Positions 1 to 64,000 of a stretch of DNA of 64,000 nucleotides are shown one piece after another (within the stretch, counting starts at the first letter, position 1; the number at the start of each line of letters is the position of its first letter). The notes under the pieces are model-generated. The model ran no database searches. It saw only the letters and a list, made by a program, of their open reading frames with translations, and was not told the DNA's origin. Origin of the DNA: Eledone cirrhosa (taxonomy: Eukaryota). The position numbers were made by a program, and so were the translations under genes. The stretch spans positions 19,282,001-19,346,000 of the forward strand of contig OZ024764.1 in the NCBI GenBank assembly GCA_964016885.1. The letters are read 5' to 3'.

Positions 1-399
1 GCCAGGACAGCTAAGTACGCTGAAAGAGATCACCAGGTATCTCGTTAAGATCGGGTCATATGGAGGCTAAACCGCCAGAACAGCTAAGTACCCTCACAAG
101 AGTCATCGGGTATCTCAGTAAAGCCAGCCGCCAACAGTGACAACAACTTCATTGTCAGCAGCCCAGCTTCTCAAACATCACAGACTGGAATAAATACTTT
201 GCCGATAATTACTGGTAGTTTAGCTTTTATTTCGTTCGTCTACGGAAGCAGTGACCCTCACTTTTACTACAGCATGTAGGATGTGGGAGGGAGACAAAAA
301 CATCACTAATGTGACAATTAGTTTTGAAAATACATATACAAGATACAAGATAAATGACTAGACTGAAATATATTTGATAGGGAATAAAGAGTAGAATAT

Positions 400-575
400 T
401 CTAGTCTGTGGTGTTGGAGAAGTTTGGAGGAGATAGGTCCCTGACAACGAGGTTCTTGTTATCGTTGGCAGCTCTCCTTACCGAGGTGTCAGGTGATACA
501 TATGAGGGTGTTTGGTAGTTCCAACATCTTAGCCTTGCTATCACTCGAGGTAAGACTGTCTCAGAAAGTATTAGA
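400..575 (+). mobile_element. CRE 3'-end (RLE C-terminus) fragment (copies 15061-15235, 30172-30346, 48828-49002)
   Basis: + strand reads SVVLEKFGGDRSLTTRFLLSLAALLTEVSGD..EGVW*FQHLSLAITRG, aligning to the CRE C-terminus at 43715-43900. Confidence 0.78.
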
Positions 576-959
576 GGGAGACTCCGGCACCCCATGTGAT
601 GTGAGACTGATTGACAGAGTGTTGACTTAATATTTTCATTTGTTGTGATTCTATGTGAAATATGTCTCCATGTAAGTAACTTGGTTACGTGAATCATTGT
701 GAATCTCGTAAATACTTAAACAGAAATCTACTTAGGACACAAAATAAAGCAGATTCCATTGAACAAAGTATTTAAAGGACGTATATCAAAAAGAAGGGGG
801 CGATGTAACGAGAGTTGTCTCCCCTTACATATGTTTTATGTTTTACTGTAGTAAAGATGTTTTCAAACAAACACGTGTACAAAATCCTATTGTGTTAAAA
901 GTAATAATTACGTATGAAACAAATTATTCATTAAAGTAATTAGCAAATACGTTTTTATA

Positions 960-1335
960 TATGGTGTCTCGCAGGGAGACCCACTCGCCTCACTCCTATT
1001 GGTGCTGACAGTTGACAACATGGTCTAGTTACCCCTGTCTGGTACCTAGATGACACAACCCTTAGTGGCCCGGCTGTGACAGGTTAAGGCCTCTCTATAC
1101 CCCAGTATATTACAGTCCAACATAACTGGGATGACATCAATTGTAGGTCTCTTCACACCAGTCACCTTCGAGACCTCAGAAGTACTTGGACCCCGTACTG
1201 CCAAGCTCCTCTGTAAGATCAGAACGTTGGTGGCCCTTCTGAAGAGGGAGTCCCATGAGGTTGGGGTGGCTGTTGCAGTGGGTGTCACTGTCCATCGTCC
1301 GGGGCGAATACTTTTGCAATCTTATCCACAGGGCG
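960..1335 (+). mobile_element. Internally deleted CRE-like retrotransposon of a different subfamily (copies ~16000-16375, ~31110-31485)
   Basis: Translates GVSQGDPLASLL..VWYLDDTTLSGP (RT) joined to FTPVTFETSEVLGP..WLLQWVSLSIVRG (RLE C-terminus). Confidence 0.72.
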
Positions 1336-1527
1336 CAGCACTTCTGCCCCCTTGACCTAGACCCAAAGCTCAATTATTTGCTTGTTGCTGTGAGGACTTT
1401 CGTATTTAGTTCTTTTATGACCCTTCTTTGAAATGTAGTCTTTGTCTCATGTGGTGACCTCCTGGTAGTTAATGTAGCAGAAGACACTGAAGGACATGCT
1501 GCCCTCCCTAGTGTTGGTAACCTACAT

Positions 1528-2889
1528 CAGACATGTCAAACATGCGGCCCTTTGCAAGCAAACCTGCGGCCCACGCAAAGGTTTTTACAGTGCGAGCATG
1601 TTTCATTTTCGTAATATAAAATTTAAAACATTTTCAATACAATTATTTTTTTGTGCAATTTTTGTCAACTACTTTTAACTGCCATTAATCACGTGCAGCT
1701 CATTAACAGAAAACTTTCTTTCAAAATTTCAAAAGTTTTTGTTTTTGAAATGGTTAGTGCTCCTCCAGCTAAGAGAAAAAGGAAACTGAACGAAGAAGGG
1801 CAAGTGTTTCAAGAAAAGTGGGAATTACAGTATTTTTGCTCAACGCTGAACAGAAAGATACACTGTTTAATTTGCAACAACTACATCGCCACACCAAAAG
1901 AGTACAATTTAAAAAGACATTATGAAACAAACCCTCGATCTTACGATAAATATGAAGGCCCAATGTGTGTTTCAAGACTCAAGGAAATGAAGGTTAACTT
2001 GACACAGCAACAGACATGTTTTATGTTAATTCAGGAAGAGGATGTCACTTCCGTTACTGCAAGCTATGAACTCAGTCGAATGATTGCCATGAGTGGGAAA
2101 TCTTAACAGTAAAGGAGATTTTGTAAAGCAATGTCTTGTAAAAACAGCTGAAACTGTCCGGAGAAAGCAGAGTTATTCAAAGACATTTCATTAACCAGGA
2201 ACACTGTTGCTGAACAGATTAATGAAATGTCAGGTGATCTGAAACAACAGTTAAAGGCTGTATCATCAAGGTTTGAACATGTTTCTATTGCTATTGAAGA
2301 GACTGTTGACATCACTGGAATAGTACAGCTTGCATTCTTCATCAGGGCCTGTGACAGTGAATTTAATATTCATGAAGAACTGATTGAACTGGTCCCCATG
2401 CATGACACTATAACAAGCCAGGACATCTTTGAGAAGGTCAAGCAGGGTCTGCATGGTTTTGATCTGAGTAAACTTGCATGTTTATCTACTGACAGTGCTG
2501 CAAATATGGTTGGTAGACATAATGGTGTTGCTGCAAAGTTACAAACAAAAATAGAAAACTCATATCTAGATTCATCATTTTCACATTTTCACTGTATTAT
2601 TCATCAGCAAAATTTATGTTCAAAGATTTTAAAATTGCATCATGTGCTTAGCTTGGTCACAAAGACAGTGAACTAAATCAGAGGCCATGCTCTCAACCAC
2701 CAGATAATCAGTTCACCGATGTTCCATTCTACACAGAAGATCTAAATTTAAGTAACAAATCTTTCTGCAATATATTTTATTAAATGACTTTAATTAGTTG
2801 TTGTGTACATAATTAGTTGCACTGTGCAACCCTCAGACAACACATGTGACCTATGTGGCCCTTAGGGAACCCTCAGTTTGTTATGCCTC
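1528..2889 (+). mobile_element. hAT (Charlie/SPIN-like, GTF2IRD2/EPM2AIP1-type transposase) DNA transposon, internally deleted, inactive
   Basis: Termini CAGACATGTCAAAC / GTTTGTTATGCCTC; 8-bp TSD ACCTACAT at 1520 and 2890; BED-like CLIC..NLKRH, S-I-A-I-(D/E)-E-T-V-D and HCIIH motifs. Confidence 0.88.
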
Positions 2890-3504
2890 ACCTACATGAT
2901 AAACACACCCAACACAGGCTGTAATGTGGTTGGTCATGTGAAGGACATCTAGCCATAGAAAGCTTGCCCGACAATAGTGTTGGAGAACCCTTCAATCATG
3001 ACAAAAGCATGACAACCTTTTCTGTGCACTCAGTAGCAAATGAGACCTTATGTAAATAAGTCTCAGATCCTTGGTCTGTCTAGAGATCAGTAGCCTCACT
3101 TCAGTACTTACTTGGTTGAAGTAGACTCATTAAACCCTTGCTAGCAGGGAAATCCTGTCAGAAGTAACCCACCCCAACTGATCTGGCTGGATCTCCCAGA
3201 GAGACCAGCCAAGCTCATGGAAGTTATGTGACCATCTTGCTCCAGTGTACCCCTGGGTCTCCTGCAGGTTAGTTTTGCCTGTAAAATCTATCCAGTGATT
3301 CGTTCCTTAAAAGACCCTTCAGACGAATCCCATATCTGCCACTTGTATTCGCAATCATATTCTTTTGGTCATTACCCAAGATATGTGACCATAGGTAAGG
3401 GTTGGCACAAAAACTTAATTGAAGACAGCAAGTTTGGCTTTTATGCCTACCTCCCTTCTTCTGATTACTGAATATTGGAACTGGTGCATTACTGATATTT
3501 CACT

Positions 3505-4105
3505 GCCCACACTGCAAAGTGGTTGGGTAGGATATATGACAAAAAGCACCCAACCCACACTGTAAAGAACACACAGTCAACATTATAAGGTGGTCATGTA
3601 GGTGATATGACAAAAAGAAACCAGCCCACACTGCAAAGAACACACAGCCAACACTATAAGGCGGTCATGTAGGTGATATGACAAAAAGAAACCAGCCCAC
3701 ACTGTAAAGCGGTTGCGTAGGTGTCACAGCAAAAGCACCCAGCCCACACTGTAAAGTGGTCATGTAGGTGAAAACAAAAAGAACCCAGCCAAAACTTTAA
3801 AGTGGTCGTGTAGGTATCACAACAAAAAGCACCCAGTCCACACTATAAAGTGGTCATATAGGTGTCACAACAAAAAGCACCCAGCCCACAGTATAAAGTG
3901 GTCGTGATGGTGAGATGGTAAAATGCATCCAGTACTCAATGTAAATAAGGTTGGTGCTAGGAAGGGCATCCAGCTGTAGAAACCAATCCAAAGTTTGTTC
4001 TGTAGGAGCCAGACATGGTCACCTGACCTGGCCTTGCTTACAACAGGATAACTCGTCTAACCCATGCCAGCGTGAAAAAACTGTTGTTAAACAGTGATGA
4101 TGATA
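3505..4105 (+). mobile_element. RTE-3'UTR/SINE-type element with ~48-bp internal tandem repeats (copies 18544-19144, 34540-35000, 51645-52215)
   Basis: Repeats AAAAAGCACCCAGCCCACACTGTAAAGTGGTCATGTAGGTG, then AGGAAGGGCATCCAGCTGTAGAAACC..CCCATGCCAGC..GATGATGAT. Confidence 0.75.
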
Positions 4106-4530
4106 TAACATTTGTTTAATAATGAATTCCAATCTCATTGTTAACAGCTATAGATGTCAGGATGTGAACCTTCTTACTGAAATATCTTCTCCATGTTAGT
4201 GGCTGAAGAAGATTTAGAAAACTTTCACACAATAACCGTATTCCCTAACTTCTCCCCTAAAAAATACAAGACAAGCAGGGCCAGACTTTTACCTACTGAA
4301 GCCCTAAGCTATATGAAATTAGAGGTTCTTCTCTAAAAATATATAATTATCTTTTATATTAATGTTAATGATAAAGAATAAATAATATAATAAATATACC
4401 ACCATAGGTGCTGAGGTGGCTAGCTGCTGGTGTGAGCCTCACGAGATGGAATGGCTCTTCCAGCACATCTAGAACAACATGACCCTCTAATATCTAAATG
4501 ATTTTTAATAGTTAAAATATACACATACGT

Positions 4531-4561
<31 letters not shown>

Positions 4562-4859
4562 ATTAAACAACACCACCAGCTCTCTCTCTCTCTCTCTCTT
4601 CCATCTGTCTCCTCACTCTCACAACCACTATCTCTTTCTCTCCCTATATATATCAAGGTACCCAGAAAACCCCGTATCTTGGGAACCTATGCTCCAATTT
4701 ATACAAAAATTGTTTTATTCTTTTCAAAGTATTTCCCCATTATGCACTGTTTTAGCTGTATTAAATTAGACAAGACACAATTACAGAGTTTTAGTAGTAT
4801 ATAGATAATATAGCTTCAAATTAAAGTTAGTAAACGACAGTTTGGAGAAATCTGTAACA

Positions 4860-5301
4860 TTTATTAAACATTGTTCAAGTTTGTCAATTCTATAGCACAA
4901 TAGTTTGTTAATTAAAATGTTTCGTTAGATGTTCTACATATAAAGAAGAGAGAATACTTTACCACAAATATTACAGTGGTATAATGATTTTCCCATCTCT
5001 TCTGGAAAATATTCCTATGTTGATGTAAATATTTCTATTGTTCATAATTTTACCAAATGTGATCTTTGTCAATATCCAAATACTTTGAAAACTCCTTTGT
5101 AAATATCCAAAGTTCAATCAGAATGTAAAATCATCTTGTAAATATTCCAAACAGTGAAAAAGGAATATGTTGTTATTTATCTCAATTCAGAAGAAATATT
5201 TCACCATAATTCACCACAGACTAAACAAGTTTATATCACTTGTATGTAATATCTTTCTGTTGTCTTTAAAAGACTCTTTTCTGTTAAGGTCATGTGATAT
5301 T
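4860..5301 (-). other. Putative terminal non-coding exon of gene 1 (paralogues 19899-20340, 36131-36568, 53021-53462)
   Basis: Acceptor TTTCTCTCCTATTTCAG| at 5302, upstream donor CAG|GTAAGA at 6681/6680, AATAAA at 4860-4865; all present in four units. Confidence 0.55.
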
Positions 5302-5599
5302 CTGAAATAGGAGAGAAACATTATTAAGATATTTAGAAAATAGAGATACAACAGTGAAAACTTTACTACATCTCTATATTAATAGATATAAACCTTACAT
5401 GGTGACACAACCACTGCAACACTAACTTACAGGAAAACATCTAGTTACTTGATCTAGTTACTTCAATCAGGTGAAGAGATAAACTAGATTGACTTCATTC
5501 TCATCAGAAAACAGGATAGACAGATGGTTGGGAATATTAACTCCTTTACTGGAGAAGGACGTACCACTCAACATAGACTAGATACTAGGTGTAAGGTCT

Positions 5600-6150
5600 A
5601 GAGGGACTGACAGATACAAGACTATCTGGAGAAAGAAGGGTTGGAGAGTAAAAGATCTCCCTGTTAAATATAAGATCTACAGGGATTGTGAGGGAGGTAC
5701 AAGACAACCTAGAAAAAGGGTTGGAGAGTAAACGATCTCCCTGTTAAATATAAGATCTAGAAATACTGTGAAAGAGATACAAGACAATCTAGAGAAAAGG
5801 GTAGGGACAGTAAAAGATCTCCCTGTTAAATATAAGATCTAGAGGGATACCTAGAGAAAAGGGTAGGGATAGTAAAAGATCTCCCTGTTAAATATAAGAT
5901 CTAGAGGGACTGTGAGAGAGGTACAAGACAACCTAGAGAAAAGGGTAGGGATAGTAAAAGATCTCCCTGTTAAATATAAGATCTAGAGGTACTGTGAGAG
6001 AGTTACAAGACAACCTAGAGAAAAGGGTAGAGACAGTAAAAGATCTCCCTGTTAAATATAAGATCTAGAGGAACTATGAGAGAGGTACAAGACAACCTAG
6101 AGAAAAGGGTAGGGACAGTAAAAGATCTCCCTGTTAAATATAAATTCAGA
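5600..6150 (+). repeat. 82-bp minisatellite inside an RTE endonuclease remnant, in the 3'UTR intron (copies 20639-21189, 36860-37470, 53755-54005)
   Basis: Unit AAAGATCTCCCTGTTAAATATAAGATCTAGAGGGACTGTGAGAGAGGTACAAGACAACCTAGAGAAAAGGGTAGGGATAGTA; copy number varies (~3-7). Confidence 0.85.
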
Positions 6151-6887
6151 GATGTTCTACATGATACATATAATAAGGAGGAGGATATTGATAGCTCTGA
6201 TCCGTACTTGATGTAAGCTGCCAGCCAGATGAATGATGCCTTGGTGATGGAATAGTACAGTATATAGAAGCCGACCTTACCCAATTACGCCTCTCAAAAG
6301 CAATGACACACGACCGTGACCTCTGGCGTCACGCAGTAATACAGAGTACCCGACCTCCCATGGGTACAAGCTGAAGCATATAGACAATATGCCCCCACCG
6401 CAAAAAAACACCCAGAAGTTAAAATCTAAAAGACCTGAAGAGACAGGAGGGGAACAACAATATCAAATAGTTAAAATGGAAGCTAGATATTGGGCTTACA
6501 AGTTATTGATTTCTGTTGTTATTGTTAAAATCTGTTTAATCTGTGATATTTGAGACAATGTACAGGACAGTAGAATTAATATCAATGTCTGACTAGCAAC
6601 AACAAAAGTTTTCATTTTATCGGCAGGTTTAAATTACAGAAGTTCCCAACCTTTACTAAAAATACAAATATATATCTTACCTGTTAAAGTATAATAAATC
6701 AAAGTTTAATGTGAAAAACTTTAATTTACACAAAATCTTCAAACCCTGCTTCAAAAATGGAAACCTGGTGTTTATGATCCCTGTCATAGGTAAAACCTAC
6801 AAGGTTAACCCCAGTTTTAGCCAGGATGATGGATCTACATATTGGTTGTTGTTGTAGTATGATGTAATGAGTTTGATATTGACACAG

Positions 6888-8003
6888 CTAAACTTCTGTA
6901 TGAATACGCACATGCTTGGTTAAGTTACTACGGGGAGAGAATGATTTACCACAGATGTCACAGTGATATGGCTTCTCTCCTGTATGAGTACGTTTGTGAG
7001 TAGTTAGGTTATGACTACAAGTGAATGATTTACCACAGATATCACAGTGATATGGCTTCTCTCCTGTATGAGTACGTTTGTGGGTAGTTAAGGTATTACC
7101 CTGACTGAATGATTTACCACAGATATCACAGTGATGTGGCTTCTCTCCTGTATGAATTTGTTTGTGAACTCTGACGCTACTACTGTGACTGAATGATTTA
7201 CCACAGATATCACAGTGATATGGCTTCTCTCCTGTATGAATACGTTTGTGAGTAGTTAGATGATTACTCTGAGAGAATGATTTACCACAGATATCACAAT
7301 GATATGGGTTCTCTCCTGTATGAATACGTTTGTGAGTAGTTAGGTTATTATTTTTAGAGAACGTTTTACCACAGATATCACAGTGATATGGGTTCTCTCC
7401 TGTATGAATACGTTTGTGAGTAGTTAGGTGATGACTACAAGTGAATGATTTACCACAGATATCACAATGATATGGGTTCTCTCCTGTATGAATACGTTTG
7501 TGAGTAGTTAGGCTATTATTTTTAGAGAACGTTTTACCACAGATATCACAGTGATATGGTTTCTCTCCTGTATGAATACGTTTGTGATTAGTTAAGGTAT
7601 TATTGTGACTGAATGATTTACCACAGATGTCACAGTGATATGGCTTCTCTTCTGTATGAATACGTTTGTGAACTCTGACGCTACTACTGTCACTGAATGA
7701 TTTATCACAGATATCACATTGATATGGCTTCTCTCCTGTATGAATACGTTGGTGTTTAAGGAAGCTACTTCTGCCAGGGAATGATTTACTACAGATGTCA
7801 CAGTGATATGGCTTCTCTCCTGTACCAATACACTTATGAATAGTTAAGGTATAAGTTTGAGAAAATGATTTACCACAGATATCACAGTGATATGGCAACT
7901 CTTCCGTATGATTTAGTTTGTGTCTAGTTAATTTATTATTTTTAGAGAATGATTTACCACAGATATCACAGTGGAATGGTGATTTTACTATATTTTTCGA
8001 CAT
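6888..8003 (-). CDS. C2H2 zinc-finger protein, 371 aa, 13 tandem fingers (finger 2 degenerate), no effector domain (gene 1)
   Basis: ORF of repeated CDICxKxFxxxxxLxxHxxxH-TGEKPY 28-aa units after an 11-aa leader MSKNIVKSPFH. Confidence 0.93.
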   Translation of the reverse strand: MSKNIVKSPFHCDICGKSFSKNNKLTRHKLNHTEELPYHCDICGKSFSQTYTLTIHKCIGTGEKPYHCDICSKSFPGRSSFLKHQRIHTGEKPYQCDICDKSFSDSSSVRVHKRIHTEEKPYHCDICGKSFSHNNTLTNHKRIHTGEKPYHCDICGKTFSKNNSLTTHKRIHTGENPYHCDICGKSFTCSHHLTTHKRIHTGENPYHCDICGKTFSKNNNLTTHKRIHTGENPYHCDICGKSFSQSNHLTTHKRIHTGEKPYHCDICGKSFSHSSSVRVHKQIHTGEKPHHCDICGKSFSQGNTLTTHKRTHTGEKPYHCDICGKSFTCSHNLTTHKRTHTGEKPYHCDICGKSFSPRSNLTKHVRIHTEV

Positions 8004-9382
8004 ATCTCATAAAAGATATCAATCACCTCAGTTTCTCACATAATTCACAGTTTTAATATTTTTCTCCTCTCAATATATGGATAGTTTTCTTCTTTATGTT
8101 TATAATATTATTCTTAAAACATATTCGTCCAGATATATTTTTATCAACTTTGGTCTTTCTTTATATTTAAAGATGATACAAACTGTTTTGTAGATCTCTT
8201 CAAGTTTAATATACATATAAAATCATCTTGTACATATTCCAGACAGTGAAGAATCTAATTTTTCTGGTTTTTATTTGATTAGTTATTCCTGTAATAATGG
8301 AAATATTTCTACTCCTGTAGTTCCATCAACTATCATCTTTGTCAATATATGAAGATCTTACAAAATCATGTGTAAATTTCTTCAGCTTTATTTTGTATCT
8401 TCTACATATTCCAGACAGCAAAGAATAGAAGTGTTATTGAGTTTACAAGAAATATTTCCCAGTATTTCTCCCATAGATTTATATAAACAAGGTTGTGTCT
8501 GTTCTGTATAACAGCTTCCTTTAGTCTTTAAATAATGGTGTTGATGAAACAACTGATATAAAAGTGTTTTATCCTTTTCATACCAGTCTTTATATTTATC
8601 TAAAAACTTTCCATTATAACTTCATGAAATTGTACAAAGTTATGTTCCAAATAGCAGCTTAATACTGAGAAATTTAGTTATATTACTAAATCCCTTGAAA
8701 GTGTTGAGTGTTTTCAAAATTATTTGAAAATGATGGGTAGTGTCTTTCATTAGAAATGATTAATATTGAGGATATGTCTGATGTAACGTGCTCTTTAATG
8801 CCAATGTCCTCTGGTATTCTGAAATAATAAAAGAACATTATAAGATTCTCAGAAACTTGTAATACATCAGTACAAATTTCATATAATATTTCTATATTGA
8901 TAAATGGACTGTAATAAATACTAAGGCCTTCTTTGGTGAAGAATGTGCTGACTAACATAGGTTATTTATTAGTGGCAGTAGATTATACTGACTGATAAAA
9001 GTAGTTATTAGTGGCATTAGATTATACTGACTGATAAAAGTAGTTATTAGTGACATTAGATTATACTGACTGATAAAAGTAGTTATTAGTGACATTAGAT
9101 TATACTGACTGATAAAAGTAGTTATTAGTGACATTAGATTATACTGACTGATAAAAGTAGTTATTAGTGATATCAGATTAACCCTTTAGTATTCACATTA
9201 CTCTATATTTACTATTATATTTTCACAGTAAATGCTTTATCTCACATAATATCAAATCTATGAGATTTTGATGTTACTTATTTTGAGAACAATACCTTAA
9301 CATAAGTATAAGTGACCAGTTACGGCCAGTTTGAACAGAAAGATGTGGGAGAATTCTGGCCAGATATGGCCAGTTTATAGAA

Positions 9383-11650
9383 ATTAGGTGTAGAAGAATG
9401 GCTTGTGAGAAGCTGTCAGTAAAGTGTGTCTAGTGAGGAATTGAAGGTACAGGTAGGAGTTCATCATGGTTTAGTTCTTAGCCCACTGTTGTTCATCATA
9501 GTTCTCCAAGCCATAACAGAGAGGTTTAAGACTGGCTGTCTATGGAAACTTCTCTATGTAGATGACCAGCTATAGATATAGAATTTGAAATGGTAAGTTC
9601 TGAGAATATACTTAGCCAAAACTAAAGTGGTAATGGATAGGAGAGAAGACCCTGACCCCTTCAGGAAAGTGGCCCTGCTCCATATGTAGAAAAGGAATAA
9701 GTAGAGATAACCACAATGACAGAGGTCAAAGATCTAGTTATAATAGCAGGGGACTTCAATGGTCATGTTGGACAGCTCCAGGATGGATACACTGGGGTAC
9801 ATGGTGGTCATGGTTATGGCTCAAGAAATGAAGAAGGAATGAGGCTTCTTGTATTTTGTGATGTAAGTGAACTAACCATTTGCAACACTTCAAGAAACCT
9901 ACCAACCACCTAATAACCTACCAATCAGGTGAGCACATGAGACAGATTTACTTCTTGCTAGTTAGGGAGTAAGACAGATAGATGGTGTCAAATACTAAGG
10001 CATACCCCAGGGAACAATGTAACCCCCCAACATAGGTTAGTCGTTAGTGACATCTCAGTAAGCAAGAGACAAAGAGAGACATACAAGAAGGTGTGAAAAA
10101 GGAAGGTCTAGAAATTAAAAGACCTTTCACTAAAATATAAATTTAGGCGCGCCCTTCAAGATGTGTATGATGAAAAAGAAGACGTTTTAGCGTCGTATGA
10201 CATAGATGACAACTGGAATTTCTTACGTGACAGTAGACCCGACAGAAGGACCAGCTATTGAGATTGACGACTATAGGGTCCAAGAGGTAATTAAGGAAAG
10301 GAAAAATTGAGGTCTGCTGGACTGTTGGGGATAGTTGCTGAGATGCTAAAGGCATCAGGGGATGTAGGAAGTAAACTGGTTGCATGCATCATTAATCAAG
10401 CTATATATGGTGGTGTCATACCCAAAGACTGGTGCAGCAGTATTCTCATAAATTGAGGTAAAGGTAAAGGGGATGTTCTGGAGAGGAGTAATTATATGGG
10501 CATAAAACTGATGGATCAGGTTATGAAAGTGACAGAAAGAATACTAGCGCAACTTAGAGAAAGGGTCAAACAGATGCCCTCTTCTTAGTGAGACAACTAC
10601 TAGAGAGGTTCTTAGAGAAGAATAAACTACTATACTTAGCTTTTGTTCACCTAGAAAAGGCCTTTGATAGAGTACCCCAATCTGTCATCTGGTGGTCCCT
10701 AAGGAAACTAGGTGTAGAGGAATAGTTTGTGAGGACAATGCAAGCTATGTACAGAGGTGGTGTCAGTAAAGTGAGGGTAGGAATGGAGTTTAATAAGGAA
10801 TTCCAGATACAAGTAGGAGTACATCAGGGTCGGTCCTCAGCCCGCCCTTGTTCATTATAGGCCTCCAAGCCATAAAAGAGGAGTTTAAGACTGGCTGCCC
10901 ATGGGAACTTCTCTAGGCTGACGATGTGGTTCTTATAGCAGAATCAGTAGAGGAGCTAGAGCATAAATTCTGGCTATGGAAACAGCAGTTGGAAGCAAGA
11001 GGACCGAGAGTGAACCTAGCTAAGACAAAAGTGTTGATGAGTAGAAAAGAGGACAAAACTCTCATTCCATCAGGGAAATGGCCTTTTTCAATATGTAGAA
11101 AAGGAACTGGCATAAATTCTATAATGTACACAATGCAGATTTTGGGTACACAAGAAATGTAGTGGGATAGCAGGCAAACTAACAGGTAGGGAAAACTACA
11201 TATGCAGTAGAGGTACAGGGAAATTTGACAGTAGAAGTCACATTGATAGACACATTTTTCAAATGCAGATAGGTTCTATAGAAGTGGTTGATAGCTTCCG
11301 GTATCTAGGTGATCAAATTAGCATGGGAGGAGGGTGCTCAGAGGCCATAGTATCTAGAATAAGGACGGGTTGGAAGACGTTTAGGGAGCTGCTTGCTCTG
11401 TTGACAAAGAAGGGTTTCTCCCTAAGAACGAATGGCTGATGATGCCTGCGTGAGATGTGTGATGCTGCACGGTAGTGAGACATGGACAGTAACTGTGGAG
11501 GATATGCGATGGCTGGAGAGAAATGAAACAAGTATGCTCCGTTGGATGTGCAATGTCAATGTGCATCAACGACCAAGCATAGATGAGTTGAGAGAGAATG
11601 CACAACATGGCCATACCAGTGCATGTGTCTCCTGTGAAACACATCCTTGA
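9383..11650 (+). mobile_element. Decayed RTE-clade LINE, composite (copy 24422-26689; truncated at 42200-42822 and 58519-59141)
   Basis: APE motif IIAGDFNGHVG; RT motifs FVHLEKAFDRVP and GVHQG; MLHGSETW..MLRWMC. Confidence 0.85.
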
Positions 11651-11654
11651 GGTT

Positions 11655-12005
11655 GTCGATCAGCAGTTTTTTTAGGAGCTCAGTTGAGCTGACATCATCC
11701 TCAATGGTCACACTACACATCCAGTGGATCATAGCTCTGTCATTTCTTCAGAGTCAATTCAGACAGTCAGATAACATGGCCCAGGTCTCGCTGGCATGAA
11801 ACAACACACTTCTCCCACAGGTGTTATAAATCTGCCCCATGGTGTCTAATGGTAGCCAGCATGTCTTGAGGATTAGGAGAAGCTGCCTAAACTTGTTACC
11901 TGTGGAGTGGCACAGCACAATGGCAGTGAACTTGGCTCCACTTCCAGCTGACATCTCACACAGGTAGCAGAAAGATGTCACCACATCCAGCTTGTCCTCA
12001 CCAAC
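11655..12005 (-). mobile_element. Inverted RTE LINE fragment (copy 26694-27044)
   Basis: VTSFCYL..KFRQLL..GRSVLFHASETW on the minus strand. Confidence 0.72.
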
Positions 12006-12032
12006 AGGCCTCTAGTTATAAAGGTTATCATT

Positions 12033-12320
12033 GACCAACACTGACACCCCTCAGGGTAGACTGAACCAACACTTACACCCCCAGGGGTGGACTGAACCAA
12101 CACTAACACCCCCCAGGGTGGACTGAACCAACACTAACATCCCCCAGGGTGTACTGAACGAACACTAACACCCCCCAGAGTGGACTGAACCAACACTAAC
12201 ACCCCCCAGAGTGGACTGAACCAACACTAACACCCCCAGAGTGGACTGATCCAACACTAACATCCCCCAGGGTAGACTGAACCAACACTTACACACCCCA
12301 GCGTGGACTGAACCAACATT
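12033..12320. repeat. ~31-bp minisatellite, ~9 units (copy 27072-27359)
   Basis: GTGGACTGAACCAACACTAACACCCCCCAGA repeats. Confidence 0.9.
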
Positions 12321-12369
12321 TACCACAGGTCTATAAATAACTGTATTACCCTATCATGATACTATAACA

Positions 12370-12784
12370 TTATAAACCTAAAACTCTGTGATTGTGTCTT
12401 GTCTGTAATGTAATACAGCTAAAACGGGGCATAACGGGAAAATAGTTTGAAAGGAAGTTGACCCTGAAATGGGAATACAAATGGGATAAAATAAGTTTCA
12501 CGTAAATCAGAGCACAGGTTCCCGAGATATGGGTTTTTTCTGGTACCTTTATAAATAGAGAGAGAAAGATAATGGGGGTGTGTGAGAGAGATAGCTGGTG
12601 ATGCTGTTGAACAAAGTTATAAAATTAGAACAAGTGACTTGTGTGTGTCTGTGACAGACATTCATATATATATATATATATACTACTAATTTCATTTTAG
12701 ATTATAGACATGTCTGTGTATATTTTAATTATTTAAAAATTATTTTTAAAGGGAACGTGACCCAACGGGTCACAGGTGTTCTAG
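12370..12784 (+). mobile_element. Non-autonomous Helitron of the same family in opposite orientation (copy 27409-27823)
   Basis: AAAACTCTGTGATTGTGTCTTGTC start; perfect hairpin GTGACCC-AAC-GGGTCAC 7 nt before CTAG|T. Confidence 0.75.
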
Positions 12785-13549
12785 TAAGATTATAAATACA
12801 AACACACATAAGATAGAATCTACTCAAACCTTAATATCTCAGACCCCAGTAGATTACTGGAACTTTAATTTATCCACTCCGTTAGAATGAAAGACAAAGT
12901 TAACTTTGGTGGGATTTGAACTCATAACATAAAGGGTTGAAATCCCGCCGAGGTTAGCTTTGCCCTTCATCTTTACGGGGTTGATTTAAGATCTTATAAT
13001 AGTTTCTGATTAAGACACAAGATCGACAATGTTTCGGGGGGGGGGGGGGGAATAAGTTGATTAAATCAAACACGGTTACTGTGAGATCACTTCTTTGATA
13101 GTTTGTTTAAAAATAACTGATTCACAATTTACGTATGAAAAGTTGACAAAGATTTACAAATGGTGTTATCAATAAATAGGGCCTTCAAAGTAGCAGGAAA
13201 CGACTAGATTTGTAGATGAAGAAGTGGGAGACAGGATTATCAGAGTTCAGAAGAGCTACACACTTCTTCAGTTGGCTGGGAAATGATTATCTTTCCTTAA
13301 TTTTATTTCTCGACCTCTTAGATGTTTGCAATCGACTTTTCTTCCTGAAAACGGAAACCCTAACCCTAATACTGGGGAATAAAACGTCTATTGCAAGTAT
13401 CGAAGGGGTCCAGAGAAAATATTGAAAAGGGGCCTAGAAAAAAATCTAAGAAAAATAATTTCCCACCCAACGTGAGGTGTGAGTAGATCTGTGAAACTAC
13501 ATCTCTTCGTATACTTTCACCCTACTTTTTCTACAAATCTAGTCGTTTC

Positions 13550-13740
13550 CGTGAGGGTACCTGGTTATTTCAGCCCCTTAGACTCACCTTACTGAGGTGT
13601 TAGGTGATATCCGTAAGGGTACCTGGTTATCTCAGCACCTTAGCCTCACCTTACCGAGGTGTCAGGTGATACCCGTGAGGGTTCCTGGTTATTTCAACAC
13701 CTTAGTAATGCTGCCAGTGTGTTGGCTTGCCTCAAAGTGT
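13550..13740 (+). repeat. ~62-bp tandem repeat from the CRE C-terminus (3 units here and at 28588-28778; 2 units at 43189-43332 and 59508-59651)
   Basis: GTGAGGGTACCTGGTTATTTCAGCACCTTAGCCTCACC repeats, ending in AASVLACLK-coding DNA. Confidence 0.78.
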
Positions 13741-14233
13741 GTAGTTAACCCCTAAGGTGTGAGGTGTGGCCTATTATCACACCTGGTGGTCAATTGCCAT
13801 CTCCCACTGTGTTTTTCTTTCCTTTATCATTATTGTTCAATAAATTATATTATTATACACAGTTTAGACAATATATTTGTAATGTCTTTCTCAAGGAATT
13901 GCCAGCAATTTATAATGTTATTTACACACGTTATTTATGTATATATTTAAAACATATTTACAACGTTATTCTACTGTAAATTTATACAATTGTAATAAAA
14001 TATATTAATTATATCATCACATAATATAAAAACGACCTTTAGAATATTTAAATATTTAGTTTTGTTAATTTATTTTTCAGCAACAACAAAAGTTTTCACT
14101 TTAATTAATTAGAGGTAGGTAAAATATAGATAATTACGATAACATTTTATATTTCCAGTAATGAAACAAACAAGAAAATATATATTTGTGATGTGAAAAG
14201 TGAGCTTAAATCTACAATATTAATAGACATAAT

Positions 14234-14365
14234 ACTTACATTATAGTCTCAGGTGTTTAGTATTTACAGAAATGTTTTCTAAATGATGTTGGAGGAAGAC
14301 TAACACGTGGACAGGAAGTCGACAACTGCACCACTGCGCATGCTTCAATGTTTTTTTTGTGACGT
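14234..14365 (-). promoter_or_regulatory. Putative promoter and non-coding exon 1 of ZNF gene 1
   Basis: Clustered TGACGT (14360), TGCGCATGC NRF1-like (14335), CAGGAAGT ETS (14312) and CACGTG (14304), then a minus-strand donor AAT|GTAAGT at 14240/14239, all in AT-rich DNA. Confidence 0.6.
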
Positions 14366-14446
14366 AAATATTTTTACCGAATTAAATTATGTAAAGTTTC
14401 TAATAATAAAAATGAAAGTTGAAATCAGTAAATGTAATTAAAATAG

Positions 14447-14852
14447 AACAGCTAAGTACTCTTACAGAGATCACCGGGTACTTCGGTAAGATCGGGTCAT
14501 ATGGGGGCTAAGTTGCCAGAACAACTAAGTACCCTGACAGAGATCACCGGGTATCTCGGTAAGATCGGGGTCATATGGAGGCTAAGCTACCAGAACAGCT
14601 AAGTACCTTGACTGAGATCACCGGGTATCTCGGTAAAATCATGTCATGTGGAGGCTAAACCGCCAGAACAGCTAAGTACACTGACAGAGATCACCGGGTA
14701 TCTCAGTAAAATCATGTCATGTGGAGGCTAAACCACCCAAACAGCTAAGTACCCTCACAAGAGTCATCGGGTACTTCGGTAAAGCCAGCTGCCAACAGTG
14801 ACAACAACATCGTTGTCAGCAGCCCAGCTTCTCAAACATCACAGACTGGAAT
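14447..14852 (-). repeat. 73-bp minisatellite within a minus-strand CRE 3' fragment (also 1-190, 29485-29963, 48078-48603)
   Basis: Unit ~AGAACAGCTAAGTACCCTGACAGAGATCACCGGGTATCTCGGTAAGATCGGGTCATATGGAGGCTAAGTTGCC; its reverse complement aligns to CRE LTEV.GD..EG.WLFQHLSL DNA. Confidence 0.8.
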
Positions 14853-15542
14853 AAATACTTTGCCGATAATTACTGGTAGTTTAGCTTTTATTTCGTTCGT
14901 CTACGGAAGCAGTGACCCTCACTTTTACTACAGCATGTAGGATGTGGGAGGGAGACAAAAACATCACTAATGTGACAATTAGTTTTGAAAATACATATAC
15001 AAGATACAAGATAAATGACTAGACTGAAATATATTTGATAGGGAATAAAGAGTAGAATATTCTAGTCTGTGGTGTTGGAGAAGTTTGGAGGAGATAGGTC
15101 CCTGACAACGAGGTTCTTGTTATCGTTGGCAGCTCTCCTTACCGAGGTGTCAGGTGATACATATGAGGGTGTTTGGTAGTTCCAACATCTTAGCCTTGCT
15201 ATCACTCGAGGTAAGACTGTCTCAGAAAGTATTAGAGGGAGACTCCAGCACCCCATGTGATGTGAGACTGATTGACAGAGTGTTGACTTAATATTTTCAT
15301 TTGTTGTGATTCTATGTGAAATATATCTCTATGTAAGTAACTTGGTTACGTGAATCATTGTGAATCTCGTAAATACTTAAACAGAAATCTACTTAGGACA
15401 CAAAATAAAGCAGGTTCCATTGAACAAAGTATTTAAAGGACGTATATCAAAAAGAAGGGTGGATGTAACGAGAGTTGTCTCCCCTTACATATGTAATACA
15501 GTAGCGTATGTTTGTGTGTTTCTCTCTCTATATATATTTTTT

Positions 15543-15758
15543 ATGATCGACATTTCGTCAAATCGGACCGAGGAAACAATGTTTCCATTGGTCTTTCCAA
15601 TTGCTAATACTATCTATCGGTTGCAACTCTAGGTAGAAGGAGCAACGTGAAATAAAATGTCTTGCTCAAGGATATAACGCATCGCCTAGTCTGAGAATCG
15701 AACTCACAACCTCACAATTCCGAATCCAATTCTCTAACCACTCAGCCACACGCCTTCA
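15543..15758 (-). mobile_element. tRNA-derived SINE (copy 30654-30869; inverted headless relative at 49365-49530)
   Basis: Minus strand GGCGTGTGGCTGAGTGGTTAGAG (A box)...GAGTTCGATTC (B box)...CCTTGAGCAAGACA; flanked by (TA)n. Confidence 0.75.
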
Positions 15759-16565
15759 TATATATATATATGAAAAAGATATCGTTTTTTTACAAAAACA
15801 TTATAAAATAATAGAAGGTGAAGTTAAAACAGCTCAACATACAGTAATTTATTATAATAAACACTACAAAAGACTGTCTCATACTTCTTTGAAAGATGTT
15901 TTCAAACAAACACGTGTACAAAATCCTATTGTGTTAAAAGTAATAATTACGTATGAAACAAATTATTCATTAAAGTAATTAGCAAATACGTTTTTATATA
16001 TGGTGTCTAGCAGAGGGACCCACTCGCCTCACTCCTATTGGTGGTGACAGTTGACAACATGGTCTAGTCACCCCTGTCTAGTACCTAGATGACACAACCC
16101 TGGGTGGCCCGGCTGAGACAGGTTAAGGCATCTCTATACCCCAGTATATTACAGTCCAACATAACTGGGATGACATCAATTGTAGGTCTCTTCACACCGG
16201 TCACCATTGAGACCTCAGAAGTACTTGGACCCCGTACTGCCAAGCTCCTCTGTAAGATCAGAACGTTGGTGGCCCTTCTGAAGAGGGAGCCCCATGAGGT
16301 TGGGGTGGCTGTTGCAGTGGGTGTCACTGTCCATCGTCCGGGGCGAATACTTTTGCAGTCTTATCCACAGGGCGCAGCACTTCTGCCCCTTGACCTAGAC
16401 CCAAAGCTCAATTATTTGCTTGTTGCTGTGAGGACTTTCGTATTTAGTTCTTTTATGACTCTTCTTTGAAATGTAGTCTTTGTCTCATGTGGTGACCTCC
16501 TGGTAGTTAATGTAGCAGAACACACTGAAGGACATGCTGCCTTCCCTAGTGTTGGTAACCTACAT

Positions 16566-17928
16566 CAGACATGTCAAACATGCGGCCCTTTGCAAGGAAA
16601 GCTGCGGCGCACACAAAGGTTTTTACAGTGCCACCATGTTTCATTTTCGTAATATAAAATTTAAAAATTATTTCGATACAAATGTTTTTTTTGTGCAATT
16701 TTTGTCAACTATTTTTAATTTCCATTAATCACGTGCAGCTCATTAACAGAAAACTTTCTTTCAAAATTTCAAAAGTTTTTGTTTTTGAAATGGTTAGTGC
16801 TCCTCCAGCTAAGAGAAAAAGGAAATTGAATGAAGAAGGGCAAGTGTTTCAAGAAAAGTGAGAATTACAGTATTTTTGCTCAATGCTGAACAGAAAGATA
16901 CACTGTTTAATTTGCAACAACTACATCGCCACGCCAAAAGAGTACAATTTAAAAAGACATTATGAAACAAACCCTCGATCTTACGATAAATATGAAGCCC
17001 CAATGTGTGTTTCAAGACTCAAGGAATTGAAGTCTAACTTGACACAGGAATAGACCTGTTTTATGTTAATTCAGGAAGAGAATGTCACTTCCGTTACTGC
17101 AAGCTATGAACTCAGTCGAATGATTGCCATGAGTGGGAAATCTTACAGTGAAGGAGATTTTGTAAAGCAATGTCTTGTAAAAACAGCTGAAATTGTCCAG
17201 AGAAAGCAGAGTTATTCAAAGACATTTCATTAACCAGGAACACTGTTGCTGAACAGATTAATGAAATGTCAGGTGATCTGAAACAACAGTTAAAGGCTGT
17301 ATCATCAAGGTTTGAACATGTTTCTATTGCTATTGATGAGACTGTTGACATCACTGGAATAGTACAGCTTGCATTCTTCATCAGGGCCTGTGACAGTGAA
17401 TTTAATATTTATGAAGAACTGATTGAACTGGTCCCCAAACATGACACTATAACAAGCCAGGACATCTTTGAGAAGGTCAAGCAGGGTCTGCATGGTTTTG
17501 ATCTGAGTAAACTTGCATGTTTATCTACTGACAGTGCTGCAAATATGGTTGGTAGACATAATGGTGTTGCTGCCAAGTTACAAACAAAAATAGAAAACTC
17601 ATATCTAGATTCATCATTTGCACATTTTCACTGTATTATTCATCAGCAAAATTTATGTTCAAAGATTTTAAAATTGCATCATGTGCTTAGCTTGGTCACA
17701 AAGACAGTGAACTAAATCAGAGGCCATGCTCTCAACCACCAGATAATCAGTTCACCGATGTTCCATTCTACACAGAAGATCTAAATTTAAGTAACAAATC
17801 TTTCTGCAATATATTTTATTAAATGACTTTAATTAGTTGTTGTGTACATAATTAGTTGCACTGTGCAACCCTCAGACAACACATGTGACCTATGTGGCCC
17901 TTAGGGAACCCTCAGTTTGTTATGCCTC
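16566..17928 (+). mobile_element. hAT transposon fossil, chimeric copy
   Basis: Same TIRs and TSD; left part matches the 31677 copy, right part matches the 1528 copy. Confidence 0.88.
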
Positions 17929-19569
17929 ACCTACATGATAAACACACCCAACACAGGCTGTAATGTGGTTGGTCATGTGAAGGACATCTAGCCATAGAAA
18001 GCTTGCCCGACAATAGTGTTGGAGAACCCTTCAATCATGACAAAAGCATGACAACCTTTTCTGTGCACTCAGTAGCAAATGAGACCTTATGTAAATAAGT
18101 CTCAGATCCTTGGTCTGTCTAGAGATCAGTAGCCTCACTTCAGTACTTACTTGGTTGAAGTAGACTCATTAAACCCTTGCTAGCAGGGAAATCCTGTCAG
18201 AAGTAACCCACCCCAACTGATCTGGCTGGATCTCCCAGAGAGACCAGCCAAGCTCATGGAAGTTATGTGACCATCTTGCTCCAGTGTACCCCTGGGTCTC
18301 CTGCAGGTTAGTTTTGCCTGTAAAATCTATCCAGTGATTCGTTCCTTAAAAGACCCTTCAGACGAATCCCATATCTGCCACTTGTATTCGCAATCATATT
18401 CTTTTGGTCATTACCCAAGATATGTGACCATAGGTAAGGGTTGGCACAAAAACTTAATTGAAGACAGCAAGTTTGGCTTTTATGCCTACCTCCCTTCTTC
18501 TGATTACTGAATATTGGAACTGGTGCATTACTGATATTTCACTGCCCACACTGCAAAGTGGTTGGGTAGGATATATGACAAAAAGCACCCAACCCACACT
18601 GTAAAGAACACACAGTCAACATTATAAGGTGGTCATGTAGGTGATATGACAAAAAGAAACCAGCCCACACTGCAAAGAACACACAGCCAACACTATAAGG
18701 CGGTCATGTAGGTGATATGACAAAAAGAAACCAGCCCACACTGTAAAGCGGTTGCGTAGGTGTCACAGCAAAAGCACCCAGCCCACACTGTAAAGTGGTC
18801 ATGTAGGTGAAAACAAAAAGAACCCAGCCAAAACTTTAAAGTGGTCGTGTAGGTATCACAACAAAAAGCACCCAGTCCACACTATAAAGTGGTCATATAG
18901 GTGTCACAACAAAAAGCACCCAGCCCACAGTATAAAGTGGTCGTGATGGTGAGATGGTAAAATGCATCCAGTACTCAATGTAAATAAGGTTGGTGCTAGG
19001 AAGGGCATCCAGCTGTAGAAACCAATCCAAAGTTTGTTCTGTAGGAGCCAGACATGGTCACCTGACCTGGCCTTGCTTACAACAGGATAACTCGTCTAAC
19101 CCATGCCAGCGTGAAAAAACTGTTGTTAAACAGTGATGATGATATAACATTTGTTTAATAATGAATTCCAATCTCATTGTTAACAGCTATAGATGTCAGG
19201 ATGTGAACCTTCTTACTGAAATATCTTCTCCATGTTAGTGGCTGAAGAAGATTTAGAAAACTTTCACACAATAACCGTATTCCCTAACTTCTCCCCTAAA
19301 AAATACAAGACAAGCAGGGCCAGACTTTTACCTACTGAAGCCCTAAGCTATATGAAATTAGAGGTTCTTCTCTAAAAATATATAATTATCTTTTATATTA
19401 ATGTTAATGATAAAGAATAAATAATATAATAAATATACCACCATAGGTGCTGAGGTGGCTAGCTGCTGGTGTGAGCCTCACGAGATGGAATGGCTCTTCC
19501 AGCACATCTAGAACAACATGACCCTCTAATATCTAAATGATTTTTAATAGTTAAAATATACACATACGT

Positions 19570-19600
<31 letters not shown>

Positions 19601-21926
19601 ATTAAACAACACCACCAGCTCTCTCTCTCTCTCTCTCTTCCATCTGTCTCCTCACTCTCACAACCACTATCTCTTTCTCTCCCTATATATATCAAGGTAC
19701 CCAGAAAACCCCGTATCTTGGGAACCTATGCTCCAATTTATACAAAAATTGTTTTATTCTTTTCAAAGTATTTCCCCATTATGCACTGTTTTAGCTGTAT
19801 TAAATTAGACAAGACACAATTACAGAGTTTTAGTAGTATATAGATAATATAGCTTCAAATTAAAGTTAGTAAACGACAGTTTGGAGAAATCTGTAACATT
19901 TATTAAACATTGTTCAAGTTTGTCAATTCTATAGCACAATAGTTTGTTAATTAAAATGTTTCGTTAGATGTTCTACATATAAAGAAGAGAGAATACTTTA
20001 CCACAAATATTACAGTGGTATAATGATTTTCCCATCTCTTCTGGAAAATATTCCTATGTTGATGTAAATATTTCTATTGTTCATAATTTTACCAAATGTG
20101 ATCTTTGTCAATATCCAAATACTTTGAAAACTCCTTTGTAAATATCCAAAGTTCAATCAGAATGTAAAATCATCTTGTAAATATTCCAAACAGTGAAAAA
20201 GGAATATGTTGTTATTTATCTCAATTCAGAAGAAATATTTCACCATAATTCACCACAGACTAAACAAGTTTATATCACTTGTATGTAATATCTTTCTGTT
20301 GTCTTTAAAAGACTCTTTTCTGTTAAGGTCATGTGATATTCTGAAATAGGAGAGAAACATTATTAAGATATTTAGAAAATAGAGATACAACAGTGAAAAC
20401 TTTACTACATCTCTATATTAATAGATATAAACCTTACATGGTGACACAACCACTGCAACACTAACTTACAGGAAAACATCTAGTTACTTGATCTAGTTAC
20501 TTCAATCAGGTGAAGAGATAAACTAGATTGACTTCATTCTCATCAGAAAACAGGATAGACAGATGGTTGGGAATATTAACTCCTTTACTGGAGAAGGACG
20601 TACCACTCAACATAGACTAGATACTAGGTGTAAGGTCTAGAGGGACTGACAGATACAAGACTATCTGGAGAAAGAAGGGTTGGAGAGTAAAAGATCTCCC
20701 TGTTAAATATAAGATCTACAGGGATTGTGAGGGAGGTACAAGACAACCTAGAAAAAGGGTTGGAGAGTAAACGATCTCCCTGTTAAATATAAGATCTAGA
20801 AATACTGTGAAAGAGATACAAGACAATCTAGAGAAAAGGGTAGGGACAGTAAAAGATCTCCCTGTTAAATATAAGATCTAGAGGGATACCTAGAGAAAAG
20901 GGTAGGGATAGTAAAAGATCTCCCTGTTAAATATAAGATCTAGAGGGACTGTGAGAGAGGTACAAGACAACCTAGAGAAAAGGGTAGGGATAGTAAAAGA
21001 TCTCCCTGTTAAATATAAGATCTAGAGGTACTGTGAGAGAGTTACAAGACAACCTAGAGAAAAGGGTAGAGACAGTAAAAGATCTCCCTGTTAAATATAA
21101 GATCTAGAGGAACTATGAGAGAGGTACAAGACAACCTAGAGAAAAGGGTAGGGACAGTAAAAGATCTCCCTGTTAAATATAAATTCAGAGATGTTCTACA
21201 TGATACATATAATAAGGAGGAGGATATTGATAGCTCTGATCCGTACTTGATGTAAGCTGCCAGCCAGATGAATGATGCCTTGGTGATGGAATAGTACAGT
21301 ATATAGAAGCCGACCTTACCCAATTACGCCTCTCAAAAGCAATGACACACGACCGTGACCTCTGGCGTCACGCAGTAATACAGAGTACCCGACCTCCCAT
21401 GGGTACAAGCTGAAGCATATAGACAATATGCCCCCACCGCAAAAAAACACCCAGAAGTTAAAATCTAAAAGACCTGAAGAGACAGGAGGGGAACAACAAT
21501 ATCAAATAGTTAAAATGGAAGCTAGATATTGGGCTTACAAGTTATTGATTTCTGTTGTTATTGTTAAAATCTGTTTAATCTGTGATATTTGAGACAATGT
21601 ACAGGACAGTAGAATTAATATCAATGTCTGACTAGCAACAACAAAAGTTTTCATTTTATCGGCAGGTTTAAATTACAGAAGTTCCCAACCTTTACTAAAA
21701 ATACAAATATATATCTTACCTGTTAAAGTATAATAAATCAAAGTTTAATGTGAAAAACTTTAATTTACACAAAATCTTCAAACCCTGCTTCAAAAATGGA
21801 AACCTGGTGTTTATGATCCCTGTCATAGGTAAAACCTACAAGGTTAACCCCAGTTTTAGCCAGGATGATGGATCTACATATTGGTTGTTGTTGTAGTATG
21901 ATGTAATGAGTTTGATATTGACACAG

Positions 21927-23042
21927 CTAAACTTCTGTATGAATACGCACATGCTTGGTTAAGTTACTACGGGGAGAGAATGATTTACCACAGATGTCAC
22001 AGTGATATGGCTTCTCTCCTGTATGAGTACGTTTGTGAGTAGTTAGGTTATGACTACAAGTGAATGATTTACCACAGATATCACAGTGATATGGCTTCTC
22101 TCCTGTATGAGTACGTTTGTGGGTAGTTAAGGTATTACCCTGACTGAATGATTTACCACAGATATCACAGTGATGTGGCTTCTCTCCTGTATGAATTTGT
22201 TTGTGAACTCTGACGCTACTACTGTGACTGAATGATTTACCACAGATATCACAGTGATATGGCTTCTCTCCTGTATGAATACGTTTGTGAGTAGTTAGAT
22301 GATTACTCTGAGAGAATGATTTACCACAGATATCACAATGATATGGGTTCTCTCCTGTATGAATACGTTTGTGAGTAGTTAGGTTATTATTTTTAGAGAA
22401 CGTTTTACCACAGATATCACAGTGATATGGGTTCTCTCCTGTATGAATACGTTTGTGAGTAGTTAGGTGATGACTACAAGTGAATGATTTACCACAGATA
22501 TCACAATGATATGGGTTCTCTCCTGTATGAATACGTTTGTGAGTAGTTAGGCTATTATTTTTAGAGAACGTTTTACCACAGATATCACAGTGATATGGTT
22601 TCTCTCCTGTATGAATACGTTTGTGATTAGTTAAGGTATTATTGTGACTGAATGATTTACCACAGATGTCACAGTGATATGGCTTCTCTTCTGTATGAAT
22701 ACGTTTGTGAACTCTGACGCTACTACTGTCACTGAATGATTTATCACAGATATCACATTGATATGGCTTCTCTCCTGTATGAATACGTTGGTGTTTAAGG
22801 AAGCTACTTCTGCCAGGGAATGATTTACTACAGATGTCACAGTGATATGGCTTCTCTCCTGTACCAATACACTTATGAATAGTTAAGGTATAAGTTTGAG
22901 AAAATGATTTACCACAGATATCACAGTGATATGGCAACTCTTCCGTATGATTTAGTTTGTGTCTAGTTAATTTATTATTTTTAGAGAATGATTTACCACA
23001 GATATCACAGTGGAATGGTGATTTTACTATATTTTTCGACAT
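21927..23042 (-). CDS. C2H2 zinc-finger protein, 371 aa, identical to gene 1 (gene 2)
   Basis: Same translation as 6888-8003 at offset 15039. Confidence 0.9.
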   Translation of the reverse strand: MSKNIVKSPFHCDICGKSFSKNNKLTRHKLNHTEELPYHCDICGKSFSQTYTLTIHKCIGTGEKPYHCDICSKSFPGRSSFLKHQRIHTGEKPYQCDICDKSFSDSSSVRVHKRIHTEEKPYHCDICGKSFSHNNTLTNHKRIHTGEKPYHCDICGKTFSKNNSLTTHKRIHTGENPYHCDICGKSFTCSHHLTTHKRIHTGENPYHCDICGKTFSKNNNLTTHKRIHTGENPYHCDICGKSFSQSNHLTTHKRIHTGEKPYHCDICGKSFSHSSSVRVHKQIHTGEKPHHCDICGKSFSQGNTLTTHKRTHTGEKPYHCDICGKSFTCSHNLTTHKRTHTGEKPYHCDICGKSFSPRSNLTKHVRIHTEV

Positions 23043-26000
23043 ATCTCATAAAAGATATCAATCACCTCAGTTTCTCACATAATTCACAGTTTTAATATTT
23101 TTCTCCTCTCAATATATGGATAGTTTTCTTCTTTATGTTTATAATATTATTCTTAAAACATATTCGTCCAGATATATTTTTATCAACTTTGGTCTTTCTT
23201 TATATTTAAAGATGATACAAACTGTTTTGTAGATCTCTTCAAGTTTAATATACATATAAAATCATCTTGTACATATTCCAGACAGTGAAGAATCTAATTT
23301 TTCTGGTTTTTATTTGATTAGTTATTCCTGTAATAATGGAAATATTTCTACTCCTGTAGTTCCATCAACTATCATCTTTGTCAATATATGAAGATCTTAC
23401 AAAATCATGTGTAAATTTCTTCAGCTTTATTTTGTATCTTCTACATATTCCAGACAGCAAAGAATAGAAGTGTTATTGAGTTTACAAGAAATATTTCCCA
23501 GTATTTCTCCCATAGATTTATATAAACAAGGTTGTGTCTGTTCTGTATAACAGCTTCCTTTAGTCTTTAAATAATGGTGTTGATGAAACAACTGATATAA
23601 AAGTGTTTTATCCTTTTCATACCAGTCTTTATATTTATCTAAAAACTTTCCATTATAACTTCATGAAATTGTACAAAGTTATGTTCCAAATAGCAGCTTA
23701 ATACTGAGAAATTTAGTTATATTACTAAATCCCTTGAAAGTGTTGAGTGTTTTCAAAATTATTTGAAAATGATGGGTAGTGTCTTTCATTAGAAATGATT
23801 AATATTGAGGATATGTCTGATGTAACGTGCTCTTTAATGCCAATGTCCTCTGGTATTCTGAAATAATAAAAGAACATTATAAGATTCTCAGAAACTTGTA
23901 ATACATCAGTACAAATTTCATATAATATTTCTATATTGATAAATGGACTGTAATAAATACTAAGGCCTTCTTTGGTGAAGAATGTGCTGACTAACATAGG
24001 TTATTTATTAGTGGCAGTAGATTATACTGACTGATAAAAGTAGTTATTAGTGGCATTAGATTATACTGACTGATAAAAGTAGTTATTAGTGACATTAGAT
24101 TATACTGACTGATAAAAGTAGTTATTAGTGACATTAGATTATACTGACTGATAAAAGTAGTTATTAGTGACATTAGATTATACTGACTGATAAAAGTAGT
24201 TATTAGTGATATCAGATTAACCCTTTAGTATTCACATTACTCTATATTTACTATTATATTTTCACAGTAAATGCTTTATCTCACATAATATCAAATCTAT
24301 GAGATTTTGATGTTACTTATTTTGAGAACAATACCTTAACATAAGTATAAGTGACCAGTTACGGCCAGTTTGAACAGAAAGATGTGGGAGAATTCTGGCC
24401 AGATATGGCCAGTTTATAGAAATTAGGTGTAGAAGAATGGCTTGTGAGAAGCTGTCAGTAAAGTGTGTCTAGTGAGGAATTGAAGGTACAGGTAGGAGTT
24501 CATCATGGTTTAGTTCTTAGCCCACTGTTGTTCATCATAGTTCTCCAAGCCATAACAGAGAGGTTTAAGACTGGCTGTCTATGGAAACTTCTCTATGTAG
24601 ATGACCAGCTATAGATATAGAATTTGAAATGGTAAGTTCTGAGAATATACTTAGCCAAAACTAAAGTGGTAATGGATAGGAGAGAAGACCCTGACCCCTT
24701 CAGGAAAGTGGCCCTGCTCCATATGTAGAAAAGGAATAAGTAGAGATAACCACAATGACAGAGGTCAAAGATCTAGTTATAATAGCAGGGGACTTCAATG
24801 GTCATGTTGGACAGCTCCAGGATGGATACACTGGGGTACATGGTGGTCATGGTTATGGCTCAAGAAATGAAGAAGGAATGAGGCTTCTTGTATTTTGTGA
24901 TGTAAGTGAACTAACCATTTGCAACACTTCAAGAAACCTACCAACCACCTAATAACCTACCAATCAGGTGAGCACATGAGACAGATTTACTTCTTGCTAG
25001 TTAGGGAGTAAGACAGATAGATGGTGTCAAATACTAAGGCATACCCCAGGGAACAATGTAACCCCCCAACATAGGTTAGTCGTTAGTGACATCTCAGTAA
25101 GCAAGAGACAAAGAGAGACATACAAGAAGGTGTGAAAAAGGAAGGTCTAGAAATTAAAAGACCTTTCACTAAAATATAAATTTAGGCGCGCCCTTCAAGA
25201 TGTGTATGATGAAAAAGAAGACGTTTTAGCGTCGTATGACATAGATGACAACTGGAATTTCTTACGTGACAGTAGACCCGACAGAAGGACCAGCTATTGA
25301 GATTGACGACTATAGGGTCCAAGAGGTAATTAAGGAAAGGAAAAATTGAGGTCTGCTGGACTGTTGGGGATAGTTGCTGAGATGCTAAAGGCATCAGGGG
25401 ATGTAGGAAGTAAACTGGTTGCATGCATCATTAATCAAGCTATATATGGTGGTGTCATACCCAAAGACTGGTGCAGCAGTATTCTCATAAATTGAGGTAA
25501 AGGTAAAGGGGATGTTCTGGAGAGGAGTAATTATATGGGCATAAAACTGATGGATCAGGTTATGAAAGTGACAGAAAGAATACTAGCGCAACTTAGAGAA
25601 AGGGTCAAACAGATGCCCTCTTCTTAGTGAGACAACTACTAGAGAGGTTCTTAGAGAAGAATAAACTACTATACTTAGCTTTTGTTCACCTAGAAAAGGC
25701 CTTTGATAGAGTACCCCAATCTGTCATCTGGTGGTCCCTAAGGAAACTAGGTGTAGAGGAATAGTTTGTGAGGACAATGCAAGCTATGTACAGAGGTGGT
25801 GTCAGTAAAGTGAGGGTAGGAATGGAGTTTAATAAGGAATTCCAGATACAAGTAGGAGTACATCAGGGTCGGTCCTCAGCCCGCCCTTGTTCATTATAGA
25901 CCTCCAAGCCATAAAAGAGGAGTTTAAGACTGGCTGCCCATGGGAACTTCTCTAGGCTGACGATGTGGTTCTTATAGCAGAATCAGTAGAGGAGCTAGAG

Positions 26001-29000
26001 CATAAATTCTGGCTATGGAAACAGCAGTTGGAAGCAAGAGGACTGAGAGTGAACCTAGCTAAGACAAAAGTGTTGATGAGTAGAAAAGAGGACAAAACTC
26101 TCATTCCATCAGGGAAATGGCCTTTTTCAATATGTAGAAAAGGAACTGGCATAAATTCTATAATGTACACAATGCAGATTTTGGGTACACAAGAAATGTA
26201 GTGGGATAGCAGGCAAACTAACAGGTAGGGAAAACTACATATGCAGTAGAGGTACAGGGAAATTTGACAGTAGAAGTCACATTGATAGACACATTTTTCA
26301 AATGCAGATAGGTTCTATAGAAGTGGTTGATAGCTTCCGGTATCTAGGTGATCAAATTAGCATGGGAGGAGGGTGCTCAGAGGCCATAGTATCTAGAATA
26401 AGGACGGGTTGGAAGACGTTTAGGGAGCTGCTTGCTCTGTTGACAAAGAAGGGTTTCTCCCTAAGAACGAATGGCTGATGATGCCTGCGTGAGATGTGTG
26501 ATGCTGCACGGTAGTGAGACATGGACAGTAACTGTGGAGGATATGCGATGGCTGGAGAGAAATGAAACAAGTATGCTCCGTTGGATGTGCAATGTCAATG
26601 TGCATCAACGACCAAGCATAGATGAGTTGAGAGAGAATGCACAACATGGCCATACCAGTGCATGTGTCTCCTGTGAAACACATCCTTGAGGTTGTCGATC
26701 AGCAGTTTTTTTAGGAGCTCAGTTGAGCTGACATCATCCTCAATGGTCACACTACACATCCAGTGGATCATAGCTCTGTCATTTCTTCAGAGTCAATTCA
26801 GACAGTCAGATAACATGGCCCAGGTCTCGCTGGCATGAAACAACACACTTCTCCCACAGGTGTTATAAATCTGCCCCATGGTGTCTAATGGTAGCCAGCA
26901 TGTCTTGAGGATTAGGAGAAGCTGCCTAAACTTGTTACCTGTGGAGTGGCACAGCACAATGGCAGTGAACTTGGCTCCACTTCCAGCTGACATCTCACAC
27001 AGGTAGCAGAAAGATGTCACCACATCCAGCTTGTCCTCACCAACAGGCCTCTAGTTATAAAGGTTATCATTGACCAACACTGACACCCCTCAGGGTAGAC
27101 TGAACCAACACTTACACCCCCAGGGGTGGACTGAACCAACACTAACACCCCCCAGGGTGGACTGAACCAACACTAACATCCCCCAGGGTGTACTGAACGA
27201 ACACTAACACCCCCCAGAGTGGACTGAACCAACACTAACACCCCCCAGAGTGGACTGAACCAACACTAACACCCCCAGAGTGGACTGATCCAACACTAAC
27301 ATCCCCCAGGGTAGACTGAACCAACACTTACACACCCCAGCGTGGACTGAACCAACATTTACCACAGGTCTATAAATAACTGTATTACCCTATCATGATA
27401 CTATAACATTATAAACCTAAAACTCTGTGATTGTGTCTTGTCTGTAATGTAATACAGCTAAAACGGGGCATAACGGGAAAATAGTTTGAAAGGAAGTTGA
27501 CCCTGAAATGGGAATACAAATGGGATAAAATAAGTTTCACGTAAATCAGAGCACAGGTTCCCGAGATATGGGTTTTTTCTGGTACCTTTATAAATAGAGA
27601 GAGAAAGATAATGGGGGTGTGTGAGAGAGATAGCTGGTGATGCTGTTGAACAAAGTTATAAAATTAGAACAAGTGACTTGTGTGTGTCTGTGACAGACAT
27701 TCATATATATATATATATATACTACTAATTTCATTTTAGATTATAGACATGTCTGTGTATATTTTAATTATTTAAAAATTATTTTTAAAGGGAACGTGAC
27801 CCAACGGGTCACAGGTGTTCTAGTAAGATTATAAATACAAACACACATAAGATAGAATCTACTCAAACCTTAATATCTCAGACCCCAGTAGATTACTGGA
27901 ACTTTAATTTATCCACTCCGTTAGAATGAAAGACAAAGTTAACTTTGGTGGGATTTGAACTCATAACATAAAGGGTTGAAATCCCGCCGAGGTTAGCTTT
28001 GCCCTTCATCTTTACGGGGTTGATTTAAGATCTTATAATAGTTTCTGATTAAGACACAAGATCGACAATGTTTCGGGGGGGGGGGGGGAATAAGTTGATT
28101 AAATCAAACACGGTTACTGTGAGATCACTTCTTTGATAGTTTGTTTAAAAATAACTGATTCACAATTTACGTATGAAAAGTTGACAAAGATTTACAAATG
28201 GTGTTATCAATAAATAGGGCCTTCAAAGTAGCAGGAAACGACTAGATTTGTAGATGAAGAAGTGGGAGACAGGATTATCAGAGTTCAGAAGAGCTACACA
28301 CTTCTTCAGTTGGCTGGGAAATGATTATCTTTCCTTAATTTTATTTCTCGACCTCTTAGATGTTTGCAATCGACTTTTCTTCCTGAAAACGGAAACCCTA
28401 ACCCTAATACTGGGGAATAAAACGTCTATTGCAAGTATCGAAGGGGTCCAGAGAAAATATTGAAAAGGGGCCTAGAAAAAAATCTAAGAAAAATAATTTC
28501 CCACCCAACGTGAGGTGTGAGTAGATCTGTGAAACTACATCTCTTCGTATACTTTCACCCTACTTTTTCTACAAATCTAGTCGTTTCCGTGAGGGTACCT
28601 GGTTATTTCAGCCCCTTAGACTCACCTTACTGAGGTGTTAGGTGATATCCGTAAGGGTACCTGGTTATCTCAGCACCTTAGCCTCACCTTACCGAGGTGT
28701 CAGGTGATACCCGTGAGGGTTCCTGGTTATTTCAACACCTTAGTAATGCTGCCAGTGTGTTGGCTTGCCTCAAAGTGTGTAGTTAACCCCTAAGGTGTGA
28801 GGTGTGGCCTATTATCACACCTGGTGGTCAATTGCCATCTCCCACTGTGTTTTTCTTTCCTTTATCATTATTGTTCAATAAATTATATTATTATACACAG
28901 TTTAGACAATATATTTTTAATGTCTTTCTCAAGGAATTGCCAGCAATTTATAATGTTATTTACACACGTTATTTATGTATATATTTAAAACATATTTACA

Positions 29001-29271
29001 ACGTTATTCTACTGTAAATTTATACAATTGTAATAAAATATATTAATTATATCATCACATAATATAAAAACGACCTTTAGAATATTTAAATATTTAGTTT
29101 TGTTAATTTATTTTTCAGCAACAACAAAAGTTTTCACTTTAATTAATTAGAGGTAGGTAAAATATAGATAATTACGATAACATTTTATATTTCCAGTAAT
29201 GAAACAAACAAGAAAATATATATTTGTGATGTGAAAAGTGAGCTTAAATCTACAATATTAATAGACATAAT

Positions 29272-29403
29272 ACTTACATTATAGTCTCAGGTGTTTAGTA
29301 TTTACAGAAATGTTTTCTAAATGATGTTGGAGGAAGACTAACACGTGGACAGGAAGTCGACAACTGCACCACTGCGCATGCTTCAATGTTTTTTTTGTGA
29401 CGT
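29272..29403 (-). promoter_or_regulatory. Putative promoter/exon 1 of ZNF gene 2
   Basis: Identical to 14234-14365. Confidence 0.58.
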
Positions 29404-31676
29404 AAATATTTTTACCGAATTAAATTATGTAAAGTTTCTAATAATAAAAATGAAAGTTGAAATCAGTAAATGTAATTAAAATAGAACAGCTAAGTACTCT
29501 TACAGAGATCACCGGGTACTTCGGTAAGATCGGGTCATATGGGGGCTAAGTTGCCAGAACAACTAAGTACCCTGACAGAGATCACCGGGTATCTCGGTAA
29601 GATCGGGGTCATATGGAGGCTAAGCTACCAGAACAGCTAAGTACCTTGACTGAGATCACCGGGTATCTCGGTAAAATCATGTCATGTGGAGGCTAAACCG
29701 CCAGAACAGCTAAGTACACTGACAGAGATCACCGGGTATCTCGGTAAAATCATGTCATGTGGAGGCTAAACCGCCAGAACAGCTAAGTACACTGACAGAG
29801 ATCACCGGGTATCTCAGTAAAATCATGTCATGTGGAGGCTAAACCACCCAAACAGCTAAGTACCCTCACAAGAGTCATCGGGTACTTCGGTAAAGCCAGC
29901 TGCCAACAGTGACAACAACATCGTTGTCAGCAGCCCAGCTTCTCAAACATCACAGACTGGAATAAATACTTTGCCGATAATTACTGGTAGTTTAGCTTTT
30001 ATTTCGTTCGTCTACGGAAGCAGTGACCCTCACTTTTACTACAGCATGTAGGATGTGGGAGGGAGACAAAAACATCACTAATGTGACAATTAGTTTTGAA
30101 AATACATATACAAGATACAAGATAAATGACTAGACTGAAATATATTTGATAGGGAATAAAGAGTAGAATATTCTAGTCTGTGGTGTTGGAGAAGTTTGGA
30201 GGAGATAGGTCCCTGACAACGAGGTTCTTGTTATCGTTGGCAGCTCTCCTTACCGAGGTGTCAGGTGATACATATGAGGGTGTTTGGTAGTTCCAACATC
30301 TTAGCCTTGCTATCACTCGAGGTAAGACTGTCTCAGAAAGTATTAGAGGGAGACTCCAGCACCCCATGTGATGTGAGACTGATTGACAGAGTGTTGACTT
30401 AATATTTTCATTTGTTGTGATTCTATGTGAAATATATCTCTATGTAAGTAACTTGGTTACGTGAATCATTGTGAATCTCGTAAATACTTAAACAGAAATC
30501 TACTTAGGACACAAAATAAAGCAGGTTCCATTGAACAAAGTATTTAAAGGACGTATATCAAAAAGAAGGGTGGATGTAACGAGAGTTGTCTCCCCTTACA
30601 TATGTAATACAGTAGCGTATGTTTGTGTGTTTCTCTCTCTATATATATTTTTTATGATCGACATTTCGTCAAATCGGACCGAGGAAACAATGTTTCCATT
30701 GGTCTTTCCAATTGCTAATACTATCTATCGGTTGCAACTCTAGGTAGAAGGAGCAACGTGAAATAAAATGTCTTGCTCAAGGATATAACGCATCGCCTAG
30801 TCTGAGAATCGAACTCACAACCTCACAATTCCGAATCCAATTCTCTAACCACTCAGCCACACGCCTTCATATATATATATATGAAAAAGATATCGTTTTT
30901 TTACAAAAACATTATAAAATAATAGAAGGTGAAGTTAAAACAGCTCAACATACAGTAATTTATTATAATAAACACTACAAAAGACTGTCTCATACTTCTT
31001 TGAAAGATGTTTTCAAACAAACACGTGTACAAAATCCTATTGTGTTAAAAGTAATAATTACGTATGAAACAAATTATTCATTAAAGTAATTAGCAAATAC
31101 GTTTTTATATATGGTGTCTAGCAGAGGGACCCACTCGCCTCACTCCTATTGGTGGTGACAGTTGACAACATGGTCTAGTCACCCCTGTCTAGTACCTAGA
31201 TGACACAACCCTGGGTGGCCCGGCTGAGACAGGTTAAGGCATCTCTATACCCCAGTATATTACAGTCCAACATAACTGGGATGACATCAATTGTAGGTCT
31301 CTTCACACCGGTCACCATTGAGACCTCAGAAGTACTTGGACCCCGTACTGCCAAGCTCCTCTGTAAGATCAGAACGTTGGTGGCCCTTCTGAAGAGGGAG
31401 CCCCATGAGGTTGGGGTGGCTGTTGCAGTGGGTGTCACTGTCCATCGTCCGGGGCGAATACTTTTGCAGTCTTATCCACAGGGCGCAGCACTTCTGCCCC
31501 TTGACCTAGACCCAAAGCTCAATTATTTGCTTGTTGCTGTGAGGACTTTCGTATTTAGTTCTTTTATGACTCTTCTTTGAAATGTAGTCTTTGTCTCATG
31601 TGGTGACCTCCTGGTAGTTAATGTAGCAGAACACACTGAAGGACATGCTGCCTTCCCTAGTGTTGGTAACCTACAT

Positions 31677-33705
31677 CAGACATGTCAAACATGCGGCCCT
31701 TTGCAAGGAAAGCTGCGGCGCACACAAAGGTTTTTACAGTGCCACCATGTTTCATTTTCGTAATATAAAATTTAAAAATTATTTCGATACAAATGTTTTT
31801 TTTGTGCAATTTTTGTCAACTATTTTTAATTTCCATTAATCACGTGCAGCTCATTAACAGAAAACTTTCTTTCAAAATTTCAAAAGTTTTTGTTTTTGAA
31901 ATGGTTAGTGCTCCTCCAGCTAAGAGAAAAAGGAAATTGAATGAAGAAGGGCAAGTGTTTCAAGAAAAGTGAGAATTACAGTATTTTTGCTCAATGCTGA
32001 ACAGAAAGATACACTGTTTAATTTGCAACAACTACATCGCCACGCCAAAAGAGTACAATTTAAAAAGACATTATGAAACAAACCCTCGATCTTACGATAA
32101 ATATGAAGCCCCAATGTGTGTTTCAAGACTCAAGGAATTGAAGTCTAACTTGACACAGGAATAGACCTGTTTTATGTTAATTCAGGAAGAGAATGTCACT
32201 TCCGTTACTGCAAGCTATGAACTCAGTCGAATGATTGCCATGAGTGGGAAATCTTACAGTGAAGGAGATTTTGTAAAGCAATGTCTTGTAAAAACAGCTG
32301 AAATTGTCCAGAGAAAGCAGAGTTATTCAAAGACATTTCATTAACCAGGAACACTGTTGCTGAACAGATTAATGAAATGTCAGGTGATCTGAAACAACAG
32401 TTAAAGGCTGTATCATCAAGGTTTGAACATGTTTCTATTGCTATTGATGAGACTGTTGACATCACTGGAATAGTACAGCTTGCATTCTTCATCAGGGCCT
32501 GTGACAGTGAATTTAATATTTATGAAGAACTGATTGAACTGGTCCCCAAACATGACACTATAACAAGCCAGGACATCTTTGAGAAGGTCAAGCAGGGTCT
32601 GCATGGTTTTGATCTGAGTAAACTTGCATGTTTATCTACTGACAGTGCTGCAAATATGGTTGGTAGACATAATGGTGTTGCTGCCAAGTTACAAACAAAA
32701 ATAGAAAACTCATATCTAGATTCATCATTTGCACATTTTCACTGTATTATTCATCAGCAAAATTTATGTTCAAAGATTTTAAAATTGCATCATGTGCTTA
32801 GCTTGGTCACAAAGACAGTGAACTAAATCAGAGGCCTGCTCTCAACCACCGTCAGTTCAGCCAGTTGTTGGAAGATATGGATAATCAGTTCACCGATGTT
32901 CCATTCTACACAGAAGTCTGTTGGTTGACATGTCACAAAGTGCTGAAAAGATTCTATTTGTTGAAATAATTATGTTTTTGGAGATGAAAGGTCAAAACAC
33001 AGATGAAATAAAAGATGAAAGTTGGCTCCAACATCTGGCTTTTGTTGTGGATATTACTGCACAATTAACTGATCTTAATTTGAAATTACAAGGTAAAAAC
33101 AAACCCATCACTCAGTTGTATGATGACATCAAGTTCTTCATTAGAAAACTTAGCTTATGGAAGTCTCCGTTGTCAGATGAAAATTTAATTCATTTTCTTA
33201 TGTGCAAAGAGCTGAAAATCACTGCCCATACTGAGTCTGTACTTTGCTTAACAAAAACTTCTCAGAGAACAAGGTTGACAGATCAACACATGTCATTTCT
33301 GATTAAAGTTGGAACTGTACAGACATTTCAGCCAGACATACCAAACATTGTTAACAGAAAGAAGTGTCAAGCCTCAGGACAAAACACTAAAAATGGTTGA
33401 ATGGTAGCAAATAAATGTTCAGTTTTGAACTGTTGTTATTTGTGTACAATGTATTTGTTGCTGTAAACAATCTGCAAGTATATGTTGACATGTTAAATTT
33501 TAGTTTTTTATCAAACTACTTCATTACTTTGTATTCATGAATGCTGCTAAAACATTTGTATGTACATTGTATGTTTCTAAATTTAAGTAACAAATCTTTC
33601 TGCAATATATTTTATTAAATGACTTTAATTAGTTGCAGTGTGCAACCCTCAGACAACACATGTGACCTATGTGGACCTTGGGGAACCCTCAGTTTTTTAT
33701 GCCTC
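31677..33705 (+). mobile_element. hAT transposon fossil, longest copy (~2.0 kb), with stops and frameshifts
   Basis: TIRs, ACCTACAT TSD, extra C-terminal transposase segment (WLQHLAFVVDITAQLTDLNLKLQGK; RTRLTDQH). Confidence 0.9.
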
Positions 33706-33989
33706 ACCTACATGATAAACACACCCAACACAGGCTGTAATGTGGTTGGTCATGTGAAGGACATCTAGCCATAGAAAGCTTGCCCGACAATAGTGTCGGA
33801 GAACCCTTCAATCATGACAAAGACATGACAACCTTTTCTGTGCACTCAGTAGCAAATGAGACCTTATGTAAATAAGTCTCAGATCCTTGGTCTGTCTGGG
33901 AGATCAGTAGCCTCACTTCAGTACTTACTTGGTTGAAGTAGACTCATTAAACCCTTGCTAGCAGGGAAATCTGATGTTGATTATGTAAC

Positions 33990-34530
33990 CTCAACCTCTT
34001 CTTATTAACCCACTTATTCCAGAAAGGGTCTTGGGGGCAGAGTCCTCAAACACTCCCTCCAACAGGTCCTGTCAGAAGCAACCCACTCCAACTGATCTGG
34101 CTGGATCTCCCAGAGAGACCAGCCAAGCTCATGGATGTTATGTGACCATCTTGCTCAGGTCTACCCCTGGGTCTCCTGCCGGTTAGTTTTGCCTGTAAAA
34201 TCTATCCAGTGATTCTTTCCTCAGACATTCTAACCACATGGCCATAGTATTGCAGCTGTGATCTCTCAATTAGGAGAAGTAACAGCTCCACCTGGAGTGA
34301 CTCTCTGATCTCAGAGCTATGCACTTTATTGAGAAACGTTCCTTCAAAGATCCTGCAGAGGAATCCCATATCTGCCATTTGTATTCCCAATCATATTCTT
34401 TTGGTCATTACCCAAGATATGTGACCATAGGTAAGGGTTGGCACAAAAACCTAATTGAAGACAGCAAGTTCGGCTTTTATACCTACCTCCCTTCTTCTGA
34501 TTACTGAATGTTGGAGCTGGTGCATTACTG
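33990..34530 (-). mobile_element. LINE (RTE-like) ORF C-terminal fragment (deleted versions 3150-3500, 18189-18539)
   Basis: SSEIRESLQVELLLLLIERSQLQYYGHVVRM motif. Confidence 0.7.
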
Positions 34531-35507
34531 ATATTTCACTGCCCACACTGCAAAGTGGTTGGGTAGGAGATATGACAAAAAGCACCCAACCCACACTGTA
34601 GAGAACACACAGTCAACATTATAAGGTGGTCATGTAGGCGATATGACAAAAAGAAACTAGCCTACACTGTAAAGAACACACAGCCAACACTATAAGCTGG
34701 TCATGTAGGTGATATAACAAAAAGAAACCAGCCCACACTGTAAAGCGGTTACGTAGGTGTCACGGCAAAAAGGACCCAGCCCAAACTGTAAAGTGGTCAT
34801 GTAGGTGTCACGACAAAAAGCACCCAGTACTTAATGTAAATAAGCTTGGTTCTAGGAAGGTCATCCAGCTGTAGAAACCAAACCAAAATTTGTTCTGTAG
34901 GAGCAACACGTGGTCACCTGACCTGGCATTGCTTACAACAGGATAACTCGTCTAACCCATGCCAGGGTGGAAAAAATGATGTAAAACAGTGATGATGATA
35001 TAACATTTGTTTAATAATGAATTCCAATCTCATTGTTAACAGCTATAGATGTCAGGATGTGAACCTTCTTACTGAAATATCTTCTCCATGTTAGTGGCTG
35101 AAGAAGATTTAGAAAACTTTCACACAATAACAGTATTCCCTAACTTCTCCCCTAAAAAATACAAGACAAGCAGGGCCAGACTTTTACCTACTGAAGCCCT
35201 AAGCTATATGAAATTAGAGGTTCTTCTCTAAAAATATATAATTATCTTTTATATTAATGTTAATGATAAAGAATAAATAATATAATAAATATACCACCAT
35301 AGGTACTGAGGTGGCTAGCTGCTGGTGTGAGCCTCACGAGATGGAATGGCTCTTCCAGCACATCTAGAACAACATGACCCTCTAATATCTAGTAGTTAGT
35401 AACAAACTAGACCACCCGCGACCTGTTGGGTCACGTTCCTTTAACACTATTTTAAAAGTCATTTAAAATAATTTTTAAATAGTTAAAATATACACATACG
35501 TATATAT

Positions 35508-35815
35508 ATCATCATCATCATCATCACCGTTTTACGTCCGTTCTTCCACGCTAGCATGGGTTAGACGGGTCGTCCTGTTGTGGGCATCGTCTGGTCGGCT
35601 GACCATGCCTTGCTCATACAGGAACTGATTTGGCTCGATTTCTACAGCTGGATGCCCTTCCTAACACCAACCTCATTTACAGTGAGTGCTGGGTGCTTTT
35701 TCGTGGCGCCTACATGTCCACTTTACAGTGTGGGGTCGTTGCTTTTTTGCCGTGGCACCTCCACGACCACCTTGCAGTGGGAGGTGTGGGGGCATATTGT
35801 CTATATGCTTCATAC
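35508..35815 (-). mobile_element. RTE 3'UTR/SINE-like insertion with (GAT)n tail nested in the Helitron of unit 3
   Basis: Reverse-complement match to 37755-38017; absent from paralogous Helitrons. Confidence 0.75.
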
Positions 35816-35822
35816 GTATATC

Positions 35823-35855
<33 letters not shown>

Positions 35856-37648
35856 ATTTTATTTAACACCACCAGCGCCCACTCTCTCACCACCACTGTC
35901 TCGCTCTCTCCCTATATTTATGAAGGTACCCAGAAAACCCCCGTATCTTGGGAACCTGTGCTCCAATTTATACAAAACTTGTTTTATTCCTTTCAAAGTA
36001 TTTCCCCATTATGCACTGTTTTAGCTGTATTAAATTACAGACAAGACACAATCACAGAGTTTTAGTAGTATATAGATAATATAGCTTCAAATTAAAGTTA
36101 GTAAACGACAGTTTGGAGAAATCTGTAACATTTATTAAACATTCCTCAAGTTTGTCAATTCTATAGCACAATAGTTTGTTAAAGTGTTTAGTTAGATATT
36201 CTACATATAAAGAAGAGAGAATACTTTACCACAAATATTACAGTGGTATAATGATTTTCCCATCTCTACTGAAAAATATTCCTATGTTGATGTAAATATT
36301 TCTATTGTTCATAATTTTACCAAATGTGATCTTTGTCAATATCCAAATATTTTGAAAACTCCTTTGTAAATATCCAAAGTTTAATCAGAATGTAAAATCA
36401 TCTTGTAAATATTCCAGACAGTGAAAAAGGAAAATGTTGTTATTTATCTCAATTCAGAAGAAATATTTCACCATAATTCACCACAGACTAAACAAGTTTA
36501 TATCACTTGAATGTAACATCTTTCTGTTGTCTTTAAAAGACTCTTTTCTGTCAAGGTCATGTGATATTCTGAAATAGTAGAGAAACATTATTAAGATATT
36601 TAGAAAATAGATATACAACAGTGAAAACTTTACTACATCTCTATATTAATAGATATAAACCTTACATGGTGACACAAACACTGCAACACTAACTTACAGG
36701 AAAACATCTAGTTACTTGATCTAGTTACTTCAATCAGGTGAAGAGATAAACTAGATTGATTTCATTCTCATCTGAAAACAGGATAGACAGATGGTTGGGA
36801 ATATTAACTCCTTTACTGGAGAAGGACGTACCACTCAACATAGACTAGATACTAGGTGTAAGATCTAGAGGGACTGACAGATACAAGACTATCTGGAGAT
36901 AGAAGGGTTGGAGAGGTGGTATAAGACAACCTAGAGAAAGAGGTAGGGACAGTAAAACATCTCCCTCTTTAATATAAAATCTAGAGGGACTGTGAGAGGG
37001 GTACAAGACAACCTAGAGAAACGGGTAGGGATAGTAAAAGATCTCCCTGTTAAATATAAAATCTAGAGGGACTGTGAGAGAGGTACAAGACAACCTAAAT
37101 AAAGGGTAGGGATAGTAAAAGATCTCCCTGTTAAATATAAAATCTAGGACTGTGAGAGAGGTACAAGACAACCTAGAGGAAAGGGTAGGGATAGTAAAAT
37201 ATCTCCCTGTTAAATATAAGATCTAGAGGGACTGTGAGAGAGGTACAAGACAACCTAGAGAAAAGGGTAGGGATAGTAAAATATCTCCCTGTTAAATATA
37301 AGATCTAGAGGGACTGTGAGAGAGGTACAAGACAACCTAGAGAAAAGGGTAGGGATAGTAAAATATCTCCCTGTTAAATATAAGATCTAGAGGGACTGTG
37401 AGAGAGGTACAAGACAATCTAACAAAAGGGGGTAAGGACAGTAAAAGATCTCCCTGTTAAATATAAATTCAGAGATGTTCTACATGATACATATGATAAG
37501 GAGGAGGAGATTGATAGCTATGACATAGAAGATATCTGGAAGTTTCTTTCAGACGGCCTGTTGTGAACCACTGATGAGATCTGTAGTTGATGTAAGCTGC
37601 CAGCCAGATGAATGTTGCCTTGGTGATGGAATAGTACAGTAGATAGAA

Positions 37649-38017
37649 GCCGACCTTACCCAATTACACCTCTCAAAGGCAATGACACACGACCGTGACC
37701 TCTGGCGTCACGCAGTAATACAGAGTACCCGACCTCCCATGGGTACAAGCTGAAGCATATAGACAATAAGCCCCCACCGCAAAAAAGCACCCAGCTCACA
37801 CTGTAAAGTGGACGTGTAGGCGCCACAAAAAAGCACCCAGCACTCACTGTAAATGAGGTTGGTGTTAGGAAGGACATCCAGCTGTAGAAATCAAGCCAAA
37901 TCAGTTCCTGTATGAGCAAGGCATGGCCAGCCAAACAGACACTGCCCACAACAGGACAATCCGTCTAACCAATGCTAGCGTGAAAGAACGGACGTAAAAC
38001 GGTGATGATGATGATGA
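37649..38017 (+). mobile_element. 5'-truncated RTE LINE 3' end with (GAT)n tail (truncated at 6270-6414 and 21309-21453; empty site at ~54177)
   Basis: Encodes ..MTHDRDLWRHAV..*, then 3'UTR ending GGACGTAAAACGGTGATGATGATGATG. Confidence 0.78.
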
Positions 38018-38487
38018 AAGTTGAAATCTAAAACAACTGAAGAGACAGGAGGGGAACAACAATATCAAATAGTTAAAATGGAAGCTAGATATTAGGCTTA
38101 CAAATTATTGATTTCTGTTGTTATTGTTAAAATCTGTTTAATCTGTGATATGTGAGACAATGTACAGGACAATAGAATTAATATCAATGTCTGACTAGCA
38201 ACAACAAAAGTTTTCATTTTATTGGCAGGTTTAAATTACAGAAGTTCCCAAACCTTTACTAAAAATACAAATATATATCTTACCTGTTAAAGTATAATAA
38301 ATCAAAGTTTAATGTGAAAAACTTCAATTTACACAAAATCTTCAAACACTACTTCAAAAATGGAAACCTGGTGTTTATGATCCCTGTCATAGGTAAAACC
38401 TACAAGGTTAACCCCAGTTTTAGCCAGGATGATGGATCTACACAATTGTTGTTGTAGTATGATGTAATGAGTTTGATATTGATACAG

Positions 38488-39684
38488 CTAAACTTCTGTA
38501 TGAATACGCACATGCTTGAAGTTACCTCTGAGAGAGAATGATTTACCACAGATGTCACAGTGATATGGCTTCTCTCCTGTATGAGTACGTTTGTGGGTAG
38601 CTAAGCTACTTCTGTTAGCGAATGATTTACCACAGATGTCACAATGATATGGCTTCTCCACTGTATGAATACAATTGTGAGTAGTTAAGGTACTACTGCG
38701 ACTGAATGATTTACCACAGATGTCACAATGATATGGCTTCTCCCCTGTATGAATACATTTGTGAGTAGTTAAGGTTCTACTGCGACTGAATGATTTACCA
38801 CAGATGTCACAGTGATATGTCTTCTCTCCTGTATGAATACGTTTGTGACTAGTTAGGCCACTACTCTGAGAGAAGGATTTATCACAGATGTCACAGTGGT
38901 ATGGCCTCTCTCCTGTATGAATACGTTTGTAAGTAGTTAAGGTATTTCTGAGACTGAATGATTTACCACAGATGTCACAGTGATGTGGCTTCTCTCCTGT
39001 ATGAATTTGCTTGTGAACTCTGATGCTACTACCGTAACTAAATGATTTACCACAGATATCACAGTGATATGGCTTCTCTCCTGTATGAATACGTTTGTGA
39101 GTAGTTAGGTTATTATTTTTAGAGAACGTTTTACCACAGATATCACAGTGATATGGTCTCTCTCCTGTATGAATACGTTTGTGAGTAGTTAGGTGATTAC
39201 TCTGAGAGAATGTTTTACCACAGATATCACAGTGATATGGTTTCTCTCCTGTATGAATATGTTTGTGAAGAGTTAAGCTAATACTGTGACTGAATGATTT
39301 GTTACAGATATCACACTTATAAGGCTCCTCTCCTGTATGAATACGTTTGTGAGTAGTTAGGTGATTACTCTGAGAGAATGAATTACCGCAGATGTCACAG
39401 TGATATGGCTTCTCTCCTGTATGAATACGTTGGTGTTTAGTTAAGCTATATCTGCAAGAGAATGATTTACTACAGATGTCACAGTGATGTGGCTTCTCTC
39501 CTGTATGAATATGTTTGTGAACTCTGACGCTACTACTGTGACTGAATGATTTGTTACAGATATCACACTTATAAGGCTTCTCTCCTGTATGAATACGTTT
39601 GTGACTAGTTAGGTGATTACTACAAGAGAATGATTTACCACAGATATCACAGTGGAATGGTGATTTTACTATATTTTTCGACAT
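38488..39684 (-). CDS. C2H2 zinc-finger protein, 398 aa, 14 fingers (one H->Y finger; 1-codon deletion in last finger) (gene 3)
   Basis: Same leader and HVRIHTEV C-terminus as gene 1, different recognition helices. Confidence 0.92.
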   Translation of the reverse strand: MSKNIVKSPFHCDICGKSFSCSNHLTSHKRIHTGEKPYKCDICNKSFSHSSSVRVHKHIHTGEKPHHCDICSKSFSCRYSLTKHQRIHTGEKPYHCDICGNSFSQSNHLTTHKRIHTGEEPYKCDICNKSFSHSISLTLHKHIHTGEKPYHCDICGKTFSQSNHLTTHKRIHTGERPYHCDICGKTFSKNNNLTTHKRIHTGEKPYHCDICGKSFSYGSSIRVHKQIHTGEKPHHCDICGKSFSLRNTLTTYKRIHTGERPYHCDICDKSFSQSSGLTSHKRIHTGEKTYHCDICGKSFSRSRTLTTHKCIHTGEKPYHCDICGKSFSRSSTLTTHNCIHTVEKPYHCDICGKSFANRSSLATHKRTHTGEKPYHCDICGKSFSLRGNFKHVRIHTEV

Positions 39685-40644
39685 AACTCCTACTAAAAGA
39701 TATCAATGACCTCAGTTTCTCACATAATTCACAGTTTTAATATTTTTCTCCTCTTAATATATGGATATTTTTCTTCTTTATGTTTATAATATTATTCCTA
39801 AAACATATTCCTCCAGATATATTTACATCAACTTGGTCTTTCTTTATATTTAAAGATGATACAAACTGTTTTGTAGATCTCTTCAAGTTTAATATACATA
39901 TAAAATCATCCTGTACATATTCCAGACAATGAAGAATCTAATTTTTCTGGTCTTCATTTGATTAGTTATTCCTGTAATAATGGAAATATTTCTACTCCTG
40001 TAGTTCCATCAACTATCATCTTTGTCAATATATGAAGATCTTACAAAATCATGTGAAAATTTCTTCAGCTTTATTTTGTATCTTCTACATATTCCAGACA
40101 GCAAAGAATAGAAGTGTTATTGAGTTTACAAGAAATATTTCACAGTATTTCTCCCCTAGATTTATATAAACAAGGTTGTATCTGTTCTGTATAACAGCTT
40201 CCTTTAATCTTTAAATAATAGTGTTGATGAAACAACTGATATAAAAGTGTTTTATCCTTTTCATACCAGTCTTTATATTTATCTAAAAACTTTCCATTGT
40301 AACTTCATGAAATTGTGCTAAGTTATGTTCCAAATAGCAGCTTAATACTGAGAAATTTAGTTATATTACTAAATCCCTTCAAAGTGTTGAGTGTTTTCAA
40401 AATTATTTGAAAATGATGGGTAGTGTCTTTCATTAGAAATGGTTAATATTGAGGATATGTCTGATGTAACGTGCTCTTTAATGCCAATGTCCTCTGGTAT
40501 TCTGAAATAATGAAAGAACATTATAAGATACTCAGAAACTTGTAATACATCAGTACAAATTTCATATAATATTTCTATATTGGTAAATCGACTGTAATAA
40601 ATACTAAGGCCTTCTTTGGTGAAGAATGTGCTGCCTAACATAGG

Positions 40645-41987
40645 TTAGTTATTAGTGGCAGTAGATTATACTGACTGATAAAAGTAGTTATTAGTGACAT
40701 TAGATTAAACTGACTGATAAAAGTAGTTATTAGTGGCAGTAGATTAAACTGACTGATAAAAGTAGTTATTAGTGACATTAGATTAAACTGACTGATAAAA
40801 GTAGTTATTAGTGATATTAGATTATACTGACAGATAAAAGTAGTTATTAGTGACATTAGATTATACTGACTGATAAAAGTAGTTAATAGTGACATTAGAT
40901 TATACTGACTGATAAAAGTAGTTAATAGTGACATTAGATTAAACTGACTGATAAAAGTAGTTATTAGTGACATTAGATTAAACTGACTGATAAAAGTAGT
41001 TATTAGTGACATTAGATTATACTGACTGATAAAAGTAGTTATTAGTGACTTTAGATTATACTGACTGATAAAAGTAGTTATTAGTGACATTAGATTATAC
41101 TGACTGATAAAAGTAGTTAATAGTGACATTAGATTATACTGACTGATAAAAGTAGTTAGTAGTGATATTAGATTAAACTGACTGATAAAAGTTATTAGTG
41201 GCATTAGATTATACTGACTGATAAAAGTAGTTATTAGTGACATTAGATTAAACTGACTGATAAAAGTAGTTAGTAGTGACATTAGATTAAACTGATTGAT
41301 AAAAGTAGTTATTAGTGACTTTAGATTATACTGACTGATAAAAGTAGTTATTAGTGGCAGTAGATTAAATTGACTGATAAAAGTAGTTATTAGTGACATT
41401 AGATTATACTGACTGATAAAAGTAGTTATTAGTGACATTAGATTATACTGACTGATAAAAGTAGTTAGTAGTGACATTAGATTAAACTGATTGATAAAAG
41501 TAGTTATTAGTGACTTTAGATTATACTGACTGATAAAAGTAGTTATTAGTGGCAGTAGATTAAATTGACTGATAAAAGTAGTTATTAGTGGCAGTAGATT
41601 AAACTGACTGATAAAAGTAGTTATTAGTGACATTAGATTATACTGACTGATAAAAGTAGTTAGTAGTGACATTAGATTATACTGACTGATAAAAGTAGTT
41701 ATTAGTGACATTAGATTATACTGACTGATAAAAGTTATTAGTGACATTAGATTAAACTGACTGATAAAAGTAGTTATTAGTGACATTAGATTATACTGAC
41801 TGATAAAAGTAGTTAATAGTGACATTAGATTAAACTGACTGATAAAAGTTATTAGTGGCATTAGATTATACTGACTGATAAAAGTAGTTATTAGTGACAT
41901 TAGATTAAACTGACTGATAAAAGTAGTTATTAGTGACTTTAGATTATACTGACTGATAAAAGTAGTTATTAGTGACATTAGATTAAC
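40645..41987. repeat. 39-bp minisatellite, ~34 units (about 5 units at 8962-9180 and 24001-24219)
   Basis: Unit TTATTAGTGACATTAGATTATACTGACTGATAAAAGTAG with occasional 36-bp variants. Confidence 0.95.
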
Positions 41988-43376
41988 CCTTTAGTATTCA
42001 CATTACTCTATATTTACTATTATATTTTCACAGTAAATGCTTTATCTCACATAATATCAAATCTATGAGATTTTCATGTTATTTATTTTGAGAACAATAC
42101 CTTAACATAAGTATAAGTGACCAGTTACGGCCAGTTGAACAGAAAGACATGAGACAATTCTGGCCAGATATGGCCAGTTTATATACTAAAGGGTTAAAGA
42201 AATTAGGTGTAGAAGAATGGCTTGTGAGAAGCTGTCAGTAAAGTGTGTCTAGTGAGGAATTGAAGGTACAGGTAGGAGTTCATCATGGTTTAGTTCTTAG
42301 CCCACTGTTGTTCATCATAGTTCTCCAAGCCATAACAGAGAGGTTTAAGACTGGCTGTCTATGGAAACTTCTCTATGTAGATGACCAACTATAGATATAG
42401 AATTTGAAATGGTAAGTTCTGAGAATATACTTAGCCAAAACTAAAGTGGTAATGGATAGGAGAGAAGACCTTCAGGAAAGTGGCCCTGCTCCATATGTAG
42501 AAAAGGAATAAGTAGAGATAACCACAATGACAGAGACCTAGTTATAATAGCAGGGGACTTCAATGGTCATGTTGGACAGCTCCAGGATGGATACACTGGG
42601 GTACATGGTGGTTATGGTTATGGCTCAAGAAACGATGAAGGAGTGAGGCTTCTTGTATTTTGTGATGCAAGTGAACTAACCATTTGCAACACTTCAAGAA
42701 ACCTACCAACCACCTAATAACCTACCAATCAGGTGAGCACATGAGACAGATTGACTTCTTGCTAGTTAGGCAGTAAGAGAGATAGATGGTGTCAAATACT
42801 AAGGCATACCCCAGGGAACAAAGTAGCAGGAAACGACTAGATTTGTAGATAAAGAAGTGGGAGACAGGATTATCGGAGTTTAGAAGAGCTACACACTTCT
42901 CCAGTTGGCTGGGAAATAATTATCTTTCCTTAATTTTATTGCTCGACCTCTTAGATGTTTGCAATCGACTTTTCTTCCTGAAAACGGAAACCCTAATCCT
43001 AATACTGGGAAATAAAACGTCTATTGCAAGTATCTAAGGGATCCAGAGAAAAAATACTGGAAAAGGAGTATAGCAAGAATTCTAAGAAAAATAATTATTC
43101 ATACCCAACGTGAGGTGTGAGTAGATCTGTGAAACTACATCTCTTTGTATACTTTCACCCTACTTTTTCTACAAATCTAGTCGTTTCCGTGAGGGTACCT
43201 GGTTATTTCAGCACCGTAGCCTCACCTTACTGAGGTGTCAGGTGATACCCGTGAGGGTACCTGGTTATTTCAGCACCTTAGCCTCACCATCACCCGTTGT
43301 AATGCTGCCAGTGTGTTGGCTTGCCTCAAAGTGTGTAGTTAACCCCTAGGGTGTGAGGTGTGGCCTATTATCACAC

Positions 43377-46300
43377 TATAAATTCAATTTATTCACGTTT
43401 ATAATAACATATATAATGACACAATGCTTAGAGGAAAGTCATAGAATCACTTATATCAACACAAGTGGATAAGTTCCTTCAGACTGAAAATATAAACAGA
43501 GCATATAAATAAATTTACAGTAGAATAACATAACAAATATGTTTTAAATATATAAATAACATTGCAAATGCCTCGGTAACACTATAAAGGATGATACAAT
43601 GAAAGATAAATTCCTTCAATGTTGCAATATTAAAGAAAATGTAAAGGAAGGGGTGGACAACGGAGCCAACACCAGAGCAAAAGACAGCAACGAGGGGTAC
43701 TGGGAAACCGCTCTAATGAGTTTTGAGGCAAGCCAGCACACTGGCAGTGTTACCTCGGGTGATGGCGAGGCTGAGGTGCTGAAACAGCCAAACGCCCTCG
43801 CGATTTCGCCAGTTACCTCTATAAGGCGAGCCGCCAGTGAGGAAAGGAACCTCGCAGTCAGTGACCCGACTCCCCCAAACGTCTCGAAAGCCACAGGCCA
43901 AAAAATGTAGCTGGTCGACAGATCAGAGTATTTGAGGGTCTTACTCCGCTCGGCTGCCGAAGCTGTGGCTCTCGTCCTTACCGCAGCATCAAGGATATGG
44001 GAAAGAGCAAAGGAGTCACTAACAGTGACGTCCCAGATTAAGCACCTGCCTCTCGACCAGGGGCACAGGGTAAGGCTGTCAGGTCTTTTGCCGTCACTTC
44101 TGGACAACCCAGATGGTTCCAAGACTGAGGGGATGTTTGCCCGGGCCAAAGCTCTCTTCAGAATAAAGTTTAGCTCCGTGTGACGGGTGAAGTGGTCGGC
44201 ATTCAGGCGGCAAGAAAGACCGTGGAGGCCTGTGGAGTGGAGGAGTTAGCCACATCTCAAACCCATGCAGACGTCAGCTCCCAGTCTGAGGGTGATGGAG
44301 ACACAAAGTTCATCCAGGCTGAGTAGGCCTCCAACGTTGGCCACGGGTAAGGCATCGACCCAGTCACCGGAGTATTTGGCGCTGGCAGATGGTAAGCGGC
44401 ACCTTGTAAACTGATCTGAGAGGACAAAGAGGGAGTCGAAGGTGGCATTCCAACGTATCCTGTCCCAAGTTCTCTGACTTCGACTGTCCTCCACCTTCTC
44501 AGGAAGAGACAAGCCCAACTCACTCCATTGCTGGAGAGCTTCACACAACTCCCTGTTGGAACTAGTCCATGTTGGAGAGGAGAGGATGCTGCAAGCTTGG
44601 GTGGAGGAAAGGAAGCAGGGGAGAGAGAGGGACGAACACTTACTAACATTGACCAGACACTCGAGTCTCTCGAAGATTAGGTCGTCGAAGCGTTGGAGGC
44701 AGGATGGAAATCTGTGAGAGGGGCTGACTCTGAGCAGATACAGAAGCTTAGGAATAGACAGGTAGTTCCTGAGTAAGAAGAAACCTTGATGGGGTTCGAT
44801 ATCTTCAATATTCCTCAGCAGCTGCTCAAGGCCAACCATCTTCGATTGGATGGTTGACTCGAAGGCCAGGTCTGTGATTGGGGCTCCTAAGGAGCACCAA
44901 GCCGACGGGGGAGGGACCGTGATGCAAGGGAAGGACTCTGCGAACAGGTCGATCAGCTGTTGGTGTTAAGAAGCCGGGTGGTTGAGGATCCAGAGCTCAC
45001 ATTTGGAGCTATTGATCTGGAGACCCCGGCGCCAAGCTCCTCCACCATCCTGTTGGCAGTGGCGAGAACCATATCCGGAGTTCCCCCCACCAGGCGTCGT
45101 CGAGCTACCAGACATTGAGGTCCAACTCAGCCCCCATCATGGTGACGTCATCAATGTCCAGTGCGGGGAGGGGGGGTGTCCCCGAGTGGGTCACCCTGTT
45201 GAACTCCTGAGGCAGAGGTGATGATCTGGTCACTGAAAGAGAGGTAGGAGGGCTCCCGATAAGCCTGCCAAGCAAAGTGGTAGAGTTGTGGGACCCTCTC
45301 TCTTACTGAGCCGAGGACGATGTTACGGCTGACGGAGTTGAAGGCATTCCTGAGGTCAAGTTTGAGGATGACCTTGGGGGATGAGGAGGGCAAGTTGGCA
45401 AATGCTCTGGCCGCGTGGACAGCAGCCACACATCCCAACCTGGTACCCACCCACAGCTGGATGGGGGAAAATTCCTCCGCCAGTGGGTTGGAGACCAACA
45501 GCAATCACGCCTTTGCAGTGAGGCGGCGAGGTGTGCAGCCAACCGCAATGCGGCGCAGGTCCCCGTTGGGCTTGGTGAGACCAAATAGCTTCGCACCGAA
45601 GAACAGTGGGCGGATGAACGGGAGAAGGTTCACCGATTCACAAACTGAGTCAGACTCTCCAAGAGCTCGAGTCCGGCATCACCGGCCGATAAGGAGATAC
45701 CATCCTTGAGATGTTGAGGATGAAGGACGTCAATTCCCGCGCCTGACCCAGCGGGGAAGGATGAAATCGCCTTTCTGATGATATTGGTGGTGTAAACCAG
45801 TCCCAAGTATTCTGGTGGTTCGGGCCAGTGTTGCTGATCATCTGGGGGTGCTTCTCTTTCAGACGCTCACGAGAGTCAGAGTTGCATGGAGCAAGGGAGG
45901 ACAGCCTCTTTAATGTCAAATTCGGTGAGTTTGGCATTGACGGCTCGCTTGAGGTCTACCGGTTGTCTGTTGGTGGACACCGAGCTCGGAGACGAACTGA
46001 GATGAGACGTGGTTGGGGTGGACTCAAACAGCTGGGACTGCCGCTTGAGAGAGGACTTGAGGGAACCCGAGTTCGCATTGTGCACGTGAAGAGAGATGAG
46101 GGGAAACAAAAACAATTTCTGCCAGACTATTGTTGGACGAGCAAACGTTTTTCAGTAAATTAGAGAGGGCACCTGCAAAGCTGTTCCGAGCTCCCTTAAG
46201 GGTCCGGTTAACGAGCTTTGATTTGGAGAAGCCCTGGGAGGGGCTGTGGCAAAGTCGTCGGTAGAGTGTTGGTCATCCCCACGGAATAGTCGGAGCTGAA

Positions 46301-46960
46301 GTGGCACCGATGACAGGTCCAGTGTTGAAGCCTTTCGGCTTGAGCTTTGGTGATGCTGACACAGCTTCTGTGGTAGCTTGCGTGGCATAGGTGACATTTA
46401 ATTGTCTTTAAGTACTGGTTAGTGCGGGCACAGAGGGCGCAATCAGGTGGCAGGCTGGCAACAGCCGGCAGTAGAGGGCCAGCGTTGGAATTCGGTGAAG
46501 GGAGTGAGTCAGTAAAGGAGACAGCAGTGGTTCTAGAGTGGACTAGGTTAAAGTGGTGACAACTTTAGCAATCGGCAATCGCCGGTGATAGTTCGGTCGA
46601 AACATCGGGCCACCGGCGGGTTGAACGAATACCTAGGTGGGCTGTGCGCGAGGAGGAAGTAAGGGTTGAGCAAGGGGAGGGATGGAAGGTGGAGAAGGAG
46701 TGAGAAGATGATGAGTGCGTAGAGAGGAGTGTGGTCATGTGAGAGGCAGATAAATACAGTGGGAGAGAAAGAGCACTGAACATGCAAAGAGAAGGAAAAT
46801 AAAAACGCTAGAAATACAAAATCTAAGGCTGTGAGTTTGTGTAATAGTTCGCATGGGTAAATCCGCAGTAAAAACCGAAATTGTGAGTTTGTGTAAAAAA
46901 GAAAAAAAAAAAAACATGGGCAAGACTTAAGTAAAATCAAAACCTGAATGATAGTGATAC
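43377..46960 (-). mobile_element. CRE-clade non-LTR retrotransposon (PHD finger + RT + restriction-like endonuclease), frameshifted; 5' end uncertain
   Basis: RT motifs LKLDLRNAFNSVSR and GVQQGDPLG; RLE motifs RHTELN..LEPSGLSRSDGKRPD..IWDVTV..PVAFETFG..LFQHLSLAITRGN; stop at 43713. Confidence 0.85.
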
Positions 46961-47868
46961 AAGATGTTTACAATTACGGAGTGATTACATTACTGGACCT
47001 GAATTCTATCAAGTGGTCAAAGCTTCTAATTCTGTGAAATAGAATGGAAGTATGGATTGACCTTTCAGTCACACCTGACTATAAATAGATTCAGGTTATT
47101 TCAAGAGGGAGATGGGATGGTTCCTCGCCATTTATAATTATTTATATTTTATATTTGGGGGGTTTGATTTTGAAAAATTGTAAGTGTATATTAAGGAGGA
47201 AAGTATAATTGTGTGATACAATTGCTCCAGGTTGGTTCCCTACGTTGTTGCCACAAACAATTCTTTTTTCCTCCGAACATCTGTTATTCCTCTCCGTAGA
47301 TTATAAATGGTAAAATCCGTTCGATCCAACCGAATGGAAAATCCAGTTCCTTGAAGAATATTTTGAGTTGTCTCGGACAAAGCAAAAAAAGGGGAAAGTT
47401 GAAAATCTTTACCTCGTTTCGTGGTGTATTGCCATCTCCCACTGTGTTTTTCTTTCCTTTATCATTATTGTTCAATAAATTATATTATTATACACAGTTT
47501 AGACAATATATTTGTAATGTCTTTCTCAAGGAATTGCCAGCAATTTATAATGTTATTTACACACGTTATTTATGTATATATTTAAAACATATTTACAACG
47601 TTATTCTACTGTAAATTTATATAATTGTAATAAAATATATTAATTATATCATCACATAATATAAAAACGACCTTTAGAATATTTAAATATTTAGTTTTGT
47701 TAATTTATTTTTCAGCAACAACAAAAGTTTTCACTTTAATTAATTAGAGGTAGGTAAAATATAGATAATTACGATAACATTTTATATTTCCAGTAATGAA
47801 ACAAACAAGAAAATATATATTTGTGATGTGAAAAGTGAGCTTAAATCTACAATATTAATAGACATAAT

Positions 47869-48000
47869 ACTTACATTATAGTCTCAGGTGTTTAGTATTT
47901 ACAGAGATGTTGTCTAAATGATGTTGGAGGAAGACTAACACGTGGACAGGAAGTCGACAACTGCACCACTGCGCATGCTTCAATGTTTTTTTTGTGACGT
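47869..48000 (-). promoter_or_regulatory. Putative promoter/exon 1 of ZNF gene 3
   Basis: All four motifs and the GTAAGT donor are retained. Confidence 0.58.
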
Positions 48001-49565
48001 AAATATTTTTACCGAATTAAATTATGTCAAGTTTGTAATAAAAAAATGAAGTTGAAAACAGTAAATGTAATTAAAATAGAACAGCTAAGTACTCTTACAG
48101 AGATCAGAAAGAAAGGTGTTGGTGGTGAAGAATGGACGGTAGACGTTTCACCTCAGTCTAGGTAGTGTATTTTACCTGTGTCACTCGGACAATAGCCAGC
48201 GATGACCACTACACCAACCACTCTCTCCTTCAGGTGGTGTCCACTTTCGTGAGTCTGTAGAATAACAGGGCAGAGGACAGCAGAGGAGGTCTTGACTTGA
48301 AAAGAGTATCACTTGATACCTCGATATAACCTGTTGGTAGAAATAGTAGGGTGCTGGATCAATCGAGTACCCTGACATAGATCCCCGGGTATCTCGGTAA
48401 GATCGAGTCATATGGAGGCTAAGTTGCCAGAACAGCTAAGTACCCTGACAGAGATCACCGGGTATCTCGGGTCATATGGGGGCTAAGTTGCCAGAACAGC
48501 TAAGTACCCTCACAAGAGTCATCGGGTACTTCGGTAAAGCCAGCCGCCAACAGTGACAACTTCGTTGTCAGCAGCCCAGCTTCTCAAACATCACAGACTG
48601 GAATAAATACTTTGCTGATAATTACTGGTAGTTTAGCTTTTATTTCGTTCGTCTACGGAAGCAGTGACCCTCACTTTTACTACAGCATGTAGGATGTGAG
48701 AGGGAGACAAAAACATCACTAACTGGGGTCTCACAAATGTGACAGTTAGTTTTGAAAATACATATACAAGATACAAGATAAATGACTAGACTGAAATATA
48801 TTTGATAGGGAATAAAGAGTAGAATATTCTAGTCTGTGGTGTTGGAGAAGTTTGGAGGAGATAGGTCCCTGACAACGAGGTTCTTGTTATCGTTGGCAGC
48901 TCTCCTTACCGAGGTGTCAGGTGATACATATGAGGGTGTTTGGTAGTTCCAACATCTTAGCCTTGCTATCACTCGAGGTAAGACTGTCTCAGAAAGTATT
49001 AGAGGGAGACTCCAGCACCCCATGTGATGTGAGACTGATTGACAGAGTGTTGACTTAATATTTTCATTTGTTGTGATTATATGTGAAATATATCTCTATG
49101 TAAGTAACTTGGTTACGTGAATCATTGTGAATCTCGTAAATACTTAAACAGAAATCTACTTAGGACACAAAATAAAGTAGATTCCATTGTACAATGTATA
49201 TCACAAAGAAGAGGGGATGTAACGAGAGTTGTCTCCCCTTACATATGTTTTCTGTTTTACAGTAGTAGAGGTTTATATGTGTTTGACTGTCTCTCTCTCG
49301 GTATAAACTACCATTTGCACTGCCTCTGTTTTTTGTTCCTGTCTAATATTTAACTATATATATCTTGAGGTTGTGAGTTCGCTTCCTGGACCAGGCGATG
49401 CGTTATGTCCTTGAGCAAGACACTTTATTTCACGTTGTTCCTTCTACCTAGAGTTGCGACCGTTAGTACTAGCAATTGGAAAGACCAATGGAAACATTGC
49501 TTCCTCGGTCCGATTTGACGAAAGTCGATCGTTCCTTCATATATATATATATATATACACACACA

Positions 49566-51563
49566 CTGTTGTACCTTGACTTAAGAGTTTAATTTGTTCC
49601 GTGGAGGACCTCGTAACTTAAATTACTCGTATGTCAAATCAATTTCCCCACTGAAATAAATTAAAATGCCGTTAATCCGTTCCAGACCCCCCAAAAACCA
49701 CAGTTTGTTTTGTTACGTGTTTTTAAATAAGAAAAATGTACTTATAAATAACAAATATTGTATATAAAAAAAAACCATACAATAGAATGTACTGCAACAA
49801 ACTAGTTTTATTAAGTATAATGTACAGCATCTATCTTGGAGATCAGACGACTTGAGGATGTTGACGAAGGAGAAAGGATGAACTGAATAACTGAATCTTA
49901 TTCGCTGATTTTTGCCACACTTTCCTCACTTTTATCTGCAGGGATTTTCAATAAAAACCTGTCTAATGAGGTTTGTTTCATCTCACTTGTTGAGATAACC
50001 TGCTCTGTGTCACCTATTTCCTGCAAAACCTCCGTGTGTTGCTGTGTTTGTAGCTCCTTTAATTCCCCCGTTGTCAGTTCCTCGGAGTGCTCCTCGATGA
50101 GCTCGTTGATGTCACCTTCATCCATGTCCAGGCCCATGGACTTACCGAGGGGTAAAATCTCCTCCACCACTGCCGCTTCGGGTTCCAGTCTTTCAAAGTC
50201 TGTTTTAGACACAACCTCAGGCCACAGCTTCTTCCATGTAGAGGTCAAGGTCCTCTTTGTAAGACCCTGCCAGGTCATATCGATAATTCTGAGGCATATC
50301 ACGATGTTATAATGGTCCTTCCAGACCTCTCAAGGGTGAAGTTTGTGCTCTCCGTCACTTCAAAGCAGCGACTGAACAGGTGCTTGGTGAAGAGCTTCTT
50401 GAAATTAGAAAGTACCTGCTGGTCCTTGGTCTGTAGGTTAGGGGTGGTGTTTGGTGAAAGGTAGAGGACCTTTATAAACTTGAACTCTTCGAGGGTGGGT
50501 TGGTGAGCAGGTGCATTGTGTAGGACAAGGGTTTACAGGGGTAGGTTATTTTCCTGGAGATATTTTTTAACGTCAGGACCAAAGACCAAATTCACCCACT
50601 CCACAAAGAACTACCTGATGACCCATGACCTCCACAAAACCTGCAGTTTTTCTTTCAGAATCTTATGTGACTTAAAGGTTCTAGAGTTTTCTGAATGATA
50701 AACGAGCAGCGGCTTAATCTTACACTCACCGCTCAGTGCGAGGGTTAGCCTATCCGTCATGGGTTTGTGGCCAGGCATCCTCTTCTCCTCTGCATCTTCT
50801 TCCAAAAAAGTCCTGTTTCATCACAGTTAAAGACTTGCTGAGGGGTGTATCCTTTGGCTGCTATAATTCCGGCAAAGGTTTTGAGGTAATCCTCAGCTGC
50901 CTTCATATCCGTGCTCGCTGCCTCACCATGCCTGACAACGGAATGAATGCCGGTCCTCTTTTTAAAATTCTCAAACCAACCCCGACTGGTATTAAAGGGC
51001 TTGCCGATGGCTCGTCCGTAAAGTACCTGGGGTCTGCTGCAGCAAATCAGCGTAAATAGCTCGTGCCTGCTCACATATTATAATCTTCATCACAGTATCT
51101 CTTGCGAGCTGCTTCTCTGTCAACCACACCATCAGCAGCTTTTCCATAATTTCATGGATAGATGTCCGCTGTTTAGAAATTATTTTACCACCCTTAGCTG
51201 GGGTTATAGCCTTTATCAACTCCTTCTACTTCAGTATGGTACATATCGTAGAAGTCCTACGCTCGTACTGCTTCACCAAGTCCACTACACACACCTTGGT
51301 CATGTTTTTCTATAATTTCTTTCTTTAATTCAATACACATCATCTGCTTCTTCTTCTCAGGACTGTCCTTCGAAGCCATGGGATGCTGGGCGGGTGTTAT
51401 GGTATTCCCTGTGGCGGTCACTATGCCAACTAGTGGCGGGGCATCTGAAGCTGACTCGTAACCCGAATTTTACTCTGGAACTCAACGCAAAAAATCAGCC
51501 GAGAGAGGGCTCGTATCTCGAAAAACTTATTAGTTGGGACACTCGTAAGTCAAGGTACCACTG
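49566..51563 (-). mobile_element. Tigger/pogo (Tc1-mariner) DNA transposon, decayed transposase
   Basis: 22-bp imperfect TIRs CTGTTGTACCTTGACTTAAGAG / CTCGTAAGTCAAGGTACCACTG in TA-repeat context; CENP-B-type HTH (SRGWFENFKKR) and DDE motif VFNCDETGLFWKKM. Confidence 0.9.
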
Positions 51564-52618
51564 AATATATATATATATTTGTGTTTGTGTGTGTGTGTGT
51601 ATATGTATATTATGTATCTTCTGATTACTGAAGCTGGTGTATTAGATTTCACTGTCAACACTGTAAAGAGGTTGTGTAGGTGTCATGACAAAAAGTACCC
51701 AGTCCACCCTGTAAAGTGGTCATGTAGGTGTCACGATAAAAAGTACCTAGTACTCACTGTAAAGTGGTCATGTAGGTGTCACAACAAAAATACCCAGTAC
51801 ACACTGTAAAGTGGTCATGTAGGTGTCACGACAAAAAGTACCCAATCCACACTGTAAAGTGGTCACATTGGTGTCATGGCAAAAAGTACCCAGTCCACCC
51901 TGTAAAGTGGTACTGTAGGTGTCACGATAAAAAGTACCCAGTACTCACTGTAAAGTGGTCATGTAGGTGTCATGACAAAAAGTAAAAAAGTACCCAGCCC
52001 ACAGTGAAGTGGTCGAGTTGGTGAGATAGTAAAAAGCACCCAGTACTAAATGTAAATAAGGTTGGTGCTAGGAAGGGCATCCAGCTGTAGAAACCAAACC
52101 ATAATTGGTTTTGTAGGAGCAACACGTGGTCACCTGACCTGGCATTGCTTACAACAGGATAACTCGTCTAACCCATGCCAGCATGGAAAAACTGATGTAA
52201 AACAGTGATGATGATATAACATTTGTTTAATAATGAACCCAATCTCATTGTTAACAGCTATAGATGTCAGGATGTGAACCTTTTTACTGAAATATCTTCT
52301 CCATGTTAGTGGCTGAAGAAGATTTAGAAAACTTTCACACAATAACCGTATTCCCTAACTTCTCCCCTAAAAAATACAAGACAAGCAGGGCCAGACTTTT
52401 GCCTACTGAAGCCCTAAGCTATATGAAGTTAGAGGTTCTTCTCTAAAAATATATAATTATCTTTTATATTAATGTTAATGATAAAGAATAAATAATATAA
52501 TAAATATACCACCATAGGTGCTGAGGTGGCTAGCTGCTGGTGTGAACCTCACAAGATGGAATGGCTCTTCCAGCACATCTAGAACATGACCCTCTAATAT
52601 CTAGTATTTAGTAACAAA

Positions 52619-52713
52619 CTAGTCCACCCAGGACCTGTTGGGTCACGTTGCCTTAAAATTATCTTTTAAGTCATTTAAAAATAATTTTTAAATAGTTAAA
52701 ATATACACATACC

Positions 52714-52749
<36 letters not shown>

Positions 52750-52966
52750 ATTAAACAACACCACCAGCTCCCACTCTCTCACCACCACTGTCTCGCTCTC
52801 TCCCTATATTTATGAAGGTACCAGAAAACCCCGTATCTTGGGAACCTGTGCTCCAATTTATACAAATCTTGTTTTATTCCTTTCAAAGTATTTCCCCATT
52901 ATGCACTGTTTTAGCTGTATTAAATTACAGACAAGACACAATCACAGAGTTTTAGTAGTATATAGA
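52619..52966 (-). mobile_element. Non-autonomous Helitron (copies 35407-36076; 3'-deleted 4497-4805 and 19536-19844)
   Basis: Minus strand A|TCTATATACTACTAAAACTCTG... GTGACCCAACAGGTC hairpin ...CTAG|T; inserted in an AT dinucleotide, no TSD. Confidence 0.75.
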
Positions 52967-54648
52967 TAACATAGCTTCAAATTAAAGTTAGTAAACGACA
53001 GTTTGGAGAAATCTGCAACATTTATTAAACATTCCCCAAGTTTGTCAATTCTATAGCACAATAGTTTGTTAGTTAAAGTGTTTAGTTAGATGTTCTACAT
53101 ATAAAGAAGAGAGAATATTTTACCACAAATATTACAGTGGTATAATGATTTTCCCATCTCTACTGGAAAATATTCCTACGTTGATGTAAATATTTCTATT
53201 GTTCATAATTTTATCAAATGTGATCTTTGTCAATATCCAAATATTTTGAAAACTCCTTTGTAAATATCCAAAGTTTAATCAGAATGTAAAATCATCTTGT
53301 AAATATTCCAGACAGTGAAAAAGGAATATGTTGTTATTTATCTCAATTCAGAAGAAATATTTCACCATAATTCACCACAGACTAAACAAGTTTATATCAC
53401 TTGTATGTAACATCTTTCTGTTGTCTTTAAAAGACTCTTTTCTGTCAAGGTCATGTGATATTCTGAAATAGTAGAGAAACATTATTAAGATATTTAGAAA
53501 GTAGAGATACAACAGTGAAAACTTTACTACATCTCTATATTAATAGATATAAACCTTACATGGTGACACAAACACTGCAACACTAACTTACAGGAAACCA
53601 TCTAGTTACTTGATCTAGTTACTTCAATCAGGTGAAGAGATAAACTAGATTGACTTCATTCTCATCAGAAAACAGGATAGACAGATGGTTGGGAATATTA
53701 ACTCCTTTACTGGAGAAGGACGTACCACTCAACATAGACTAGATACTAGGTGTAAGATCTAGAGGGACTGACAGATACAAGACTATCTGGAGATAGAAGG
53801 GTTGGAGAGTAAAAGATCTCCCTGTTAAATATAAGATCTACAGGGACTGTGAGAGTGGTACAAGACAACCTAGGGAAAAGGGTAGGGATAGTAAAAGATC
53901 TCCCTGTTAAATATAAGATCTAGAGGGACTGTGAGAGTGGTACAAGACAACCTAGAGAAAAGAGTAGGGACAGTAAAATATCTCCCTGCTAAATATAAAT
54001 TCGGAGATGTTCTACATGATACATATAATAAGGAGGAGATTGATAGCTATGACATAGAAGATATCTGGAAGTTTCTTTCAGACAGCCTGTTGTGAACCAC
54101 TGATGAGATCTGTAGTTGATGTAAGCTGCCAGCTAGATGAATGTTGCCTTGGTGATGGAATAATACAGTAGATAGAAGTTGAAAACTAAAAGACCTGAAG
54201 AGACAGGAGGGGAACAACAATATCAAATAGTTAAAATGGAAGCTAGATATTAGGCTTACAAGTTATTGATTTCTGTTGTTATTGTTAAAATCTGTTTAAT
54301 CTGTGATATTTGAGACAATGTACAGGACAATAGAATTAATATCAATGTCAGACTAGCAACAACAACAGTTTTCATTTTATTGGCAGGTTTAAATTACAGA
54401 AGTGCCCAAACCTTTACTAAAAATACAAATATATATCTTACCTGTTAAAGTATAATAAATCAAAGTTTAATGTGAAAAACTTCAATTTACACAAAATCTT
54501 CAAACACTGCTACAAAAATGGAAACCTGGTGTTTATGATTCCTGTCCTAGGTAAAACCTACAAGGTTAACCCCAGTTTTAGCAAGGATGATGGATCTACA
54601 CAATTGTTGTTGTTGTAGTATGATGTAATGAGTTTGATATTGATACAG

Positions 54649-55006
<358 letters not shown>

Positions 55007-55100
55007 CTACAAGGTTAACCGCAGTTTAAGCCAGGATGATGGACCTACACAATTGTTGTTGTAGTATGATGTAATGAGTTTGATATTAATACAGCTAAAC

Positions 55101-56543
55101 TTATGTATGAATACGCACATGCTTGGTTAAGATACCACTTCGAGAGAATAATTTACCACAGATGTCACAGTGATAAGGCTTCTCTCCTGTATGAATACGT
55201 TTGTGAGTAGTTAGGTGATGACTACAAGTGAATGATTTACCACAGATATCACAGTGATATGGTCTCTCTCCTGTATGAATACGTTTGTGGATAGTTAATT
55301 GATCACTTCGAGAGACCGATTTATCACAGATATCACAGTGATATGGTCTCTCTCCTGTATGAGTACGTTTGTGAGTAGTTAGGTGACTACTATAAGAGAA
55401 TGATTTACCACAGATATCACAGTGATATGGTCTCTCTCCTGTATGAATACGTTTGTGGATAGTTAATTGATCACTTCGAGAGAAGGATTTACCACAGATA
55501 TCACAGTGATATGGTTTCTCTCCTGTATGAGTACGTTTGTGAGTAGTTAGGTGACTACTATAAGAGAATGATTTACCACAGATATCACAGTGATATGGTT
55601 TCTTCCCTGTATGAATATGTTGGTGTTTAGTTAAGGTAGTACTATGAAAGAATGATTTATCACAGATATCACAGTGATATAGCTTCTCTCCTGAATGTCT
55701 TTCTTTGTGTCTTGTTAACTTTGTATTTTTAGAGAATGATTTACCACAGACATCACAATAATATGGTGTTTCTCTTGCAGGAATATGTTTGTAAATTGTT
55801 AAGGTACTCACATGAGAGAAATATTTACCACAAATATCATTGTGATATGGTTTCTCTTCTGTGTGACTTAGTTTGTCTCTAACAAAGTTATTACTTTCAG
55901 AAAATGGTTTACCCAAGATATAGTTACATGGCTTCTCTCCTGTGTGACTACGTTTGTGTCTAGTCAATTTATTACTTTTAGAAAATGATTTACCACAGAT
56001 ATCACAGTCATATGGCTTCTCTTCTGTGTGACTTAGTTTATGTCTAGTTAATTTAGTATTGTTAGAGAACGATTTACCACAGATATCAAAGTCATATGGC
56101 TTCTCTTCTGTGTGACTTAGTTTATGTCTGGTTAATTTAGTATTTTTAGAGAATGATTTACCACAGATATCACAGTCATATGGCTTCTCTTCTGTATGAC
56201 TTAGTTTATGTCTAGTTAATTTAGTATTGTTAGAGAATGATTTACCACAGATATCACAGTCATATGGCTTCTCTTCTGTATGACTTAGTTTATGTCTAGT
56301 TAATTTAGTATTGTTAGAGAATGATTTACCACAGATATCACAGTCATATGGCTTCTCTTCTGTATGACTTAGTTTATGTCTGGTTAATTTAGTATTTTTA
56401 GAGAATGATTTACCACAGATATCACAGTCATATGGCTTCTCTTCTGTATGACTTAGTTTATGTCTGGTTAATTTAGTATTGTTAGAGAATGATTTACCAC
56501 AGATATCACAGTGGAATGGTGATTTTACTATATTTTTCGACAT
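55101..56543 (-). CDS. C2H2 zinc-finger protein, 480 aa, 17 finger units (3 degenerate), N-terminal run of near-identical fingers (gene 4)
   Basis: Same leader; GAA->TAA ends the protein 2 codons earlier than the paralogues. Confidence 0.9.
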   Translation of the reverse strand: MSKNIVKSPFHCDICGKSFSNNTKLTRHKLSHTEEKPYDCDICGKSFSKNTKLTRHKLSHTEEKPYDCDICGKSFSNNTKLTRHKLSHTEEKPYDCDICGKSFSNNTKLTRHKLSHTEEKPYDCDICGKSFSKNTKLTRHKLSHTEEKPYDFDICGKSFSNNTKLTRHKLSHTEEKPYDCDICGKSFSKSNKLTRHKRSHTGEKPCNYILGKPFSESNNFVRDKLSHTEEKPYHNDICGKYFSHVSTLTIYKHIPARETPYYCDVCGKSFSKNTKLTRHKERHSGEKLYHCDICDKSFFHSTTLTKHQHIHTGKKPYHCDICGKSFSYSSHLTTHKRTHTGEKPYHCDICGKSFSRSDQLTIHKRIHTGERPYHCDICGKSFSYSSHLTTHKRTHTGERPYHCDICDKSVSRSDQLTIHKRIHTGERPYHCDICGKSFTCSHHLTTHKRIHTGEKPYHCDICGKLFSRSGILTKHVRIHT

Positions 56544-57504
56544 AACTCCTACTAAAAGATATCAATGACCTCAGTTTCTCACATAATTCACAGTTTTAAT
56601 ATTTTTCTTCTGTCAATATATGGATATTTTTCTTCTTTATGTTTATAATATTATTCCTAAAACATATTCCTCCAGATTTATTTCTATCAACTTTGGTCTT
56701 TCATTATATTTAAAGATGATACAAACTGTTTTGTAGATATCTTCAAGTTTAATATACATATAAAATCATCTTGTACATATTCCAGACAGTGAAGAATCTA
56801 ATTTTTCTGGTCTTCATTTGATTAGTTATTCCTGTAATAATGGAAATATTTCTACTCCTGTAGTTCCATCAACTATCATCTTTGTCAATATATGAAGATC
56901 TTACAAAATCATGTGAAAATTTCTTCAGCTTTATTTTGTATCATCTACATATTCCAGACAGCGAAGAATAGAAGTGTTATTGAGTTTACAAGAAATATTT
57001 CACAGTATTTCTCCCCTAGATTTATATAAACAAGGTTATATCTGTTCTGTAAAACAGCTCCCTTTAGTCTTTAAATAATGGTGTTGATGAAACAACTGAT
57101 ATAAAAGTGTTTTATCCTTTTCATACCAGTCTTTATATTTATCTAAAAACTTTCCATCATAAGTTCATGAAATTGTGCAAAGTTATGTTCCAAATAGCAG
57201 CTTAATACTGAGAAATTTAGTTATATTACTAAATCACTTCAAAGTGTTGAGTGTTTTCAAAATTATTTGAAAATGATGGGTAGTGTCTTTCATTAGAAAT
57301 GGTTAATGTTGAGGATATGTCTGATGTAACGTGCTCTTTAATGCCAATGTCCTCTGGTATTCTGAAATAATAAAAGAAAATTATAAGATACTCAGAAGCT
57401 TGTAATACATCAGTACAAATTTCATATAATATTTCTATATTGGTAAATGGACTGTAATAAATACTAAGGCCTTCTTTGGTGAAGAATGTGCTGCCTAACA
57501 TAGG

Positions 57505-58306
57505 TTAGTTATTAGTGGCAGTAGATTATACTGACTGATAAAAGTAGTTATTAGTGACATTAGATTAAACTGACTGATAAAAGTAGTTATTAGTGGCAGT
57601 AGATTAAACTGACTGATAAAAGTAGTTATTAGTGACATTAGATTAAACTGACTGATAAAAGTAGTTATTAGTGACATTAGATTAAACTGACAGATAAAAG
57701 TAGTTATTAGTGACATTAGATTAAACTGACTGATAAAAGTAGTTATTAGTGACATTAGATTAAACTGACTGATAAAAGTAGTTATTAGTGACATTAGATT
57801 AAACTGACTGATAAAAGTAGTTATTAGTGACATTAGATTATACTGACTGATAAAAGTAGTTATTAGTGACATTAGATTAAACTGACTGATAAAAGTAGTT
57901 ATTAGTGACTTTAGATTATACTGACTGATAAAAGTAGTTATTAGTGACATTAGATTATACTGACTGATAAAAGTAGTTATTAGTGACATTAGATCATACT
58001 AACTGATAAAAGTAGTTATTAGTGACATTAGATTATACTGACTGATAAAAGTAGTTATTAGTGACATTAGATTAAACTGACTGATAAAAGTAGTTATTAG
58101 TGACATTAGATTATACTGACTGATAAAAGTAGTTAATAGTGACATTAGATTAAACTGACTGATAAAAGTTATTAGTGGCATTAGATTATACTGACTGATA
58201 AAAGTAGTTATTAGTGACATTAGATTATACTAACTGATAAAAGTAGTTATTAGTGACTTTAGATTATACTGACTGATAAAAGTAGTTATTAGTGATATCA
58301 GATTAA
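57505..58306. repeat. 39-bp minisatellite, ~20 units
   Basis: Same unit as 40645-41987. Confidence 0.95.
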
Positions 58307-59695
58307 CCCTTTAGTATTCACATTACTCTATATTTACTATTATATTTTCACAGTAAATGCTTTATCTCACATAATATCAAATCTATGAGATTTTCATGTT
58401 ATTTATTTTGAGAACAATACCTTAACATAAGTATAAGTGACCAGTTACGGCCAGTTGAACAGAAAGACATGAGACAATTCTGGCCAGATATGGCCGTTTA
58501 TATACTAAAGGGTTAAAGAAATTAGGTGTAGAAGAATGGCTTGTGAGAAGCTGTCAGTAAAGTGTGTCTAGTGAGGAATTGAAGGTACAGGTAGGAGTTC
58601 ATCATGGTTTAGTTCTTAGCCCACTGTTGTTCATCATAGTTCTCCAAGCCATAACAGAGAGGTTTAAGACTGGCTGTCTATGGAAACTTCTCTATGTAGA
58701 TGACCAGCTATAGATATAGAATTTTAAATGGTAAGTTCTGAGAATATACTTAGCCAAAACTAAAGTGCTAATGGATAGGAGAGAAGACCTTCAGGAAAGT
58801 GGCCCTGCTCCATATGTAGAAAAGGAATAAGTAGAGATAACCACAATGACAGAGACCTAGTTATAATAGCAGGGGACTTCAATGGTCATGTTGGACAGCT
58901 CCAGGATGGATACACTGGGGTACATGGTGGTTATGGTTATGGCTCAAGAAACGATGAAGGAGTGAGGCTTCTTGTATTTTGTGATGCAAGTGAACTAACC
59001 ATTTGCAACACTTCAAGAAACCTACCAACCACCTAATAACCTACCAATCAGGTGAACACATGAGACAGATTGACTTCTTGCTAGTTAGGCAGTAAGAGAG
59101 ATAGATGGTGTCAAATACTAAGGCATACCCCAGGGAACAAAGTAGCAGGAAACGACTAGATTTGTAGATAAAGAAGTGGGAGACAGGATTATCGGAGTTT
59201 AGAAGAGCTACACACTTCTCCAGTTGGCTGGGAAATAATTATCTTTCCTTAATTTTATTGCTCGACCTCTTAGATGTTTGCAATCGACTTTTCTTCCTGA
59301 AAACGGAAACCCTAATCCTAATACTGGGAAATAAAACGTCTATTGCAAGTATCTAAGGGGTCCAGAGAAAAAATACTGGAAAAGGGGTATAGCAAGAATT
59401 CTAAGAAAAATAATTATTCCCACCCAACGTGAGGTGTGAGTAGATCTGTGAAACTACATCTCTTTGTATACTTTCACCCTACTTTTTCTACAAATCTAGT
59501 CGTTTCCGTGAGGGTACCTGGTTATTTCAGCACCGTAGCCTCACCTTACTGAGGTGTCAGGTGATACCCGTGAGGGTACCTGGTTATTTCAGCACCTTAG
59601 CCTCACCATCACCCGTTGTAATGCTGCCAGTGTGTTGGCTTGCCTCAAAGTGTGTAGTTAACCCCTAGGGTGTGAGGTGTGGCCTATTATCACAC

Positions 59696-62600
59696 TATAA
59701 ATTCAATTTATTCACGTTTATAATAACATATATAATGACACAATGCTTAGAGGAAAGTCATAGAATCACTTATATCAACACAAGTGGATAAGTTCCTTCA
59801 GAATGAAAATATAAACAGAGCATATAAATAAATTTACAGTAGAATAACATAACAAATATGTTTTAAATATATAAATAACATTGCAAATGCCTCGGTAACA
59901 CTATAAAGGATGATACAATGAAAGATAAATTCCTTCAATGTTGCAATATTAAAGAAAATGTAAAGGAAGGGGTGGACAACGGAGCCAACACCAGAACAAA
60001 AGACAGCAACGAGGGGTACTGGGAAAACGCTCTAATGAGTTTTGAGGCAAGCCAGCACACTGGCAGTGTTACATCGGGTGATGGCGAGGCTGAGGTGCTG
60101 GAACAGCCAAACGCCCTCGCGATTTCGACAGTTACCTCTATAAGGCGAGCCGCCAGTGAGGAAAGGAACCTCGCAGTCAGTGGCCCGACTCCCCCAAACG
60201 TCTCGAAAGCCACAGGCTGAAAAATGTAGCTGGCCGACAGATCAGAGTATTTGAGGGTCTTACTCCGCTCGGCTGCCGAAGCTGTGGCTCTCGTCCTTAC
60301 CGCAGCATCAAGGATGTGGGAAAGAGCAAAGGAGTGACTAACAGTGACGTCCCAGATTAAGCACCTGCCTCTCGACCAGGGGCACAGGGTAAGGCCGTCA
60401 GGTCTTTTGCCGTCACTTCTGGACAACCCAGATGGTTCCAAGACTGAGGGGATGTTTGCCCGGGCCAAAGCTCCCTTCAGAATAAAGTTTAGCTCCGTGT
60501 GACGGGTGAAGTGGTCGGCAAGAAAGACCGTGGAGGCCTGTGGAGTGGAGGAGTTAGCCACATCTCAAACACATGCAGACGTCAGCTCCCACTCTGAGGG
60601 TGATGGAGACACGAAGTTCATCCAGGCTGAGTAGGCCTCCAACGTTGGCCACGGGTAAGGCATCGACCCAGTCACCGGACTATTTGGCGCTGGCAGATGG
60701 TAAGCGGCACCTTGTAAACTGATCTGAGAGGATGAAGAGGGAGTCGAAGGTGGCATTCCAACGTATCCTGTCCCAAGTTCTCTGACTTCGACTGTCCTCC
60801 ACCTTCTCAGGAAGAGACAAGCCCAACTCACTCCATTGCTGGAGAGCTTCACACAACTCCCTGTTGGAACTAGTCCATGTTGGAGAGGAGAGGATGCTGC
60901 AAGCTTGGGTGGAGGAAAGGAAGCAGGGGAGAGAGAGGGACGAACACTTACTAACATTGACCAGACACTCGAGTCTCTCGAAGATTAGGTCGTCGAAGCG
61001 TTGGAGGCAGGATGGAAATCTGTGAGAGGGGCTGACTCTGAGCAGATACAGAAGCTTAGGAATAGACAGGTAGTTCCTGAGTAAGAAGAAACCTTGATGG
61101 GGTTCGATATCTTCAATATTCCTCAGCAGCTGCTCAAGGCCAACCATCTTCGATTGGATGGTTGACTCGAAGGCCAGGTCTGTGATTGGGGCTCCTAAGG
61201 AGCACCAAGCCGACGGGGGAGGGACCGTGATGGAAGGGAAGGACTCTGCGAACAGGTCGATCAGCTGTTGGTGTTAAGAAGCCGTGTGGTTGAGGATCCA
61301 GAGCTCACATTTGGAACTATTGATCTGGAGACCCCGGCGCCAAGCTCCTCCACCATCCTGTTGGCAGTGGCGAGAACCATATCCGGAGTTCCCCCCACCA
61401 GGCGTCGTCGAGCTACCAGACATTGAGGTCCAACTCAGCCCCCATCTTGGTGACGTCATCAATGTCCAGTGCGGGGGGGGGGGTCCCGAGTGGGTCACCC
61501 TGTTGAACTCCTGAGGCAGAGGTGATGATCTGGTCACTGAAAGAGAGGTAGGAGGGCTCCCGATAAGCCTGCCAAGCAAAGTGGTAGAGTTGTGGGACCC
61601 TCTCTCTTACTGAGCCGAGGACGATGTTACGGCTGACGGAGTTGAAGGCATTCCTGAGGTCAAGTTTGAGGATGACCTTGGGGGATGAGGAGGGCAAGTT
61701 GGCAAATGCTCTGGCAGCGTGGACAGCAGCCACACATCCCAACCTGGTACCCACCCACAGCTGGATGGGGGAAAATTCCTCCGCCAGTGGGTTGGAGACC
61801 AACAGCAATCACGCCTTTGCAGTGAGGCGGCGAGGTGTGCAGCCAACCGCAATGCGGCGCAGGTCCCCGTTGGGCTTGGTGAGACCAAATAGCTTCGCAC
61901 CGAAGAACAGTGGGCGGATGAACGGGAGAACGTTCACTGATTCACAAACTGAGTCAGACTCTCCAAGAGCTCGAGTCCGGCATCACCGGCCGATAAGGAG
62001 ATACCATCCTTGAGATGTTGAGGATGAAGGACGTCAATTCCCGCGCCTGACCCAGCGGGGAAGGATGAAATCGCCTTTCTGATGATATTGGTGGTGTAAA
62101 CCGGTCTCAAGTATTCTGGTGGTTCGGGCCAGTGTTGCTGATCATCTGGGGGTGCTTCTCTTTCAGACGCTCACGAGAGTCAGAGTTGCATGGAGCAAGG
62201 GAGGACAGCCTCTTTAATGTCAAATTCGGTGAGTTTGGCATTGACGGCTCGCTTGAGGTCTACCGGTTGTCTGTTGGTGGACACCGACCTCGGAGACGAA
62301 CTGAGATGAGACGTGGTTGGGGTGGACTCAAACAGCTGGAACTGCCGCTTGAGAGAGGACTTGAGGGAACCCGAGTTCGCATTGTGCACGTGAAGAGAGA
62401 TGAGGGGAAACAAAAACAATTTCTGCCAGTCTATTGTTGGACGAGCAAACGTTTTTCAGTAAATTAGAGAGGGCACCTGCAAAGCTGTTCCGAGCTCCCT
62501 TAAGGGTCCGGTTAACGAGCTTTGATTTGGAGAAGCCCTGGGGGGGGCTGTGGCAAAGTCGTCGGTAGAGTGTTGGTCATCCCCACGGAATAGTCGGAGC

Positions 62601-63520
62601 TGAAGTGGCACCGATGACAGGTCCAATGTTGAAGCCTTTCGGCTTGAGCTTTGGTGATGCCGACACAGCTTCTGTGGTAGCTTGCGTGGCATAGGTGACA
62701 TTTAATTGTCTTTAAGTACTGGTTAGTGCGGGCACAGAGGGCGCAATCAGGTGGCGGGCTGGCAACAGCCGGCAGTAGAGGGCCAGCGTTGGAATTCGGT
62801 GAAGGGAGTGAGTCAGTAAAGGAGACAGCAGTGGTTCTAACGGTGGGACTAAAGCGGAGGTTGGGTGGTGAGCTAACAGTTGTAGGGGTGGTGTGGTTGG
62901 CCGGGTTGGATTCGTTCGGAATCTGCCGTGAAGGAGAGGAGGGATAGGTGGGGGCAAGTTAGCTCCTCTCGTGCGTGCTGCAGTTGGTGGAGAATGAGAG
63001 GTCGGAGGCTGACCGTTTGTCACATTAGTCGTTCCACCAAGCAGGTCTCTTGGTCGTTCAACGCATGCCACCGCCACCTAGAGTGGACTAGGTTAAAGTG
63101 GTGGCAACTTTAGCAATCGGCAATCGCCGGTGATAGTTCGGTCGAAACATCGGGCCACCGGCGGGTTGAACGAATACCTAGGTGGGCTGTGCGCGAGGAG
63201 GAAGTAAGGGTTGAGCAAGGGGAGGGATGGAAGGTGTTGAAGGAGAGAGAAGATGATGAGTGCGTGGAGAGGAGTGTGGTCATGTGAGAGGCAGGTAAAT
63301 ACAGTGGGAGAGAAAGAGCACTGAACATGGAAAGAGAAGGAAAATAAAAACGCTAGAAATACAAAATCTAAGGCTGTGAGTTTGTGTAATAGTTCGCATG
63401 GGTAAATCCGCAGTAAAAACCGAAATTGTGAGTTTGTGTAAAAAAGAAAAAAAAAAAAAAACATGGGCAAGACTTAAGTAAAATCAAAACCTGAATGATA
63501 GTGATACAAGATGTTTACAA
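59696..63520 (-). mobile_element. CRE-clade non-LTR retrotransposon, paralogous copy (retains ~240 bp missing from the 43 kb copy)
   Basis: Same motifs, same flanks and apparently shared frameshifts as 43377-46960. Confidence 0.85.
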
Positions 63521-64000
63521 TTACGGAGTGATTATATTACTGGACCTGAATTCTATCAAGTGGTCAAAGCTTCTAATTCTGTGAAATAGAATGGAAGTAT
63601 GGATTGACCTTTCAGTCACACCTGACTATAAATAGATTCAGGTTATTTCAAGAGGGAGATGGGATGGTTCCTCGCCATTTATAATTATTTATATTTTATA
63701 TTTGGGGGGTTTGATTTTGAAAAATTGTAAGTGTATATTAAGGAGGAAAGTATAATTGTGTGATACAATTGCTCCAGGTTGGTTCCCTACGTTGTTGCCA
63801 CAAACAATTCTTTTTTCCTCCGAACATCTGTTATTCCTCTCCGTAGATTATAAATGGTAAAATCCGTTCGATCCAACCGAATGGAAAATCCAGTTCCTTG
63901 AAGAATATTTTGAGTTGTCTCGGACAAAGCAAAAAAAGGGGAAAGTTGAAAATCTTTACCTCGTTTCGTGGTGAATTGCCATCTCCCACTGTATTTTTCT

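Follow-up and report, generated by a model that had tools for sequence, protein, structure and literature searches.

A pile-up of CRE-type retrotransposon remnants surrounds the predicted promoter of a C2H2 zinc-finger (ZNF) gene in an octopus gene array, and codon-position divergence indicates that three to four independent insertions likely built it. The window, i.e., the whole 64,000-nt stretch of Eledone cirrhosa DNA that was analyzed, covers repeat units of ~15 kb that carry this gene. The best reading, to which we give a probability of roughly 0.4, is a Cnl1-like hot spot in which CRE-type elements nested in one another, followed by passive amplification with the ZNF unit. The four remnants (p1–p4) and the elements adjoining them are:

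13196..13550 (no strand), MITE-like element with 34-nt inverted arms, the right arm adjoining the 5′ end of p1
13549..13742 (+), p1, 5′-truncated CRE-type RLE C-terminus ending in a stop (HMM, 9.0 bits)
13743..14010 (+), 3′ UTR of p1 with a hairpin and AATAAA signals, from alignment to the long element
14445..14976 (−), p2, the oldest RLE remnant, with neither stop nor 3′ UTR
15045..15425 (+), p3, RLE C-terminus and 3′ UTR (23.9 bits; tblastn E 4e-11 to P0001)
15995..16565 (+), p4 (3′ boundary approximate), copy from a different subfamily with an internal deletion and a hAT element downstream
16566..17930 (+), DNA transposon remnant of hAT type, with a probable 8-nt TSD ACCTACAT at its junctions

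By their translations, p1–p4 are genuine remnants of CRE-type (RT plus RLE) non-LTR retrotransposons. All four yield one RLE C-terminal segment of the type F.P.A.ET.G..G...RE..WLFQ.LSLAI.RGN, which bears out the places, strands and common segment given in the initial annotation, and p4 differs from the other pieces by 39–52% at the DNA level, in keeping with the separate subfamily proposed for it. The unit-3 copy of p1 scores 27.6 bits with the protein HMM, and the last segment of p1 is a 62-nt tandem repeat (×2.5). Positions 13935–13985 of its 3′ UTR are 90% identical to the 3′ UTR of the long element (score 92; 0/200 shuffles as high), and the bin 47397–47653 (depth 20,579) and an observed joint 43601–47531 further support this assignment; 13896–14010 could instead be a separate tail stub. 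None of the 3′ UTR hairpins reached significance (z between −1.9 and +1.5; p1 hairpin, −1.6). p2 consists of a 73-nt tandem repeat of the RLE segment (×4.6, but ×5.6 in unit 2). Its annotated location and strand stood, whereas its extent (14447–14852) had to be carried on to ~14976, and, lacking both stop and 3′ UTR, it does not represent a genuine 3′ end. The 3′ UTR of p3 ends near an AATAAA at ~15404, and p2 and p3 lie head-to-head with ~70 nt between them. In p4 the RT motifs QGDPL..YLDD are joined directly to the RLE end, as in an internal-deletion derivative. The unit-0 copy of the DNA transposon remnant beside it has a Spin-doc zinc finger; the hAT label goes by the transposase sequence and the length of the TSD.

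Apart from copies of p1–p4 and the long element, the window yielded no RLE 3′ end. The earlier remark that the unit holds no other CRE sequence was upheld by a protein HMM built on 160 homologues, by tblastn with these homologues as queries, and by a DNA profile of the pieces (0 matches in the shuffled window). Simulated remnants of the same family were recovered in 47–60 of 60 cases at 250–400 nt and in 20–60 of 60 at 150 nt; a distant subfamily could escape, p4 itself reaching only 5.5 bits by protein HMM and being unmatched by the long element.

The count of insertions, which the initial annotation had left to pairwise divergence, comes from an excess of differences at third codon positions (p1–p3, p = 0.014; p3–p4, p = 0.015; p2–p4, p = 0.04). 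As the sequence downstream of p1 is also unrelated to that of p3, derivation of all four pieces from one insertion is contradicted. A single event could account for p2 and p3, given that 17 of their 50 differences fall at third positions (18/15/17 by codon position, p = 0.49), that they have 20 changes in common relative to the long copy, and that a relative-rate test was not significant (26 vs 15, p = 0.12). Twin priming was rejected for this pair since both span one and the same segment, and a single template-jump event was rejected given the mixed orientations and unequal decay. The p2–p3 spacer was likewise discarded as a CRE 3′ UTR remnant (its scores were reached in 308 and 65 of 1000 shuffles).

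A fifth, long element and the copies in other units were located as follows:

43377..47420 (−), near-full-length, broken PHD-RT-ZnK-RLE element of unit 3, inside the p1 3′ UTR
59696..63967 (−), unit-4 counterpart of that element, with 240 nt more of it preserved, from sequence matches
62608..62745 (−), N-terminal PHD finger of the unit-4 element (domain match, E 4e-7)
13783..13785 (+), CTG, the site that is empty here and occupied by the long CRE in units 3 and 4
6888..8006 (−), unit-1 coding exon with 13 C2H2 zinc fingers, presumed gene of the predicted promoter
28586..31675 (no strand), unit-2 copies of p1–p4, from sequence matches
47421..49191 (no strand), distal p1 UTR, promoter, p2 and p3 as copied in unit 3, from sequence matches

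The long copy is younger than p1 and nested in its 3′ UTR. It is present in units 3 and 4 as previously noted, but inserted inside p1 rather than arranged tail-to-tail with it. Its insertion removed 3 nt of target and left no TSD; contig joints from 43376/43377 to 47421 with CTG/TG between them were found at depths of 199 and 766. In unit 3 the copy has the strand of the ZNF gene and lies in the predicted first intron. The sole insertion with a visible empty site thus sits within another CRE, which speaks for self-nesting.

The element has the features of RLE-type non-LTR retrotransposons, i.e., a single ORF with RT (RVT_1 match of E 3e-4, on a fragment), a CCHC knuckle and a PD-(D/E)xK RLE, with the motifs RPDG..WDVT..K..KY (RLE) and C.CG..H..C, and an AATAAA polyA signal ~12 nt from its 3′ junction. 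It is colinear with intact relatives of ~960 aa, one of which matches R2 structures (E 2e-7). Its CRE-clade placement is indirect, drawn from a relative with 33–46% identity annotated "Retrotransposable element SLACS protein" and from the YLDD/RLE motif style, which we take to be a CRE-clade association. Summed depth of the family is 27 times as high at the RLE end as at the 5′ end, as for 3′-biased, 5′-truncated copies, and depth suggests a few thousand dispersed octopus copies; the loose contig ends of the depth analysis gave no CRE junctions. A 73%-identical relative occurs on a 182-Mb O. vulgaris contig, and scans of viral contigs and genome contigs returned no relatives.

The surroundings of the pile-up are promoter-like:

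14304..14367 (no strand), promoter-like cluster of an E-box CACGTG, ETS CAGGAAGT, NRF1-like TGCGCATG and ATF/CRE TGACGTAA
14234..14239 (−), predicted splice donor GTAAGT, from sequence only, of what would be a short non-coding first exon
12850..16565 (no strand), CpG-retaining zone with all four pieces, from CpG o/e

The motif cluster at 14304..14367 is predicted to be the ZNF promoter from its motifs, the donor site and CpG retention. Its four motifs, picked after the sequence had been seen, fall inside 80 nt, and 0/1000 block shuffles gave even three. The zone is the only CpG-retaining one in the unit (CpG o/e 0.93 in its non-CRE DNA vs 0.24 in the rest), and CRE sequence accounts for 1,955 of its 3,716 nt, about half. 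A general preference of the element for open, unmethylated promoter DNA, with germline-active TSSs of any gene as targets and this one a hotter example, therefore ranks close behind self-nesting, as a possible though doubtful account. All pieces lie in the 3.7-kb zone with the motif cluster at its centre; the probability of finding 3, 4 or 5 pieces all in a fixed zone of this kind is 0.015, 0.004 and 0.0009, respectively. That the pile-up matches the unit's only CpG-retaining zone counts against self-nesting, and with half of the zone filled by CRE, a promoter-seeking element would often nest too. Promoter preference draws on a single ancestral promoter, itself predicted, and CpG decay in methylated DNA would mask short old pieces elsewhere (20/60 recovered in the harshest simulation). 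The suggestion that ZNF promoters are a recurrent target survives in part: the hot spot is real and overlaps the promoter-like zone, but it reflects one ancestral promoter copied hundreds-fold.

Relatives in metagenome contigs bear on both readings. At 10 of 77 loci the near flank (within 500 nt of an end, 41 kb in total) contains a second CRE piece, whereas 84 kb of more distant flank contain none (p = 1.5e-5). The count leaves out L027, L045 and L056 (same locus as another or shared flank), and second pieces that were weak or seen by eye only (L046, L033, L038), an inversion of the same element (L035) and an element's own tail (L025) were not counted. (AAT)n lies directly upstream of 15/33 truncated copies vs 4/295 background tiles, and clustering in the relatives apparently runs through such targets. 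The first 17 kb of the window hold no (AAT)3 run, so this mechanism does not carry over. For self-nesting, the tally is then one of one datable octopus insertion nested, next to the adjacent pieces in relatives that probably arose via (AAT)n. For promoter preference, motifs are mildly enriched near the relatives' junctions (14 in 33.9 kb vs 15 in 76.7 kb, p = 0.035), a weak excess with overlapping matches included. Their CpG o/e is alike near and far (1.01 vs 0.98), a comparison with little power since their hosts are not CpG-depleted. An Rfam scan of 20 of the 80 relative loci gave one tRNA match.

Chance placement is limited by the rarity of CRE. In the repeat counts of PMC8967140 (Table S2), CRE contributes 0.17% (O. 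bimaculoides) and 0.11% (O. vulgaris) of all repeat copies, and, as far as the part of PMC10294476 available to us goes, CRE among molluscs is almost confined to cephalopods. The density derived from published counts, ~1 per 140–480 kb, is far from the uniformly dense background that would have explained the pile-up away. This rarity places the pile-up above uniform chance, with <0.01 windows of at least four pieces expected. Random points fall into a 2.9-kb arc of one unit, an arc picked after the data had been seen, with P = 0.11, 0.029 and 0.007 for three, four and five points. Chance combined with local rearrangement would require CRE debris commoner than annotated, p2 and p3 as one inverted duplication, and a window picked by scanning. 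The p2/p3 differences without codon bias, the changes they have in common and their relative rates agree with this, and ~30% of repeat copies are unclassified in the published counts; at 1 per 14–30 kb, 3–62 windows of 3 kb with at least four pieces would exist per genome. We nevertheless regard it as unlikely, given that ~12 kb of the unit and the unit-specific blocks hold no other remnant, practically no such windows are expected at the published density, and the depth of the p2 and p3 bins rises little over the unit baseline (5.3–6.6 thousand vs ~2.6 thousand; copies of at least 80% identity only).

All units are descendants of one ancestral locus, units 1 and 2 being 99.5% identical across 13.9 kb. 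Contigs matching the promoter and p3, both near-identical to the locus, have depths of 2,647 and 2,564, six diverged CRE contigs of the same run 5.5–12.9; from this ratio (205–484) the ZNF unit is estimated at roughly 200–500 copies. Genome-wide enrichment of CRE at ZNF promoters would consequently be pseudo-replicated. The p3 contig is nearly invariant, with 2 differences in 329 nt among copies. In unit 3 the p2 copy is split by ~260 nt of other DNA, and p4 is missing from the spacer of units 3–4, so that all five pieces never occur together in one unit.

Two further readings tie the pieces to the ZNF genes themselves. The first, that the fragments were kept as regulatory DNA, is the least probable of all, and we found no evidence for co-option. 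p1–p3 do occur in every unit examined, p3 with its 2 differences in 329 nt, but recent amplification accounts for the near-identity, p1 and p2 differ in repeat number from unit to unit, and in unit 3 each of them is interrupted by an insertion. None of the promoter motifs falls within a CRE piece, and the idea that the promoter DNA at 14240–14445 stems from a CRE was rejected, with 275/1000 shuffles matching the CRE 3′ UTR as well. The second holds that a PHD-bearing CRE-type lineage exchanged fixed-sequence for chromatin- or promoter-guided targeting and recurrently uses octopus C2H2 ZNF array promoters as a multicopy safe haven, which we consider decidedly improbable. The long element does have a PHD finger, as do 69/154 long relatives by pattern (a sample biased by the PHD-bearing query), and a few thousand copies over the octopus C2H2 repertoire, which we take to be about 1,800 genes, would be a few per gene. 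RLE clades are moreover described as mostly target-specific for multicopy loci in the part of PMC4640811 available to us. Against it, this unit type makes up <10% of the 3′-end depth (~2.6 + 1.9 of 52 thousand), the 73%-identical relative lies on an O. vulgaris contig, and p1–p4 cover RT/RLE portions only, the PHD being seen in the long element. Relatives without PHD pile up too: the PHD pattern was found at 0/14 near-full-length loci and a ZNF linker at 0/80.

The finger itself also argues against chromatin reading. Its best PDB sequence matches are the PHD fingers of BPTF, CFP1, EBS and TAF3, and the C4HC3 ligands are kept, but Ser and Thr replace the Trp (two residues before the His ligand) and Met/Tyr (before Cys3) that form the aromatic cage of H3K4me3 readers, and its charge is +6. 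Across 70 PHDs, cage Trp occurs in 6 and cage Met/Tyr in 5, and every one of the 70 has a net positive charge (median +6), so the chromatin-reading family proposed earlier is not supported by its sequence. A by-product of the analysis is a widespread lineage of intact PHD-RT-RLE elements whose PHD is basic and has no cage (the Pfam search took in 26 of 40 long relatives); a full-text literature search, with Repbase and subscription papers outside its scope, returned no description of it.

SLACS, CZAR and CRE1/2 sit at spliced-leader genes and MoTeR at telomeres. The octopus element has the domain order and RLE motifs of such site-specific CRE-clade elements, and it resides in a tandem array of many copies. 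Unlike theirs, the octopus pieces sit at five different positions over 2.9 kb rather than at a fixed position in a multicopy RNA gene or telomeric repeat; the window has no Rfam RNA gene matches, and no junction motif common to the five pieces was seen by eye. Another likeness is offered by Cnl1 of Cryptococcus (closest to MoTeR), which, in the accessible portions of two reports, inserts preferentially into itself (>70% of insertions; PMC12139950) and forms nested arrays (PMC9942834). Like the octopus element, Cnl1 has a single RT-RLE ORF and is mostly 5′-truncated; it lands in earlier copies of itself, as the long octopus copy did in p1. Its arrays are described there as tandem, same-orientation and subtelomeric, with TSDs, whereas the octopus pieces have mixed orientations, belong to subfamilies 22–52% apart, flank a predicted promoter, and include a dated insertion without TSD and an ORF with an N-terminal PHD. 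The mixed orientations weigh against self-nesting, as do the gaps p1–p2 (~430 nt) and p3–p4 (~570 nt with a SINE), which exceed most adjacencies in relatives. In cephalopods, LINE/CRE is listed as a minor family, and the excerpts of PMC8967140 and PMC10294476 at hand say nothing on its domain structure, its choice of targets or any connection with C2H2 clusters.

Under the self-nesting reading, new CRE-type copies would land in or beside older ones, giving the three to four insertions and the younger one in the p1 tail. Target-primed reverse transcription would leave them 5′-truncated, and the repeats of 62 and 73 nt could be products of local slippage. Insertions beside a promoter may be tolerated where the genes of an array are redundant, and unequal crossing-over would spread the pieces through the array.

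Either self-nesting or promoter preference would show how an animal RLE retrotransposon picks targets without a fixed RNA-gene site, and the locus contrasts two predictors, the distance to older CRE copies and the distance to promoters. For cephalopod C2H2 genes it also carries a warning: what looks like transposon enrichment can be a single event that has been counted hundreds of times. If the improbable safe-haven reading were true, sense copies in first introns would reach hundreds and could be transcribed from ZNF promoters.

The whole window is a tandem array with a unit length of 15–16.5 kb, in which the minus strand of each unit carries one single-exon C2H2 ZNF ORF. Over 13.9 kb, units 1 and 2 share 99.5% identity; a second lineage comprises units 3 and 4. 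Four decayed pieces of CRE-type (RT + RLE non-LTR) retrotransposons, p1–p4, surround a predicted ZNF promoter in unit 1, and a younger PHD-bearing element (the long copy) is present in units 3 and 4:

13549 to about 14010, plus strand: p1, RLE C-terminus
14239-14234, minus strand: predicted GTAAGT donor
14304-14367: promoter-like cluster of E-box, ETS, NRF1-like and ATF/CRE motifs
14445-14976, minus strand: p2, RLE C-terminus without stop or UTR
15045 to about 15425, plus strand: p3, RLE C-terminus
15995 to about 16565, plus strand: p4, RLE C-terminus fused to RT motifs
43377-47420, minus strand: long copy of unit 3, a broken element with PHD, RT, CCHC knuckle and RLE
59696-63967, minus strand: long copy of unit 4, a broken element with the same four domains

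The initial annotation had described four pieces over the same RLE C-terminal segment and no other CRE sequence in the unit. All four were recovered on the same strands, and a 160-protein HMM, tblastn and a DNA profile revealed no RLE end in the window beyond the known copies. These searches recovered 47–60 of 60 simulated same-family remnants at ≥250 nt and 20–60 of 60 at 150 nt, with distant (p4-like) subfamilies close to the detection limit. The same RLE segment was tandemly amplified in p1 (62 nt) and p2 (73 nt), and the repeat number of both varies between units. In unit 3, about 260 nt of unassigned DNA (48107-48365) splits p2 some 100 nt from the promoter motifs. p4 is missing from the unit 3–4 spacer, which has Tc5/Tigger-type transposase remnants (49887-51077) where units 1–2 carry p4 and a hAT.

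None of 1000 shuffles brought even three of the four promoter motifs, which were chosen after inspection, into 80 nt. The CpG o/e of non-CRE DNA at 12850-16565 was 0.93, vs 0.24 in the rest of the unit, a retention that would match a germline-unmethylated domain around the predicted promoter. Co-option, i.e., that the fragments were kept as regulatory DNA, seems very improbable.

DNA divergence between the pieces was 20–52%. Third-codon-position excess, read as a mark of separate active masters (ten tests, p values uncorrected), was found for p1–p3 (13/23 differences, p = 0.014), p3–p4 (36/80, p = 0.015), p2–p4 (34/77, p = 0.04) and the long copy with p2 and p3 (p < 0.01 each). It was borderline for the long copy with p1 (12/24, p = 0.06) and not detected for p1–p2 (11/28, p = 0.28), p1–p4 (18/45, p = 0.24) or p2–p3 (17/50, p = 0.49). 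Private changes numbered 26 in p2 and 15 in p3 (p = 0.12). The sequences downstream of p1 and p3 did not align (160 of 200 shuffles were as good). Given these codon-position, downstream and private-change patterns, three or four insertions are likely recorded in unit 1, and four or five at the locus.

The long copy (4.0–4.3 kb), previously described as tail-to-tail with p1, is indeed present in units 3 and 4; it is actually nested within the 3' UTR of p1, and the empty site is visible in unit 1. In public contigs the empty junction has CTG or TG between the flanks, indicating a 3-nt target loss and no TSD. Its total depth of about 965 suggests, very roughly, that the long copy may be present in around 60% of array units. 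The RLE of this element has its best named match in an Octopus vulgaris protein (73%), which points to an octopus as the likely host.

Single contigs of a public sequencing run (X1) matched the promoter, with one difference over 281 nt (depth 2,647), and p3, with two over 329 nt (depth 2,564). They are 205–484 times deeper than six diverged CRE contigs of that run (depth 5.5–12.9), a ratio that gives unit copies if those six are single loci. In RAD reads, 3,253 molecules begin at one promoter site vs 16–188 at other listed starts. One locus thus exists in many copies, so any enrichment test must collapse the ZNF array. The earlier proposal that ZNF promoters may be recurrent targets rests on a single ancestral promoter; we conclude that the CRE hot spot is real and lies at one ancestral, promoter-like locus, passively multiplied with the octopus ZNF array.

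CRE copies are not uniformly dense by published counts. LINE/CRE accounts for 0.17% (O. bimaculoides) and 0.11% (O. vulgaris) of repeat copies (PMC8967140, Tables S1–S2), from which we obtain 3,700–17,000 copies, or one per 140–480 kb depending on the denominator. X1 contigs were also matched to the element at 80%; their summed depth, which is not a copy number, climbed towards the RLE end, from 1,927 at the 5' end to 52,169 (about 100,000 for an RTE piece and 0.57–1.18 million for two presumed SINE bins) and fits a few thousand CRE 3' ends. At the published density, the expected number of 3-kb windows per genome is <0.01 for at least four pieces and reaches about 1 at most for three; a density of one per 14–30 kb would give 3–62 windows with at least four. 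Uniform insertion is therefore an unlikely source of the pile-up, barring heavy undercounting of old debris. Chance plus local duplication is an unlikely explanation.

Of 80 CRE-type loci on metagenome contigs, 77 were kept; a second CRE piece lay ≤500 nt from an end in 10 and farther out in none (41 kb vs 84 kb, p = 1.5e-5), a count to be read with the mixed hosts and the tendency of contigs to stop at repeats. Overlapping pairs were only 58–65% identical, so they represent different families. (AAT)n lay just upstream of 15/33 truncated relatives vs 4/295 background tiles, and (AAT)n tails end 44/80 loci. From these sequences the families appear to target (AAT)n and, as their copies end in it, would seed their own targets. 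PHD-less CRE-type families (L016, L023, L026, L028, L033, L034, L044, L049 and others), which have a conserved hairpin at the 3' end as well as an (AAT)n tail, seem to use (AAT)n microsatellites as insertion sites, the tails of one another among them. The analogy is limited, since (AAT)n runs are absent from the opening 17 kb of the octopus window. Cnl1 is described as nesting within itself (PMC9942834 and PMC12139950). Self-nesting is our preferred cause of the pile-up, tentatively and by a narrow margin, at a probability of about 0.4. A general preference for open promoters, for which mild enrichment of promoter motifs near the relatives' junctions speaks (p = 0.035), is a close second, somewhat less probable.

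ZNF-specific targeting through the PHD finger is improbable. The finger matches Pfam PHD above the cut-off and is nearest to EBS, CFP1 and BPTF, whereas Ser and Thr replace their aromatic-cage Trp and Met/Tyr; H3K4me3 reading is thus unlikely on sequence grounds. A PHD pattern occurred in 69/154 long relatives, a set that is redundant and biased by the query; when the octopus finger is added, 6/70 have the Trp and 70/70 are net basic. The finger may bind nucleic acid. In a less biased set, PHD matches with E ≤ 0.1 came from 6/26, and three of these reached or exceeded the cut-off. Among the metagenomic relatives, no PHD was found in 14 near-full-length loci and no ZNF linker in 80. A widespread lineage (proteins P0122 and P0161–P0262) has intact PHD-RT-RLE proteins of roughly 960–1070 aa, whose PHDs are all basic and share an N-x-R-K motif that lies between the first Cys pairs; 7 of 120 matches listed also have a ubiquitin-specific protease domain (PF00443). 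No description of this lineage was found in the full-text literature searched.

Published accounts describe RLE clades as mostly target-specific (PMC4640811), CRE as nearly restricted to cephalopods among molluscs (PMC10294476) and the cephalopod TE-C2H2 relation as an open question (PMC12513265); the available text of PMC9115989 and PMC12988792 lacks the whole word 'CRE', and that of PMC13580325 has nothing on PHD domains. In literature searches that covered neither Repbase nor most subscription journals, we found nothing on PHD-bearing CRE elements or CRE at C2H2 promoters; supplements could still contain chromosomal CRE distributions.

Elsewhere in the array, the unit-4 ZNF (55101-56561) has a series of near-identical fingers (FSNNTKLTRHKLSHTEEKPYDC), which is a recent internal expansion. 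Minisatellites are numerous (3527-3903, 5612-6143, 8966-9180, 12034-12318, 40646-41985; periods 31, 39, 48, 71 and 82 nt) and differ in copy number from unit to unit (39-mer, 5.5 to 34.6 copies); because some resemble TE-derived sequence, slippage amplification of TE pieces seems general here. A long APE-RT remnant at 9350-12030, which we take to be RTE-like, has a weak PHD-like match (11125-11210) and is mostly deleted from units 3 and 4. SINE-like sequences at 15513-15714 (unit 1) and 49366-49565 (unit 3) are 85% identical in equivalent places and opposite orientation, either because the segment was inverted locally or because the two were inserted independently.

In perhaps more than half of the array units, the predicted first intron contains the long element, which has the same strand as the ZNF and a polyA signal of its own. 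Truncation of ZNF transcripts, or expression of the element from the predicted ZNF promoter, could result.

Follow-up and report, generated by a model that had tools for sequence, protein, structure and literature searches.

Organization of the locus

The window (the entire 64,000-nt stretch that was analysed) is a tandem array whose units, 15–16 kb long, all contain repeat remnants, a 39-bp minisatellite and a gene for a C2H2 zinc-finger protein. Multi-finger C2H2 ORFs, one per unit, are found on the minus strand at 6888–8006, 21927–23045, 38488–39702 and 55101–56561. Their zinc-finger repeats look cephalopod-like. The minisatellite beside each gene varies in length (8846–9340, 23885–24379, 40529–41990 and 57495–58305) and produces spurious long ORFs. 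Fragmented plus-strand ORFs at 1627–2676, 17191–17715 and 32302–33400 gave no significant Pfam match but resemble hAT/GTF2I-repeat transposase remnants. The 99.5% identity of units 1 and 2 reflects either recent duplication or an assembly collapse issue.

Units 3 and 4 carry a decayed non-LTR retrotransposon with a PHD finger, a reverse transcriptase (RT) and a restriction-like endonuclease (RLE). The whole 4.27-kb insertion occupies 59697–63967 on the minus strand (left edge ±1). Its duplicated copy at 43377–47420, also on the minus strand, has a deletion of about 240 bp upstream of the PHD. The insertion interrupts the 3' end of an older, oppositely oriented relative (59505–59695, plus strand), which resumes at 63968–64000. 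This target remnant is the 3' UTR of the relative; it lies antisense and is colinear, through the joint, with the 3' end of the inserted element itself. The older relative also bears ~63-bp tandem repeats of its RLE end. No target-site duplication was observed, and about 3 target nt are missing.

An empty site is present in units 1 and 2. In unit 1 the older remnant runs uninterrupted from 13673 to 14017 (plus strand) with the joint after 13782, and in unit 2 the joint falls after 28820. The empty joint was also found in contigs of 2/4 sequencing runs. Deletion from units 1 and 2, rather than insertion into units 3 and 4, is disfavoured because the joint does not break the colinearity of the older remnant. 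Both element copies have the same two junctions and lie within tandem segmental duplications that are ~98% identical. Two separate insertions were therefore rejected, and the two PHD copies are not independent but represent one insertion event, the only one seen in the window, into the 3' UTR of a relative. Read depth climbs about 20-fold toward the 3' end of the element, as expected of a multi-copy, 5'-truncating non-LTR family. Depth over the PHD equals left-flank depth, which tandem amplification could explain; hence copy number was not read from depth, and only the 3' gradient and the differing contigs were used. An Rfam scan gave one sub-threshold miRNA match and no ribozyme or rRNA, nor was an rRNA match found in the insertion flanks.

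An N-terminal PHD finger in a decayed element

A minus-strand frame at 62608–62745 encodes exactly the 46-aa peptide in which a sequence-only reading of this DNA had recognized a PHD finger, and Pfam, alignment and the predicted fold confirm that recognition. The peptide has a Cys4-His-Cys3 pattern with a spacing of 2-11-2-4-2-13 and Trp two residues before the last Cys pair. It scores 34.5 bits against PF00628, for which the cutoff is 24 bits. The second copy at 46304–46441 (minus strand), examined by translation, Pfam and nucleotide comparison, scores 34.0 bits and differs by 1 residue and 2/138 nt. Positions 1–47 of the 47-position profile are spanned. Across all six reading frames of the window, a strict PHD pattern matched only at these two copies, and it never matched in 100 local shuffles. 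An AlphaFold model of the finger built from 50 aligned sequences (pLDDT 84.6) is predicted to adopt the cross-brace PHD fold and resembles the PHD of BPTF (Foldseek E 1.6e-4; Z 8.9, rmsd 1.8; TM 0.77 with 2f6j).

The finger follows a 5' region at 62764–63967 whose distal ~670 bp, a candidate 5' UTR, are AT-rich (35% GC vs 55% in the ORF region) and include a T-tract. All parts of the element lie on the minus strand. The conserved core starts with the KGAR segment at 62427–62531, the counterpart of the family's IPKxAR motif. It is followed by an N-terminal extension and the start of the RT (61937–62428, homologous to aa 122–306 of the intact relative P0004), then by the RT core with QQGDPLG and W-x-LDD motifs (61392–61940, P0004 aa 309–487) and by the RT thumb and linker region (60515–61333, P0004 aa 511–804). 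The RLE, RH..E..KRPD..D after a CCHC knuckle, lies at 60041–60534, and an AT-rich 3' UTR without a visible poly(A) tail completes the element at 59697–60040. As had been proposed, the finger stands just upstream of KGAR and the RT. KGAR begins about 36 codons past the finger, though in a different frame.

The finger had also been called intact in both copies. This is true of the finger itself, which passes PF00628 in each, but the remainder of both elements is broken. Each copy is divided into 7 frame segments (at least 6 frameshifts) with additional stops, one of which falls on the Tyr of the RT W-Y-L-D-D motif in both. In the 62.7-kb copy no in-frame Met was found between the last stop and the finger. 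The element copies in the window are dead.

Intact relatives encode PHD, RT and RLE in one ORF

Intact homologues were used in place of a genome-wide consensus to examine whether PHD, RT and RLE form one ORF. Among 20 matches to the RT piece the best is P0004, a protein of 971 aa with PF00628 and PF00078 in a single ORF. P0004, P0024, P0025 and P0026 align over the entire window element, finger included. Intact relatives, 49–53% identical to one another, have the PHD-RT-RLE order in a single ORF, with a finger-to-core spacing of about 36 aa as in the window. The intact relatives are RLE-type non-LTR elements, having a single ORF, RT, a C-terminal CCHC plus PD-(D/E)xK endonuclease and no APE; the window copy is colinear with them but frameshifted. 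These results uphold the proposal that the N-terminal PHD is integral to an RT-RLE element. The model of P0004 (pLDDT 92) best matches R2 structures (E 1e-22) and predicts a low-confidence linker at residues 64–76 that would tie the finger to the core.

To place these proteins, 282 were collected, of which 159 near full length entered a tree and 123 were left out. The tree of cores, built without the N-terminus, contains a clade of 62/159 proteins (support 0.996). The same clade has an SH-aLRT of 99 in a 42-row IQ-TREE subset holding 17 of its members. In a short RT tree of 186 columns, from which the clade as a whole is not recovered, the window RT joins P0004, P0024, P0025, P0026 and P0027 (SH-aLRT 95). 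A PHD is present in 52/62 clade members, and the other 10 predicted proteins begin too late for a whole finger. The finger-to-core distance ranges from 34 to 65 residues (measured in 19/46), a range that includes the ~36 of the window. Named relatives outside the clade come from moths, a tardigrade and a dinoflagellate. One protein outside the clade, P0063, has a basic-type finger.

The PHD is out of frame with the RT in the window, and a metagenome RT-motif scan found such a finger in 1/80 related loci (L070, decayed), as might be expected of a separate nested or host fragment or of a functionless vestige. We consider such an origin highly improbable, given that the PHD occurs in the same ORF at similar spacing across the clade although cores are 36–92% identical (median 44%). 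The 1/80 count suggests rather that the finger marks one lineage and not the whole family. A nested element, the outcome that the sequence-only reading had set against itself, was rejected on the basis of the single ORF of P0004, the full-length alignment of relatives and the clade-wide presence of the PHD.

PF00628 was precomputed in 28/120 among the matches listed in a search that included the PHD, a fraction biased by the query. ESM Atlas contains PHD+RT clusters of 201 and 97 members. When cellular proteins were searched for a possible source of the basic finger, the 1 candidate was the query's own protein; Atlas matches below 0.9 serve as leads only.

Several relatives have additional domains. 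Four clade members (P0005, P0046, P0111 and P0141) have a 2A-like GD(V/I)ExNPGP motif ahead of the PHD. An additional domain, a ubiquitin hydrolase (PF00443), is found in the clade members P0046, P0056, P0057, P0090 and P0111, which are 1380–1660 aa long, and P0104 and P0170 bear an OTU protease. P0062 and P0090 have tandem PHDs, a different finger preceding the basic one. In L070 (2850–3000, plus strand), a stretch upstream of the finger appears by eye to be a decayed acidic PHD-like sequence.

Reader residues are rare and a basic loop is conserved

The aromatic cage for H3K4me3 is formed by Trp two residues before the His ligand (His−2) plus further aromatic or Met positions. The 4 distinct solved readers that were aligned, BPTF, EBS, AL1 and Cfp1, all have Trp at His−2 and D/E after the third Cys (Cys3). 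The window finger has Ser at His−2, His after Cys3 and Asp immediately before Cys1. Among clade fingers Trp occupies His−2 in 5/46, some aromatic residue in 13/46, and Trp plus a second cage position in 1/46; an aromatic residue before Cys1 is found in 0/46. D/E follows Cys3 in 2/46, and before Cys1 it occurs at Cys1−2 in 4/46 and at any of the three preceding residues in 13/46. The H3K4me3 cage is thus absent from the window finger, as had been noticed, and mostly missing across the clade, as is the acidic signature by which H3-tail readers accommodate H3 R2/K4 (after Cys3 and before Cys1).

Other positions are conserved. The eight zinc ligands are invariant in 49/49 aligned relatives and in the window copy. 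Asn, Arg and Lys predominate at Cys3−8, Cys3−6 and Cys3−5 (34/47, 37/47 and 44/47, respectively), and Gln follows Cys5 in 40/47. Both −6 and −5 are basic in 38/46 clade fingers, and 40/46 have an 11-residue loop as in piggyBac. The net charge of every clade finger is positive (+1 to +10, mean +5.1). The window finger is a basic variant without the R-K pair. Its loop reads N-Q-Y-L-K and its net charge is still +6; among its four closest relatives, Leu is the usual residue at Cys3−6.

Different domains fill the position of the finger in sister lineages

In sister lineages the slot ahead of IPKxAR is filled by C2H2, SAP, RFX, PHD+RFX or OTU+C2H2. By a loose pattern, C2H2 fingers occupy it in 35/159 proteins. 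The RFX DNA-binding domain is found there alone or behind a canonical PHD in P0164, P0167, P0169, P0172 and P0166. A Cys-rich CxxCxG..CKNCxCVK..C..C module without a Pfam match fills the slot in P0190, P0223, P0228, P0241, P0247 and P0095. Separately placed PHDs of other branches (P0079, P0164, P0167 and P0216) retain the canonical C-D and Trp. Because canonical fingers persist in other branches of the family, loss of the reader residues appears to be specific to the basic-PHD clade.

Proposed function of the finger

The sequence-only reading suggested that this family selects insertion sites by reading chromatin. That idea is weakened by the scarcity of cage and acidic residues, the conserved basic motif and the DNA-binding domains in the slot of sister lineages. 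The better hypothesis is that the finger binds DNA and occupies a targeting slot whose contents can be swapped. We give about an even chance to the proposal that the PHD has been repurposed as a basic DNA-binding anchor rather than a reader of histone methyl marks. The element protein would associate with its own RNA, and its finger, taking the part of ZnF/Myb in R2, would grip the target DNA, whether free or nucleosomal, with a specificity that is probably loose. A nick by the RLE and target-primed reverse transcription by the RT would follow.

Domain order in the relatives, the R2-like predicted fold, the flexible tether, the loss of reader residues and the conserved basic loop are consistent with DNA binding. 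There are also two precedents. The PHD of BAZ1A is without cage and acidic residues, is described as binding DNA and did not bind on histone arrays (PMC5636791). The cross-brace finger of piggyBac contacts DNA via R567/R568/K569, which lie 7, 6 and 5 residues before the third Cys in an 11-residue loop (PMC5861402). Loss of reader residues, the basic loop, the slot and these precedents lead us to favour DNA binding; reading of histones or the acidic patch comes second, followed by a role in RNA binding, protein binding or nuclear localisation. Set against this, the window finger does not have the R-K pair, the clade is missing from the short RT tree, and the basic finger of P0063 lies outside it. 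Moreover, a basic pair alone was insufficient in BAZ1A, whose DNA-binding lysines are C-terminal (PMC5636791).

All of the best structural matches of the modelled finger are histone readers (BPTF, PHF2, AL1 and Cfp1 being nearest), which suggests a different use. The pocket for the H3 N-terminus involves a hydrophobic residue at Cys3−2 and the final Trp of the PHD. Both are retained in clade fingers, and together with the aromatic residue at His−2 in 13/46 they indicate that this pocket may survive. The finger might then read a chromatin protein (the unmodified H3 N-terminus, a non-canonical mark, or the acidic patch via its Arg loop) and bias insertion by chromatin state. The basic loop also fits an acidic-patch anchor, copies look dispersed and 5'-truncated from the 3' depth gradient, and the same idea was put forward for the PHDs of CR1/L2 elements (PMC4120745). 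We regard chromatin reading as possible but doubtful, as the cage is nearly always incomplete, a net positive surface would repel the basic H3 tail, and the canonical-looking fingers of other branches show that the loss is peculiar to this clade.

The basic loop would also fit an NLS, and in piggyBac the RRK residues are also part of the NLS (PMC5861402). The PHD of PHF6 is cited as a binder of DNA or RNA, and the predicted flexible tether would suit a finger whose partner is a host protein or the RNA of the element, or which acts as an NLS, and which takes no part in site choice. Such a role seems unlikely to us. Invariant zinc ligands and conserved Asn and Gln exceed the needs of an NLS, and RFX, SAP and C2H2 domains occupy the same slot in other proteins.

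DNA binding by the finger also admits a broader scenario, which we advance tentatively and think rather improbable as a whole. A widespread lineage of RLE retrotransposons would have acquired a PHD of the histone-reader type, which then became a DNA-binding head with sequence selectivity and converged on the RRK loop of piggyBac. This head would be one occupant of an exchangeable slot (C2H2, SAP, RFX, canonical PHD or basic PHD) on a compact RT-RLE protein of ~960 aa.

Work is under way to engineer RLE retrotransposons as tools for gene insertion, and their target choice depends on N-terminal domains. One slot filled by at least 5 unrelated modules on a conserved core makes site choice by non-R2 RLE elements testable by domain swaps. 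The family offers dozens of natural PHD variants for learning what a retrotransposon PHD does. The window copy being dead, its value lies in the family to which it leads.

Comparison with known systems

R2 (8gh6, 9nl2, 9nl3 and 9dou) provides the best sequence (E 1e-22) and structure (E 1e-22) matches and has the same RT-linker-RLE layout. Unlike R2, the element has no ZnF-Myb head and is not in 28S rDNA, and identity is ~16%. Pfam scans detected no Myb, and the flanks contain no rRNA.

The element is plausibly a member of the CRE clade (SLACS, CZAR, CRE1/2, Cnl1, MoTeR and FoTeR), as judged by motif and description. It shares with CRE a single ORF, RT and a C-terminal CCHC plus RLE, and its RLE motif is near the SLACS/CRE pattern. 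All residues of the motif C-x1-3-C-x7-8-H-x3-4-C-x9-10-RH..E..(R/K)PD..D/E described in PMC12857005 are present in the same order, with three spacings off by 1–2; the strict pattern matches 0/62. We take the element family to resemble animal Cre families. Among molluscs, CRE types are reported almost solely from cephalopods (PMC10294476). The element differs from CRE in having an N-terminal PHD in place of 1–2 C2H2-like fingers, and its target is the 3' UTR of a relative rather than SL-RNA genes or telomeres. The target-site duplication and poly(A) described for trypanosomatid CRE (PMC12278014) are both absent from this one insertion, at which ~3 nt were lost. FoTeRs are likewise without detectable target-site duplications.

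CRE and Utopia are described with C2H2-type fingers (PMC12278014, PMC12857005 and PMC4640811). A term search found no mention of a PHD domain in the accessible text of PMC13188248, PMC13708176, PMC4640811 and PMC10294476, and in that of PMC13580325 "PHD" denotes a degree. A figure legend of PMC9977147 includes PHD among the domains of active Chlamydomonas elements; which family carries it is not evident from the legend. We found no publication on a PHD in CRE or other RLE-only elements, in a search of literature outside Repbase, Dfam and supplements, which may hold entries.

That non-LTR elements can carry PHDs, and that these may direct integration, has already been published for CR1, L2 and Crack LINEs (PMC4120745 and PMC3708506). 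As here, the PHD of those elements is N-terminal, sometimes after a 2A-like peptide, but they are APE-type, as are the elements covered by the 2A survey (PMC3708506), whereas the present element is of the RLE type. PHD-guided integration was proposed for CR1/L2 LINEs and described as unstudied as of 2014 (PMC4120745).

The finger itself shares its fold and the CVG(I/L)T..A..(I/L)..(W/Y/F).C..C half with the H3K4me3-reading PHDs of BPTF, Cfp1, AL1, EBS and PHF2/8. Clade fingers differ from these in having a basic loop and in mostly lacking the cage Trp and the acidic residue after Cys3. With the PHD of BAZ1A the likeness is a cross-brace finger with a putative basic DNA-binding surface; BAZ1A uses C-terminal lysines, and the relation would be one of analogy, not homology. 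The piggyBac finger has a C5HC2 ligand order and binds transposon ends, whereas the order here is C4HC3. The parallel, positional only, is between two cross-brace fingers with a basic, possibly DNA-binding surface, in which the RRK of piggyBac and the basic loop of the clade fingers lie at the same offsets before Cys3.
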